From: an uncultured candidate division Zixibacteria bacterium
Lineage (GTDB): Bacteria > Zixibacteria > MSB-5A5 > RBG-16-43-9
Length of the DNA: 64,000 nt
Direction of reading: 5' to 3'
NCBI GenBank assembly: GCA_963713865.1
Contig: OY970208.1
Span: 2,624,001 to 2,688,000, forward strand
Shown here: positions 1 to 64,000 of the stretch, one piece after another
Layout of the letters: each line of letters opens with the position of its first letter
Numbering within the stretch: the stretch's first letter is position 1
Position numbers and translations under genes: made by a program
Notes under the pieces: model-generated
What the model saw: the letters and a program-made list of their open reading frames with translations, nothing else
Told to the model about the DNA's origin: nothing
Databases searched by the model: none

Positions 1-2
1 GC

Positions 3-500
3 TACAAATCTGCTCTTAATGCGGATGTTGAAAATTCAGGCTTTGGTTTAACCTTATATGATAACCTTTATCCCGGTTATTCACCTGAAGGGAAAAACAC
101 CCTCAATATCTTAGTTCTCCAGGGATATGACCACTGGAAAAAATATGAAGCTGACTACTTTAAAGATGAAAAGACTGCCTATCGGAACGAAAAAGAACGA
201 ATGGCAGATATTCTGATCAACCAGGTAGAAAAAACTCTTCTTCCCGGACTCTCAAACGCAATAGAGGTCAAGGAAATCGGCACCCCTTTGACAAACGTTC
301 ACTATACTAGGAATTATCGCGGGGCGATATACGGATGGGACCAGACTCTGGACAATTCTGGAATAAATCGATTACCGCATAATACCCCGATTAAAAATCT
401 TTATCTTGCCGGAGCCTGGACCAGGCCGGGGCATGGCTATGGCGGAGTTATCTGGAGCGGGCTGGAGTGCTTTGGTACGATAATGAGCAACTGGCAATAA
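3..500 (+). CDS. NAD(P)/FAD-dependent oxidoreductase, phytoene desaturase-like (C-terminal part, 5' truncated by window)
   Basis: Frame open from base 3 (YKSALNAD...) into the ORF at 201; C-terminal motifs TPLT..YT.NYRGAIYG and IKNLYLAGAW..PGHGYGG. Confidence 0.8.
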   Translation, partial: YKSALNADVENSGFGLTLYDNLYPGYSPEGKNTLNILVLQGYDHWKKYEADYFKDEKTAYRNEKERMADILINQVEKTLLPGLSNAIEVKEIGTPLTNVHYTRNYRGAIYGWDQTLDNSGINRLPHNTPIKNLYLAGAWTRPGHGYGGVIWSGLECFGTIMSNWQ

Positions 501-522
501 GATAAAAATATCAGGAGGTAAT

Positions 523-999
523 ATGCTGTCAGAAAACAATCCTTTACTTGAATATCTAATGAAATTCTGGAGAGAAAGTCTCAAGCCAACCCTGGATAAG
601 GCTTTAGAACTAACTCCTGAGGATAAGCTCAACTGGGCACCAGCGGAGAAGATGCTAACGCTCGGTAATATATTTCTGCACATATCCGAATGCTCTGACT
701 GGTGGTATGATGAGGTCATGAAAGGGAACAAATCAACTGAGCTTGCTTTTGCAGACAAGCCTTGCCCATCTAAAGAAAAAATCAAAGAATATCTTCAGCT
801 TCACTGGGAAAGGATGGAAAGATTTTTCGCAGACTCCAGAGAAGTGTTAAGCAAAACCTATAAGATAGAGCATGAGGGTAAAACTCACCATCTGGATGGC
901 TACTGGATATTTACCCATCTACTTGAACATGATATTCACCACCGAAGCCAGATCAATCAATATCTAAGGATATTAGGTATCAAACCGCCGAAGATATAA
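523..999 (+). CDS. DinB/YfiT family protein
   Basis: AGGAGG RBS; TLGNIFLHI and HLLEHDIHHRSQI motifs. Confidence 0.85.
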   Translation: MLSENNPLLEYLMKFWRESLKPTLDKALELTPEDKLNWAPAEKMLTLGNIFLHISECSDWWYDEVMKGNKSTELAFADKPCPSKEKIKEYLQLHWERMERFFADSREVLSKTYKIEHEGKTHHLDGYWIFTHLLEHDIHHRSQINQYLRILGIKPPKI

Positions 1000-1229
1000 A
1001 GGTAAGATTCACCCTTAAACAAGTTTGAGGATGCCACCCTGCAAATTTAAGAAGTAGGGCAAGGCTTTAGCTTTGCGAGAAAATAAAACATCCGGGATAA
1101 ACTCCGAGAAACGGAGACTACGTCTGGCGCCCTACGGGCGGGCTGGCTCGTAGCCACCGTAGGACCGGACGCTACGAAATTTATTCCTCTTCTGGACAGG
1201 CTGGAATCCTGTCCCACCAAATTATCTTA

Positions 1230-2348
1230 TTATAATTCCCTTGCTATTTCCTCCGCAACTTCCAATGTGGAATTCTTCCCACCCATATCGTAGGTTTTAA
1301 CTTTACTTTCTTTCACCACCATAGCCACTGCATTTTCCAATCTCTCCGCTTTTTCCTTTTCACCTAACCAGTCCAGCATTAATTTAGCCGCTAAAATAGT
1401 TGCTATTGGATTGACTTTATATTGCCCTGTATATTTTGGCGCTGAGCCGTGAGTCGGCTCGAAAACGGCATAATCATCCCCGATATTTCCGCTGGAGGCA
1501 AATCCCAGTCCGCCGACTAACTGGGCACACAAGTCTGAGATTATATCCCCGAACATATTCGAGGTTACCAGTACATCATAATCAAAAGGATTTTTCAAAA
1601 GCCACATACAGATGGCATCGATATTAGCTTCATAGAGTTTGATCTCCGGATATTCTTTGGCTATTTTCCTTGCCTCACGGATAAAAAGCCCGGAGGTCTC
1701 ACGGATGACATTCGGCTTTTCCACAACTGTTACCGATTTCCTCTTATTTTTCTTGGCATACTCAAAAGCATCCCGGATGATATTCTGGGAAGCTTTTCGG
1801 GTGATGATTCTCAGGCTTATTGCAATATCCTCTAAGGAAGTATTCGAGAACCTTTTCATCTTAATATGATTCTTGACCAGAACATCCATCACTTCCTTTG
1901 GCAGCGGATGAAACTCCACCCCGGCATATAAATCCTCTGTATTCTCTCTGAAGACTACTAAATCTATCCCCTCTTTATAATTCAATGGATTACCCGGATA
2001 GGCTTTACAAGGCCTCAAGTTTGTTCTCAGATCAAACTCCTGGCGCAACCTCACAATCGGACTTGAATATACTAATCCTTTACCTCTTAGGGTCGGGACT
2101 AATTCAGCCTCTGCTTCTTCCTTTGGCTTCGAAGTTATCGCCCCAAAAAGGCAGCAATCAGTATTTTTCAGAAGTTTGATTGTCCTGTCAGGGAGAGGAT
2201 TCCCTTCTTTACACCAGAATTCCCAGCCGATATCTCCTTTTGTATATTCTGCATCCAATCCAATTTTTCCCAGGACAATTTTCGCTGCCTCCATTACATC
2301 TTTACCCACACCATCACCAGGCAACCAGGCAATCTTATATTTGGGCAT
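1230..2348 (-). CDS. Isocitrate/isopropylmalate dehydrogenase family protein
   Basis: LPGDGVG, FRENTEDLY, NMFGDIISD, FEPTHGSAP motifs; substrate cannot be assigned. Confidence 0.92.
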   Translation of the reverse strand: MPKYKIAWLPGDGVGKDVMEAAKIVLGKIGLDAEYTKGDIGWEFWCKEGNPLPDRTIKLLKNTDCCLFGAITSKPKEEAEAELVPTLRGKGLVYSSPIVRLRQEFDLRTNLRPCKAYPGNPLNYKEGIDLVVFRENTEDLYAGVEFHPLPKEVMDVLVKNHIKMKRFSNTSLEDIAISLRIITRKASQNIIRDAFEYAKKNKRKSVTVVEKPNVIRETSGLFIREARKIAKEYPEIKLYEANIDAICMWLLKNPFDYDVLVTSNMFGDIISDLCAQLVGGLGFASSGNIGDDYAVFEPTHGSAPKYTGQYKVNPIATILAAKLMLDWLGEKEKAERLENAVAMVVKESKVKTYDMGGKNSTLEVAEEIAREL

Positions 2349-2483
2349 TAATTAACCTCCTCAGTATTCAGACAATATTGTCGGAACTATAATTTTTGTT
2401 AATCTCCCGCACGGGAGCAAGAACGCTACCTCAATTAATATGAACTTATGTCCTGTATCTATCTGAACATCTCTTTACGACTT

Positions 2484-3398
2484 TTATATTTTTAGATTAA
2501 TGGAAATCCGGTGAGCATTACCTAAATCCGAACTAAAGGGAACAAAGGCATAATCTATCTGATATTTCTTGATCTTCAAACCCAATCCCAGGGAAAGATT
2601 TCTATCATCATAACCGATCTGATAACCACTTCGTAAAGCAAACTTCTGTTTATAAATATACTCCCCACCTAAATTAACCTTGAGATCAGTATCTCTCGGT
2701 TTAACCAGATCCAGGCTTAGAATATACTCTCCCTTAAGATAGTTTTCATTACCTGCATATGCCATTCCCAATTTATACCGGGTTGGCAGATTGAATTTTT
2801 CCTGCTCGAATTTCATCTTCGGACCAAAATTCTGGATTGCTCCTCCTATTTGTAGATAGGGTTTTAAAAAATATATTCCGCCTAAGTCGAACCCCGATCC
2901 GGTAGCTGAATAAAAATCAATTTTTTCGTACAGAAATTTTGCTGAGAGGCCAAGATCGAACTTCTCATTAAATTTTCTACTCCAGGAAAAGGAAAGAGCT
3001 AAGTTATGCTGATCAAAATAGCTTAAAGGATTTTCCGTGGGTCCCTCTCTTCTTTCCAGATCTTTCACCTGACTAAGGGTCAAACTCATCCCGAAAACGT
3101 TTTTCTTGTAACCAAAACAAACTGCCGCATATTCTAAACTTATATCCTGAATCCATTCATTATGCATAAAAGCAAACTCCACTCCTTTATGCTGGGCAAT
3201 CCCGGCTGGATTCCAGTAAAGAGAAAATATGTCTCCGGAAATGGCAGTATAAGCTTCACCCATCCCAGAAGCTCTGGCTCCAACTCCTAATTTAAGAAAA
3301 GCTAAACCTGATGTACCTGCCTTGTCCGGGATATCCGAGCCGAAGACCTGCAAGTTAACTAAAACAATCATACAGACTATCAAGCCTAACTTTTTCAT
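2484..3398 (-). CDS. PorV/PorQ-family outer-membrane beta-barrel
   Basis: Signal peptide; FLKLGVGARASGMGEA and YWNPAG motifs; C-terminal DYAF...HRIS. Confidence 0.85.
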   Translation of the reverse strand: MKKLGLIVCMIVLVNLQVFGSDIPDKAGTSGLAFLKLGVGARASGMGEAYTAISGDIFSLYWNPAGIAQHKGVEFAFMHNEWIQDISLEYAAVCFGYKKNVFGMSLTLSQVKDLERREGPTENPLSYFDQHNLALSFSWSRKFNEKFDLGLSAKFLYEKIDFYSATGSGFDLGGIYFLKPYLQIGGAIQNFGPKMKFEQEKFNLPTRYKLGMAYAGNENYLKGEYILSLDLVKPRDTDLKVNLGGEYIYKQKFALRSGYQIGYDDRNLSLGLGLKIKKYQIDYAFVPFSSDLGNAHRISINLKI

Positions 3399-3516
3399 CT
3401 AACACCTCATTTATACTCTGCTGTAGCGTTATCGCTCCAGTTCTACAGATTTGTTTCTATGACGGCAACGAAAAGACGTCTTCACAGGAGTGAAGACGCT
3501 ACATTTATCTCCAGGC

Positions 3517-4455
3517 TTAGAATCCAAAACTCATCGAGACAAGATGGTCCGGATTTGTCTCCACCTGGCTGGAGATAAAAGCATAATCGAATCCTAAAGT
3601 TATGGATTTAACTTTATGTTTGATTCCCAAGCCAAAGGTAAGAGAACCATCGTTATATCCTAATCTCCCGGCAAAATATTCCAGCCAGCGGTATTCAGCC
3701 CCTAAATGAAATCTAACATCCTGTTTATTGTTTTTATCTGCTTGCAGTGACAAAAGGAGCTTATCCTTTAATAAAAGATACGAGCCACCTAATTTGAAAT
3801 TTACGGGAAATTCATCTTCTGTATCTGTGCCTGTTTGGTCGAACTCCTGCCAGTATTTGCTTGAGACCCAGGAATATTTCATCCCTAAATTATCTACTGC
3901 CAGCCCAACTCTTAACTTGTCTGTTGGATAAATCAGCACACCCAAATCTATTCCCATAGTATAGGCGTTTAAACTGGCAAGGTTATATTGTGAATATCTT
4001 ATATTCACCCCTAAAGAAAACTCTTTGATCAACTTTTTAGCAAAATTAACGGTGATAGCGTTTTCATAATTAGTCAATTCACCGGACACCTTTCCCCGGT
4101 CATCTCTGGTCTCTACATCCTTAACTCCTGAATTTATCCAGTAAGCTCCGATGGCTGCTTCTCCTTTAACCTGTTGTTGATAACTTACATAGCTAAGTTT
4201 TCGATCTAAGCTCATAAATCTGTAACTTGCGCTAAAGGTAGGTCTTTCGATCTGAATTAAACCAGCCGGGTTATAGGATGAAGCAAAACCATCATCTGCT
4301 ACCCCGATAAAAGCTCCACCCATCCCTAAAGCTCTGGCACTTAAACCCATCCTTAAGAAAGCACCAGCATATCCACCCTCACCAGTTCCTGCATAGGTTA
4401 AAGAGATACTGAATAAAACCAATAGACTCAGGGCAACAAAAATCTTCTTTATCAT
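3517..4455 (-). CDS. PorV/PorQ-family outer-membrane beta-barrel
   Basis: Signal peptide; FLRMGLSARALGMGGA, YNPAG; ends in Phe. Confidence 0.85.
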   Translation of the reverse strand: MIKKIFVALSLLVLFSISLTYAGTGEGGYAGAFLRMGLSARALGMGGAFIGVADDGFASSYNPAGLIQIERPTFSASYRFMSLDRKLSYVSYQQQVKGEAAIGAYWINSGVKDVETRDDRGKVSGELTNYENAITVNFAKKLIKEFSLGVNIRYSQYNLASLNAYTMGIDLGVLIYPTDKLRVGLAVDNLGMKYSWVSSKYWQEFDQTGTDTEDEFPVNFKLGGSYLLLKDKLLLSLQADKNNKQDVRFHLGAEYRWLEYFAGRLGYNDGSLTFGLGIKHKVKSITLGFDYAFISSQVETNPDHLVSMSFGF

Positions 4456-4465
4456 TATTTTCTCC

Positions 4466-5947
4466 TTATTTTAAAACCCCGATTTTACCCCATTCTTCCT
4501 GACTACCGGGTCCTTCTATTTTAAAGAAATATATTCCATTGGCAACCACCTCTCCCTTATCATTTCTTCCATCCCAGACCTGGTCGTATTCCACCCCTCC
4601 GGTGCGATAGGTATTTTCCAGGATGGTTTTAACCAATTTCATCTCAAAGTCATAAATGTTTATAGTAATATCCCCATCCGATTTGGGTTTGTAGTGGATT
4701 CTGGTAGCTTCATTGGCTATCAGAGGTGAAAAAGGACTGGGATAGGCATAAGAGTCTTTCGCCTCAGGAGAACCTATGGGAACAAAGGACCGGAATACTT
4801 TCCAGGTATTACCATAATCAGTGCTTTTCACCACCCCGTCGAAATTACCAGCCCAGATTATGGAATCATCTACTATTCTTACGGCATAAAACTCAGTACT
4901 TAATATCTGTTGATCCGGTTGGTCTTTATCCTGCATATAGTTTTTGACTTCCCAGTTTTGTCCAAGATCGGTTGATTTTTTAAGCCCTGAACTTGTAGCG
5001 GCCCAGATAACTGAATCCGGTCCTCCTGATCCGTTACCGGAAAAATCGAAATTCCAGATCTTATCCCCCTCTAAGGTCTGTGACCAGTTAGCACCTTCAT
5101 CTGTAGTATAACTTGCAGCATAGGTACCATAGTAGGTAGGCTGGGTCCCTGCCCAGATAATCTTTTTGCTCCCATAATTCTGAACTGCTAATGAAACTAC
5201 GAAGTTTCCTGAAATGGGTGAAAGAGTATCGCTTTGTACATAGCCGATAACCGTATCTGCAGTATCCGCTGTCGTATAGACGAACTTGAATATCCCCGCC
5301 GCAGTCCCTGCCCAGATAAAAGTTGTATCATTAGAAGTATCAGCTACTACTGAGAAAAGCCTGTTCCGGTAATCCTCATAATAGCCACTATCATAATCTA
5401 CTTTAGCAGTTGAATCCACAAACACATTCTCCCAGTTTAAACCTTTGTCCCTGGAACGGATCAACCCACCATAAAAACAAGCCGCCCAAACTGTGGTATC
5501 AGAAAACGTTATGTCATAAGCTAATTTCCCCACCTTGCTTGCCTGCTCAGGTTCGGGGAAAAGCTTATCCCAGGTTTGTCCTAAATTAGTTGTTTTATTA
5601 AATCCAGCTCCATATGGAATTGGAACTCCATCTATTATCTGATTATAAGAAATAGCAACCCATAAAGTTGAATCTTTATAACCTATAGCCGAAACCCCAT
5701 CCTGGTTTAAGCCATTAGTGTGGTCAAAAGATACCCAGGTTGAACCACCATCTGAACTTACGCTTATTCCATTCCCGGTCCCCACCCAGATATTAACCCC
5801 ATCGTAGATAATCTCCACCACGCTGTTACCCGCTAATCCAGAAAACGGTTCCTCTAAAGAATAATTGATATACGCCCAGGCGGGACTTGATAGCATTACC
5901 GATAAATATAAAGAGAAAAGCAGGATGATTTTATTTTTAAAACGCAT
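4466..5947 (-). CDS. Secreted BNR/Asp-box beta-propeller protein with FlgD-Ig-like C-terminal domain
   Basis: Repeated SxDxGxTW boxes; C-terminal YPSPF...IYD...WDGRN..G..VANGIYF. Confidence 0.75.
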   Translation of the reverse strand: MRFKNKIILLFSLYLSVMLSSPAWAYINYSLEEPFSGLAGNSVVEIIYDGVNIWVGTGNGISVSSDGGSTWVSFDHTNGLNQDGVSAIGYKDSTLWVAISYNQIIDGVPIPYGAGFNKTTNLGQTWDKLFPEPEQASKVGKLAYDITFSDTTVWAACFYGGLIRSRDKGLNWENVFVDSTAKVDYDSGYYEDYRNRLFSVVADTSNDTTFIWAGTAAGIFKFVYTTADTADTVIGYVQSDTLSPISGNFVVSLAVQNYGSKKIIWAGTQPTYYGTYAASYTTDEGANWSQTLEGDKIWNFDFSGNGSGGPDSVIWAATSSGLKKSTDLGQNWEVKNYMQDKDQPDQQILSTEFYAVRIVDDSIIWAGNFDGVVKSTDYGNTWKVFRSFVPIGSPEAKDSYAYPSPFSPLIANEATRIHYKPKSDGDITINIYDFEMKLVKTILENTYRTGGVEYDQVWDGRNDKGEVVANGIYFFKIEGPGSQEEWGKIGVLK

Positions 5948-6206
5948 TCAACCCTCCATTATTAAGGTAAAAGAAGTTCATAAAAAAAGCCGACTGGTCA
6001 TCTCGGCTAAAAAAGTAGTCGCCCATAAATAAACTATCCTTTCCTCTGCGATTAAAACCTTTTAAATCCAAAACCTTTAAGAAGCTTTATAGGCGACCTC
6101 CGTCAGGCTTAATAAAGTATAAAATATTATTTTGTCAAGACTTAAATATCAGAACTTTTGAAAAGTTAAATCCGCCTGAGATATAAAAAACTGAATTACA
6201 TCCAGG

Positions 6207-6626
6207 TTACATGGTTTTTTCTTTAATACATTCCTCGCAGACTGCAATCCTATTTTGAGCTCTTTTAAAGGCGGCTAAAGCCCTGGGGATATCGATTTCT
6301 TTTTCCTTTGATTTGAGCCTTTGTTTTGCTCTTTCTAAAGCCTTTTCCGCTCTTTCCAGGTCTATATCTTTAGCAAATTCCACTGCATCTGCCAAGATCA
6401 CCACTTTATTTTTTAAGACCTCTAAAAACCCTCCACTTACTGCCAGGATAACCTCTGAATCTTTTGAGTCTTTCTTCATAGTCAACTTTCCAGAGACCAA
6501 GGAAGTGATCAAGGGAGCATGGTCCGTTAAAACCCCCAAATATCCTTCCACTCCCGGTGCAATCAGGGAGGATACTTCTTCCTCATAGAAGATTTTTTCT
6601 GATGTTACGATAGTTAGTAGAAACAT
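6207..6626 (-). CDS. atpC: F0F1 ATP synthase epsilon subunit
   Basis: [37 protein letters not shown] motifs. Confidence 0.95.
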
Positions 6627-6689
6627 TTTGTTTCGTTATTCGCTATTAGCTGTTTGCTGTTCGATTCTTTAAAAAGCATTTAATTTACG

Positions 6690-6717
6690 ATTATATATAA
6701 AAACATCTTTTTGTCAA
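6690..6717 (-). promoter_or_regulatory. Sigma70-type promoter for atpC
   Basis: Minus strand TTGACA-N16-TATAAT. Confidence 0.65.
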
Positions 6718-6878
6718 CTTATTTCTGAGACAAACCAGGGTTCGACAAATTTGACCCCCCACCTCTAAAAAACGAAGAGGCGTCCTGTAATCCATGCCTA
6801 TACTCTTAAAAGACAATGCAAGGCTGAAGTCCCAAGACCTTGATGGCTTTGCCCTGCATTCTAATTCATCCTTAGCTT

Positions 6879-8909
6879 TTATTTTTTTTTAAACCTTGAA
6901 CTTTTGAACCTTTGATCCTTTGAACCTTTTTCATGTCCCTCTTTTAACTTCTTCAACTCATCTCGATAAAAAGCCGCTTTTTCGAACTCTAAGTTTTTAG
7001 AAGCTTTTTTCATTGCCCTCTCTAAATGCTCGATTTTATCTTCTAAGGTTAAAAGGTCCAAATAATTCATCCTCTCTTCTTTGACCATAGATTCTGTCCT
7101 GGAATCAGCAAAGGTGGTGGTTTTCAAAATTTCCTCTCTGGTTTTGTAAATGGTCTGGGGTGTAATCCCGTGAGATTTATTATACTCTTCTTGAATCATT
7201 CTTCTCCGATTCGTCTCTTCAATCGCCTTTCTCATAGAGTCTGTAACCCCATCCGCATACATAATCACCTCACCCGCTTTATTCCTGGCTGCTCTGCCTG
7301 CGATCTGAATGAGTGAAGTTTCCGAACGAAGAAAACCTTCTTTATCCGCATCTAAGATAGCTACCAATGAAACCTCTGGCAGGTCCAGGCCCTCCCTTAA
7401 TAGATTAATCCCCACCAGGACATCGAACTCTGCTAACCTTAAATCCCTTAAAATATCCACCCTCTCAATCGCATCTATTTCCGAATGAAGGTACCTAACT
7501 TTTATGCCCATCTGGGCAAGATAATCTGCTAAATCTTCTGCCATTCTCTTGGTTAAAGTGGTGACTAAAACCCTTTCCTTTTTCTCTGACCTTAATTTTA
7601 TCTCCTCTAAAAGATCATCCACCTGATTTTTTAAAGGTTTAACTATAATTAGAGGGTCGATCAATCCAGTAGGCCGGATGATCTGTTCAACCACTACCCC
7701 TTTGCTTCTTTCCAGCTCAAAGTTGGCAGGAGTGGCTGAGACAAAGACAACCTGATTAATCATAGATTCGAACTCCTTGAAAAAAAGAGGGCGATTATCT
7801 AAAGCTGAAGGGAGCCTGAACCCATATTCAACTAAGACCTCTTTCCTGGACCTGTCCCCGGCATACATCCCTCTTATCTGGGGGATGGTTTGATGAGATT
7901 CATCTATGATTATCAAAAAATCCTTTGGAAAAAAATCTAAAAGACAATAAGGCTTTTCTCCCGGTTTCCTGCCGGAAAGATGACGTGAATAGTTTTCGAT
8001 TCCAGGACAATACCCGATCTCCCTCATCATCTCTAAATCGAATTTCGTGCGTGATTCCAGTCTCTGTGCCTCAAGGAGCTTTCCCTGGTCCCTAAACCAG
8101 TTCAGCCTTTCCTCTAATTCTATTTCGATATTTTTAATCGCCTGTTCTAATTGAGGCGGTGTGGTAACAAAATGTTTAGCCGGATAAATCGCAACCCTCT
8201 TTTTCTCCTCCAGGACATCACCTTTTAAGGTATCGATAACCGAAATCCTCTCGAGTTTATCGCCGAACAGCTCTAATCTGATTGCGGTCTCCTCATAAGC
8301 TGGATGAACCTCAATCGTATCCCCTCTTACCCGGAAAGTTCCCCGGGCAAATTCGATATCGTTTCTGGAATAATGGATATCGATCAGAGATTTTAAAATC
8401 TGGTCCCTTTCGAACTCTTCTCCTACCTCTAAGAACAAGAGTAGCTCCTTGTAATCCTTAGGAGAGCCTAACCCATATATGCAGGAGACGCTGGCAACGA
8501 TAACCACATCTTCTCTTTCTAATAAAGATGAGGTAGCGCGCAGGCGCAGTCTGTCGATATCATCATTCATCGAGGTATCTTTCTCAATATAGGTATCAGT
8601 CTGCGGGACATAAGCCTCTGGCTGGTAATAGTCATAATAGCTTATGAAAAACTCCACCGCATTATGCGGGAAAAAACCTTTAAGTTCACCATAAAGCTGA
8701 GCCGCTAAGGTTTTATTATGGGAAATTACTATACTTGGCTTACCCACATTGGCGATGAGATTAGCAACCGTAAAAGTCTTGCCTGAGCCGGTTACACCCA
8801 AAAGGGTCTGATATTTTTCACATCTCCGGACACCTTCAGTTAATTTTTCAATCGCTTGAGGCTGATCACCAGTGGGTTTGTAATTTGAAACCAGTCTAAA
8901 CTCAGCCAT
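6879..8909 (-). CDS. uvrB: Excinuclease ABC subunit B
   Basis: [32 protein letters not shown]-terminal UVR motif. Confidence 0.99.
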
Positions 8910-9308
8910 ATCATTCCTTTTAAATCCTAACTTATATACGGAAAAAACAGTGTCAAGTCAGAAATTATAAAACCAAGCTAAGTTCGTTTCTCGATACTAT
9001 CATTGCGAGTCTCGCCAGAGGCGGACGAAGCAATCCGTTGATTTTTTTGTATATTATTCCAAACATAAACCAACACTTCAATCTGTAGCTGCTTGATTTA
9101 TCAAGCCTTATTGTTCTGATTATTTCGTAGAGACGCATAGCATGCGTCTCCATACCTCTTAGACAATGCTGCCATAGTCAAACCCTATCCTACCCTCCCC
9201 TATAGGGGAGGGAATATGTCCCCTCTCCTCTACGAGCCGCAAAGCTTTTAACGGCCTACGGGAGAGGGTCAGGGTGAGTTCACGCCCCTACAAAAAAAGG
9301 GGATAAAA

Positions 9309-9343
9309 AAATCCCCCGCCCCGATTTTAATCAGGGCGGGGGA
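9309..9343 (-). terminator. Rho-independent terminator after dockerin peptidase gene
   Basis: tcccccgccc...gggcggggga stem followed on the minus strand by a T-run. Confidence 0.6.
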
Positions 9344-9380
9344 CAATCTCCTTCTCAATCACAAGATTCATCCTGAGGGT

Positions 9381-12300
9381 TTAACAAGGACAGTTCACGC
9401 ATGGTATGGGACCACCCTTGAAAAGGTAGTTAATGAGGTAGATAACATCCGCAACATTCACCTTGCCATCGCAGTTAACATCGCTATTCTTTAGTGGAGC
9501 TGGGCCTCCTTTGTAGAGATAATTAATCAAGTAGATGACGTCGTCGACCAAAACTTTATCATCTCCATTAGCATCTCCACACCTATCCACTAAACGAGCC
9601 CAGTTCGGGTCCCCAAACAGACCAGGATTCCGGATCCCTAATGCTTTATGAGCCGGGTCAACAAACGGTGAGTTCAGAAGGAAGCGATTCTTATCAATCG
9701 GTGCAGGCCCGCCATGATTGACAAAGTTATCTATATAATCCACGTCAGCTTGGTTAACGATACCATCGCAGTTAACGTCTCCCTGATCTGCAAATTCTAT
9801 TGGTGGCGGCCCGCCTGCGTTTACATAAGCGTTCAAGATCGCTTTGTCTGTCGCATCGCACCTGCCATCCTGGTTCACATCACCACGGTAGAACCCTTCC
9901 TGGTGCAGTAACTTATAGAGGAAGCATTTCCAGGCTCCGTAGGAGAATTCATTCTTTTTATTTATTGGGTTACCATAACCCCACTTGAGATACTTCTCCA
10001 TCCGCATCGCACCAGGGGCAAGGGTATAGTTGGTGTCAACCAGTATAATCGATCTATCCTGTGGAATTGAGTCATTATCAATTCCCCAACCAAGGTTCTC
10101 CATCCAGTAGAACAGTGAATCCATATACTGCCCATCGTAAACCCTGTCTGCCTGGCTGAAAGCCCAACCGGTAATAACCTTTCCACCCGGACCCGGTATC
10201 AAGGGCTTCTTGGTCATTCCGAAGACCTCAGTTGGACCATTCACATCCCACATCCAGATCGAGTTATGCTGTTGATCAAAATCAGCTAAATCTGCAGTTC
10301 CACCAGTGGAGATATCAAGATCCAGCCACATACCATCCTTCAAGCCTTCGATAGCAACGGCACCTTTGTTTTTGATGACGAATACATCCTCTATCGCATA
10401 CTCACAGTCCTTTGTTCCGCCTTCTGGTATCCAGACTCCAAAGGCATACTTGGTGATCTCAAGAGGAAGAATAGGATGAGCAAACTTGGTGGTAAGCTGT
10501 TTAATCAGATAATTACCTGCTGAACCAGTCACCACGAAGCTATTTGTGTCTGGACGTCCTAATGGTTTAAAGGTATGAAGTGGAGCGTAGTCTCCATAAT
10601 CGCAAGTCAGATTGTCCTGAGAGTTGCCCTTGATAAAGGTTCCATAATAGAGCCCACTCTGTAGTCCTGCTCCAAAGTCAACGTAGAATTTTTCGATTCC
10701 GCCCTGGTTATTCTCGACTTCTCTGGCTTTGGAAGCATCGACTGTGTCACTCATCTTGTAAGGACCAGGAGAAACCACTATCGCCTGCTCTACCTCAACA
10801 TAAACTGGCAGAGTTGGATTGTAAGGTCCGGTGTTGGGTAAAGGTCCGGCGTTCTGACCCTGGAAATCTGGCCAGGGTAAGTAATAATCCGGAATCCACA
10901 CGATTCCTCCCGGACTGATTGAGGGCCAGGCTACAAAATACTTGCCATAACCTTCGGGAGTAGTAGCCGGGTCGCTTAAGGCAAAAGCGTAATTGGTGTA
11001 ATCCACACCAGCTAAAGTGACAAAATGACCACCAAACCTGTTCCAAACTCCCAGAGATATTCCTGCCAGAAACCTAAGAGCAGAACCACATCCTCACAGA
11101 TTCTCAGCTGATACTGCAGATACCAGAATTCAGGTGCATAGACTGTGGTCTCTGTGAACCACCAGCCACCATGAGCTTTGATTACACCAATGAGAGCCGC
11201 CTCTAAAGCATCGCAGTTAGTCCCAAGAATCGGGTCTGTGCCAGCCGAGTCTGCTACTTCATTGACCAGCGCAATCTCCATCCCTGGATCACAACCACCC
11301 CAGGAAGGTGGAAATTGACTGTCAACGCATGCAAACCACCAGATTGAGTTAGCACCTGCGACTGGGCCGCAATATGCCATCCCATTATTAGGGAAGGCAC
11401 CCTGATATTGATAGAAATCAGGCAGACCTACCTTGTAATAATAGTCATCTGGTAGAATTGGGCAGGCGTTCTCTGGCCTGTTATAACCCTGAGTCCTGAC
11501 CCTTATCGCTCCAGAACATATCCCGTTTTCCACTACGTCAAACCAGCCGTAGGGTAGACCATATTCAGCGTAAGGACCCCAATAGCTCTGTTCCAGCCTG
11601 CCTGTAATATCGAATATCCAGGATTGATAATCGGGTATAGCGTTTCCATCTGGACAATAAGCTGGATCCAAACGGTCATCTGTATTCATGTAAGTAATCA
11701 CCGCAAACCAGCGATCATAAAGACAGACATCAGCACCTAAGCTAAAATATTTGGTCCAAGTGCCACCAGGAGCTTGAAATGTATACTCTGGTCCAATCCA
11801 TATCGGTTCATCAGGATAAGGAGAATGGTCTATATAGGCTGCGCTCCAGATCTCCGGCCGGAAAACCACGGTACAGGTATCAGAGGTGTTAAGTGCCATC
11901 GCCACCTGAGTTGCATTAAAAGGATAGATCGGGTATGGACACACAGCTATACCATAGCCGTTATTGTCAGGGTCCATAAAGGTAGCAGTCGATACCGCAC
12001 CATAGCACCTTAAGTAGGGATTATCAGGAGTGCTTCTATAGCAGCAAGGTAACTGCTGATTGCCTATGGTGCAAAAGGTTAAAGGCTCCTTTTCTAATGC
12101 CTCAAAATCCTCAACTGGCACATTTTCTAACTTTCTCTGTTCCAGCATCTCCCGAGTTATCCCCTTCTTTTCTAACATCAGCTTCTGGAAATCCTCTACC
12201 GTCGGCTTAGTTGGCTTTGCCTTCGGCAATACTACCGCTGGAAATGCCTCCGGTCCTGGCTCAGCTTTCTGAATCTGGGTCGGCTGTTTGGCAGGTTCTT

Positions 12301-12385
12301 CCTGCTTTGCCTTACCAAAAACCAGGACTGACCAAACTGTAAAAGCTAAAAGAACTAATAAGATTACTAAAATACTTTTCTTCAT
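9381..12385 (-). CDS. Secreted papain-like (C39/C10-like) cysteine peptidase with two dockerin domains; one gene split by a 1-nt deletion near 11055
   Basis: Signal peptide; YCGPVAGANSIWW (Cys); changing frame at ~11055 gives WNRFGGHFVTLAGVD...LSDP (His, Asp) running into the 9381..11006 ORF; two dockerin domains (GDVNQDG/GDVNCDG and GDANGDD/SDVNCDG). Confidence 0.72.
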
Positions 12386-13166
12386 TTGAAATCCTCCTTA
12401 GTCAACTTCTAAATTGTAAAAAAAGTCAAGTTAACCATCTTTAAATCCGTTAAATCACCTCCTTCTTTCTACCCTTCTCACCTCTAAAATTTTAAAAAAC
12501 AATTAGAGTTAGCTGAAAACCGTGGCTGTAAGGTGGGATTGTTTCCAGCTAACTTTGGTGAAAAGGGTGCAAAAATTCCCTTTTACCAATTCTGTGAGAT
12601 CAAAATTGGTGTGACTTTATATGAGGTAAAACCAACCACTCCCCCGCCAACGGCGGGGGACGACTATTCTTTTTTTAACTTTATTTTAATTTATCGGGGG
12701 AAGAAAAACTCGATACACCCACCAAAGCCCGAAGGGAGATTTTATTCTCTCCCTTTCCTTCTCCAGTCCATTAGAGTAATTTTCCCTTTACGGTATTTAT
12801 ATAATATATCATAATAAATTTGTCAAGTAAAAAATTTAGAATTTTAAATATATTTATTTCCTGGTATCCTGATTATAGTCTATAATCAATGTGTTTTAAA
12901 GGTCTAAGTTATTATATATTAATAAGTTTAGTTCATTTTCCAGGGTAAATATGAGGTATTTACCTGTCTTTTGGATAACTAATCACAATACTCCATTTAC
13001 CCTCATTACGAGCTAATTATAAATCTTATTTCTTGTTCTCCTGATTGAAAAAATGAGAAATCTGCAGTGCAATCATTTCAGGCCCGCTAAAAATGATTAT
13101 GAAAAAAACTGTAAACAAAAAAGCCCCCGCCAGATGCGAGGGCTTTTTCCAATATGAGGAATGAGG

Positions 13167-13340
13167 TTATTTGTCAACATAGTGCAGATTTAGGGGTTCT
13201 GTAGATTTTGGTTTATCAATCAGAGGTTTTGCCATAACTGGATTTGAAGACTCAGAGGAAAGTGCAATTGGAGCTGGCCCATCTTTAAATTGAAGTAAAT
13301 TAAATAAACTATGTCGCTTATGGTTACATTTTCCGATATC
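13167..13340 (-). pseudogene. Degenerate dockerin half-domain remnant
   Basis: Minus strand reads ENVTISDIVYLI, then after a 1-nt gap FKDGPAP, matching VTVSDVIYLINYLFKGGP of neighbouring dockerins; no start codon. Confidence 0.5.
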
Positions 13341-13422
13341 TTAGATTTTAGAAAATGATTTTATCCCAAAAGGAACAGGAGAAAATAAATTTTTACTTAT
13401 TTATTTAATATAAATATCAGTT

Positions 13423-16116
13423 TTACCTTACCAGCGTCATCTTCTTTGTTTGAGTAAGTTCTTTAGTCTTAATCACATAGAAGTAAATTCCGCTACCAAC
13501 ATCTTTAGCTTCTTCATTTTTCCCATCCCATATAACCTGATAACTGCCTGATAATTTGTCCTCATCCACCAAAGTCTTCACCTTCTGTCCCAGTAGATTA
13601 TAGATGGTCAAGGTGGTGTGGATGGGCCCCTTGAACGTTGAACCTTGAGCCTTTAAACAGAAGGGTATGGTGGTTGCGGGGTTAAACGGATTTGGATAGT
13701 TCTGAAGTAATATATATTGAGGTTTATTCAATAGTTCCTCGTCAGAAACAAATGTAGGTTCAAAACTTATTACTTTACAGAAGATATCGAAACCAGAACC
13801 TGAATCTCTATTATCCCCCCAGGCAAAGTAATAATTCTTATCGTCCGTTGCTACAACAGGAGATTGTTGAATGTTATCTCCCTGATCATTATTGACTCTG
13901 AAATTTCCACCTAAGGGATTACCTTCTGCATCAAATCTCTGGGCATAGATATCCGGATTACCATTTCGGTTATCCGTCCAGGTAACCAAGAATTCACCAG
14001 AGGGTTTTACAGCTAAAGAGAATCCGTTGAACTTAGGCACTTGAGGATATATTGCTTTGATAATCGGGCCTATCTTCGAACCATCTGCCTTGAACCTCTG
14101 AATGAATATGTTACCTGATGCAAGCCAGCTTACCACAAAATTACCGTTTTCGTCCGCCCCTACGTCCGGGAACTGGTTATACCTGCAAACAGCGCTATCG
14201 CTTATCTCAAAATTCACTCCAATCCTTTCTCCAGATTGATTATACAACTGCCCCCAGATTTCAACATCACTCTTGGTCTTATAAGAATTTTGCCAGACTA
14301 TCACAAAGCTACCATTTGCTGATTTAGCCACTTTAGGATGATCACTAGATTGGGCTGTATCTAAAAAACTATTTGCTATAAAATTAGTTCCGACTTTTTC
14401 ACCTTGGGGAGTGTAAAGCTGAGCGAAAATAAGCTGATCCAAAGATCCTATCATCTGAGCCCATACAACCACGAAACTTCCCCTATGATCGATTACCACA
14501 TCAGACTCAGTTGCCCAATATGGTAAAGGACTTTCATTTACTAGGATATTCTCTCCCAAACCGTTTCCGTCAGAATCATATCTCTGAAAATAAATACCAT
14601 AATCACTAAAGAAAGTAATAACAGAATTCCCTGAGCTATCCATTGCAACTGAAGATAAGAAACCTGAACTTTTTTCTTCCCTTTCATGATTTACTTGAAA
14701 ATTAGAACCCAAGAATTCTCCAGAGGAAGAAAATCTCTGCGCGAAAATATCAGTATCACAAAATCTCAAATCATCCCAAGAAATGATAAAATGATCTGAC
14801 AGGGAAGCCGCTATAGCTGGATTTCTCTGCGAAGAGCTCCCTTTATCATCGTTAACCTTGAAGCTCTCCTTCACTATCTCACCCTTCTGGTTCAAGATCA
14901 TCGCAAAGATATCAACATCATTACTACATTTATAACCATCCCAAGCTAAAGACAGAGACCCTGAAGGTGTCTTTGAAACGCCAAAAAAGAATGGACGATA
15001 ACGTGCCAAATCAGCTACTTTGAGGTTACCACCTTCAGGCTCGCCTGATTGATTGTAATACTGAAGATAAATATTTACCCCTCTATCCCTTGAATCTAAC
15101 CAAGCGATAGCGAATTTTTTAGAGAGATTCATAACTGCTTTAGGAAATTGTTTAAAAAATTTTCCTGTGACTTCATTCACTCTAAAATTAGACCCTAAAG
15201 CTTCTCCTTTGAAATTATACCTCTGAGCATAAATATCTTGAGATTCGGTTCTTTTCTCCATCCAGGTTATAACGAAATTACCTGGTGCGTCCATTGCCAC
15301 ATCAGGATTATTGAGAAAGAGAATGCTATCACTATCATTAACTTTAAACTCGGAACCTAAAATCTCATTTTTATGATTAAACCTTACAGTATGAATTTCC
15401 AGATTAAGGCTATCTGTTTCTTGATAATATATCTGTGCTATCCAGGTTGCCACGAAATCGCCCTTTGGATTAATTGCTATCGCCGGGATAGTTGTGCCAA
15501 ACTTTCTACCTGTTTGGACAGATGCAATCTTAAAATTATTTCCTGTTTTCTCGCCTGAAGAGGAATATCTTTGTCCATAAAGCGAGTAGAGTCCCTCTCT
15601 ATTATCAAACCAGGCAACAACGAATTCCCCTGAGGGGTTCATTGCTACAGCAGGGCCAAATTGATCCCCACCCAAGTTATCATTCACTTTAAAATTGTGC
15701 CCTATCGGGGTGCCGGCAGCATCGTACCTTTGAGCATAAATATCTGAACCCATGTTCCTGTTATCCTGCCAGACCACCACAAAATCTCCATCCGCATCCA
15801 TAGCTACTCCAAGGTTATATCCGATATATTTACCTGTCCCCTGAGCATCATTCACCTTAAAGTTCTCTCCCAAAGTATTTCCTGAACAATCAAACCTCTG
15901 TCCATAGATATCCATACCTCCATTTCTTTCATCTACCCATACAACCACGAAATTACCCTCGTGGTCCATAGCTATTGCAGGCATCCTCTGGTTCGAGCCA
16001 CCGACATCGGAATCATCATTCACCCTGAAATCATCCTTCACTATAGTCTGGGCAAAAACAGAGCTGATTAAAACAAAGAAGAGAATAATCCCTAAAGCCA
16101 AAATTTTATTGAACAT
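13423..16116 (-). CDS. Secreted repeat protein with T9SS type-A-like C-terminal sorting domain
   Basis: Signal peptide; about a dozen PxVAMxxxGxFVVxWxD...IYAQR(F/Y)...GxNFxVN repeats; QNYPNPFNP...IYNLLGQ...WDG...SGIYF...KKMTLVR. Confidence 0.8.
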   Translation of the reverse strand: MFNKILALGIILFFVLISSVFAQTIVKDDFRVNDDSDVGGSNQRMPAIAMDHEGNFVVVWVDERNGGMDIYGQRFDCSGNTLGENFKVNDAQGTGKYIGYNLGVAMDADGDFVVVWQDNRNMGSDIYAQRYDAAGTPIGHNFKVNDNLGGDQFGPAVAMNPSGEFVVAWFDNREGLYSLYGQRYSSSGEKTGNNFKIASVQTGRKFGTTIPAIAINPKGDFVATWIAQIYYQETDSLNLEIHTVRFNHKNEILGSEFKVNDSDSILFLNNPDVAMDAPGNFVITWMEKRTESQDIYAQRYNFKGEALGSNFRVNEVTGKFFKQFPKAVMNLSKKFAIAWLDSRDRGVNIYLQYYNQSGEPEGGNLKVADLARYRPFFFGVSKTPSGSLSLAWDGYKCSNDVDIFAMILNQKGEIVKESFKVNDDKGSSSQRNPAIAASLSDHFIISWDDLRFCDTDIFAQRFSSSGEFLGSNFQVNHEREEKSSGFLSSVAMDSSGNSVITFFSDYGIYFQRYDSDGNGLGENILVNESPLPYWATESDVVIDHRGSFVVVWAQMIGSLDQLIFAQLYTPQGEKVGTNFIANSFLDTAQSSDHPKVAKSANGSFVIVWQNSYKTKSDVEIWGQLYNQSGERIGVNFEISDSAVCRYNQFPDVGADENGNFVVSWLASGNIFIQRFKADGSKIGPIIKAIYPQVPKFNGFSLAVKPSGEFLVTWTDNRNGNPDIYAQRFDAEGNPLGGNFRVNNDQGDNIQQSPVVATDDKNYYFAWGDNRDSGSGFDIFCKVISFEPTFVSDEELLNKPQYILLQNYPNPFNPATTIPFCLKAQGSTFKGPIHTTLTIYNLLGQKVKTLVDEDKLSGSYQVIWDGKNEEAKDVGSGIYFYVIKTKELTQTKKMTLVR

Positions 16117-16294
16117 AGAGCCTCCATTTCTTATTTAAGAAATATTTTTACCTCCCCCTCTTATCTACTATAAATATATTACGAATTATAGAAAAAGCAA
16201 TATATTTCTTCACAAAAATAGGCAGGGGCAGGTTTAAAACCTGCCCCTGCAACAAACTCCAGCACCGATCCGCCTCAAGCGGACAAACTGTATT

Positions 16295-18974
16295 CTAACA
16301 GGCTGGTTTTGGTCCACCCTTGAATAGGTAATTTATCAAATAGATAACATCGCTAACCGTTACTTTACCATCACAATTTACATCCCCGGTAGAAAGCGGC
16401 ACAGGAGCAGAACCTCCTTTGAAAAGATAGTTTATCAGGTAAACAACATCTGTGACATTAACCACTTTATCCCCATTAGCATCCCCGGGCAGATACATCC
16501 CAACCATTGCCCTGGCTTTACTCACGCTCGCCTTCAGGGAATCAAGACTTGTCCTGGTGGAAACCAATGCAAAATCAAGTTTAACTGAATCACCTGGGTT
16601 AAGATCTATCATTTTGGCGGTGAGAATTGAGTTCAAATCTTTGTTAGAACCTTCAATAAAATAACCCGGAGTTGAGGTGAATTGATAAAGTTCACCAGTC
16701 ATAAAATCGTGAGTGGTGGGATAAATATGTAAGTCGTTCCTTATCGCCTTAGCGCCATACAAAGCATCATAGGAAAGATAGGCTATCCCTGCATACCTCT
16801 GATTGGCTGTGCCTTGCTGCCATAACAGATTCAGAGAGGAATCATATCCTGCATAATTATCGTTCCAGTTCGTAACATCCCAGTCTATAACCATTCCCAA
16901 GTATAGGTTTTTAATCGTATCTAGAGTCAGGTTAGTAACCAAATATTTATAAATCATCAGCTCAGAGGAATCTGGATGAGAGGGTGCTAAGACCTCAGCT
17001 TTTATCTTGAGGTTACATCCCAGATCAGCTGAGCTGAAATCACCTTTCTGCCAGTGTGGATTTGAGGTATCGATATTCAGGGTCGAAGAGGCTCCAAAGG
17101 AATGAGTTTGGTATATATCACGGTAGACGATTGTATCTGAGGGGTTTTTCAGGTAAGCTAAGAATAAAGATCCATCAAATAGGCAATCGTCCCACTCGTC
17201 TAAATATCTCCAGCCACAACCCTCTTCTCGTCCATACCCATTGATGTTAGTTACATTGGTGATATCACTTCTTATCCTACCGGTGTAAATTGAGCTCACC
17301 TGTTTAGTAGGACCGTTCATTAAGGTAACCGGAACTATTATGCTGTCGCAATCTACTCCATTATTCACATAGAAAATAATAGCACCATTAACCGATGAGC
17401 CCACACACTGGCTGGGAAGCAAAGTAGCATCTAAGACTACCCGATGGTCAAAATAGTCGCCGGGTGAAACCTCCCCGCTCGGTGGATCAACCCTTAACCA
17501 GTTACCCACTGGATAAACGGTTGTCCTAGTTTTTAGACCATACCAATTATGTACCTCTTTATTAATCTTTCCACCTGATATATCTTTAATGTTACTTACT
17601 TCAGATGAAATTTCAAAGCTGTTCGGGTCTGATACAGTCCAGCTCAAATTACCTGAGGTTTGATGCCCGATAATTCTCAGATTTAGGACTAAGCTGTCAC
17701 CTGCAACCAGAAAAGTATCGATGAAATTAGGTTGGGACTCAAAAAAACGATAGGGATGATTATAAAGTTCACCTGCCTTTTTGGCCATATATATATTCGG
17801 TCCTAAATTCTCCTGACATAAAGGCAAAATCCGCTCAGACGGAGGCCAGAAACCATCAGCATCACCTCCTACCTCCGGTGTAAATGAGATTATCTTGTTC
17901 TTACCTGACCAATCACCATAATCCCAATCATCTATATCCCCATTAGTAGAATACAAAGTTACCCAGCCGGGAGCTGAGATAAATCCATTATAAGCACTCA
18001 TACTATCCCCGATCTCTTTAAAAATCCAGTAATCCTCTGGATATTCAGTTTCATATCCCCATGGATAGATTAATAGATTGCTGTAAGAATGATAATTAAG
18101 GGCAGTTACAAAATCGTGGGCCTTTATAAAATCTCTTAACGCTTGTATCTCCGGCTCGGAAAAAGGACCTGCTCCTCTATAAGTTTCAGAGCTGGTATAA
18201 GGTGAAGAGCCCTCATTATCATACCCCCACATATAACCGAAATTGCGGTTCAAATCAATCCCGTAAGTTCCATCTCCGTTATTCCTTCTGTTCTTTCTCC
18301 ACATCCCTCCGCCAGAAGGATTTGTAGTTTGATTGCGAACATACCCGTCCGGATTGATTACCGGGACGAACCAGAGCTCACGGTTATTTACAATGTCTGT
18401 TACCTCGGGATCAGTTCCATAATTATCAGTCAGGTATCTCATAAAGTAGAGTAAAATTTCAATGGTAATAGGTTCCCTCGCATGGATCAAACCGCTGTAA
18501 AATGCCTCCGGCTCTTCTTCATCTATGTTCTGGATTATCTGAGATCTTCATTGCCCAGATGGTCCTGCCCTCGATAGTAGTTCCAATATTTATTTTAGCT
18601 GTAGTGATGGAAGGATGTTCGTTGTGAATCGAATCTAAAGCTGAATTCGTCTCATCATAAGTATGATACCCTCCCATAGATAAATTCGGGTCTAATCTGC
18701 TTCCATAGAACTCCTCCAAATCAGGATGAATTACTTCAGTTTTAAATCCGAGTAGCTGTAATTTACTCACCTCTTCAGAGTTTGTGACTATATCTATATA
18801 TTCACCCGGCTTAACCTGAGCTATATCCAAATTCAGCTTTTTTGCTTGTAGGTATTCAGCCTGAGTAGAAAGATAGAGCCTGACCTGCATATATTGCTCT
18901 TTTGCTGACCCTGAGTTGAATATAAATAAAACCAGTAGAACCCCCAATCCCAATCTGAAAAATTGTCTTAACAT
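16295..18974 (-). CDS. M14 zinc carboxypeptidase (carboxypeptidase T-like) with C-terminal dockerin; one gene split by a 1-nt insertion at ~18529
   Basis: Signal peptide; GTTIEGRTIWAMKISDNP joins DEEEPEAFYSGLIHARE after correction; NPDG, WRKNR, DLNRNF, YHSYS, FTPEVG; dockerin GDANGD/GDVNCDG. Confidence 0.88.
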
Positions 18975-19254
18975 AATACTCCTTTTGTTAGAAAATTTAG
19001 CGGAGGTCTTCAGACCTCCATTGATATTTCAGCAGATAAATCCCTTTTAATTTAGAACAAAGAACAATAATTATCCCCCACTCTGTATTATGATACATCA
19101 AAATCGAATTTTGTCAATAGGTAAAAATCGGACTTCTGCAGAGATCAATCTTAAACCAAGGTCATTCGCAAGCTATATGCATCTTTTGAAATTACAAAAT
19201 TGAAAAGGTGGAATCCGGCTGAGCAGATCCTGTCCCTGAAGTATAAGGAATATA

Positions 19255-19288
19255 AAAAGCCCCGGCTCTTTTTTTAGAACCGGGGCTT
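19255..19288 (-). terminator. Rho-independent terminator
   Basis: aagccccgg...ccggggctt stem next to an A/T run, downstream of the perR-small ORF unit. Confidence 0.55.
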
Positions 19289-19313
19289 CCCCTACGCTGT
19301 CAAACCGTTAACT

Positions 19314-19487
19314 CTATTCCTCTACTGTATTCTTCTCCTCACGTATATCCAGGATTTCCAATTCTTCCTTAAGGATCTTATTCGCTATCTTGATAAACCG
19401 TTCTAAGGCCAATTTCTGCAGGTTGTAGGGATGCCAGCAAGGCTTCTCTGAGATCAGCTCGATCTCTTTCTTCTTGGATTTGGACAT
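19314..19487 (-). CDS. Small hypothetical protein (57 aa)
   Basis: GAGGGGAAGG before ATG at 19487; followed by terminator hairpin. Confidence 0.45.
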   Translation of the reverse strand: MSKSKKKEIELISEKPCWHPYNLQKLALERFIKIANKILKEELEILDIREEKNTVEE

Positions 19488-19555
19488 CCTTCCCCTCAAG
19501 CCTGAAATTGTAACAATCAATAATAATAACCATTATTATATACGAAGGAAAATTT

Positions 19556-19954
19556 TTATTGGTTAAATTTTAGACAATTTAAACACCGCCCGTGAAATTC
19601 CACCTCGATCTCTTCCACTTTAAACTTTTCCTTTTTTTCTACCTTGACCTTCAGGTTCTTCCCTAGATCGATAAAAAGGTCATATATCTTCCCGCATTTT
19701 TTGCAGATGAAATGCTGGTGTGTAGAGGTGTTGCCGTCGAAATGTTCAAAAGGAGTGCCAAAGTTATACTTTTTTATTTTACCCTTTAGCTGCAGCTGGT
19801 TTAAGTTACGATAGACTGTGCCCAGGCTTATCCTGGGTATTTTTTTCTTGGTTTGAAAATAAACCCATTCCGCAGTTGGATGGAGGTTTGTCCCTTTCAA
19901 AATTCTCAGGACCTCTTCCCTCTGCCGGCTATATCTTTTGAAATCTTCTTCCAT
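19556..19954 (-). CDS. Fur/PerR family transcriptional repressor
   Basis: HPTAEWVY, ISLGTVYRNL, HQHFICKKCG, GRCLNC. Confidence 0.92.
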   Translation of the reverse strand: MEEDFKRYSRQREEVLRILKGTNLHPTAEWVYFQTKKKIPRISLGTVYRNLNQLQLKGKIKKYNFGTPFEHFDGNTSTHQHFICKKCGKIYDLFIDLGKNLKVKVEKKEKFKVEEIEVEFHGRCLNCLKFNQ

Positions 19955-20553
19955 TATTTTTTATATAAAGATTTTACCTGAATGAACTCCTCGATACCGG
20001 GCGGAACCAAATATCGGATCGATTTCCCGGCTCTGACCTTCTCCCTTATCTGGGTAGAAGAGATATCCAGTCCATTTATCGGGACGGAAAGGCTTTTTTG
20101 AGCAAATTTATTCTTCTGGTCAATCTTGTCAAGTCCGGGTCTTAAAGCGATTACGACTTTTACCTCTTGGAATATCTTGTCCGGCTCTTTCCAGCTCTCA
20201 ATTTCATCTAAAACATCCGAACCCAAAAGAAGGAAAAGCTCTGAGCTGGGATAAAGCTTTTTAAATTCATTTAGAGTATCGACGGTATAGGACTTCCCTT
20301 CCCTTTTCAGCTCAAGGTCAGAAAGGATGAAAAAAGGATTGTCTTTGATGGCTATCTGGGTCATCCTCAGGCGGTCTTCAGCTGAAGAGACCAAAGAATT
20401 CTTCTTATGCGGAGGATTAGCTGAAGGGACGAAGATTACCTTTTTTAAATCCAGCCCCTCTCTCAACTGCTCCGCTAAGATCAGATGACCTGAGTGGATT
20501 GGATCGAAGGTTCCTCCTAAAATTCCCAATCTATCTTTTTTATCTTTTTGCAT
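19954..20553 (-). CDS. nadD: Nicotinate-nucleotide adenylyltransferase
   Basis: GGTFDPIHSGH, SYTVDTL, ISSTQIR. Confidence 0.96.
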   Translation of the reverse strand: MQKDKKDRLGILGGTFDPIHSGHLILAEQLREGLDLKKVIFVPSANPPHKKNSLVSSAEDRLRMTQIAIKDNPFFILSDLELKREGKSYTVDTLNEFKKLYPSSELFLLLGSDVLDEIESWKEPDKIFQEVKVVIALRPGLDKIDQKNKFAQKSLSVPINGLDISSTQIREKVRAGKSIRYLVPPGIEEFIQVKSLYKK

Positions 20554-20567
20554 CTTGATTAAACTTT

Positions 20568-21329
20568 TTATTTCTGTGCCTGGACTCTTTCCTTATCCAG
20601 TTTTTTCAACCTGTTTTTAACTTTACCTGTTAATTTATCCCCGGGATACTTCTCTAAAAATTTACGGTACTCCAGCTCAGCCAGATCATATTTTTTCTGC
20701 TGCCAGTAGGTCTCGGCTATAAAGAAACTGGAAGAGGGGGAAAACTTGGTATCAGGGTATTGGTCTAAAACTTCCTGAAGATAAAGTAAAGTTGCCTCAT
20801 AATGCTTCAGCTTATAATAAATGCATCCACTCTTGTAGAATTTCTGAGCTATCTTGGACCGGGCTTCAAATAAAAGCTGTTGTGCTTCCGGGAAATGCTC
20901 GCTTGCCGGATATTCTTCTAAAAAGCTTTCTAATTCTCCAATGGCTTGCAGTGTATTTTTTTGATCCAGCTCAGCCTTAGGCGAATCGTTATAATGGGCA
21001 AAGGCTATCATAAAAGAGGCATCATCTGCCAGGGAGCTGGTGGAGAAAGAGGTAAGTAATTTCTTGAACTCTCCCACTGAAGCCGGATAGTCTTTCTCTT
21101 TGAAATAGCACATTCCGAAAAGGAACTGGGCTGAGTCAATAAAGGCCGCACCCGGATAGTTAAAAATCAATTTCTGAAACTCCAGGACAGCGTCAGAATA
21201 TTTTTTTTTCTCATATTCGCTTTTGGCTAAATTAAACTGTTCTTCCGCACCCAATATCAGACCTACTTTATGACCGGCACAGCCCAGAATTAACAGCAAA
21301 AGTCCGAATAAATACCATCTTCTTATCAT
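20568..21329 (-). CDS. bamD: Outer membrane protein assembly factor BamD
   Basis: Lipobox LILGC; TPR repeats; SPKAELDQKNT. Confidence 0.85.
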   Translation of the reverse strand: MIRRWYLFGLLLLILGCAGHKVGLILGAEEQFNLAKSEYEKKKYSDAVLEFQKLIFNYPGAAFIDSAQFLFGMCYFKEKDYPASVGEFKKLLTSFSTSSLADDASFMIAFAHYNDSPKAELDQKNTLQAIGELESFLEEYPASEHFPEAQQLLFEARSKIAQKFYKSGCIYYKLKHYEATLLYLQEVLDQYPDTKFSPSSSFFIAETYWQQKKYDLAELEYRKFLEKYPGDKLTGKVKNRLKKLDKERVQAQK

Positions 21330-21341
21330 CTTTCTCCCTTG

Positions 21342-21986
21342 TTAGCGATTAGCAAAAAAAAGATAAATCAATGCACCTGCCACTACGGTAACCACTGCTG
21401 GCTCAACCAGCCTTCCCCAGCCGCCTTCTGGAATCTCAGGACTTAAAAATGAATACTGTTTGTTGTTCAAAGAGAAAATCTCTTCTTTTTTTAAGAGATC
21501 AGAGCTTTCCTTTTCCCCTCTTTTACTCCACAGAACTTTCCCTTCAGAATCGCTCAGGTCAAATGATAGCGCCACCTGTGTTTCTCTTCTCACCCGGCTT
21601 TTCCCGAAAAAGTTTTTCCTTTTTATCTCCGGATATGCTAAATTCAATTTGATGATCCTGAAATTCAAACTTAAAAAAGATTTTTCGCTTTCATCCTTTT
21701 TTATCTTACCCACTGGTCCCCTTTTCTGCAGAAAAGATACTATTTCCTCCTCCACTATCCAGTTCGAGGGATTTTCTTCTTCCGTCTTTATCCAGACCAG
21801 CTGAGAATCAAATGGAGCTTCCGTTAAGCAATCCAGTAAAACTTCCCTTATAGTGCTCCTCAAAAAATTCTCATTGGTCAGAGGGATAACCTTTTCCTGG
21901 GCTAAAATTACAGAAGGAAACAGGATAGAAATCAACAGAACAAGATTGAAAGCTGTCTTTTTGAATTTTAATACCGATTCAACCAT
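21342..21986 (-). CDS. Hypothetical exported/membrane-anchored protein
   Basis: Signal peptide; C-terminal VEPAVV..VAGALIYLFF anchor; overlaps upstream gene. Confidence 0.65.
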   Translation of the reverse strand: MVESVLKFKKTAFNLVLLISILFPSVILAQEKVIPLTNENFLRSTIREVLLDCLTEAPFDSQLVWIKTEEENPSNWIVEEEIVSFLQKRGPVGKIKKDESEKSFLSLNFRIIKLNLAYPEIKRKNFFGKSRVRRETQVALSFDLSDSEGKVLWSKRGEKESSDLLKKEEIFSLNNKQYSFLSPEIPEGGWGRLVEPAVVTVVAGALIYLFFANR

Positions 21987-22632
21987 ATTTACTTTTAAGC
22001 TCCTTATATTTTTTAAGGACTCTGGCTAAAAAATAAGTGGGAAGTTTTTCACCGGATTTGATTTTTAACCTGAGAGCATCTTCGCCTACATTATAAGCAA
22101 TCAGCGCTTTTTTCACATCCTTGAATTTTAAAATAAGCTCAAAAAGATGTAAAGTTCCCAACTGGATATTAAAAGTCTCCTCAAATAAAGAGAGATCCCC
22201 TTTCCACTCCAGTCCTCTTCTCTTGGCTAGATCCTGAGCCACCGAGGGCTTGACCTGCATCAGCCCCTGGGCTCCCAACATCGATTCCTCCCCTTTTCTG
22301 AATGAGCTTTCCGTCATTATCAACGCCAGGATTAATAGCGGGTCATAACTATATTTTTTACTCTCAGCATATATCACCTGCGTAAGTTCCTTCACCTCTT
22401 CTTTTTTAAACCCAACCTGAAAGTCTTCAATTATCTTTAAGATTTTTAGCTTGTCCTCCAACTCTTTGATTTTTTGTTCTTGCTGTTGTAAAAGTTTATC
22501 TTTTTCTCCCCGCTCATATAAAAGATAAACAAGTCCGGCAGTTTGAACTAACCAGATAAGGATTAAAAAAAAAGTAACCGACTTGGATATGGTTAATCCA
22601 GCCTTTCTGATGATTTTTATACCTAAGACCAT
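21979..22632 (-). CDS. Lytic transglycosylase (SLT domain)
   Basis: LIMTESSF, GAQGLMQV, NIQLGT, ALIAYNVG; N-terminal TM plus coiled coil. Confidence 0.9.
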   Translation of the reverse strand: MVLGIKIIRKAGLTISKSVTFFLILIWLVQTAGLVYLLYERGEKDKLLQQQEQKIKELEDKLKILKIIEDFQVGFKKEEVKELTQVIYAESKKYSYDPLLILALIMTESSFRKGEESMLGAQGLMQVKPSVAQDLAKRRGLEWKGDLSLFEETFNIQLGTLHLFELILKFKDVKKALIAYNVGEDALRLKIKSGEKLPTYFLARVLKKYKELKSKYG

Positions 22633-22647
22633 AAGTTGCCTCCTTAA

Positions 22648-23464
22648 TTAAAAGACTAAGTTCAATTCAAAGGAGGAATTAGTAAAATGTTTTTTGATCT
22701 TTGTTCTAAGTTCTTCAGCATAAAACCCATTATTATTGTAAATACTCTGATAACCAGATAAAAGTTCTGGAAAATTTATATTCAAAAATTTTCTTAACCT
22801 CTCCCAGATTGAGGGTGTATAGTTCATCTTATCTATATAGATATATTTAACCTTTGCATCAATGGCTTTCTGGAAAAATAAAGATAAACTCTCATCCGTA
22901 TCTGAGAAATACGGAAGAACCGGACCAAAAAAGATAAAGGTATCTATTTTTTCTTGATTTAATATTTTTAAAGCTTCAAATCTACTCTCCACCGAAGAAG
23001 CCACCGGCTCAAATTTTTTCTGGACTACCGGGTCCAAACAGGTGATAGTGAAACCAACTTCGCAATCCTTCATTCTTTTCAATATATCCAGATCTCTCAA
23101 GACTAAACCCGATTTGGTTCTGGATTTGCACTGAGAAATCAGATTTAGCTAAAATCTCCAGTGCACCGCGAGTAAGTTTATATTTCTCCTCCAGGGGCTG
23201 ATAAGGGTCAGTAACCGAGCTTAGCATTACTACTCCGGATTTAGCTTTTATAACCTCTTTTTCTAACCTTTCCAGAAAATTAACCTTAACATCTGCGAAC
23301 GTTCCCCATTCTTCGTTATGATCCGAAAATCTTTTCATAAAAATAGCATAACAATACGCACAATTATGCTCACACCCCGTATAAGGGTTCAGACAATAAT
23401 CCACCCCCTGAATCCTGGATTTAACCAAGGCGTTTTTGCAGGTTATCTCTTTGAGTTTGAGCAT
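22648..23464 (-). CDS. Radical SAM protein (spore photoproduct lyase/Rv2578c-like); one gene split by a 1-nt insertion at ~23119
   Basis: NPYTGCEHNCAYCYA, SSVTDPYQPLE; corrected junction QIQTKSGLVLRDLD. Confidence 0.85.
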
Positions 23465-24015
23465 AAAATCGATTGAAAATTTTCAATATTATTCTTTTCC
23501 AAATCCCATTTTAAAGGATTATAAATGATATATTCCCGAATTTCATATAATGATTTCTCATTTCGAATAACGTGATCATAGAAAGACCTCTGCCACTGGA
23601 ATTTATTATCAGAGAATTTTTCATGAATATCTTTGATTACAACATTTTTAAATGACTTTATGATTTTTGACAATAAACCATATCTTCTTTCAGTATTTGT
23701 TGTATTTGTAGGGACAGAACAGTGTTCTGTCCATTTATCGTTATCATCATTAATACTTATAATTCCATGTATATGGTTAGGCATTATTACAAATTCATCA
23801 ATTTCAACATTATCATAGTGGTTGGGAATTTCTTTCCAACACCTTTCTGCAGTTTCACCAAATTGATTCAAAATCATTTCCTCATTTTCAATTTTACCGA
23901 AATATTCAATCCCATCTTTTGTACACAGAGTAATAAAATAGTATCCGTTTTTAGAATAATCATATTCATTTAGGCGATTTAATTTTCTTTCTTTAAAAGT
24001 TGACTTCATCCTCAC
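23443..24015 (-). mobile_element. REP-associated tyrosine (Y1 HUH) transposase, RAYT/TnpA-REP type
   Basis: RL..YDYS..GYYFIT.CT, MPNHIHGII (HUH), WQRSFYDHVIRNE, YIIYNP; adjacent GTAG REPs. Confidence 0.92.
23708..23732 (+). repeat. GTAG-type REP inside the RAYT coding sequence
   Basis: GTAG GGACAGAACA gtgt TCTGTCC palindrome; encodes WTEHCSVPT on the minus strand. Confidence 0.85.
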
Positions 24016-24028
24016 CTATTATATAATA

Positions 24029-24053
24029 GGACAAAACGATGTTTTGTCCCTAC
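24029..24053 (-). repeat. GTAG-type REP
   Basis: ggacaaaacgatgttttgtccctac; same family as 23708 and 24612, with a compensatory stem change. Confidence 0.85.
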
Positions 24054-24058
24054 AAAAC

Positions 24059-24586
24059 TTAATCCCCATAGATTTTAAATGCTTTATAGTTTCCTCCTTC
24101 ATGAGAAGGTGCTAGATGCAATAGATAGATGGCCTGAAAGGAATTTTTTCCAGTGATTTGTATTAAATTTAAACATTCTTTAACCGATATTTCATTACTT
24201 AGAGGAGCTCTTTCTTCTATACATAACCAGATTTTATCAGTTCCTGAATATTTTTTACTGTATTTATCAATTATCTCTTTTTGAATTCTTATACATATTA
24301 AATCGCTTGAATTTTTAATGACCCCACCCCATCGCTCTTCATAACCTCTCTTGGGGAACTCTCGCTCTCCTCTGGCAAGTGTCCATTCTTGTTTTGCATC
24401 GCTATCTTCATAATATGCGGTGGCAACTTCAATCCCAAGTAAGTATCCCTCAAATCTATAAATACAATCAGGTTCGTTTATATCATTTCCGTATCTTTCA
24501 AATTTAGCATTTAGATTTAAACAATTTATCAATCTATCACAAACACATTTTTCATGCTGTTTTTGTATTTGTTTTGCAGAATTCAT
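24059..24586 (-). CDS. Hypothetical protein, putative PD-(D/E)xK nuclease fold
   Basis: E...EPDCIY......GIEVAT spacing; AT-rich; bracketed by REPs. Confidence 0.5.
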   Translation of the reverse strand: MNSAKQIQKQHEKCVCDRLINCLNLNAKFERYGNDINEPDCIYRFEGYLLGIEVATAYYEDSDAKQEWTLARGEREFPKRGYEERWGGVIKNSSDLICIRIQKEIIDKYSKKYSGTDKIWLCIEERAPLSNEISVKECLNLIQITGKNSFQAIYLLHLAPSHEGGNYKAFKIYGD

Positions 24587-24611
24587 AATTTTTACTCTTC
24601 AAATACAAAAT

Positions 24612-24636
24612 GGACAGAACGATGTTCTGTCCCTAC
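24612..24636 (-). repeat. GTAG-type REP
   Basis: ggacagaacgatgttctgtccctac, 4 bp past the rimO stop. Confidence 0.85.
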
Positions 24637-24640
24637 AGAA

Positions 24641-25978
24641 TTACGAAACCTCTCCTATCAAATCATAATCCTTCCACCCAGTAATCTTAACTTCTGAGAA
24701 ATCTCCAATTTTTAAATTCTTTCCTTTAACCAGAATCACCCCATCTATCTCCGGGGCTTCTTTTTGGCTGCGTCCTATATAGTATTCATTTTTCCCTGAG
24801 AAATCATTTGTTTTAGACTCAATCAGAACTTTAACTTTTTCCCCTACTCTTTTCTCATTTTTCTCAAAAGCAATCCCCTGCTGGAGAGTCATCAGTTTAT
24901 CCACTCTTTTCTCTTTTTCTTTGAAAGAAAGGTGCTCTTTTAGATTAAAAGCTTCAGTTCTCTCTTCTCTGGAGTAAGTAAAAGCTCCCAATCTATCAAA
25001 TCTCTGTTCTTCTACAAAATTTAACAGCTCTTCGAATTCTTCTTCCCCCTCTCCGGGAAAACCGACTATAAAAGTAGTCCTCAAGACCAGATCCGGGATT
25101 TTATTCTTTAGAGTTTTAATAAGTCTTTGAATCTTCTTGCGATCAATTTTCCTGCCCATCAAATAAAGAAGTTTATCTGAAATATGCTGCAAAGGAATGT
25201 CTAAGTATTTGCAGGTCTTCTTATTGGCGGCAATCTCTTTTATGAGTTTTCCATTGTAATGAGCGGGATGAGTATAAAGTAATCTAATCCACTCAATCCC
25301 TTCTATTTTAGAAAGTAACGAAAGTAATTCAGGGAGTCTTTGTTCTCCATAGATATCCTGCCCGTATAGAGTAGTATCCTGAGCTACCAGATTAATCTCC
25401 TTAACTCCATTTTCAGCTAAAGATTTTGCTTCCACTAAGATATTTTCGATCTTCCTGCTTCTATATCTTCCTCTGATTTGAGGAATTGAGCAATAAGCAC
25501 AGAAGTTATCACAGCCATCCGCAATCCTCAAATAAGCATATGGGAAAGTTTGAAGGGCTCTTCTTTCAATTTTTTCTTCATATTCTCTGGGCAAAGGTGA
25601 AATAAAAGAAACTCTATTCCCCGTTATCACCTCTGAGCATAGTTTAGAGATATTATCTATTTCATTCAGCCCTAAAATTCCGTCTACTTCTGGCATAGAT
25701 TCCCACAGCTCAGAATTATATCTTTGAGCTAAACATCCGGTAACTACGATTTTCTTTCCGTTGCTGCCATTTTTAAAACGGGAAAGCTCTAAAACTGCTT
25801 TAATGGATTCTTTTTTAGCCTGCTCGATAAATCCGCAGGTATTGATAATAAAAATTTCTGCTTTATCTTTTTCTTCAGTCAATTCAAAGCCGGAAGACTG
25901 GAGTTGAGCTTGAATTACTTCCGCATCTAAATCGTTTTTAGGACAACCCAATTTTATTACATTTACCCTTATTCCCAT
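24641..25978 (-). CDS. rimO: Ribosomal protein S12 methylthiotransferase
   Basis: LGCPKN, INTCGFI.QAK.ES, GCLAQRY, GCDNFCAYC, APEIDG TRAM domain. Confidence 0.96.
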   Translation of the reverse strand: MGIRVNVIKLGCPKNDLDAEVIQAQLQSSGFELTEEKDKAEIFIINTCGFIEQAKKESIKAVLELSRFKNGSNGKKIVVTGCLAQRYNSELWESMPEVDGILGLNEIDNISKLCSEVITGNRVSFISPLPREYEEKIERRALQTFPYAYLRIADGCDNFCAYCSIPQIRGRYRSRKIENILVEAKSLAENGVKEINLVAQDTTLYGQDIYGEQRLPELLSLLSKIEGIEWIRLLYTHPAHYNGKLIKEIAANKKTCKYLDIPLQHISDKLLYLMGRKIDRKKIQRLIKTLKNKIPDLVLRTTFIVGFPGEGEEEFEELLNFVEEQRFDRLGAFTYSREERTEAFNLKEHLSFKEKEKRVDKLMTLQQGIAFEKNEKRVGEKVKVLIESKTNDFSGKNEYYIGRSQKEAPEIDGVILVKGKNLKIGDFSEVKITGWKDYDLIGEVS

Positions 25979-26028
25979 TATTCACACCTAATTTGAGCGG
26001 TGGAGAAAAACTTTAGCCTTGCTGGAAG

Positions 26029-26107
26029 TGTCATTCTGAAGGAGTCCGCCTTTAGCGAGACGACTGAAGAATCTCAGGATTCTTCGCCCTACGGGCTCAG
26101 AATGACA
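26029..26107. repeat. Palindromic intergenic repeat TGTCATTCTGA...TCAGAATGACA
   Basis: 11-bp terminal inverted repeat plus internal GAAGAATC/GATTCTTC; related half-element CATTGCGAG...GAAGCAATC at ~9000-9036. Confidence 0.7.
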
Positions 26108-26126
26108 TCCAAGCTCTGATCCAGCA

Positions 26127-26804
26127 TTATTTCTCCCCACCTATTTCAGTTAGATCCACCAGCTCAACCCCTGGTGGTGGATTATAGATGAATCTGGAAT
26201 CGTTGATAACTACATCCGGCTTTACCGCTTTAAAGCTTAAAGTCGTATAATTATCATTCTGGTCCAGATATTCTATCCTTTGCGCTAAAAGGGACTCTTT
26301 TTCAAAGAAAACTGTAATCTTTTTGAAAAACTCCTCTTCGGTCTTTGAAGTATAAACCATCTTATAACAGAGACTTTCTCCAATTTTTTGTTCCCCTGAA
26401 AGCTCATAATTGTAATTTTTTCTGAAGTTGAATAAATAATCGTTAGGCCTGAAAAGCTCTCTGGATTTATCCACCCGGTTTTTGGTTACCTGTTTATTCT
26501 CCTTGGAATAAACCCAGATAAAATCTCCATCTGAAACCACAACCTGAGAGGGCAATTCAATCCTGAACTTGTTAGGATTTTTCAAAAGCATCTTCCCTTT
26601 TAACTTGCGAATGGTGGAGAAGTCCTGTGATTTAGTTTCCTCCTGAAAATTGATGGAGAGGGTTTTTAAAGAGTCATATTTACCTTCGATCTTCAAAGCT
26701 AACTCCTCTGACGTAATCCCCGAGCTTAGGCTTACAAAAAAAAGAGAAAGTAATAAACTAAAGATTATTGTTTTCGTCCCTCTTCTCATCTTTATTTTCT
26801 TCAA
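26127..26804 (-). CDS. lolA: Outer-membrane lipoprotein carrier protein LolA
   Basis: FQEE, GKMLLKNPNKFR, VVSDG..IWVY....KQV, F.YNPP.GVE; follows ftsK. Confidence 0.85.
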   Translation of the reverse strand: MKKIKMRRGTKTIIFSLLLSLFFVSLSSGITSEELALKIEGKYDSLKTLSINFQEETKSQDFSTIRKLKGKMLLKNPNKFRIELPSQVVVSDGDFIWVYSKENKQVTKNRVDKSRELFRPNDYLFNFRKNYNYELSGEQKIGESLCYKMVYTSKTEEEFFKKITVFFEKESLLAQRIEYLDQNDNYTTLSFKAVKPDVVINDSRFIYNPPPGVELVDLTEIGGEK

Positions 26805-29076
26805 AAGAAATTTCTCCTTTTTCTAAATAACCGCGATCAACTAAAACCTCCCTAGCTTTGCTCCCATCATAAGGTCCGACAATACCGTCGCTCTCCATCT
26901 GGTCGATCAGGCGTGCAGCTCTTTGATACCCTACACCTAATCTCCTCTGTAAAAGCGAGACCGAACCCTGCCGGTGTCTGACCACTATTTCTACTGCTTG
27001 TTTATAAAGGTCATCTTCTTCTTTATCCTCCCAGCCCTCTGAAACCTCCTGTTTATCATCTTCCCTGGCAAAGACCCCGATGGGAGTTGGCACATAATCC
27101 TGAGATTTAATGAAATCTACTAACTTCTGGGTTTCCTCGCTGGTGATATAGGCACCGTGAATCCTTCGTGGCTCCGGATGACCAGCCTGAATAAAGAGCA
27201 TATCCCCATTACCTAAAAGCTTTTCAGCACCCGCACCATCGATGATTGTACGCGAGTCTATCCGGGACGCTACCTGAAAAGCTATCCGGGCAGAGAAGTT
27301 TGCTTTAATCAAGCCGGTGATCACATCCACCGATGGTCTCTGGGTAGCTAAAATCAGATGAATCCCCACTGCTCTTGCCATCTGAGCCAGGCGGGTGATT
27401 AAAGCTTCGGTCTTCAATGAACTGGACATCATCAGGTCAGCTAACTCATCCACGATAATGATAAGATAAGGCAAAAGCCCCTCTTTCTTTTTCTTCTTAT
27501 TATAATCTTCTATATTTCTGACACCGGCACGGGCTAATTTCTTATACCTTTCCTCCATCTCCACTACTGTTTCAGCCAAAACCCTTTCTGCAACTTTGGG
27601 ATTAGTTACCACTGGCCTTTCCAAATGGGGTATTTGGTTATAAACCGTCAACTCCAGCATCTTGGGATCGATCATTATAAACCTTATCTCCTCCGGATGA
27701 AGACGGTAAAGCAGACTGGCTAAAATTACATTTATACAGACGCTTTTTCCGGAGCCAGTTGCCCCGGCTATCAGAAGGTGGGGCATCTTGGATAGATCAG
27801 CCACTAAAGGTTCCCCGGAAATAGATTTCCCTAAGGCTATGGCTAATCGATAAGTTGTGTTTTGAAAAAATGGAGAGACTAATATCTCTTTCAGATTAAC
27901 TATCTGCGGGGTTTTATTCGGTATCTCCACCCCCACCGCCGCCTTGCCAGGTATCGGTGCAACTATCCTGATCCTTTTGGCTTGCAAGGCTAATGCCAGG
28001 TCATCTGACAGGCTCATTATCTGGTTTACTTTGACTCCTGGCGCAGGCTTGAATTCATACCGGGTGATAACCGGACCAGGGCTTTTATCAATTAATTCAC
28101 CCTCTATCCCAATATCAAAAGTAGCTAAAGTATCTCTTAAAGCTTTAGCCGTTTGATTCAATTCTTCATTTGTAACCGATGGCTTTACAAATGGAGGGTC
28201 ATTTAAAATACTAAGACCTGGATATTGATAAGCACCGATTTTACTTTCCTCTTTACCCCGGACCAAATTTAGAGAGGTCTTTAACTCTTTAACTATATTT
28301 ACCGCCTCTTCCTTTTCTTCTACTGAATGAATCGATTCTGGCTTGACTTCTTTTTCATGAAGGTGTTCTTTTAATATTAACCCCTCCTTTTTCTCCTTTT
28401 CATAAGTTTCTTTGAGCTCCTCTTCTCTTTGAGTCCTCCTTTTCTGCACTCTCTTAAGCTCCCACCATCTGCTTCCTCGATCATAAAATCTCTGGAACAG
28501 ATTCTTTCCAAAGATTAAAGATTCTGAAAATTTCCAGGGAGTAGCTAACAGGGCAACGATTATCAATAAGGCTAAGCTGAGCGTATAGGAGCCAAAAGTC
28601 CCGAAGATTTTAACTAAGAATTTTGCAAAAAGAAGGGAGCTCCAACCCCCTAAGGATACTCTGGAAAAATCCAATCCTATACTGGAGTGAGCTTGAGAAA
28701 TGGAGAAAAAGATGCCTAATAGTAAAATGAATATAAAAATGTAAATTGTCTTCTTGAAGACAGTACTTAGCTCTGTTTTAAAAAGGTAAACCGTTCCCCA
28801 GAAAATTAAACTTATTGGCAGAAAAAAAGCTGCAAGTCCAAAAAGATAAAATAGCATATAAGAGATCAAAGCTCCAATGATACCAGCTTGATTTCTTATC
28901 GGTTGAGTGAAAAGCTTTTCCAGATTACTCCAGGAAAACTCCTGGTTAAAAAACCTGGCATCCTTGGAATAGCTGTAAGTAAAAAGGCTTAAAAGAATAA
29001 ATAAAGCCGATGCCCAGAGCAGGACCCCGAAGACCTCGTTTTTTCTCTCCGGTGAAATGTTTTTAAAGAGTTTCAC
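26758..29076 (-). CDS. ftsK: DNA translocase FtsK
   Basis: N-terminal TMs; PHLLIAGATGSGKS, IDPKMLEL, DELADLM, QRPSVDVITG, gamma domain LQRRLGVGYQRAARL. Confidence 0.98.
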   Translation of the reverse strand: MKLFKNISPERKNEVFGVLLWASALFILLSLFTYSYSKDARFFNQEFSWSNLEKLFTQPIRNQAGIIGALISYMLFYLFGLAAFFLPISLIFWGTVYLFKTELSTVFKKTIYIFIFILLLGIFFSISQAHSSIGLDFSRVSLGGWSSLLFAKFLVKIFGTFGSYTLSLALLIIVALLATPWKFSESLIFGKNLFQRFYDRGSRWWELKRVQKRRTQREEELKETYEKEKKEGLILKEHLHEKEVKPESIHSVEEKEEAVNIVKELKTSLNLVRGKEESKIGAYQYPGLSILNDPPFVKPSVTNEELNQTAKALRDTLATFDIGIEGELIDKSPGPVITRYEFKPAPGVKVNQIMSLSDDLALALQAKRIRIVAPIPGKAAVGVEIPNKTPQIVNLKEILVSPFFQNTTYRLAIALGKSISGEPLVADLSKMPHLLIAGATGSGKSVCINVILASLLYRLHPEEIRFIMIDPKMLELTVYNQIPHLERPVVTNPKVAERVLAETVVEMEERYKKLARAGVRNIEDYNKKKKKEGLLPYLIIIVDELADLMMSSSLKTEALITRLAQMARAVGIHLILATQRPSVDVITGLIKANFSARIAFQVASRIDSRTIIDGAGAEKLLGNGDMLFIQAGHPEPRRIHGAYITSEETQKLVDFIKSQDYVPTPIGVFAREDDKQEVSEGWEDKEEDDLYKQAVEIVVRHRQGSVSLLQRRLGVGYQRAARLIDQMESDGIVGPYDGSKAREVLVDRGYLEKGEISFEENKDEKRDENNNL

Positions 29077-29276
29077 TTAATCTACCTCTCTGCCAATCAG
29101 AATTTTGTGCCCTTCTATTTTTTCCCGATAAATAAGAGCTGAAAACTCAAAAGACCTTCTAATTTATATTATCTTATCATCAAATTGCGTAAATGTCAAT
29201 TATTTTTTCTTGGAAAACTGCAATTTCAAGATCAATTTATTATACAACTCAAAATTAAATAAAACAAAAAAGGCAA

Positions 29277-29342
29277 GTAGGTCAGGAGACATGCTCTCCT
29301 GACTTTGAAATTGATGTCAGGAGTATAAGGATCCTGACCTAC
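29277..29342. repeat. REPIN-like doublet of inverted GTAG REPs
   Basis: GTAGGTCAGGAG...CTCCTGAC, spacer, GTCAGGA...TCCTGACCTAC; relatives at 39272-39302 and ~56787-56816. Confidence 0.75.
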
Positions 29343-29464
29343 ACTTGAACTCCGCTGGTCCAGCCTTGAGGGTAAGACGGGATTACCAATCAGATGATGA
29401 GAGTTAGTTCCAACCTTACAAGTTTTTCTAACTGTTGAACTGTTTAACCTTTGAGCCTTTAAAC

Positions 29465-29502
29465 AAAAAAGGCAGTCCCGCCAAAGGCGGACTGCCTTTT
29501 TT
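29465..29502 (-). terminator. Rho-independent terminator of HU gene
   Basis: aaaaaaggcagt...actgcctttttt. Confidence 0.75.
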
Positions 29503-29520
29503 AGCTCATTGAAAATCTCT

Positions 29521-29793
29521 CTACCTCACCGCATCCTTTAACGACTTTCCAGCCTTGAAACGTGGCACTCTGGCGGCAGCTATCTTTATCGGCTCACCGG
29601 TCTGAGGATTCCTTCCGGTCCGGGCTTTACGCTTTGCCACTGAGAAAGTGCCAAAACCCACAAAACTGACTTTCTTCCCTTTCTTCAGGGCGCTGGTTAC
29701 CCCCTCGAAAAAGGCGTTCATAGCCTTGTGAGCTTGGGATTTGGTTACCACGGCTTCCTTTGCTATCTTGGAAACCAGTTCCTCCTTTGTCAT
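29521..29793 (-). CDS. hup: DNA-binding protein HU
   Basis: MTKEELV, VGFGTFSV, RTGRNPQTGE, PRFKAGK.LK. Confidence 0.97.
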   Translation of the reverse strand: MTKEELVSKIAKEAVVTKSQAHKAMNAFFEGVTSALKKGKKVSFVGFGTFSVAKRKARTGRNPQTGEPIKIAAARVPRFKAGKSLKDAVR

Positions 29794-29944
29794 CGACTCA
29801 CCCCCTTACTCTGGGATAAAGGTTAACGTTTTAAAGTTTACGCTTGGTAGAATATAGTATCTATGCGGGTTTGTCAAGGATTATTTTCATTTTTTTAAAA
29901 ATATTTTTATACCCTCCATTTTAATGTCTCTATAATAAGGGTTA

Positions 29945-32900
29945 TCAGTAAACCATTTCCCTTATACCTGCCATCCCTTTTTCTATCTTAACCTCAGGTA
30001 AAGATTTTATATTTATCCGGAAATAGTAACCCTGCCGATACCCGTTGACTATCCAGGTAAAGTGCCCTTCCCAGCAATGCAGGTCCCGATAGAATGTAAA
30101 AGTCTGCTCGGAAAGTTGCTTCAGGGAGAAATCGTATCGGGTCAGATAACTTATATGCCACTTCTGAGTTAACCAGAAATCCAAGGAAAGGCTTATCCAG
30201 TGATTTTTAATAGTTCCGGGTGAGTACCTGGTCTCAGAATATCTGTGGTTCAAGGAGAGATTATACTCTCTACCACCACTCTTTTGTCCTTCTTCATCTT
30301 TCTGCGCTCCCCAGAACACCATTATATGATAAATCAGTGTTCAGGCTAAAGTTTAAAAGTCGTAAATGAGAAAGATCAAGCTCTTTAGTGGTTGGATTAT
30401 ATGGATCATGGGTAAAAGCTAATTCAAAACCTATTCCAGGAATAGCATTAGACCTCAAGCTGGATGCAAAATTAGAGAGCTTACGTTCTTCAGCTAAGAA
30501 ATTGTAGCTGGTGCTAAGAGTATAGTTGAATAGCTCAAATTTTTTCTCCTTACCCTCCTTCTGGGTTTTCATTTGCAGAAGATGGGTAAAACTAAAGTTA
30601 AGTGATTGAGCTTTTCCTCCTCCACTCCCCACCCCAGTATAGCTGACATAGGCTTGATGTCTTTTTATCTCTGGAACAAAGACAAAAGCTAAGCTTGGAG
30701 TCATAACCTGCCTGATCCCGGTTACAGGACCAAGCTTAGTATGGAAAGTTCCATAAAGCGTGGTTCTGGCATTTAAACCTAAGGAATAAGTACCTCTTCG
30801 AGCAGGTGAGTTGGCTTTTACCTTGCCTTTACTCTGGTCTGTTTCATAAACATAATACCAGCTTTCCCGATAATTTAACCCCGGAGACAAGATCAGCCAG
30901 CCAAAAAGTGTCTGGGGAAAATCAAGATGAAGGGCATTATCCACAGTCATAAATTTCTTACGAGTAAAATTCTCATTGAGCCTGGCTTTGCTGTAATAGT
31001 TCTGAAAAGAGGAGGAGAAAGAAAGATAAAGGCTTTGATACCATCTTTTGGGTTGGTCAGATTCAGACTTAAAAGGTGAAAAAGATGGTTGGGTTATCTT
31101 AAAAGTAGGGAGCCCCAAGGTTTTTGAATCTGTATCTAAATTCTCCACTTGGTCAAAAGCTAAATATATTCCCGCGCCTGAATATTTACTGTTCAAACTT
31201 GCCTGGGAATGGATACTCCGGTCTCTTCTTTCCTGAGCATTAAAGCTGTAATCCCGATAATAGGATTTATCGCTGATGAATCTGCCATTGGCTGAGAGTT
31301 TTGTAATAGGGGAAATATTCTGTGAATGGCTTAAGACTAAATCCCAGCGATTATTTTTAATTTTAGTAAATCCACTCTCCTGAACTTCCCGTTTATAGGA
31401 GCTGGCAATACTCCCATTATATAAATACCTTTTTGCATATCTGAAATTCTCCCTTAAAAGCCAGCCGGTATTCTCATAATAATCCAAACTGGTTTCTAAA
31501 TCCCAGTAATCTGAAGGAGCCCAAAAATACCCTAAGTTCCGTATAAACCTTTCACCGGAAACAAAGTCTCCAACCTCGAAGGTTAAAAAGCCAGAATGTC
31601 TGCCTGGTTTGATGGGGAAGACATAAAAAGGGATTACCGCTACTGGAAGTCTCCCGATATATAAAACCACGGGCCTGGCAATCACCTTATCCTTGGTAAT
31701 TACCTTCATCTTCCGGGAATAAAAATGGTAATGAGGAGGTTCCTGGTCACAGGTAGTATAACTCCCGCCTGCAGCTAAGAAAACATCATCCTTTATCTTT
31801 CCTAATTCACTTCCATGGTAATACCCGTCCTGAAATTCAGTCTGACCAGCTTTTACCTTACCTTTACGGGTTTTAAGATAATAGCTCATCTCCTCCCCTT
31901 TTATCTCTTCATTCCCATCTATAAGTACCGGAAGTTGGGAAACTATCTTTTTACCCTCCTCTTCTTTATAAATCCCTTCTGCTTTCAGGTATTCCTTTTC
32001 TGTATGGTAGGTTACCTTTCCTGCTTTTAAAGAGACCTGTTTGAATCTTAAGTTGCAGTTATCCTCTAAATAGATTAAACTGCTATCGATCTGATAATCT
32101 ATCTTCTCCGCCGAATAGTTAACAGTATCTTCAGAATGGAGTGAATCTTTGTTCTCTGCTGGAGAATAATATGAGCCTATCGCCCCACCCAAGACCATTA
32201 TCCTTTTCAGTTTCTGTTCTTCAAAATAAAGCTCTAAACTATCACCGGAAGCTTCATTTTTAACCTGCGATAAACTATCTCTGGATGATGGATAATATAA
32301 AGATGTGGCATTGTTTAACACCTTCACTTCTCTGAGCTTCTCATCTTCCCCCAGGAAAAAATAAAGTGACTTTCCAGCCAGGTAGCTTTCATTATATTTC
32401 TGATTTAATGAATCAACTAATTCCTTATGAGAAGCTTTTGCCTGTCCGGTATCTGTTATCTTATAGATTTTATTCTGTTTATACAAAACTTCGATTTCAT
32501 CTCCAGACAGTTCTGAAGTCTCTTTTTTCGCCACCGGATTTTCAGTCAGGACTATCCTCTCATCTTTACCAAAAAGCTCCGCTTTCCCGCAAGTAGCCAC
32601 CATATCCCCTTTAAGGATATGAACATTCTTTATCGCTTTTCCTCTTCTAAGCTCAACAAAATACTCTAAAGTGTCAGCCGTAACTGTCATGGAGCTGTCT
32701 TTTAGCTGGGGATTATATATTAAGGAAGGGGACCTGGTGAAGAAAAGATATTTTTTGACCCGGCCATATTCTCCATGCCCCCCTAATACAACTGCCTTCT
32801 CCTTTTTACTCTCCAGTTTCACGTTTTCATCCGCCACTATCCTTTTCAATCTTTGATAATAGGTAACCTTTTCTGCGAACAACACCTGATCAGGGTCTTC

Positions 32901-33153
32901 GACTTTTACATTTCCGATAAAAACCAAAAGTCCAGCCGAACGATACCGAGACCGCCCGGTCAGAATAAAGCTCGGAGTTGCCATGACGGAAATGAACATT
33001 CCCGTTCAGATTCACAATGACATTTTCTTTTTCCATCCTTAATTCAGATAGGTCAGCATGTAAGAGTTCAACCGGCTCTTTTTCAGTAGCCCGGGCTGGC
33101 GTAGAGCTGAAAGCTATGAGAAATCCTATAACGAAAAAGACTGTTTTTTTCAT
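29945..33153 (-). CDS. lptD: LPS-assembly protein LptD-like with extended OstA domains; one gene split by 1-nt insertions at ~32948 and ~30315
   Basis: Signal peptide from ATG 33153; corrected junctions YSDRAVWYRSAG and YNGVWGAQ; YTTCD..PPHY, RHSGFL, YRDLHCWEG. Confidence 0.85.
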
Positions 33154-33478
33154 TAACTTTTGTGCTCTGGTAGGAGCATCCCGCCAAAAGCGGGACTGTA
33201 CCCCTGCCATTTGACTAATATTTCATCCTAAAATATCTTTTAGTTAGAACAAAATCAAGAACAAATGAAGCCAGAGCAAATTATATCGCACTACAATAGT
33301 TCTTCTACCTAATTTATACATCCGTTATCTTCAATCGTTTCTTCTTTTATACTCTTGACTTTTTTAAATCAAAAGATAAATTACCCCAATCTGCCTGAGG
33401 TAGATTGGTCGAAGTATAGCGTCGGGCTTTATGCCCGACGGATAAGAATTTAAGGCTCGGCAAACTTAAAAAAGAAAT

Positions 33479-34675
33479 TTGAACATAATAAATCCAATCC
33501 TTTTCATCTTAGTTCTCATCACCAGTTTCTGTTGTTTACTTTCACTTTACAGCGTTCTTAAAATTGTAACTCATTCCAAAAAATCATTCTCTCTTGATAA
33601 AACTACGTTTTTAAATCAGGATAAAAATGGTAAAAAGGTAAACCAATTTGAAGCAAATTTCCCTCCGGTCTCCATCCTGAAACCACTTCAGGGAACCGAT
33701 CCGGGGTTAAAAACAAACCTTTCCTCGTTCTGCCAGCTGGATTATCCGGTTTATGAACTGATTTTCTGTTTGGAAAAAGAGGAAGACCCTGCTTTAGATA
33801 TCGTAAGAGAGCTTCAAAAAGAATATCCCCAAATCTCTATAAAGACTGCCATAGATAAGAATCGCTATGGTTATAATCCAAAAGTCAATAATCTCATCCG
33901 CGGGCTAAGTAACGCTTCTTATAATTTAATCCTGATAAGCGATGCAGATGTCTGCCCGGATAAAGATTATCTCAAGGATACTGTTATTTTCTTTCAGGAC
34001 CCCTCAGTCGGAATGGTTACCAATCTTATCCGGGGAAAAGGAAAAGGCTCCTTAGGAGCAATCTTAGAAAACCTGAACCTGAATTACTTTGTCTTGGGAG
34101 GAACTTGCTTTCTTTATCATTTCTTCGGATATGCTTGCGTTACAGGAAAATCTGTGCTTTTGAGAAAAGATGATTTAGAAAAGATCGGGGGGTTCTCCAG
34201 CGTAAAAAACTTCTTAGCGGAAGATCAGATCCTGGAGAAAAAATTAATCCGACTCGGGGAAAAAGTGGTTCTCTCCAATCATCTGATTACCAGCAATAAC
34301 TGCAAAAGACCATTATCAAAGTTTTTCACCCGCAATCTCCGCTGGTCCCAGATGCGCATGCAGTTAGGTGGTTTGGGTTACCTTTCGGAGTTGCTGGGGA
34401 ATCCTATCCTTTTTGCTATAGCACTGTTCATACTTTCTTCTTTTTCTACTTTCTCCTTTTTAACGTTATTAGGAACTGGTTTTCTCAAAATGATTCTGGA
34501 GTCGATACAGGGAAGACTAATTCAGGCTGAGGCAGGTTTCCTGCCTTATCTCTTAATCCCCGTGAAAGACCTATTGATAGGCTTACTCTGGTTCTTCCCC
34601 TTTTTTAAAACCTCTATCGAATGGCGGGGAAGCAAATTCAAGCTCAAAAGATATACCGAATTAGAGCCGCTTTAA
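33479..34675 (+). CDS. Ceramide glucosyltransferase/HpnI-like glycosyltransferase
   Basis: VSILKPL.G.DP, NPKVNNL, ISDADV, LAED, RNLRW. Confidence 0.85.
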   Translation: MNIINPILFILVLITSFCCLLSLYSVLKIVTHSKKSFSLDKTTFLNQDKNGKKVNQFEANFPPVSILKPLQGTDPGLKTNLSSFCQLDYPVYELIFCLEKEEDPALDIVRELQKEYPQISIKTAIDKNRYGYNPKVNNLIRGLSNASYNLILISDADVCPDKDYLKDTVIFFQDPSVGMVTNLIRGKGKGSLGAILENLNLNYFVLGGTCFLYHFFGYACVTGKSVLLRKDDLEKIGGFSSVKNFLAEDQILEKKLIRLGEKVVLSNHLITSNNCKRPLSKFFTRNLRWSQMRMQLGGLGYLSELLGNPILFAIALFILSSFSTFSFLTLLGTGFLKMILESIQGRLIQAEAGFLPYLLIPVKDLLIGLLWFFPFFKTSIEWRGSKFKLKRYTELEPL

Positions 34676-34691
34676 TCACTTTAATTGAAAT

Positions 34692-34717
34692 TCTGGAGTA
34701 TAAACCTTCAGGTTTAT
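34692..34717. repeat. Short palindromic repeat GGAGTATAAACCT(T)TCAGGTTTAT
   Basis: Second copy at ~36032-36058; interrupted third copy at ~37173-37260. Confidence 0.7.
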
Positions 34718-34790
34718 TCTTTCACATTTTTGATTGACAAACAAGCATTCTCTCAATAGCTTAATACAAAAATTAAAGAAGGAGAAGTTT

Positions 34791-36026
34791 ATGAAAGCTT
34801 TAGTCTTCGGTGGTACTGGAAAAGTTGGGGCTGCAGTAGCTTTAGATTTAGCTAAAGATAAAGATATCAAGACGGTAGGGATTGTAGGTAGGCATAAAGA
34901 TGCCTTGCAGAAGACAAAAAAGTGGATAGGTAGCGATAAGGTGAAACCTCATGTTCTTGACATCGCTGACCCTAAGGAAACCAAAAAATTAATGAAGCAA
35001 TACGATGTGGGTGTGATTGCACTACCGGATAGGAGGACAAGTTATAAAGTCGTTAAAGCTGCAGTTGAGTCCGGCTTGGATATCGTTGATATGCTGGAAG
35101 AGTATCACCGCAGACCAGACGCTTATGAGACTGAGGGGTTGGAAGTTCCTAAAGGGATGATGCTGGATGAATATGGAGATTGGCTTCATAATAAAGCTAT
35201 TGAGAACGATGTAACATTCGTTGACGGGATGGGATTTGCACCCGGTCTAAGTAACGTAACCGTCGGAGAAGGAATCAGGAAATTGGATACCACTGAGATT
35301 GCCATCGCCAGGGTTGGGGGGATTCCCTGCAAGGAGGTTGCCCAAAAAAAACCCTTACGTTATATGATCACCTGGGCATTCGACCATGTACTAAGAGAAT
35401 ATATGATTAAGGTGAAGGTGATTAAAAATGGTAAAGCGGTAGAGGTAGACGCAACCAGCGATCTGGAAAGCTTTAGATTCAAGCAGTTAGGTAAAGATGA
35501 AGAGTTACAGTGTGCAATTACCCCCGGTATGCCCAGTTTTCTTTATACCCGACCACAGCTTAAAGAATTTGCCGAGAAAACTGTCCGCTGGCCCGGGCAC
35601 TGGCAGGGAGTACTGACCTTGAAGGAGTGTGGACTGCTTGACATTACGCCAACCAAATTCAAAGGTGTAAAAATTATGCCGCGAGAGTTTTTATTGTCTC
35701 TAATAACCCCTAAGCTCCAGCAGCGTGAAGGTGATACGGATGTATGTGTGATGTATAACAACCTGACCGGAGTAAAAGACGGCAAGAAAATGAAAATAGA
35801 ATACTTTATGTGGGATGAAGCAGACAAAAAGAACGGTATCTCCTCTATGGCAAGAGTAACCGGTTTCCCCTGCGCCATAACTGCCAAGCTTTTACTGGAA
35901 AAAAAGATAAAGGAAAAAGGGATAGTTCCACCTGAGGACTGCATAAAAGGAGCGCTTTACCCGGAATTTATGCAGGAGTTAAAAAAGAGAAACATCAACA
36001 TACTCGAGGTTATTACAGCTTTATAA
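34791..36026 (+). CDS. Saccharopine dehydrogenase / lysine dehydrogenase family protein
   Basis: AAGGAG RBS before ATG 34791; GGTGKVG, GMGFAPGLSN, EKTVRWPGH, SSMARVTGFP. Confidence 0.88.
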   Translation: MKALVFGGTGKVGAAVALDLAKDKDIKTVGIVGRHKDALQKTKKWIGSDKVKPHVLDIADPKETKKLMKQYDVGVIALPDRRTSYKVVKAAVESGLDIVDMLEEYHRRPDAYETEGLEVPKGMMLDEYGDWLHNKAIENDVTFVDGMGFAPGLSNVTVGEGIRKLDTTEIAIARVGGIPCKEVAQKKPLRYMITWAFDHVLREYMIKVKVIKNGKAVEVDATSDLESFRFKQLGKDEELQCAITPGMPSFLYTRPQLKEFAEKTVRWPGHWQGVLTLKECGLLDITPTKFKGVKIMPREFLLSLITPKLQQREGDTDVCVMYNNLTGVKDGKKMKIEYFMWDEADKKNGISSMARVTGFPCAITAKLLLEKKIKEKGIVPPEDCIKGALYPEFMQELKKRNINILEVITAL

Positions 36027-36068
36027 AATAACTGGAGTATAAACCTTTCAGGTTTATAAAATTAAATA

Positions 36069-36130
36069 GTAGGGACAGGGCTTGTCCCTGTCCGAACCTT
36101 AATGCGGACAGCCACAAGGGCTGTCCCTAC
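36069..36130. repeat. REPIN-like doublet of inverted GTAGGGACAG REPs
   Basis: GTAGGGACAGGGCTTGTCCCTGTCCG-N10-CGGACAGCCACAAGGGCTGTCCCTAC; first 10 nt identical to the REP inside the RAYT gene. Confidence 0.8.
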
Positions 36131-36265
36131 ATTAACTAATATTTAGGTGACCGTCGGGTCCCCTGACCCGACGGTAGCCTTGCCAGGTCAGGGGACCTGG
36201 CAAGCACTGTAAAAAGCTTTACATTACAGAAGTATCTTATAAACACTTTCAAGGAAGAATATAAC

Positions 36266-37162
36266 ATGAGCCTTAAAACCTATTTTCTCGAAACCCGTCC
36301 TCAGTTTCTTATACTTTCCCTGGTCCTGATAATCTTAGCCACATCCATGGCCTGGTATGATGGAATTTTTAACTTGAAATATACACTTTTAACTTTCTTA
36401 GGACTTCTCCTCCTGCATATTTCCGTCAACACCCTGAATGACTATTACGACTACAAAAGCGGAATCGATTTAAAGGTTAACCGAACACCTTTCAGTGGTG
36501 GAAGTGGATTACTCCCATCTGGAAAAATTTCTGCCAGACAAACCTTCTGGCTGGGGATGACCTCATTTATCCTGGCTGTACCCATAGGAGTTTACTTCGT
36601 TTTGAACAAGGGATTTTATCTTCTCCCCATTTTCATCCTCGGTGCTATTTTAGTTCTCTTTTATACCAGCCATTTAGCTAAGTTCGGGTTAGGAGTATCC
36701 GAAATCTCCGCGGGTTTAGGCTTGGGCACCTTGCCGGTCTTAGGGGTATATCTGATCCTGAATAAAGGCTTTTCCTTCCCTGTCCTTTTTGCCTGTATCC
36801 CTTCTGGAATCTTGGTATGCAATCTTCTGTACTTGAACGAATTTCCGGACGTGGAGGCAGATATAACCGGCAGGAGAAAAACCCTGCCCATCATATTAGG
36901 CAAAGATAGAGCCGCCATATTATATTCCGCCTTAACCCTGCTGGTTTATCTCTGGATTATCTTAGGAGTGATATTAAAATTTATGCCGCCCTTCACCCTG
37001 ATTGCCTTACTCACCTTACCCTTTGCCTTCAAAGCCATTGGTGGCTCGCTTGCCCATAAAGACCTCAGCAAGTTGGTTCCAGCACAAGGTGCCAATGTAA
37101 TGGTGGTATTGCTTACTCAGCTTCTTTTAGGGGTAGGGTATATCCTGGCGAGAGTGATTTAA
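36266..37162 (+). CDS. menA: UbiA-family prenyltransferase, MenA-like
   Basis: ETRPQFL, NTLNDYYDYKSGID, TPFSGGS, NEFPD.EAD..GR.TL. Confidence 0.8.
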   Translation: MSLKTYFLETRPQFLILSLVLIILATSMAWYDGIFNLKYTLLTFLGLLLLHISVNTLNDYYDYKSGIDLKVNRTPFSGGSGLLPSGKISARQTFWLGMTSFILAVPIGVYFVLNKGFYLLPIFILGAILVLFYTSHLAKFGLGVSEISAGLGLGTLPVLGVYLILNKGFSFPVLFACIPSGILVCNLLYLNEFPDVEADITGRRKTLPIILGKDRAAILYSALTLLVYLWIILGVILKFMPPFTLIALLTLPFAFKAIGGSLAHKDLSKLVPAQGANVMVVLLTQLLLGVGYILARVI

Positions 37163-37345
37163 AGCAGTTGTTTTGGAGTATCAACCTCTCCTGCGGTGGC
37201 TACGATCCCGCCCCCCCGTGGGGCGCCAGAACATAGTCTCCGTTTCTCGGACAGGTTTATCAAATCCGGCAGGTCAAAAGCCCCGCGCTTCTGACATAAT
37301 GAACAGTGTAAGTAATAGTTCCTGACAGAACAAGAAGAATTGCTA

Positions 37346-38809
37346 TTATCTTTGTGTATTCTCATCAAGTGTAACAAATTCATAACCTTCTTTTTTCAAC
37401 TCCTTTATAATTACAATTAGTGCCCTTATCATGTTTTCTCTATTAATCTCATGTTTTAAATTCACACCGTCGTGCAGAACAATTATAGAACCTGGATGAA
37501 CTTTTGAGAGAATTTTTTTTGCTATTTCTCTTTCCGTTGTTCCCTGCACATAATCTGTCGTCATATCATCCCAAGTAAACATAGTGTATCCTTTTTGATG
37601 TATGACCTCATCCAACCAGATCGATCTTAATCCATGAGGTGGACGAAATATTTTAGGCGATTCTCCCGTTGCATTGTAAATTGCTTCTTCAGCTTTATCA
37701 ACCTCGCTTAGAATTAACTTTTTGCTCTCCAATGGTAATAACCAAGGATGTGTGTAGCTATGATTCCCAATAGCATGTCCATGAACTGCTATTTCCTTGG
37801 CGATTTCCGGATATGTTTCAACATTTTTCCCTATAAGAAAAAATGTTGCTTTGACACCCTCTCTATCAAGAATGTCTATAACTTCCTTTGTGTATTTACC
37901 GCTAGGCCCATCATCAAATGTAAGTGCCACTAATTTTTTATGAGTGCTAATATTATAAATCACTTTTCCAAAGACTTCTGATTTTGGTGAAGTGGATGCG
38001 TATACAAAAAACACAACTGACCCCAGTACACACATTATTGTTGCAAATCTAAATAGCCATTTATGATTGGTCAGGCTAAACGATCTAACTGGAAGATAAT
38101 TAGAAAAAAATATAGAGAAATGATTAAATAGGTATATAGATTGGGTTTTCAGCAATCCCTGTCTAATATATCTTCTTGCTGATGTTGAAGTATATAGGTT
38201 AGGTAGAAAGGCAATGGATCCTTCTTTTGAAATTCTTATTGATATGTCAGTATCCTCGCCATAGAATTTTATATTTGTATTAAAACCGCCAATTTTTTCA
38301 AGAATGTACTTTCTAACAGCGAAATTACCGCCTATAACAAATTTGGGTAAATTGAAAGTATCAAGTATTTTACTATAGAGAGGACGAGCAACTTTGAATG
38401 CGAACCATATAAAAATATTCGTTTTCCAATTACCATCATAAAAGAAAAAGGGATTCGTTATTGCAGATATTTCGCTATGATTCTCAAAGAACTCAAAGAC
38501 TTTTGAAAGATACGATGGTGGAATAACGGTATCTGCATCTATATACAAGAGTATATCACCATTTGCCATTCTCCGACCTGTTTCTCTTGCTTGAGGCAGT
38601 CCAACCCGTGGTTCGAAAACTACATTAGCTCCAAGTTTTTTTGCTATTTCAGATGTTTTATCCGTGCTTCCATTATCAACTACTATTATCTCATAATCGC
38701 TAAAGTCTTGTGATTTGACAGACCTGATGCAAGATTCAATGTACTTCTCTTCATTACGAGCCGGTATAATGACAGAAATTTTTTCTTGGTTAACTTTTGA
38801 ATCGATCAT
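37346..38809 (-). CDS. GT2 glycosyltransferase fused to NodB-type polysaccharide deacetylase
   Basis: IIPARNEE, VDNGSTD, IDAD, GED, TSARR; TM; LTFDDGP, NHSYTH, FRPPHG, IVLHDG. Confidence 0.9.
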   Translation of the reverse strand: MIDSKVNQEKISVIIPARNEEKYIESCIRSVKSQDFSDYEIIVVDNGSTDKTSEIAKKLGANVVFEPRVGLPQARETGRRMANGDILLYIDADTVIPPSYLSKVFEFFENHSEISAITNPFFFYDGNWKTNIFIWFAFKVARPLYSKILDTFNLPKFVIGGNFAVRKYILEKIGGFNTNIKFYGEDTDISIRISKEGSIAFLPNLYTSTSARRYIRQGLLKTQSIYLFNHFSIFFSNYLPVRSFSLTNHKWLFRFATIMCVLGSVVFFVYASTSPKSEVFGKVIYNISTHKKLVALTFDDGPSGKYTKEVIDILDREGVKATFFLIGKNVETYPEIAKEIAVHGHAIGNHSYTHPWLLPLESKKLILSEVDKAEEAIYNATGESPKIFRPPHGLRSIWLDEVIHQKGYTMFTWDDMTTDYVQGTTEREIAKKILSKVHPGSIIVLHDGVNLKHEINRENMIRALIVIIKELKKEGYEFVTLDENTQR

Positions 38810-39400
38810 TCATGTTCCCATAGCATTTTTTAAATATTCATAAAGTTCATATCATTATTAAAAATGTCCTTGTCCAATTCGTTATTCTACCCACCAGTTC
38901 ATCCATAAAAATTAAGAATTTTTTCATATCCATTTTCCCCCCGAATCTATTCTTGAAAATCGCTTCTTAAATATTATTCTATTTTCTTGAAGAATCCCGA
39001 ATCTCCTTGATTGGGTTAACCATTCTTATTTTTTAAGATTCTGTCTCTCTTTCCGACTTTTGGTTTTGTGGTTTTTATCTGATTCTGCTTCACGCCTATT
39101 TATCGTCCCCATCTTCTTCACTCCTGGCAAGCCCTTTAGACTTTATCTCCTTCGGTTCTTCATCTCACATGCCTATCTCTTGCTTATATGGTTTCCTCTA
39201 AGAACCTTTGTCTGCTTTGAGGCTAGCCCCGAACCCTCGCAGGACAGGTGCCCGGCATACCTGACAAATCAGTAGATCAGGAACATAAAGTTCCTGATCT
39301 ACCATTAAACTCCTCAACTTTTCAACCGTTTTTCTGAGGTTGTGGACGAGTTTAGCAATTTTCTCATTCAAAATTCTAAGTCCGTCGCCACTATAGTCTG

Positions 39401-39811
39401 TTATTTCTTGGTGACGTGCTCTCTTTTCACCGGCTGAACTTTCATACTAATCCGAGTGGCTATCTTTTCAGCTGCTTCAGTTTTATAGCTTATACTGACC
39501 TTTTCCCCAGTAGAGAAGTTTTTGAGAGTTGCAGTTTTCCCTGCTTTTCTGAAAGTAGCCTTAGGGTCAATTTTGAAAGTCTCCCCCTTACCAGATTTAT
39601 CTTTCACGGTAATTGTAGAAGTAGTGGTATCTATCGAGAGTATCTCTCCTGATAAAACTAATGCTTTCTCAACCTGAGTTCCTTTGACTGGTTGACCACT
39701 TTTCTTTGGCTGTTCCGGAGTGGTTTGCTGTTGACCCCACACAGATGCTACGCATCCGAAAACAAATAACAGCGCTAGTATTAATGTCAGGGTTTTCATT
39801 ATTCTGTTCAC
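39401..39811 (-). CDS. Small exported protein (OB-fold-like, DUF5666-like)
   Basis: AAAGGAGGTG region at start; signal peptide; GEILSID...ITVK...F...GEKV.I.Y.....A..I. Confidence 0.6.
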   Translation of the reverse strand: MNRIMKTLTLILALLFVFGCVASVWGQQQTTPEQPKKSGQPVKGTQVEKALVLSGEILSIDTTTSTITVKDKSGKGETFKIDPKATFRKAGKTATLKNFSTGEKVSISYKTEAAEKIATRISMKVQPVKREHVTKK

Positions 39812-40171
39812 CTCCTTTCATGGTTTTTGAGGTTACCTGGTTACCCTAAAGTTTTTCTCGTTTCTTATTGTTAATTTTAGTGCAGAAAGTATTTCAGTCT
39901 AAAAAACTATTTAAGCTATATTACGTTGATAAAGTTTGGTATGATTGAAAGAAAATATTCAATTATAACTACTGAGGAAATAAGATTGTAGACAAAAATT
40001 TTCCTGCAGAGGTGATCTCGAAAAATATCGGAAGTTTGAAACGGGATAGGACAGGATTTTTCTGACAGTGTTTGTAGAAAACTTCCTATAGCATAATCAT
40101 TAATTTGCCATTCTTCTTAAGCTCAGCCTTTCAGATCATTTTAGTTCGCTTACGGACCTTTTATCCTTCTA

Positions 40172-40506
40172 CTCGTTTCAGGTACACCAAAATAGACACT
40201 AGAACCAATACTTCAAAAAAAAATGAGAAAAACGAGAAATACAAGTGCCTGTCAAGTTATTTTTCAAGCACTTAAATTTTCTGGCAATGCTACGGGGAGT
40301 CGAACCCTGGTTTGTGCGAATGCATCTTGAGAATGGTTGAGAACCACTGAACTAACTATAGTCGTTTTGTAACTCCTTTATTTGCAAGAAATAACAATTT
40401 AAAACTTTATTTTTCTCCAGTTTTCATTTTTTTTTGTTTCTTTGTGTTTGTTTATGTCTTTTTATCTATTTATGCTCTGGTTGGGACACAAAATGGTCAC
40501 AAGATT
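40172..40506 (-). repeat. tRNA-Glu 3'-half repeat no.1 with flanking arms (attP-like junction)
   Basis: 40282-40347 matches tRNA-Glu anticodon arm to 3' end (degenerate, 18-nt insert); arm motifs at 40181-40202 and 40484-40502. Confidence 0.85.
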
Positions 40507-40617
40507 GATAGAAAATAATTGTGAAGTTTTTTTACGGGATTACCCCTAAATATCTTTTCCGATTCTCTTTACATCTGATTTTTTGCTGCTATGAGATTTT
40601 TTGGTTTAAGTTTTTTC

Positions 40618-40645
40618 TTGACAGGATTCAATTCGTTTCTATATT
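40618..40645 (+). promoter_or_regulatory. Sigma70-type promoter for amt
   Basis: TTGACA-N16-TATATT. Confidence 0.6.
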
Positions 40646-40696
40646 CCTTTCTGTTTTATTTTAAAATTAAATCAACTTCAACAAATGGAGGAATGG

Positions 40697-41916
40697 ATGT
40701 TCGACACCGGCAATACAGGTTTTATGCTCGTGGCAACCAGCCTGGTGATGTTGATGACTCCGGGGTTGGCTTTCTTTTACGGTGGCTTGGTGGGTCGCAA
40801 GAATGTATTGACCATCATGATTCAGAGTTTCGTCTCCATGGGAGTCACCACGATTATCTGGTGGGCCTACGGCTATTCCCTCTGCTTCAGCGGTGGGGTT
40901 GGAGGTATCATCGGGAATCTCGACAAAGCGTTTATGATCGGTGTGACCCTAAATACACTATCCCCTTTCGGAAGCGGAAATATACCTGAATTCGTTTTCA
41001 TGGCGTACCAGATGATGTTCGCCATCATCACACCCGCGCTGATCACGGGTGCCTTCTCCAACCGCATTCGTTTCGGGGCTTATTTGATGTTCCTGGTAGC
41101 CTGGTTGACACTGGTCTATTTCCCTTTTGTGCATATGGTTTGGGGTAATGGCCTACTCGCAAAGATGGGAGTGCTCGATTTTGCCGGGGGAATCGTTGTT
41201 CACAACATTGCCGGTGTGGCGGCTCTGGCATCCGTTCTATATGTCGGACGAAGGCGCATCGGCGACAGCATTCCGCACAGCATTCCGCTGGTTGCACTAG
41301 GTGCCGGGCTTCTCTGGTTCGGATGGTATGGGTTCAATGCCGGCAGCGAGTTGAGGGTTGATGCGGTGACTGGTTTGGCGTTCCTGAATACTGACATTGC
41401 TGCATCTTTTGCCGGTCCGGTCTGGATGTTACTGGCATGGATCTTTGAAAAGAAACCGAAATTCCTGGGTCTGCTGACTGGTGCTGTGGCCGGCCTGGCG
41501 ACCATTACTCCCTGTGCGGGTTACGTTACGCCCACCAGTGCTGCGATTATCGGTATTCTCGCGGGCACCGCGTTTGCTATTTCGCCGTTAATCTGAAAAA
41601 CCGTCTTAAATGGGACGATGCTCTGGATGTCTGGGGTGTGCACGGAGTCGGCGGAATGCTGGGAATCATTATGCTGGGGCTGATGGCGAGCAAAGCCGTC
41701 AATGCAGGCGGAGCAAATGGCTTATTCCATGGCAATGCCAGCTTCTTTGTCAAGCAACTGCTGGCAGTTATCGCGTCATCGATCTATGCTTTCGGTTTCA
41801 CCTTCTTGATGCTGCTGATCATTAATAAGATCACCCGGGTTAAAACATCCGAAGGCGAAGAAGAAAGGGGTCTAGATCAATCGCTACATGGTGAGACGGC
41901 TTATGAAGGAATGTGA
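40697..41916 (+). CDS. amt: Ammonium transporter (Amt); frameshift at ~41570
   Basis: GGAGG RBS; MTPGLAFFYGG, YQMMFAIIT, DFAGGIVVH, LWFGWYGFNAGS; second frame VCYFAV...WDDALDVWGVHGVGG; both pore His present. Confidence 0.92.
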
Positions 41917-42149
41917 TCAAAGCCACACGTAAATCGATAGCCGTGATAGCCCGCTCTCTCGTGTCTGCGCCGAAGCCATTAATGGAAGGTGACTCGGCGC
42001 TGTTGACTGACCCAACGAGTTGGTTGCTGAGACCGGCTTGTGAAATTCGACCATCCAAAGCCAAAGGAGAATGATATAGCAACTTTTCAGGTGGATATTG
42101 ATTTCTAACGTTTACAACTGAAGTTTATAAAGATTCCCCTGAAATGTTT

Positions 42150-42388
42150 GACAAAATGGACACAAGCGTTAACACTTCAATAAAATCTGGGGAAAATAAG
42201 AAAAACAAATGCCTGTCATTTTTTTTGACAGGCACTTAAGATTTCTGGTAGCGCTACAGGGAGTCGAACCCCGGTTTGTGCGAATGCATCTTGAGAATGG
42301 CTGAGAACCACCCGAACCAATCAGGGGTATCTTCTTTACTATCTTTGTGTCTATTTATACTCTGTTCGGTCACAAAATGGACACAAGA
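42150..42388 (-). repeat. tRNA-Glu 3'-half repeat no.2 with flanking arms (attP-like junction)
   Basis: 42246-42314 matches tRNA-Glu from the anticodon stem to CCA with an 18-nt insert (42279-42296); hairpin tgcctgtca..tgacaggca; arm motifs 42152-42165 and 42368-42386. Confidence 0.9.
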
Positions 42389-42430
42389 GATGGTTATAGA
42401 ATTCAGAGTACCCTGCTATGTTAGATAAGG

Positions 42431-45400
42431 CTATTCAACTACAATCTCGTCCACAAAAAGCCATGCCTTGTTCCCTTTGCCTGAATGCCAATCCGGGAGG
42501 GTCCCTATGTTTTTTGCCTTAATGCGGATGTATCTTCCGTCTACTTTTTTCAGGCTCAGGGTTAAATCTCTGACAAAATTCCCTTGATTCTCTTTCGGAG
42601 TTTCATAGGTCTCAACTGCTGCGATTTTAAACTTTTTTCCATCATTCGAAACTGCCATTTCTACAGTAGTCGGCAGAAAAATCCAGCTAGGGTTATCAGA
42701 TAAACAACCTAGGCTGATCTTATTCAATTTTCTCTTCTCGCCTAAATCTAAAACTACTTCCAGGTCGTTCCCCTCAAACCCCTGCCAGGCTTTGTCTGAA
42801 TAAGAACTTGACCCTCTTTTCGAGTCAATCAAAGCCTTATCCCCGGCAGCGGAATAGTCGGGAGAATAAGTAGATAGATATTGAACCCCTTTGATGATAT
42901 AAGCATTGTAGTAATTAGCAGTCGATATCGGGCTGGGATTTTTTCCTTTAGCCAGGGCAAGAGCTTTCACTGTGATAGGTTTATCAATCCTGAATGGTTC
43001 TGAATATAAGGGAGAATTACTCGTGGGCTCACTTCCGTCCAGAGTGTACCTTATCCCTGCTCCAGAATCTTCAGGCACAATACCTGCAACAGTTGACTTA
43101 CCTTTCTCAATTATATAAAACTCCGGAGATATCTTAGGTGGCGCGCAGACTTGAAACCTCTCATAATCTGCCTGGTTGTAGTTGAGCGTGTCAAAAAGAG
43201 TGCTCGCAGGAAAAGTGGCATCATTTTCATTCTCAGCCAGAGAGACTGCTAAGATCTTTATCTTTTCATTCTGGGGCAGGGTAATTTCCTTTGCGCCTGC
43301 GGGTAGATTAAGCTTGCATTTATACAGATAGGCATAACTGTAAGGGTCGTCTTCACCGTTTTTGAGATGACGATGCGTGGTAAAATAAGCAACATCACCT
43401 TTTCTGACGTAACCAGGAACAAGTCCCGTGAAGAAAATGTTATCCCATTCATAGTCCCATTCCTGCCATTTGTAACCGTACCATTTGCGATTGTCCCACT
43501 GGCCTATAAAACCATCCCACTTTGGGATATCAACTTCATTAGATTTCCCGTCGAGCTTGAAGTCTCCCCTTGTGTCATTCTCAGTTGAGGCGGCAAGAAA
43601 ATAAATTCGGTTGAATTTGCCTGCAGGCAGAAAAATCGATTGCCCATTGCAGGAAAGCGCATTCTTATCACCATCCTTTTTTGAACCAAGGCTGAACACG
43701 ATTCCTTCACTTATTATCGTGTCAGGTAAAATCTCAGCCGGCAGGGAATTTCCAGAAAGGTCAAAACTCCCATCTGATCTATTATCATTAGTGCTGATAA
43801 CATCAGCATTATAGTTAAGCTGAACTGTCTGACATGTGGGTGGGCTTAATTTCTTAGAGGGGGGAGCAAGTTTGACCGCAAATGCCTTAATATGATAAGG
43901 CTTCATATCAAAAACCAGTTCCCCCTTCTTAATCACAGCCTCAGCTAAAGTTTGTTCCTGTCCGTTCACTTCTTTTGCCGAGATAAGAGGCTTAGCTATT
44001 GTAAGCCTTATATCTTTAGAGAAGACCCCCTTGGTTTCCTGAAGGCGAATTATGATCTCATCGCTATTCTCTCCCTTCTTAAGGGCAGTAACAGCTATAT
44101 CCGGATTACTTAGATGAAGAAATGAAAAAGTTTTTCCCAAGAATCCTTTGTGCGATATGGTTTGAAACGCTAAAAGGGGCTGATTAAGTCTTGCACCCTG
44201 CCAGTTTGAATTCCCAGCTCTCCAATCTCCTCTGTGTCCATAAAGGGCGTAGCAGATCTCGTGTTTGCCAAAATCCTGAGTTGCCTGATCCTTGTAGTCG
44301 TTTCTTACACCAGGCGTATACAGGAGGGTGAGACGCAGAACATTGTCTGCTGGCTTATCCGAGCCGTACTTGCAGTCTTCTAGGATTGAAACACCGTAGG
44401 TTCCACTTGAATCTGTCAGGTCGAACCACTGATGGGATGGCACCTCGAATTTCTTAGGGTCGTTATTTCCTCGTTGGACAATCCCCACACCAGTATTATA
44501 AGAAGCCAGATGATTTGAGACCGCGAGAGGAAATGAGGCTTTGAGAGATGACTCTTTTGTGAACCAGTCTATGTAGTTATAAAATACAATCTGATCTGCA
44601 CTTCCTCCTGCAGACAGACGAATAAGCTGAACGAATTTTGAGCCGCGTGATTCACGCTCTATTTCCAGAGCAACCCGTTCAGGACCTGATTCAACTATGC
44701 AAATGGATGCTGGACCTTCAACATAATCGACCGGAGGATTTTGTCTATCGTTCCAGTCCATATTCCAGGCAGGCCACTGTTGCGGGCGTTCATGCAGGAA
44801 AGCAAGTCGTGCTGGCTCGGATAAGAGTTCACGATTTGCCCTTTTATCATAGATACTTTCAACATCTCCTGAAGAATTCACCTTCACAATATATCTCGAA
44901 TTCTCCAAAGACGAATTTGTAATTTTCAATCCCGCTTCAATTGTGCAGCCTGTTTCTGAAGGACGAACATCGTAAGCCCTGAAACCTAAGGAGGGAACAG
45001 TCGCCAGAAATAAGATCTCCAGCTTGTTTCCTTCGGTTTTGGTGATCTGTGATGGAACTTCATGCTGATCTGGGTCAAAAACCTGTATGGCCTTTGGCAC
45101 GGTCGGAAAGGTTATTCGGGCTTCGACTACCTCTTCTCGTTCTATAGATAAAGGATTGAATACTACCAGTGGAATTCCTTTCACCTGCGTATCCAGATCC
45201 CTGACAACCACACCAACCGCATCTGACAGGACTCCACTGAATTGATTGGCTGCAAGCAGCTCATCATTCCAGGAATATTCATATGCCTTGGGTACACAGG
45301 TGCCTGCCATGATGTCGTGAAACTGAGCACCCAGAACCAACCGCCATGCCTCATTAATTTTGTTTCGAGGATAGGTGATCCCCCCAACCACTCACCAATA

Positions 45401-46434
45401 ACAGAAGAGGCCTCTGCAGAATAAGCTAAAAGCTCATTTTTACGATTCCATCGTTTCATATAAGCTTCCGAAGATATTGAGCCTGCAGAGTGGTTGGTGA
45501 GCAGAAGCTCGCCCTGATAGGTAGGGAGTTTCGATTTCTGCTCAGTTGACAGGTCACTAAAGAATTTGTCAGCCGGCGATGAAATGACATGAATCCCTTT
45601 ATCACTGGTAACGCTTTTCTCAATCCAGTTCACTGACTCCTCTGTGGGTGAGCCTCCCATATCCCCGGTGCCATAATACATATATTCGCAAAAGATTCCA
45701 GCCCTGCTCCCCAGATCAGAAATCCTTTTGGACCATTTTGGACTCTGGCTCAGATCATCTTTAACCTCAGTGCCGTAACTCCCAGGATTGAAGACCGAAA
45801 CCACTGATTCGGAATCCGGCCCTATCCAGGAACCGATATTGAAAGGCAGGCTAACTGCCAGACCCCAGGAAAGTTTCTGGGTGGAGAACCCTTTTATGCC
45901 GCAATGTGCTAAGATGGACGGAAGCGAGGCTGGAAAACCGAAGCAGTCAGGGAGCATATATTCGGAACTGGCTTTGCCAAATTCCTTTCTGAAGTAATCG
46001 TTGCCGTAGAGGACCTGACGGATAATCGATTCAGGAGAAGGTATCAGGGCATCGTTTTCCTCTATGGATGAGCCGCAGGGAAACCACCTGTTTGCAGCAA
46101 CGTATTCCTTGAGCTTTTGGTATTCCTGGGGATAATACTCTTTCATCATCCGGTATCTGTTGGCCCCGCTGAAATTGAAAATGTAATGAGGATATTTCTG
46201 GAAAAGCTTGAAGTTATCCAGCAGGGTGTTTTTTACATACTTGCTTATGGTGGTCTGATAATCCCAGCGCCATTCGGTATCCAGATGACTGTATCCGATG
46301 GTATAAAGTACGGTGTCTCTGGAGAGATCAACCCTGGGTAAATTGAGAACTTCAATTCCGGTCTGGGCAGCCACTGCGGATAGTACAAAATACTGCAGAA
46401 AGATCGCAATTAAGAATCTTTTCAAAGGTTTCAT
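42431..46434 (-). CDS. GH38 alpha-mannosidase with C-terminal FN3-associated and F5/8-type domains; frameshift in G-homopolymer at ~45383
   Basis: Signal peptide; SHLDTEWRW, LPDCFGF, GDMGG, QFHDIMAG, SILEDCKYG, IRYTLDGSEP, WLFVDEIVVE. Confidence 0.9.
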
Positions 46435-46499
46435 CTGGTTCCTCCTTTGGTCTTAAGATGAATTTTGAAAACACCAGAACGTCAAAATTAAGAGACCTC

Positions 46500-47468
46500 T
46501 CATCTTCCTCTTAACTGGTCAAGCAGAACTGCCAGAAGAATAACCACCCCTAATACCACCATCTGCACGTAGGAGCCTACATTCAGCAAATTCAAACCAT
46601 TTCTCAAAATCCCGATCAGCATTGCACCCAAAAACGTGCCGACGATCGAACCTCTGCCGCCAAAAAGACTCGTGCCCCCGACCACCACTGCGGCAATGAC
46701 GTCCATCTCATACATCAGTCCGGCATTCGGCTGTCCTGAGTTCATACGGGAGGCTAAGAGCACTCCGCTGATGGCGGAAAGCACTCCACAGATCAGGTAG
46801 ACTGACCACAGCACCCGATTTATGTTTATGCCTGCCAGTCGAGCAGCTTCTTTGTTTCCGCCCACCGCATATACGTAACGACCGAATTTTGTGTGCCTGA
46901 GCACCACGAAAGCACTCAGATAAATACAAAGCATGATAATGGTAGGAACGGGTATGCCGAATGCTCTACCGCTTCCTAAAAAGCTGAACTCCTCAGGCAG
47001 TCCCCAGATCGGTCTGCCCCCGGTGTATATATATGCTCCCCCTCTCAAAATAGTCATCAAAGCCAGGGTGACTATGAATGGAGTAATATTGAATCGGGTA
47101 ACAAATAGCCCAGCTATAGACCCTGAGCATATTCCGATTAAAATTCCACCCAGAAGACAAAGTGGAAATGATAATGAGAATGGTATTCCCAATTTGAGTA
47201 TGCTGGTTACTACCACCCCGCTGAAAGCAACCATTGCCCCAACCGAAAGGTCGATGCCCGCGGTAAGAATGACAAAGGTCATTCCCGCCGCTATGATTGC
47301 GGTGATAGAAGTCTGAAGTGTGACGTTCAGGATATTTTCCGCAGTAAAAAAATAAGGAGAAAAAACTGAAAAAAGAATCACTTCCAAAAGTAAAGCAGTT
47401 GAGATCCCTAGATCTCCAAATACTGTCTTGAGGCGTTTTTTTTCAGGCTTGATAGCAGTCCCGAACAT
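46500..47468 (-). CDS. rbsC: Ribose-type (CUT2) sugar ABC transporter permease
   Basis: GIDLSVG, PFIVTLA, GGNKEAARLAGI, IAAVVVGGTSL.GGRG; substrate not proven. Confidence 0.85.
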   Translation of the reverse strand: MFGTAIKPEKKRLKTVFGDLGISTALLLEVILFSVFSPYFFTAENILNVTLQTSITAIIAAGMTFVILTAGIDLSVGAMVAFSGVVVTSILKLGIPFSLSFPLCLLGGILIGICSGSIAGLFVTRFNITPFIVTLALMTILRGGAYIYTGGRPIWGLPEEFSFLGSGRAFGIPVPTIIMLCIYLSAFVVLRHTKFGRYVYAVGGNKEAARLAGININRVLWSVYLICGVLSAISGVLLASRMNSGQPNAGLMYEMDVIAAVVVGGTSLFGGRGSIVGTFLGAMLIGILRNGLNLLNVGSYVQMVVLGVVILLAVLLDQLRGR

Positions 47469-47471
47469 ATT

Positions 47472-48971
47472 CTACCCCGGCTTGGTGCCAGTTGCTAAGG
47501 TCATCATTTTTTCCTGGGTTGCTTCCTGACTCGAGAGTACTCCGGTTATACTCCCTTCCCACATCACCGCAAGGCGATGACAAATACCAAGAAGTTCAGG
47601 CAGATCAGAGGATATAACAATGATTCCAATCCCCTCTTTAGCCAGCTGGTTAATCAGGTTATAAATCTCAAGTTTTACCCCAACGTCGATCCCCGCAGTA
47701 GGCTCGTCGAAAATCAGAAGCTTCGATTTTGTGAAAAGCCAGCGGGCCAGAACGACTTTCTGTCTGTTACCTCCACTGAGATTTTCCACTTTCTGGTTGA
47801 TTGAAGGTGTTCTAATTCGCAAAGTCTGTTTAAACTTTTCCGCAACTGAGTTCTCCTTGGCCTGGTCGATAAAAAATCGACTTGCTACCTGGCTGAGATT
47901 TGAAAGGGAGATATTTTCCCTGACGTTCATCTGCATTATAAGCCCGTATTTGTTTCGATCCTCAGTGAGCAAGCCAATTCCTAGGTCAATCGCCTCACGA
48001 GGTGTACTAACCAAAATTTCTTTCCCTTCTAAAAAGATCCTCCCTTTTTCTTTTGGGTCTGCACCAAATATAAGCCTTGCCAGCTCGCTCCTGCCTGCAC
48101 CCACCAAACCGGCCAATCCCAAGATTTCTCCCCGATATACCGTCAGGCTGACATCTTTTAAGATTCCCGAACTTAAGCCCTCTATTCTCAGGACTTCCTT
48201 TCCCTGGTCAGGTTCGATCCTGGGGAACTCCTGCTCTAATTCTCGCCCCACCATCCAGAGGATTAAGCTTCTGCGGTCAGTTTCAGACACCGGGCAACTA
48301 TGTATGAACCTCCCGTCACGAAGTATTGTAAGGCGATCACCGATCTCGAAGACCTCTTCCAGGCGATGAGATATATAAATGATACCCACCCCTTCGGTTT
48401 TCAATTTACGGATCACCGCGAACAGCCCTTTCAGTTCGTTCTGGCTAAGGGATGTGGAGGGTTCATCCATGACTAAGATCTTGACCCGCCTGGATAATGC
48501 CCGGGCAATTTCGACAATCTGTCTCTGTGCCACACTCAAGGAGCTTATCCTGGCTGTAGTTGGAATTTCCTCTTCCAGTTGAGCAAGTATTTTCTGGGCA
48601 TCTCTGTGCATCTTCCTGTGATCAACTAATAATAACTTCCCCTTAGTCGGTTCGTTGCCCAGAAGAATATTCTCCGCTACAGAAAGCTCAGGCACAAGTT
48701 TGAATTCCTGATAAATCATGCTGATTCCATATTTCTGGGCATCAGCAGGTGAATTATACTCGATTTCTTCCCTTTCGATAAGAATTGAGCCCGCATCCTT
48801 TTTAACGGCACCGGACAATATCTTCATCAAGGTAGATTTGCCAGCACCATTTTCTCCCAAAAGGCAATGAACCTCGCCCGCATAAAGCTCGAAATTCACA
48901 TCTGCCAGCGCCACCACCCCGGGGTAGTGCTTGTAAATCCCTTTCATCTGCAAGAGAGGCAGAGCGTTCAC
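47472..48971 (-). CDS. rbsA: Ribose-type sugar ABC transporter ATP-binding protein
   Basis: GENGAGKSTL, tandem ABC domains, LSGGNRQKV, DEPTAGIDVG. Confidence 0.88.
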   Translation of the reverse strand: MNALPLLQMKGIYKHYPGVVALADVNFELYAGEVHCLLGENGAGKSTLMKILSGAVKKDAGSILIEREEIEYNSPADAQKYGISMIYQEFKLVPELSVAENILLGNEPTKGKLLLVDHRKMHRDAQKILAQLEEEIPTTARISSLSVAQRQIVEIARALSRRVKILVMDEPSTSLSQNELKGLFAVIRKLKTEGVGIIYISHRLEEVFEIGDRLTILRDGRFIHSCPVSETDRRSLILWMVGRELEQEFPRIEPDQGKEVLRIEGLSSGILKDVSLTVYRGEILGLAGLVGAGRSELARLIFGADPKEKGRIFLEGKEILVSTPREAIDLGIGLLTEDRNKYGLIMQMNVRENISLSNLSQVASRFFIDQAKENSVAEKFKQTLRIRTPSINQKVENLSGGNRQKVVLARWLFTKSKLLIFDEPTAGIDVGVKLEIYNLINQLAKEGIGIIVISSDLPELLGICHRLAVMWEGSITGVLSSQEATQEKMMTLATGTKPG

Positions 48972-49900
48972 TTATTGGTTTCCTTTTGCAGGGCTTCCCG
49001 GTCAACAATCCCTACTTCCACCGGAACGATTTTCGGCACCTGGATGCCGGAGAAGTAGTCTTTGATTTTATCTATGGTAATCTCACCTATTTTCTTGGGG
49101 TACTGGATCACGTCGGCTTTGAGTGGCGTTTCTTTCAAAATGGCATCCACTGCAGGCGGTGTGGCATCATAACCCACGATTTTGACCTTGGACCGCTTGA
49201 ACTGCTGGACCGCATCCAGCGCACCCAGCGCGCAGTCGTCATTGATCGCAAAAATCCCTTCCAGGTCAGGATGAGCCTGAAGAATATCAGAGGTTACTTG
49301 CATGGCTCTATCCCTTACCCCTTCACCGTTCACCTCAGCCACAATTTTTAGACTGGGGTATTTCCCTATTGCTTCTTTAAACCCCCGGGTGCGATCAAGC
49401 ACTGAAGTGACTGTTGGTTGTCCAATGATAGCTACATTCCCCTTGTCGTTCAAGGTCTTGGCAAGATATTCACCTGCTAATTTTCCTCCTGCAACATTGT
49501 CGGATGCAACATGACAGACCACTTCTCCCTCTTGCGAGGCGATATCCGCACTAAAAACCGGGATCTTAGCCTCATTTGCCTTCCGGATTGCAGGTCCTAC
49601 TCCACGCGAATCCACCGGGCAGACGATGATCGCATCCACTTTCTGGGTTACGAAATCCTCGATCTGGGAGCTTTGCTTGCCTAAATCGAAATCACCGGCT
49701 GTGATAATCAACTTATAGTCATACTTTTTTGCCTCATTCTGCAACCCCTCTTCCAGGTCCTTATAGAAAACATGTGCTCGAGTCAAGAGAGTAACCCCTA
49801 TGGTTTTCTGGAATTCTTTTTTCCTGACACACCCGGAAAATAGGATGGTCAGAGCTAAGAATAATAAAACTAAGTTTTTCAGGATACTATTTTTTCTCAT
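48968..49900 (-). CDS. rbsB: Ribose-type sugar ABC transporter substrate-binding lipoprotein
   Basis: AAAGGAG RBS before ATG 49900; lipobox LFSGC; VASDNVAGG, FAINDD.ALGA, VGYD. Confidence 0.8.
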   Translation of the reverse strand: MRKNSILKNLVLLFLALTILFSGCVRKKEFQKTIGVTLLTRAHVFYKDLEEGLQNEAKKYDYKLIITAGDFDLGKQSSQIEDFVTQKVDAIIVCPVDSRGVGPAIRKANEAKIPVFSADIASQEGEVVCHVASDNVAGGKLAGEYLAKTLNDKGNVAIIGQPTVTSVLDRTRGFKEAIGKYPSLKIVAEVNGEGVRDRAMQVTSDILQAHPDLEGIFAINDDCALGALDAVQQFKRSKVKIVGYDATPPAVDAILKETPLKADVIQYPKKIGEITIDKIKDYFSGIQVPKIVPVEVGIVDREALQKETNK

Positions 49901-50409
49901 TTTTCTTCTCCTTTCAAGACTTTTCATTTTTTATTTTGCCAGGAAACTGAAAATTTGCTCTAAGAAAGTCGTTTTTTAATATATATTGAGCGATTCATAA
50001 GTCAACAGTTTTATCGAAGGAATTATACTTCACGAGAGCAGTCAGTGCATCTGACAGATTTTCAAGTTTTACTTGATTGCGGTTTATCTCTTTTCAGATA
50101 CTGGGTATAAACTGAAATAAATTGATTGCCAATTATAAATATATTTTGAATAACCCTCTACAACTGACAACAACCAAGAAAAACTTTAAGATTTTAATAG
50201 CCTTTAATATCTTGTAAAAGTGGGCTATAGAACGGGAAAAAACTGAAACACATAAGTGGGAAATAACTTGAAAAAATCCGAGGACCTGCAAGGATGGAAC
50301 TTGCCATCTTTTTTTTCGTAAGGCAAGGAACTTTAACAAAACCGTGATAATATGCTACTCTATGAATTCGAATCTCCTGCCAAACGCCTGTTGGTATGAG
50401 TCCTTTTAC

Positions 50410-50563
50410 CCGTTTCTGGTACACCAAAATGATCACAAGCGAACAAACTCTAAAAAAATTTGAGAAAAATGAAAAAAGCTATTTCTGTTAATTCTCTCCC
50501 CGGTAGGCACTTATAAATATTGGTAGCGCTACAGGGAGTCGAACCCCGGTTTGATGGCTGAGA
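50410..50563 (-). repeat. tRNA-Glu 3'-half repeat no.3 with downstream arm
   Basis: 50521-50563 matches tRNA-Glu from the anticodon loop to the 3' end plus CCA (one mismatch); arm ggtacaccaaaatgatcacaag at 50418-50439. Confidence 0.9.
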
Positions 50564-50614
50564 GGCAAGTTTTTCAAAGGTTTTTCAAAAGGCATTTGAA
50601 TTCCCTGGTTATGT

Positions 50615-51967
50615 TCATCCTCTCTCAAACAGAACCGTCACTAACAGAGCGAAAATCCAAATACCCAGAGCGGCTTCAATACCCACAAAAATCCTCGCCC
50701 AGCGAACAGGTTTATATTCAACTGACTCTAAACGGAAAAACTGTAGCCATTGTCTTGGTTGTAATGCTCCATAACCGAAGGTGACAAAGGAAAGAAGACT
50801 GAAGTAAAAACAATCAACAAACAGATATCCTTTACGGAAAGTCAAAATCTCTTCTTTGTCGTTCCATGCACCTGTTTTAACAAAATAGATTCCAGATTTT
50901 GTCTTTGGGAATATGGTAAAGAGCACATAGATGACACTGAAAAGAACGATAACAACGAGTGAATACCAGAAAAGCCAGGTCGGCCGTGAACCATATCCAA
51001 ATGTTTCTCTTAAGAAGATATATCGTAAAAGACCCAAGAAATAATCCCAAGGGTCTTTGATAGTTCTCAAGTATCTCTTGGTCAGAACTTCGTTCTCCCT
51101 AAAATGGAACTCCTTAGCGACCTCATCCATATACTCCTTTTTGTATAGATTTTTTAAATCCCGGTATGTGATCTCTGCATTAAAAAAATCTTCATCTGAT
51201 TTTGTAGAGTCGGCATGTATTTCATCACCTGTAATATAACGACTCTTGAATCTATCTCCCCAATTGATATATCTTATATTCTTTGCTTCTCCTAAATTAA
51301 CCATCCATAAATACGTGAAATCGAAGTATATGCCGAAGAGATTAGCATTTAGTAAATTAGCTTCTCTTAAATTGGCACCTCGCAGTTCAGCACTTCTCAT
51401 ATCCACTTCTTGTAAAATGGTCTTGGAAAGATCTGCCCATTGCAGTTTAGTATTAAAGAGATCTGCACCCTTCAAATTGCACCCACTAAGGTCAGCACCC
51501 TGTAAATTAGCTGCGCTTAAGTTCGATCCTTGAAGATTGATATCGTTAAGTAATGCCCCTTGAAGTTTCAGTCCACTAAAGTTAATATATAACGAATCTT
51601 CCAAAAAACGAAGATCGATTCCTCGAAGGTCATCTCCACGATCATCTTGTGGGTGGATTATTGGATCAAGTTGAGGCACCCAGTTAGGTAGATAGTCTCC
51701 CTTTATAAGTCCCTCTATCACCAACTTTCTAGTTATCTCAGACCATCTGTTTCTTAAGATATCCTTTTCTTTATCTGTATATTGCGACCATTCTCTTAGT
51801 TCCACAGGAGGCGAGTTACGTGAAGATACCCATCCACTCTCGGTATTTATTCCAGCCTGAGTAACAGAAAGTACAGTAATAATACAACAGATGAAACAAA
51901 AGATCACAAAACAGAGGAATTTGAGAGATTTATACTTCACTGAAACTTTATTTCTCACCTTTTCCAC
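50615..51967 (-). CDS. Pentapeptide-repeat protein with C-terminal two-TM ion-channel-like domain
   Basis: A(N/D)LxG repeats; GYGSRP; FYFSLLSFVTFGYG pore signature; IEAALG. Confidence 0.85.
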   Translation of the reverse strand: MEKVRNKVSVKYKSLKFLCFVIFCFICCIITVLSVTQAGINTESGWVSSRNSPPVELREWSQYTDKEKDILRNRWSEITRKLVIEGLIKGDYLPNWVPQLDPIIHPQDDRGDDLRGIDLRFLEDSLYINFSGLKLQGALLNDINLQGSNLSAANLQGADLSGCNLKGADLFNTKLQWADLSKTILQEVDMRSAELRGANLREANLLNANLFGIYFDFTYLWMVNLGEAKNIRYINWGDRFKSRYITGDEIHADSTKSDEDFFNAEITYRDLKNLYKKEYMDEVAKEFHFRENEVLTKRYLRTIKDPWDYFLGLLRYIFLRETFGYGSRPTWLFWYSLVVIVLFSVIYVLFTIFPKTKSGIYFVKTGAWNDKEEILTFRKGYLFVDCFYFSLLSFVTFGYGALQPRQWLQFFRLESVEYKPVRWARIFVGIEAALGIWIFALLVTVLFERG

Positions 51968-52048
51968 CCCTTTTTAGCCACTTAATCAGAAGTCAGATAA
52001 GAAAGAGCAAAATCAATTTTGCTTTTAATTTCAATCAAAATAATCTCT

Positions 52049-52121
52049 TAGCGCTACGGGGAGTCGAACCCCGGTTTGATGGCTGAGAACCACCCGTCCT
52101 GGGCCACTAGACGATAGCGCC
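52049..52121 (-). tRNA. tRNA-Glu (anticodon CTC), CCA not encoded
   Basis: GGCGCTA TC GTCTAGTGGCCCAGGAC G GGTGG TTCTCAG CCATC AAAC CGGGG TTCGACT CCCCG TAGCGCT A cloverleaf. Confidence 0.96.
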
Positions 52122-52242
52122 ACGCGAGCAAGCTGGTTAGCTGGTTAATAGTTCATAGTGGATAGTTCATAGTTAAAACAAATTCCTCTATTCTACCATG
52201 AACTATGAACTAACCACCATTTACCAGTTTCCGGCCGCCACT

Positions 52243-52270
52243 AATATAATATCGGCTTGAAATTAGGCAA
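52243..52270 (-). promoter_or_regulatory. Probable tRNA-Glu promoter
   Basis: TTGCCT-N16-TATATT followed by GC-rich discriminator-like GTGGCGGCCGG. Confidence 0.55.
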
Positions 52271-52350
52271 GAGAAAAATCAAGTCTTGCAGGGGACGCCT
52301 GGTTAGACGACGTCAGAACCCAATTTATTCAACTACTTACCGATAAGAAA

Positions 52351-53097
52351 TCAAATCTGGATCCTGGAAAAAAGGTAGCTGCCCAGCATCAATATCAGGG
52401 CGGTTATAATACTCAAAACAAAAAAATCGGTAAGCAGGCCAAAGTGAGAAACATTTACCAGTGTACCCCGCAGACCATCGACACCATATGAAAGGGGATC
52501 AACGCTTGCAACCAGGTGTAATGCTTTTGGCAACCCCTGCAGGGGAAATAAGGCTCCGGAAAGAAAAAAGAGCGGCATTACCAAGAAGTTCATGATGAAC
52601 TGGAACCCCTGCATATCTTCTAAAACCGAAGCAATGGCTGTTCCAAAAGCTGTGAAAAGCAAGGCGATAAGAAATACAAAGGCAAAAGTAACTGGTAGAA
52701 AACTTATACTCTGGGGTCTAAAACCTACCAAAAAAGAAAGAATAAGCGTTATCAGACCCTGAAATGAAGCTACGGTTGCCCCTCCCAGAGTTCTGCCAAT
52801 CATAATGTATAAACGAGAGGTAGGAGCAACCAGCGTTTCTTTTAAGAACCCGAATTGCCTGTCCCAGATGATTTCTATCCCGGAAAAAACCGCAGAGAAA
52901 AGGACCCCCATGGCAATAATACCAGGCGCCAGAAATTGAATATAACTACCTTCGCCCGCTTTTTTGTAAATAGGATTTAAACCAAAACCCAATGCCACCA
53001 GAAAAAGAATTGGCTGGCCAAGAGAGCCTACGATCCTCGCTCTCGAACGGGAGTATCTTTTTAATTGTCGCAACCAGAGAATATAAATCGTGCTCAT
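52351..53097 (-). CDS. ABC-2 type exporter permease (DrrB-like)
   Basis: FLAPGII, WDRQFGFLKETLVAP, FFLSGALFP, PLSYGVDGLR. Confidence 0.92.
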   Translation of the reverse strand: MSTIYILWLRQLKRYSRSRARIVGSLGQPILFLVALGFGLNPIYKKAGEGSYIQFLAPGIIAMGVLFSAVFSGIEIIWDRQFGFLKETLVAPTSRLYIMIGRTLGGATVASFQGLITLILSFLVGFRPQSISFLPVTFAFVFLIALLFTAFGTAIASVLEDMQGFQFIMNFLVMPLFFLSGALFPLQGLPKALHLVASVDPLSYGVDGLRGTLVNVSHFGLLTDFFVLSIITALILMLGSYLFSRIQI

Positions 53098-53112
53098 GAT
53101 TTTTATTTCGTC

Positions 53113-53898
53113 TTATCTCCGAAATATTCTTCTTCTCATTCTCATGCGATCAATAACATTAGCTTCTTCTTCCCGGATAACCGTACCGGTCAAAGCTAAA
53201 AACGCATCTTCTAAAGAAGTAGTCTTCGTGTTTTGCTTCAGCTCTTCTGGTGTTCCTTTGGCAATAATTTTCCCGTGATCGATAATGGCGATTTTTTGAG
53301 CGACCCTTTCTGCTTCTTCCATGTAATGCGTAGTAAAAAAAACTGTCATCTGCTCCCCGGAGTTTAGATTTTTGATATAGTTCCAAATATGGCTTCTGGT
53401 TTGAGGATCTAAACCCAAAGTTGGCTCGTCTAAAAATAGTATTTTCGGATGATGGATCAACCCCCTGGCAACCTCAAGCCGTCGCTTCATTCCTCCTGAG
53501 TACTTTTTTACAAGCTCGTCTTTTCTATCCCAGAGTTCAACAAATTTTAGCAAGTGTTCTATTCTTTTTCTGCGAATTTCCTTCGGCACTTTATAAAGCA
53601 CGCCGTGAAATTCCATATTTTCATAGGCGGTAAGCTCATCATCTAAACTCGGGTCTTGAAATACAATACCGAAAGAGCAGCGAGCTGCATTTTGCTCTTT
53701 GGAAGGATCGCTTCCATTTAAAGAAATTTTTCCGCTGGTGGGACGCAAAAGTGTAGCTAGTATTTTTATGGTGGTAGTTTTTCCTGCACCATTCGGCCCA
53801 AGAAATGCAAATATCTCCCCCTTACCAACAGAAAAAGAGATATTGTCAACCGCAGTAAAACCATCAAATTTTTTTGTCAAATTTAGAACGTCAATCAT
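53113..53898 (-). CDS. ABC exporter ATP-binding protein (DrrA-like)
   Basis: GPNGAGKTT, YSGGMKRRL, LDEPTLGLDPQTR, TTHYMEEA. Confidence 0.93.
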   Translation of the reverse strand: MIDVLNLTKKFDGFTAVDNISFSVGKGEIFAFLGPNGAGKTTTIKILATLLRPTSGKISLNGSDPSKEQNAARCSFGIVFQDPSLDDELTAYENMEFHGVLYKVPKEIRRKRIEHLLKFVELWDRKDELVKKYSGGMKRRLEVARGLIHHPKILFLDEPTLGLDPQTRSHIWNYIKNLNSGEQMTVFFTTHYMEEAERVAQKIAIIDHGKIIAKGTPEELKQNTKTTSLEDAFLALTGTVIREEEANVIDRMRMRRRIFRR

Positions 53899-54349
53899 AA
53901 TATTATCTTATCATACCCCCCATTAACGATTTTTGTTGGCTCTTCTGCTAAAGATCAAACCAGAACCGGAGGTAGTGGACGATTTTAGAGCTTTTCTGAT
54001 TCACAATCCCCAGTTTATTGACACTAATATAGCATCTGTTAGAGATCAGGCAAGAGAAAAATCAATCTTTCCAAGGGAGTGATGCTACAATCTTACGTCC
54101 TTTTCAATGGTTTTATTACTATGATAAGCTAAACACTCCCTGGCAGGATGGTTTCAAGCGTTATTTTACTGGTCAAACGACATAGGAATAATTCTACATG
54201 CCCCAAAACACCTGAGATTTATACAAAAAATGAAACATTTCCATCAAATAACTGTATATTTTAAAAGACCGAGTTGAGGATATTGAAACATTAGAGTACT
54301 TTTCAAATGTTCACTAAAACATCTACCTTTAAGCTGAGAGAACTATAGT

Positions 54350-56776
54350 ATGAAAAATCGAAAAAGGTTTCTTGGTTTATTCTTCCTGCTCCTTCTTTTT
54401 ATCACCACGGACCTGCTGGCCGATGCACCTGAGGAGGACAGAGTAAAAAGCATCGCCGCTTTCAGGTTAAATGATGGAGTTAAGATAGATGGGGTATTAG
54501 ATGAGGACTGCTGGAGCAAAGCGGAAAAATCAGGCGGTTTTGTTCAGGCAGACCCTCACGACGGTGAGCCTGCCACTGAATCGACCTACGTGCAGGTTTG
54601 CTATGATAACGATGCACTTTACGCTGCGGTTACCTGTATGGAGAACGAGCCTGAGAAGATAATAAAAATCCTGACCCGCAGAGACCGGTTCAGCGAAAGC
54701 GATGCGGTTAATCTCGGTATTGATTCTTACCACGACCACCAGACCGGTTATATGTTCAAAACCTATGCTTCCGGCACTCAATGCGATCTATATTATTATA
54801 GTGATGGCGCAGAGGACGATTCCTGGGATGCGGTTTGGGAGTCCGCGGTCAAGATTGGAAAAGACCACTGGACCGTTGAATATAAGATCCCTTTTTCCTG
54901 TTTGAGATTTCCCAAAAGTGACAGCTACACCTGGGGATTCTACGTTTCCCGGAATTTGTGCCATAATCAGGAAACCGCCCGCTGGGTGAGGATTCCTTCA
55001 AATCAAGCCGGATACGTGTCCAGATGGGGACATCTGACCGGGATCAAAGATATCGACCCTCCGGTGCATTTAGAGATTTTACCCTACGTAGTCTCCACGG
55101 AAAAAACCGAGCCTGAAAGATTGGGAAATCCTGATGGCAGAGAGCTTTTCGGAAATGTCGGGGTCGATATAAAATACGGCTTAACCTCGAATCTGACTCT
55201 GGATGCCACAGTTAACCCTGATTTTGGACAGGTGGAAATAGATGAGATCGTGTTAAACCTCTCCAATTACGAGACTTTTTATCCGGAGAAAAGACCATTT
55301 TTCTTAGAGGGAAGCAAGATTTTCGAGCCGATCCAGAACCGACCTGTGTCAGCTTTTTTATTCGAGAAGAATCGGCAAAGACCCTGGATATGCGGATTCA
55401 GCCGAATACTATTTTCACCGTCCTACCTCCACCACGATTTTAGCCGCGGCAAAAATCACCGGCAAGACAAAAGGAGGGACGACTATCGGATTCCTCAACG
55501 CGGTCACTGACCGGGAAAATGCGGACTTCTGGCATGTAGACGGGTTCCGCACCAAAAGAGTAATCGAGCCAGAAGCAAATTATAACGTCATCAGACTCAG
55601 CCAGGACATCTTTAATAATTCATCCATCGGAATAATGAGCACTGCTGTCAACCAAAAAGGAAAAATCCCCTCGTATACCGGCGGGGTAGACTGGAACTTG
55701 CGTTTCCTAAAGCAAAACTATTCTTTTATAGGTCAGACCTACGGGAGCTCTAACGGAGAAAAGGAAAAAGGTCTGGGGTATTTGACCGCTCTGGGAAAAG
55801 ATGGGGGGAAACACTGGAGGGGGAATATTGTCTGGTTTTATCTGGACAAGAAAATCAATACCAATAGTCTGGGATATATGAAAAGGAACGATCTGCAGGG
55901 TGGCAGTGTGTGGATTCAATATAAGACCCAGAAAGAAGCCTGGATAATAAGAAACTCCTGGAATAATTTCAACTTATCCTATGACTGCAACTTGAATCAT
56001 GACCGTTCTGGATTGGGGTTTTAATTTTAACAGCTCAGTCGAGCTAACCAATGGCTGGAATGTGGGAGGGGGGTTCTACAGTGATCTGGGCGTGACTTAT
56101 ACAGACTGGGAAGTTCCTTCCCAGCTTTTAAAAATCCCGATCGGACGAAGCGGCTGGTTCAATTTATACACGGATGAAAGAAAAAAAGTCTCCGGAGGAA
56201 TTGATTACAACCTGGGAAATTACTGGGATGGGCTTTCCGAGACTGTTGATCTCTGGGTTACCTTAAAACCCCGCTCCAATTTTGAGGTTACCCTGGAGCC
56301 AAATTGGAATCATATGTGGGACATAAGCCGGTTCGTCGGATATGCCCGGGATGCTTCTGATTCCTCCTCCCTTAATATCTTTGGGAAACAGAGAGTCAAT
56401 CGAGCTGGTTTGGATCTGAGAGGAACTTATACTTTTACCAGGAATCTTACTATCCAGCTTTACACCCAATTCTTTCTCGCCACCGGAGAATACGATAACC
56501 TCGAGAGATTTTACCCAGTAGACAGGTTCTCTCCTTTGGGAAATATTATTAATTTCTCCCCTTTCCGTGGAGATTTCAATCGAAGGGAATTTGCTTCCAA
56601 CTTTATTCTGAGATGGGAGTATCGACCCGGCAGCACCTTGTATCTGGTTCTGGACCCAGGGAAGATATAATTATGACCCCGGTGATTTTAACCTGAGAAA
56701 GGGTTTCTCGCATTTGTTTGACACGATATCAGACAATATCTTTTTAATCAAAGCCAATTACTGGTGGAACCTCTAA
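54350..56776 (+). CDS. CBM9-like + DUF5916 outer-membrane protein; one gene with three 1-nt insertions (~55337, ~56006, ~56648)
   Basis: IDGVLDE..W, WTVEYKIPFS.LRF, NPDFGQVE, EKRPFFLEG; corrected frames give FYSRRIG, AKITGKT, RWEYRPGSTLYLVWTQ...KANYWWNL stop. Confidence 0.85.
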
Positions 56777-56850
56777 CAAAACAAAGCAGGTCAGGAACCA
56801 CAAGCTCCTGACCTACCGCTAATCACTCAATCACTCAATCACTAAAAAAG

Positions 56851-56921
56851 CTGGGGGACAGGGATTCGAACCCCGGTTTTGTGGTCCAGAGCCACACGTC
56901 CTGCCTCTGGACGATCCCCCA
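56851..56921 (-). tRNA. tRNA-Gln (anticodon CTG)
   Basis: TGGGGGA TC GTCCAGAGGCAGGAC G TGTGG CTCTGGA CCACA AAAC CGGGG TTCGAAT CCCTG TCCCCCA G. Confidence 0.96.
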
Positions 56922-57023
56922 GTGAATTAATATACGCTCCCTGCCGATATTATATATGGCTATAAAGAGCTTTTTAAAAATAAAACTTGAAATCCTTTTG
57001 TCAAGCACAATCTGTGAGGTATT

Positions 57024-57414
57024 ATGGAAGACTTAAAAAATATCCTGGTAGTAGATAATCACCAGAACATCCTGGAGCTTATCAGCAATCTTCTGCAGAT
57101 GTTTAAATATCAGACCTTCTGTGCTCTGGATACCCAGAACCGCCCTGAAGCTCTTAGACGAGAAAAGGGTCGATTGCATAATCACTGACGTGGAGATGCC
57201 CAAGCCCGGCGGGTTTGACTTGTTGAACGAGGTCAAGAGTAAATATCCAGAACTCCCGGTCATAATGATCTCCTCCTATGCCAATCCCAAGATGGAAAAG
57301 CAGGCAGAGGAAAGCGGAGCTTCCGGCTTTACCGCTAAGCCTTTCAAGATAGAAACCCTGCAGAAGATGATAGAGAAGGCTCTGGAAAAAAAGGAAAAGG
57401 TCAAGGTCTGTTAA
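57024..57414 (+). CDS. Single-domain response regulator (receiver); 1-nt insertion at ~57138
   Basis: GAGG RBS, MEDLKNILVVDN...; second frame IITDVEMP, VIMISS, GA..F.AKPF. Confidence 0.85.
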
Positions 57415-57709
57415 AAAATTCCTTGGTTGAGAAGCAGGGATATACTGCAATAAATCATTACTAAACTTTTATCCTTGAGCTATAGGGGCAGGTTTCAAAC
57501 CTGCCCCTGTCTTTATAATTAATGACTGCCGAAAGGAACCCAATTCTATAGGTAACGCAAAATTATCAGATTTTCTTCTGGCGTAGAAACTATAATATGA
57601 TATATTGATTTCGTAAAAACGTGAAAATTAGTTACCAACACAGCGAAACATGAAATAAAAAAGTTGTCAATCCAAAAACAAGAATCAAAAAACAAAAAAA
57701 GATAGAAAT

Positions 57710-59410
57710 ATGAATATGAACAAGACCAGTTCTGCACACCCTTCCGATTTTATCCGGGAGATTATCAATGAAGACCTGAGAACCAGCAAATACGGCGGGC
57801 GGGTGCAAACCCGATTCCCTCCGGAACCAAATGGCTACCTGCACATTGGACACGCCAAATCGATCTGTCTCAATTTTGGTATTGCTGCTCAATACGGAGG
57901 TCTATGCAATCTAAGATTTGACGATACTAACCCCAGCAAAGAGGAAATCGAATATGTGAAATCGATTAAAGAAGACGTGAGATGGCTTGGGTTCGACTGG
58001 GAAGACCGAGAGTTCTATGCTTCAGATTATTTTGACAAGCTTTACGGCTTTTCAATACAGTTAATCAAAAAAGGTAAAGCTTATGTAGATGATTTAAGTG
58101 CAGATGAAATCCGTGAAACCCGGGGAACTTTAACTGAACCCGGTAAGGAAAGCCCCTATCGTAACCGTTCGGTAGAGGAAAACCTGGACCTGTTTGAAAA
58201 GATGCGAAAAGGTAAATATCTGGATGGTTCACGCGTCCTTCGGGCTAAAATAGATATGGCTTCTGGAAATATAAATATGCGGGACCCGGTTATGTACCGC
58301 ATCCTTTTTGCAACCCATCACCGCACCGGCGATAAATGGTGCATCTACCCGATGTATGATTGGGCACATGGACAGTCGGATTCTATCGAAGGTATCACTC
58401 ATTCGATATGCACCCTTGAATTTGAGGACCATCGACCTCTGTACGACTGGTACGTCGAGCAATTGAGTATCCATCACCCGCAGCAAATAGAATTCGCCCG
58501 CCTGAATCTCAGCTATACAGTACTCAGCAAGAGAAAACTTTTACGATTAGTAAATGAGGGTTATGTCAGAGGCTGGAATGACCCGCGAATGCCTACCATT
58601 TCTGGTTTTAGAAGACGCGGCTACACACCGGAGTCAATCCGGGATTTTTGTGAGCGTATTGGAGTAGCTAAGCGTGACAGTATCGTTGATATCGCTTTGC
58701 TCGAGCACTGCCTGCGGGAAGATCTGAATAAAAGGGCACCAAGGGTTATGGCAGTATTGCGACCCTTGAAAGTGATTATAGACAATTATCCTGAAGGTCA
58801 AGTAGAAGAGCTAGAGGCAATCAATAATCCTGAAGATGCCAGCATGGGGACTCGCAAGCTTCCTTTTTCACGAGTGCTGTATATCGAGCAGGATGATTTC
58901 AGAGAAGTTCCGCCAAAAGGATTTTTCCGACTTTCACCCGGGAACGAAGTTCGTCTGAAGCACGCCTATATTATCAAATGTGAGCGTGTAGTTAAGGATG
59001 AAAAGAGTGGAGAGGTCATTGAACTGCACTGCACTTATGACCCTGAGACCAAAAGCGGCGAACCCAAAGCTGACCGCAAAGTAAAATCTACTCTTCACTG
59101 GGTTTCCGCTCTCCATGCTCTTGAAGCTGAAGTCCGTTTGTTCGAACACCTTTTCCTGAAATCAGACCCGGATGACATACCTGAAGGACAGGATTTCAAA
59201 ACCAATTTGAACCCTAAATCATTGGAGACTTTGACCTCCTGCAAGATAGAGCCAGGCTTGAAAATAGCAAAACCAGGAAACAAATATCAGTTCTTAAGAC
59301 TGGGTTATTTCTGCGTTGACCCTGATTCAACCGAAAAGAAACTCGTCTTCAACCGGACAGTAACCTTACAGGATACCTGGGCGAAAATTGAGAAAGCACA
59401 GAAAAGATAG
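57710..59410 (+). CDS. glnS: Glutamine--tRNA ligase
   Basis: [53 protein letters not shown]. Confidence 0.97.
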
Positions 59411-59622
59411 CAGAGAGCAGGTAGCAAGGAGCGAAAAACGAAAAAAGACTTTGCTTTCGCTGAATGTTATCATCCAGCGATGTAACTATCTCTGTTCTGC
59501 CAAGTGAATTTTTCAAGCAAGACCCCCCTGTTCCATTTGGAATTCGATTCTGAATGTCCTGGTCTTTTCTTCATGAAAAAATCTGGAAATAGTGAAGGAC
59601 TAAAAAAACAAAAAAAATTTTC

Positions 59623-59651
59623 TTGACAGACGATATGAGTGGTTTTATACT
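59623..59651 (+). promoter_or_regulatory. Sigma70-type promoter upstream of mod
   Basis: TTGACA-N17-TATACT. Confidence 0.6.
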
Positions 59652-59781
59652 GGTGCTATAAAAAGAGCAAGGGTTCATTAAATAAATTATATTATGCGCA
59701 GAAGCCACCGTGACCGCAGCAGGCTTTGTAGAATTAGTGTGCAAAATCGCAGAGTTCATTTCCCATTTACCGTCTTGAATC

Positions 59782-61763
59782 ATGAGTGAGCAAAACAACA
59801 AATACATCTTCGGCCCGGACAACCCGCACCCTTTAAGTACACGCAGGACTGAGCTTATCTGGGAAGGCAAGTATGACGAGTATGGCAACCGCCGTGAGGT
59901 GGATATAGCCGGCATGGCGATGCCCATGCAGAAGATTGAAACCATTGACGAGCCGGCAAGCCTGATGAAAGCCGCAGGTGACCAATTTGGACTTGACCTG
60001 CTTGAGAAGAAAAAGAAAGATGATTTCCGCAACATGCTCATCTGGGGCGATAACAAGCTCGTGATGGCGAGCCTACTCAAAGACTTCAAAGGCAAGATTG
60101 ACCTCATTTATATTGACCCGCCGTTCGATGTTGGCGCCGATTTTACGATGGATATTGCCATTGGCGACGGCAAGGAGACACTTGAGAAAGACCAGAGCAC
60201 GCTTGAGATGGTTGCATACAGAGATATGTGGGGAAAGGGAACAGACTCGTATCTGCATATGATGTACGAACGATTCACTCTCATGAAAGATTTATTGAAT
60301 GAGAGCGGGAGCATTTACGTGCATTGCGACTGGCGGATGAACACTTATCTAAAGTTGGTGCTTGGCGAAGTATTCGGAGAAGACCGTTTTCAGAATGAGG
60401 TAGTGTGGAAACGTTCAACGCCCACCGGTGGAAAAACAAAATCAAAAATGTTCCCAAGAGACTACGACTCAATACTTCTCTACTCAAAGACCGATAATCG
60501 GGTCTTCAAAAATCTATATGTACCATATACCCAAGAGTACATTGATAAATTCTTTCACTACAAGGATGAAAACGGGAGAAGATTTATGTCCCAGACTCTG
60601 GGTGACTATTCCCAAGAATCCATATAACTAAGGGTGGGAGTAAGAGGCTGAAATATTATCTCGATGAGGCAAAAGGATTGCTCGTGGATGACTTTTGGAG
60701 TGATATTCGAAATGTAAGACAGGAAGCCGTTAGAAATATGCATGAAAGCGAGATGGTAGATTTTCCAACTCAAAAACCGGAATCCTTGATTGAAAGAATT
60801 ATCTTAGCTTCTTCAAATGAAGATGCTATTATTGCTGACTTCTTCTGTGGCTCAGGCACGACTGGCGCAGTTGCGGAACGGCTTGGTCGGCGATGGATAA
60901 TGAGCGACCTCGGTCGCTTTGCCATCCACTCGTCCCGTAAACGTCTCATCGAGTTGCAGCGCAAGTTGCACGATGAAGACAAGCCATATCGTGCGTTTGA
61001 TGTCTTCAATCTTGGTCGGTACGAGAGGCAATGGTGGCAAAAGGAACGGCTTAAAGGTGCAGATGAAGAACATCGCAAGGTCGTGCTCGGATTCTACAAG
61101 GCGGAACTTCTCACAAACGCACGCTCACCATTGCTCCACGGCAGAAAGGGTCCTGCTCTCGTACACGTGGATGGAATCGACAGCATGCTCAGTCGCAGCG
61201 AAGTACGAGCCGTTGCCGCTGCTGCCAAGGAAGCTGGAGCGAAAGAAGTACATTGCCTTGCATGGGAATTCGAGATGGACTTGCGGCTCGTCTGCAACGA
61301 GATCGAGCATGCCGAGGGAATTAAGATCAAACTCATTCCCATCCCTCGTGAGATCATGGAAAAGAACCGGACGAGCCCGCCGCCGTTCCTTGAGGTTGCG
61401 ATCCTTGAGGCACAGCCCGTGTATCACAAACAAGATGGCAAACGAACAGTGGACATAAAGCTCACGAAATTCTTACCATCACTCGCTGAAGTGCCAAGCA
61501 AAGAGTTAGAGGTACTTCGTGAGCGGGTCATCAAGAGCGGATTCGACTTTATCGACTTCTGGGCAGTGGACTTTGACTATCAGGATGGGCAACCCTTTGA
61601 ACATCATTGGCAAGCATACCGCACTCGCAAAGATAGAAGCTTGCCGCTTGTTTCGAATCAAGAATATATTTATCCGAAGTCAGGAAATTACACAGCGTGT
61701 GTGAAAGTGATTGACGTCTTTGGATGCGATACCTCTATTTCGGTGGAGGTGAAGTATGAGTAG
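59782..61763 (+). CDS. mod: Type III R-M N6-adenine methyltransferase (Mod, beta class); reading frame broken at ~60625
   Basis: [22 protein letters not shown]; second frame KYYLDE..G...[26 protein letters not shown]. Confidence 0.85.
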
Positions 61764-64000
61764 TCCGGTAGTCAATGTATCCGCACTCGAACCTTTGTTC
61801 GCTCCTCATGAAGAACCAACCAAGCATCGTATGCGTGCACTGCGTGAAGGAGAACCGGCACAGATCGTTCCCATCCGCCGTCCAAGTCCTATTCAAATTG
61901 CACAAAATCTCCGCCATGCCGTCCGAGAATGGCGTGAAAATGATTACCCAGGTGCATCAGATACCACAAGAGAATTGCTTCATCACTGGTTTTTCCGTGA
62001 TCATACATTTACAGCACCTGATGGGGAAACATATCCTTTCCGCTACTACTTCTGTCAGCGTGAAGCGATTGAATCGCTTATTTACCTGATGGAAGTCCGT
62101 AGCCTCACAACAATCTCCGGTATAACAGCCGAGTTTGGCGGTGAGAATAGTGAAACAGCCGCACTTGGAATCGATCCAGACGAAGACCGCTGGGCTAAAT
62201 ATGCTTTCAAGCTCGCAACCGGAGCAGGGAAAACTAAGGTGATGAGTTTGGCAATCGTTTGGAGCTACTTTCATACTTTGCGTGAGTCTGATTCTCCAAT
62301 GGTAAAACACTTCGTTGTCATAGCTCCCAACCTCACCGTGTTCGAACGCTTGCGCCAAGACTTTGGCAACGGTAAGATATTTGATGATGATCCATTGATA
62401 CCTGTTGCATGGAAAGGCGATTGGAATCTATCAGTTGTTCTCCAAGATGAAGCCAGTGGCGCCGCCACTGGTGGCGTACTCTACCTGACAAACATTCATC
62501 GGCTCTACGACCCCAACAAAAAGGGCAAGAGAGAAGCAGATACATATGAATTTGTGGGTCCACCCGTCTCAAAGGCAAGAGCTTTGGATACCGGTGAGGA
62601 ATTGAGAGATCGGATCACCTCTCATCGAAAGGTGATGCTACTTAATGATGAGGCTCACCATGTATGGGATCCCGATTCGGCATGGAACGAAGCAATAGTT
62701 TATCTTCATGGTACGTTGCAGAAGCGTGGAGGCAATGGATTGATAGCACAGATGGACTTCTCTGCAACTCCCAAAGACAACAAGGGACGAATCTTTAAGC
62801 ATGTCATATGCGATACACCGCTGGGTGAAGCAGTTGATGGTGGAATCATAAAGACTCCGATTATTGGGCGAGGTCAAAAACTTACCGAGCGAGCAAGCGA
62901 TGATGCTTCACTCAAGTACGAGCAACATTTGAGGATTGGCTACGAACGATGGTTGAAGTCAAAGGAGGAATGGGAACAAAGTGGCAAGAAGGCGTTGATG
63001 TTCGTGATGACCAATGACACCGATGACGCTAATGCGATTGCGAGGAGGCTCGATAGTGATCCTGTTTTCAAAGAACTCAATGGCAAGACCGTTAATCTGC
63101 ACACCAACCTGAAAGGAAAGCTGAAGAAGGTTGGCAAAGGTGAGAGTGCAACAGTTGTCTTCATTGAAGACGAGAAGGCAATCAGCGACGAAGACCTCAA
63201 GGAACTTCGGAAGCTTTCTCGTGAGCTTGATTCGAACAAAAGCCCGTACCGCTGCATTGTCTCGGTCTTGATGTTGCGAGAAGGTTGGGACGTTCGCAAT
63301 GTCACTACAATCGTTCCGCTGAGACCGTACAGCTCGAAGGCAAACATCCTACCTGAACAGACTCTTGGTCGTGGCTTGCGTCGCATGACACCGCCGGGAC
63401 CAGAACAAGCGAACGAGATTGTAACAGTTGTTGAGCACAGTGCTTTTGTTAGTCTCTACAAAGAGCAATTGAGTCAAGAGGGTCTTGACATCGAAGTCAT
63501 CGATGTTGAAAAAGTACCGAAAACCACGGTTACGGTATTTGTCGATAAGAACAAAGACCTAAAGAAGCTTGATCTGTTGTTGCCTCAGTTAAGCGGTGGG
63601 TTCAGGCGAATACCGGTAATTGATAACCTGACTCTTGATGATGTGAAGAAAGAGTTCTCAAAATACAAACCGCTACCAGTGGGAGAAATAAGGTCGACCG
63701 AAATACAATATGAAGGAAGACATCTCATCACGAACGAGATTGTCGAGCAAATGAAGATACAGCTTCCGCTGCTTGAGAGCGGCATCGGAGCCATCTCATT
63801 CTTCAGAGAAGAGTTGGAGAAGCTGGCAAGTCTCAAAGGCACTCATCAGGTATTGGCTCCACTCATAGAAAGTTTTCTGACGGAAATCCTCTTTGAGCAA
63901 AAGCTCGATCTCTTCAATCAACGGCTCGTCAATCGCCTTGCTGATGCAGACGTGCGAGAGCATGTTCGGGCAACATTTGTTCCCCTCCTTCTGGCGAAGA
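61756..64000 (+). CDS. res: Type III R-M restriction subunit (Res, DEAH helicase); 3' truncated by window and absent from the ORF track
   Basis: ATG at 61756 overlapping the mod stop; same frame gives [46 protein letters not shown] and is still open at window end. Confidence 0.9.

Follow-up and report, generated by a model that had tools for sequence, protein, structure and literature searches.

The 12-kb stretch downstream of the tRNA-Glu(CTC) gene in this Zixibacteria genome probably arose by tandem accretion, with at least three integrase-less, CIME-like element derivatives added at the 3' end of that gene, a hot spot of integration in Zixibacteria. Two of its modules, numbered 2 and 3, are proposed to be stripped-down derivatives of lineage-specific integrative elements with a tyrosine integrase. 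The observations behind this reading are the direct repeats of the tRNA, a family of arm sequences linked to integrase-bearing elements, an empty site in the sister genome, cargo that varies among relatives and the relocation of amt. Positions refer to the 64-kb window, i.e. the whole stretch of 64,000 nucleotides that was analysed, and the features are listed in Table 1.

Table 1 Features of the tRNA-Glu(CTC) array and its flanks, with positions in the window.
Feature	Position	Strand	Remarks
Separate insertion, 5' side of tRNA	52239..54078	-	ABC-2 transporter pair and flanking repeats
ABC-2 transporter pair	52351-53898	-	5' side of tRNA
Intact tRNA-Glu(CTC)	52048..52122	-	attL-side anchor
Module 1 cargo	50615..51967	-	pentapeptide-repeat + Ion_trans_2 protein, 450 aa
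Copy 3	50521..50563	-	tRNA-Glu from anticodon loop to 3' end, with CCA; no insertion
Tail 3 (P'-arm-like)	50380..50520	-	motif 50419-50437, 84 nt past CCA
Module 2 cargo	42431..49927	-	rbsB/rbsA/rbsC + GH38
rbsB	48968-49927	-	module 2
rbsA	47472-48971	-	module 2
rbsC	46500-47468	-	module 2
GH38 alpha-mannosidase	42431-46434	-	module 2; frameshifted
P arm 2 (short form)	42315..42389	-	motif 42367-42385, then TATAAATAGA and A-rich stretch
Copy 2	42246..42314	-	tRNA-Glu-like core from anticodon stem; 18-nt insertion; CCA end
Tail 2	42128..42245	-	13-pair terminator-like hairpin 42206-42238; motif 42146-42164
amt (module 3 cargo)	40685..41916	+	sole copy in genome
P arm 1 (long form)	40348..40505	-	motif 40483-40501, then TATAAATAGA and A-rich GAGACAAAA-type repeat region
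Copy 1	40282..40347	-	tRNA-Glu-like core; 18-nt insertion; CCA end
Tail 1	40164..40281	-	hairpin; motif 40182-40200
Distal segment without closing repeat	37346..39811	-	orf136 and GT2/polysaccharide deacetylase gene
orf136	39401-39811	-	distal segment
GT2 + polysaccharide deacetylase	37346-38809	-	distal segment

The tRNA-Glu(CTC) gene was called by both ARAGORN and Rfam, and a BLAST search of the whole 2.72-Mb genome recovered three partial copies of it on the same strand, with E values from 1e-5 to 1e-14, and no further ones. Direct repeats of the 3' part of the tRNA bound the modules, with the intact tRNA at one end of the island. These searches and the alignment bear out the original prediction of a tRNA-Glu gene with three same-orientation copies and homologous tails. 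The copies had been described as 3' halves, which is correct for copy 3, a plain copy; copies 1 and 2 extend from the 5' strand of the anticodon stem, and their 18-nt insertion separates the anticodon arm from the T arm. CCA and a hairpin are encoded in all three copies. The tRNA-Glu(CTC) gene itself has neither an encoded CCA nor the ancestral hairpin, and hence its 3' flank is module-derived. The tRNA part shows 26–40 nt of near-identity, the tails of the copy 1 and copy 2 units are homologous over 160 nt at 81% identity, and a 76-nt tail family with 61–75% identity is common to all three. The junctions are 240–320-nt units, direct repeats with a tRNA-like core of 45–70 nt. Within them, the repeated block from the anticodon arm to the hairpin measures about 110–160 nt at ~80% identity, which is long for a core site and compatible with homologous recombination.

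The predicted gene content (a pentapeptide/channel gene, rbsBAC with GH38, and amt) was confirmed, and the Pfam content of all modules consists of transport, glycosidase, channel and glycosyltransferase genes only. The DNA of the module 1 cargo had no match in 40 relatives. The GH38 gene has a 1-nt deletion adjoining a G6 run near 45386, and amt, with a promoter-like site at 40618–40645, has a 2-nt insertion at 41569–41570; both ORFs are therefore split. The frameshift in amt would fit decay of the array, and for annotation the only amt of this genome is an island-borne pseudogene. A fourth module had been suggested to the left of 40172 (37163–40172), but no distal repeat is present next to UbiA, and the distal segment is missing between tRNA-Glu and UbiA in the sister genome G001. 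On the 5' side of the tRNA, the ABC-2 transporter pair is flanked by a 57-nt direct repeat with 79% identity (52239–52295 and 54022–54078). This repeat has no tRNA-like core, indicating that another insertion route works at the locus.

All three tails contain an arm motif, the direct repeat TGTGWCC-N4-TGTGWCC. Five matches were found in the 64-kb window, all on the minus strand and all within the array, compared with 0.63 expected, and none of 100 shuffles reached five. The motif lies 82–84 nt past the CCA at each of the three copies, and two of the five matches lie upstream of copies 1 and 2, each of which is preceded by a conserved P arm. Module 1 contained no arm motif in the search of the window. 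In modules 2 and 3, a copy with a P'-type tail stands on one side and a P arm with a copy on the other, with the motif on each. Judged by sequence, both modules appear to retain attL and attR, the junctions of the array look like attP sites, and its "partial tRNAs" would be annotated as putative att sites. The arms and the motif thereby support the prediction that tandem insertion gave rise to attP-like junctions.

The same arms were found in relatives, together with integrases. The P-arm model (R1) has four sites in this genome, including two outside the array, each with a tRNA-Ser-like 3' fragment after it, and it matched 10/34 genomes of the order and 7/151 genomes sampled across the phylum. 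Of the 11 relatives' matches that were read out, 10 have a tRNA 3' fragment after them within about 100–190 nt (Glu in three, Ser in five and Leu in two; the exception is G016:C6). Islands at tRNA-Glu, tRNA-Ser and tRNA-Leu across Zixibacteria end in this arm family. In G056, both P arms share strand and contig with an intact tyrosine integrase of 367–368 aa located ~110 nt after the cognate tRNA. The two elements, at tRNA-Leu (24 kb) and tRNA-Ser (about 75 kb), have attR fragments that match the respective tRNA ends. A tRNA-Ser island in G013 has a truncated integrase of the same family (54–60% identity) 1.9 kb before the P arm. The order in intact relatives is tRNA, P' motif, int (367–368 aa), cargo, P arm and tRNA 3' fragment, and in three integrase-bearing elements the arm motif separates the tRNA from the int start codon. 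The integrase family is present in 110/201 class genomes, and tRNA-Ser adjoins 20 of the best 30 loci. A tyrosine recombinase beside the arm motif, which the original prediction proposed to look for in the genome, is found in relatives, where the motif lies upstream of int, but this genome has no member of the family.

Under the accretion reading, modules 2 and 3 would each retain their cargo between a P' arm and a P arm, the latter leading into the tRNA-like core. By analogy with a lambda-type attP, the TGTGWCC-N4-TGTGWCC arm sites would serve as binding sites for an integrase, with strand exchange inside the tRNA-like core; repeated integration beside an existing copy could then produce hybrid attP-like junctions. 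Module 1, which lies between the tRNA and a plain copy and has no arms, would be of another type. We infer that the modules originated through an integrase and that the arms served as its sites. In the absence of a cognate integrase from this genome, the array is likely to be frozen and in decay; its modules might be mobilised in trans.

Occupancy of the site varied among relatives, as had been anticipated. In G001 the site is empty, with tRNA-Glu, the hairpin and UbiA in succession and nothing between them. The G001 counterpart of the rbs-GH38 block (89% nucleotide identity) lies on the other side of tRNA-Glu and keeps the P-arm motif, but joined to the 3' half of tRNA-Glu(UUC). Among metagenome contigs with the 18-nt-insertion copy, 9/10 have the P arm, and UbiA directly follows in five of them; in one such sequence, the metagenome contig L034, a full-length tRNA-Glu carries the insertion. 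The cargo was different in every relative examined, and before the P arm of the metagenome contigs it comprised SIR2, type III restriction-modification, NiFe hydrogenase, T9SS-tail proteins and MarR/hemerythrin. The nutrient-acquisition theme of the original prediction is not sustained by these SIR2, restriction-modification, hydrogenase and redox genes, nor by the window itself, where two of the "nutrient" genes are frameshifted.

The amt gene has left its conserved core locus: in G003 and G004 it occupies a syntenic position that is empty in this genome, and G001, G002 and G007 have no amt. The island amt protein is 97% identical to that of G004, compared with 70–90% for the flanking orthologues, and the distal amt looks recently acquired. 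The proteins of the rbs-GH38 block are 89–96% identical to those of G001, the same divergence as for core genes. Since this block is as diverged as the core and the more distal amt looks recent, an order with the newest module next to the tRNA does not fit.

As predicted, no module contains an integrase, the window having no match to PF00589 or PF00239. The tyrosine recombinases of the whole genome amount to one intact (300 aa), one split and one fragment, all distant from the array; a C-terminal recombinase fragment ~1.9 Mb from the array is the only one that we take to be IntI-like. Likewise, an integrase domain (PF00589) was found in 0/9 complete modules bounded by tRNA-Glu copies in five genomes of three families (three modules each in G000 and G204, and one each in G185, G104 and G008). 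When 168,695 nt of tRNA-Glu arrays were searched by tblastn with three integrases of the family, nothing was returned at E <= 1. In a pattern search of 285 phylum genomes, four had the motif after tRNA-Glu, with no integrase-like ORF in the three whose downstream sequence was readable. Tails 1–3 and the L034 tail are conserved through the motif and ~20 nt further, exactly to the int start of the intact elements. No int remnant is left, yet the P' arms are intact up to the would-be int start, and this does not look like random decay.

Several of these results would suit a second reading, in which the modules are dedicated miniature integrative cassettes that never encode an integrase and are mobilised in trans by that of another element or cell, with the array being integron-like on attP-type sites. 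The attachment of the rbs-GH38 block and its P-arm motif to different tRNA-like cores in sister genomes and the capture of a core gene, amt, point in the same direction. We nevertheless regard this reading as unlikely, considering that no tRNA-Glu-specific integrase was found among 201 class genomes or 285 phylum genomes, that the integrase family is absent from both this genome and its sister, and that the two frameshifted cargo genes suggest no current selection. Equally doubtful is a Zixibacteria class of integrase-less cassettes that would be gathered at tRNA-Glu, with blocks re-attachable to other cores (Glu-CUC here, Glu-UUC in the sister) and able to capture core genes like amt. If true, cassettes moved in trans would amount to an integron-like gene-capture system on attP-type sites that can take core genes such as amt.

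A third route, to which we give a low probability, is stacking of DNA from related strains by RecA-type homologous crossover in the highly conserved tRNA 3' half and hairpin, with no integrase. Out-of-register crossover or Campbell-type insertion of circularised fragments would each duplicate the homologous block, and the long diverged repeats (160 nt at 81%, 57 nt at 79%) are the pattern expected of donor versus recipient, while the tRNA part would offer its near-identical stretch. The ABC-2 module has such repeats without an att-like core, and in the public run data, which are Logan contigs and not reads, an X3 contig joins 54015 to 52257 and lacks this module. An X2 contig of depth 2 skips 40459–42341, with a shorter side of only 29 nt, below a trustworthy length. 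Homologous crossover leaves unexplained, however, why a motif-bearing P arm stands beside fragments of three or four tRNAs in many genomes, why it is paired with integrases in G056, and why the spacing of the motif after each copy is constant. Last, the P arm and tRNA-like core are very improbable as a small RNA gene or degenerate second tRNA gene, a fixed landmark and not an element end: a conserved -10-like box (TATAAAT) pointing towards the core, the CCA end followed by a strong terminator-like hairpin, and the full-length insertion-bearing tRNA-Glu of L034 would suit such a gene, but no Rfam family matched, the insertion-bearing copy occurs in only 2/34 genomes of the order, acceptor-stem complementarity is by our reading not kept in the 5' parts, and the same arm lies ahead of Ser, Leu and Glu(UUC) tRNA fragments.

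Read as tandem accretion, the array exemplifies an established mode of genomic-island growth, in a little-studied phylum. The phylum is uncultured, and next to nothing has been described of its mobile elements; a full-text search for "Zixibacteria" and "genomic island" returned no paper on this subject as far as titles and abstracts indicate. The present elements constitute a tRNA-targeted family defined by a recognisable arm motif and linked to a widespread 367-aa integrase family, and the tRNA-Glu site serves throughout the lineage as a hot spot for the exchange of defence, redox and transport genes. At least four genomes have integrase-less modules whose arms are intact. Their recurrence and the re-attachment of a cargo block provide a concrete, testable case of cargo recruitment and shuffling without an integrase of their own.

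Integrons have intI with attI and Pc adjoining the array, and attC imperfect inverted repeats close each cassette. Like them, the tRNA-Glu array gathers small, exchangeable gene units at a single site, but it has no adjacent intI, attI or Pc. No attC-type inverted-repeat pairs bound the modules; the junctions are formed by direct repeats that contain a tRNA-like core. The genes do not all point in one direction, amt being reversed, and an operon of five genes makes up one module. The integron-like array of the original prediction is therefore not upheld. Its comparison with tycheposons holds in part. The available text on these Prochlorococcus elements describes remnants and extra partial tRNAs scattered through islands, and cargo for nutrient uptake and defence (bioRxiv 10.1101/2020.12.28.424599). 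Tandem insertion at an island tRNA with partial tRNA copies in between is present in the array, whereas the integrase and replication/packaging genes that define tycheposons in that text are absent from the window; the two show no sequence relation and differ in lineage and habitat.

The literature already contains tandem islands at tRNA or ssrA genes, some of them integrase-less, as in the tycheposon preprint, the CIME definition and the Dehalococcoides study, and the notion that such arrays are not described does not stand. In Dehalococcoides, according to the portion consulted (PMC3146451), many islands lie in tandem downstream of one small RNA gene, ssrA, in strain-variable number and separated by direct repeats of the ssrA 3' end; 15 of them have no integration module, and the authors suggest that these are CIMEs. 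That system uses a serine integrase and a 20-bp tmRNA repeat, with an integration module in most islands (PMC3146451), whereas the Zixibacteria relatives have a tyrosine integrase, a tRNA-like core of 45–70 nt with arms makes up the repeat, and the tRNA-Glu modules have no integrases. CIMEs themselves, in the text available, are defined for streptococcal ICESt1/ICESt3-type elements as having lost the integration genes with att sites on both sides (PMC5704250). The modules of the array have no integration or transfer genes either. As might be expected of derivatives of an ICE or IME, their arms have homologues in integrase-bearing elements; no int remnant is left. They differ further in that some are single-gene modules and that the host belongs to a candidate phylum without a cultured system; this genome has no resident ICE or IME and no family integrase, so that mobilisation in cis is impossible now. 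The likeness extends to architecture: both would be stacked at the end of a target gene by site-specific integration, with hybrid att junctions between neighbours (PMC5704250, in the text available).

The genome, one of the Zixibacteria, is a single contig of 2.72 Mb (40% G+C), with the window at bases 2,624,001-2,688,000, and besides tRNA-Glu(CTC) itself it holds only three partial copies of the 3' part of this gene. In copies 1 and 2 the sequence starts with the 5' strand of the anticodon stem, and 18 nt are inserted between the anticodon and T arms; their units have 160 nt in common at 81% identity. An encoded CCA and then a hairpin stand at the end of all three copies, neither of which the real tRNA-Glu gene has, and the tails after the copies form a 76-nt family of 61-75% identity. 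The original prediction had described three same-strand copies downstream of the intact tRNA, a homologous tail after each, modules with a pentapeptide/channel gene, rbsBAC with GH38, and amt, and no integrase in any of them. As the copies (by ARAGORN, Rfam and genome-wide comparison), the tails, the gene content and the lack of recombinases (no tyrosine or serine recombinase domain in the window) were all confirmed, this observation holds. A fourth partial copy closing the array at UbiA was searched for and is absent, only a GC-rich repeat element being there. Two GC-rich repeats of the window, about 65-95 nt long, have many copies in the genome and in relatives, at about 85-97% identity, and are probably of REP type. 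Rfam searches of the whole window at gathering thresholds, and of 39800-52400 at E <= 1, returned the two real tRNAs, chance-level matches and nothing else. Totals of the promoter and terminator scans were modestly above shuffles (28 vs 20.5 ± 4.8; 19 vs 11.2 ± 3.2), and only a promoter-like site before amt and the hairpin after copy 2, with 13 pairs the best terminator-like site of the region, were used, both as consensus matches.

Positions of the array and of other features of the window (W) and of the whole genome (G)
Feature	Position	Strand	Remarks
tRNA-Glu(CTC)	W 52048-52122	minus	ARAGORN and Rfam
Partial tRNA-Glu copy 3	W 50521-50563	minus	3' part
Partial tRNA-Glu copy 2	W 42246-42314	minus	3' part
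Partial tRNA-Glu copy 1	W 40282-40347	minus	3' part
Pentapeptide-repeat/Ion_trans_2 protein	W 50615-51967		between copies
rbsB, rbsA, rbsC and GH38 alpha-mannosidase	W 42431-49927		between copies
amt	W 40685-41916	opposite to other modules	between copies
ABC-2 transporter pair	W 52239-54078		upstream side of tRNA-Glu
DUF5916/CBM9 gene	W 54350-56670		split over three frames
GC-rich repeats	W 36069-36136; 37170-37266
R1 matches outside the array	G 2,577,665-2,577,725; 2,694,919-2,694,979		degenerate tRNA-Ser 3' fragment after each
Core locus with amt missing	G 2,149,204-2,149,262
C-terminal recombinase frame	G 753928-754092		99 aa
Split Xer-sized recombinase	G 1580377-1580896		two frames
tRNA-Met(CAT) array	G000:C1:329436-331789		outside the window
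Stray tRNA 3' fragments	G 1898987; 2706324; 2703632; 1095989; 805578	+; -; -; +; -

A conserved region, the P arm, stands before copies 1 and 2; in it, a direct-repeat motif (TGTGWCC-ATTT-TGTGWCC) is followed by TATAAATAGA and then by A-rich sequence containing GAGACAAAA-like repeats. The short form of the arm, at copy 2, measures 75 nt and the long form, at copy 1, about 155 nt. The arm's motif is also found in all three tails, 82-84 nt past the CCA. A degenerate pattern of the motif matched the 64-kb window five times, always within the array and on the minus strand, vs 0.63 expected by chance, and none of 100 shuffles reached five. Judged from sequence, the array junctions have the anatomy of attP sites. 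Lambda-type attP sites are the model for arm sites, crossover position and integrase specificity, and it is by likeness to them that we infer arm-site function, crossover position and integrase specificity here. A small ORF (MKIQ...) in the long P arm was rejected as a gene, since it is not conserved between copies.

R1, a sequence-only model of the P arm, matched four places in the genome, two of which are the array copies; of the others, that at 2,694,919 is on the strand of tRNA-Ser(GCT), 11.7 kb downstream of it. Of the 34 genomes of the order, 10 had matches, as had 7 of a phylum sample of 151. In 10 of the 11 relatives' matches examined, the motif is followed about 100-190 nt later by a tRNA 3' fragment, the exception being a weak match in G016. 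These fragments come from tRNA-Glu(CTC) in related genomes G002, G005 and G009, from tRNA-Ser in G013, G009, G016, G032 and G056, and from tRNA-Leu in G056 and G069. Both P arms of G056 are parts of complete elements. One runs from tRNA-Leu(CAG) through 110 nt, a 368-aa integrase and 24 kb to a P arm with a 24-nt tRNA-end repeat; the other runs from tRNA-Ser(GGA) through a 367-aa integrase and about 75 kb to a P arm with the tRNA-Ser end. Identity between the two integrases is 56%, and a tRNA-Ser island of G013 holds a truncated one (147 aa, 54-60% identical to the pair) 1.9 kb before its P arm. Between tRNA and integrase start codon, three integrase-bearing elements carry the two half-sites of the motif, 11 nt apart. 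Because the motif in intact elements sits between tRNA and integrase gene, in the position it takes in the window's tails, these tails would be P'-type arms without integrase. The P arm is evidently the terminal part of integrative elements that form a family. Reading the tail as purely ancestral tRNA flank was rejected: the hairpin fits, as it is present at the empty site of the sister genome G001, but the motif-bearing part is absent there and present upstream of the integrase gene in intact elements.

The integrase family occurs in 110 of 201 class genomes and is absent from the present genome and its sister. Among its best 30 loci, 20 adjoin tRNA-Ser, one adjoins tmRNA and nine have no tRNA within 1.5 kb. 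The viral contigs searched held no exact match to the insertion-bearing core, and their full-length-type matches to the family integrase were at most 32% identical, with higher values only in short C-terminal pieces. An integrase near the GT2-deacetylase homologue of G009 was considered as that module's own and rejected, as it belongs to a tRNA-Gly site beyond tRNA-Tyr and tRNA-Gly.

The genome itself encodes one intact tyrosine recombinase of 300 aa, one split and one fragment, all outside the window, and had no match to a resolvase-type domain. The 99-aa open frame in the table covers no more of a tyrosine recombinase than its C-terminal catalytic end, whose sequence may resemble integron integrases; the split recombinase is a second one of Xer size. 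A pattern search of 201 class genomes found multiple same-strand tRNA-Glu 3' copies per contig in G204 (four over 27 kb), G185 (two) and G104 (two). Every partial copy in G204 comes after a P arm that is built alike and has TGTGCCA-TATT-TGTGCCA as its motif variant, and the cargo comprises peptidases, an ECF sigma pair, a CHAT protein, a TonB-dependent receptor and giant surface proteins. PF00589 had no match in the array contigs or regions of these three genomes. An integrase domain was found in none of nine modules closed by tRNA or copy at both ends (three each in the present genome and G204, one each in G185, G104 and G008), and tblastn of three family integrases found no match at E <= 1 in 168,695 nt of tRNA-Glu arrays. 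A stricter pattern (tRNA-Glu end, motif 60-90 nt later), which misses the window's own variant tails, occurred in 4 of 285 phylum genomes, with no integrase downstream in the three that are readable. Integrase-less tRNA-Glu arrays recur in the lineage.

The original prediction had proposed comparing the tRNA-Glu locus across relatives, and its occupancy does vary, the site being empty in the sister genome and holding other cargo on metagenome contigs. The sister's gene order is GT21, saccharopine dehydrogenase, UbiA and tRNA-Glu, with only the CCA and hairpin between the last two; this interval is an empty site. Other genera of the family have a backbone of GT21, a variable stretch, tRNA-Glu, DUF5916 and tRNA-Gln. 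The insertion-bearing copy was found in two of 34 genomes of the order and on ten metagenome contigs, nine of which carry the P arm, with UbiA directly after it on five. Cargo before the arm, identified by local ORF calling and Pfam, differs by contig: SIR2 and a 1076-aa protein; a type III restriction-modification set; NiFe hydrogenase and its protease; T9SS-tail proteins; MarR/DUF116/FmdE/hemerythrin. The tRNA-Glu site is evidently a hot spot whose content varies. In the tenth contig (L034), the 18-nt insertion is within the full tRNA-Glu itself (92 nt by ARAGORN); genes with a Piwi domain (prokaryotic Argonaute-like) and a DpnII/MboI-type nuclease domain lie directly upstream of it, at 3-2498. 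The ABC-2 transporter pair in the window is flanked by a 57-nt direct repeat (79% identity) with no att-like core. It is missing at the same place in the sister and other relatives, and a contig of public run X3 joins across its site.

In G003 and G004, amt lies within a conserved core neighbourhood, whose orthologues in the present genome flank a locus where amt is missing. Among relatives, G003 and G004 have a member of the Ammonium_transp family, and G001, G002 and G007 have none; the protein encoded in the island is 97% identical to that of G004, vs 70-90% for neighbouring orthologues. The gene was thus lost from the core site in the genus and then returned, or moved, into the array. Relative to the intact G004 gene it has a 2-nt insertion at 41569-41570, not a homopolymer slip; the stretch 41516-41687, frameshift included, is matched without a difference by a contig of run X4, possibly the source sample. 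In GH38, one nucleotide is missing next to six consecutive G; as one X2 contig has one base more at this point, the frameshift could be genuine or an assembly error. The DUF5916/CBM9 gene, for which the matching G006 tblastn pieces are in one frame, brings the broken genes within 20 kb to three. The rbs-GH38 proteins are as diverged from those of the sister genome (89-96% aa identity) as are core genes (89-95%), and their genes lie there between tRNA-Gln and tRNA-Glu. Since this homology stops just past the P-arm motif, after which the sister has a tRNA-Glu(UUC) 3' half from the anticodon stem, the same cargo and motif are joined to different tRNA-like cores in the two genomes. At the sister's locus L011, the motif and the 46-nt tRNA-Glu(UUC) half are at about 9160-9600, about 150 nt upstream of tRNA-Glu(CTC).

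Public runs were used as Logan contigs, the best containing 23% of the sampled words, and four were aligned to the window. Their contigs contained no circle junctions; the pieces are short, none spans a whole module, and uncovered parts are uninformative. One X2 contig skips 40459-42341, a would-be amt-less form, at a depth of 2 and with a shorter side of 29 nt, too weak to use; one X2 contig that covers 42244-42476 (copy 2 to the GH38 end) has 11 differences.

Elsewhere in the genome, a second kind of tRNA-linked array follows tRNA-Met(CAT), with three exact-period 344-bp units and one more distant. Each unit has a small ORF resembling a GIY-YIG nuclease, as judged from translation and not Pfam, and a nearly complete tRNA-Met-like copy into whose D-arm and variable-loop regions hairpins are inserted, so that a variable-region insertion is seen there too. 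The stray 3' fragments derive from tRNA-Pro(GGG), tRNA-Ser(GCT), tRNA-Asp(GTC), tRNA-Leu(CAA) and tRNA-Glu(TTC); remnants of tRNA-targeted integration are therefore spread over the whole genome, although it has no phage-type integrase.

The best-supported account of the array, and one we hold to be probable, is that integrase-less derivatives of the P-arm element family have accreted in tandem at tRNA-Glu. The pentapeptide module has a plain copy and no arms and is therefore a different kind of insert. Several facts misfit simple accretion: there are no integrase remnants, yet the P' arms are intact up to where the gene would begin; no tRNA-Glu integrase was found in the genomes searched; the repeated block is long; the ABC-2 transporter pair beyond the tRNA has a flanking repeat but no att-like core, and is missing from the X3 contig; and module order does not follow age. 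Two rivals are kept because of these misfits. The modules could be dedicated cassettes moved in trans, which is the original idea minus its integron label and in our view doubtful; mobilisation of the modules in trans is as such plausible. Stacking by homologous recombination, for which the repeated block, long and about 80% identical, would be usable in crossover, is less probable still. That the P arm and core are a small RNA gene is unlikely, given the patchy distribution of the insertion-bearing copy and the occurrence of the arm beside pieces of more than one tRNA.

The array, a tandem set of integrase-less islands at a tRNA, is of a kind already known, met here in an unstudied phylum and with a well-defined arm motif. 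Accretion of integrase-less derivatives corresponds to the cis-mobilizable elements of the streptococcal literature (PMC5704250). Fifteen Dehalococcoides ssrA islands without an integration module have likewise been proposed as cis-mobilizable elements (PMC3146451). Tycheposons are similar in having side-by-side elements separated by partial tRNA, together with degenerate remnants (bioRxiv 10.1101/2020.12.28.424599).
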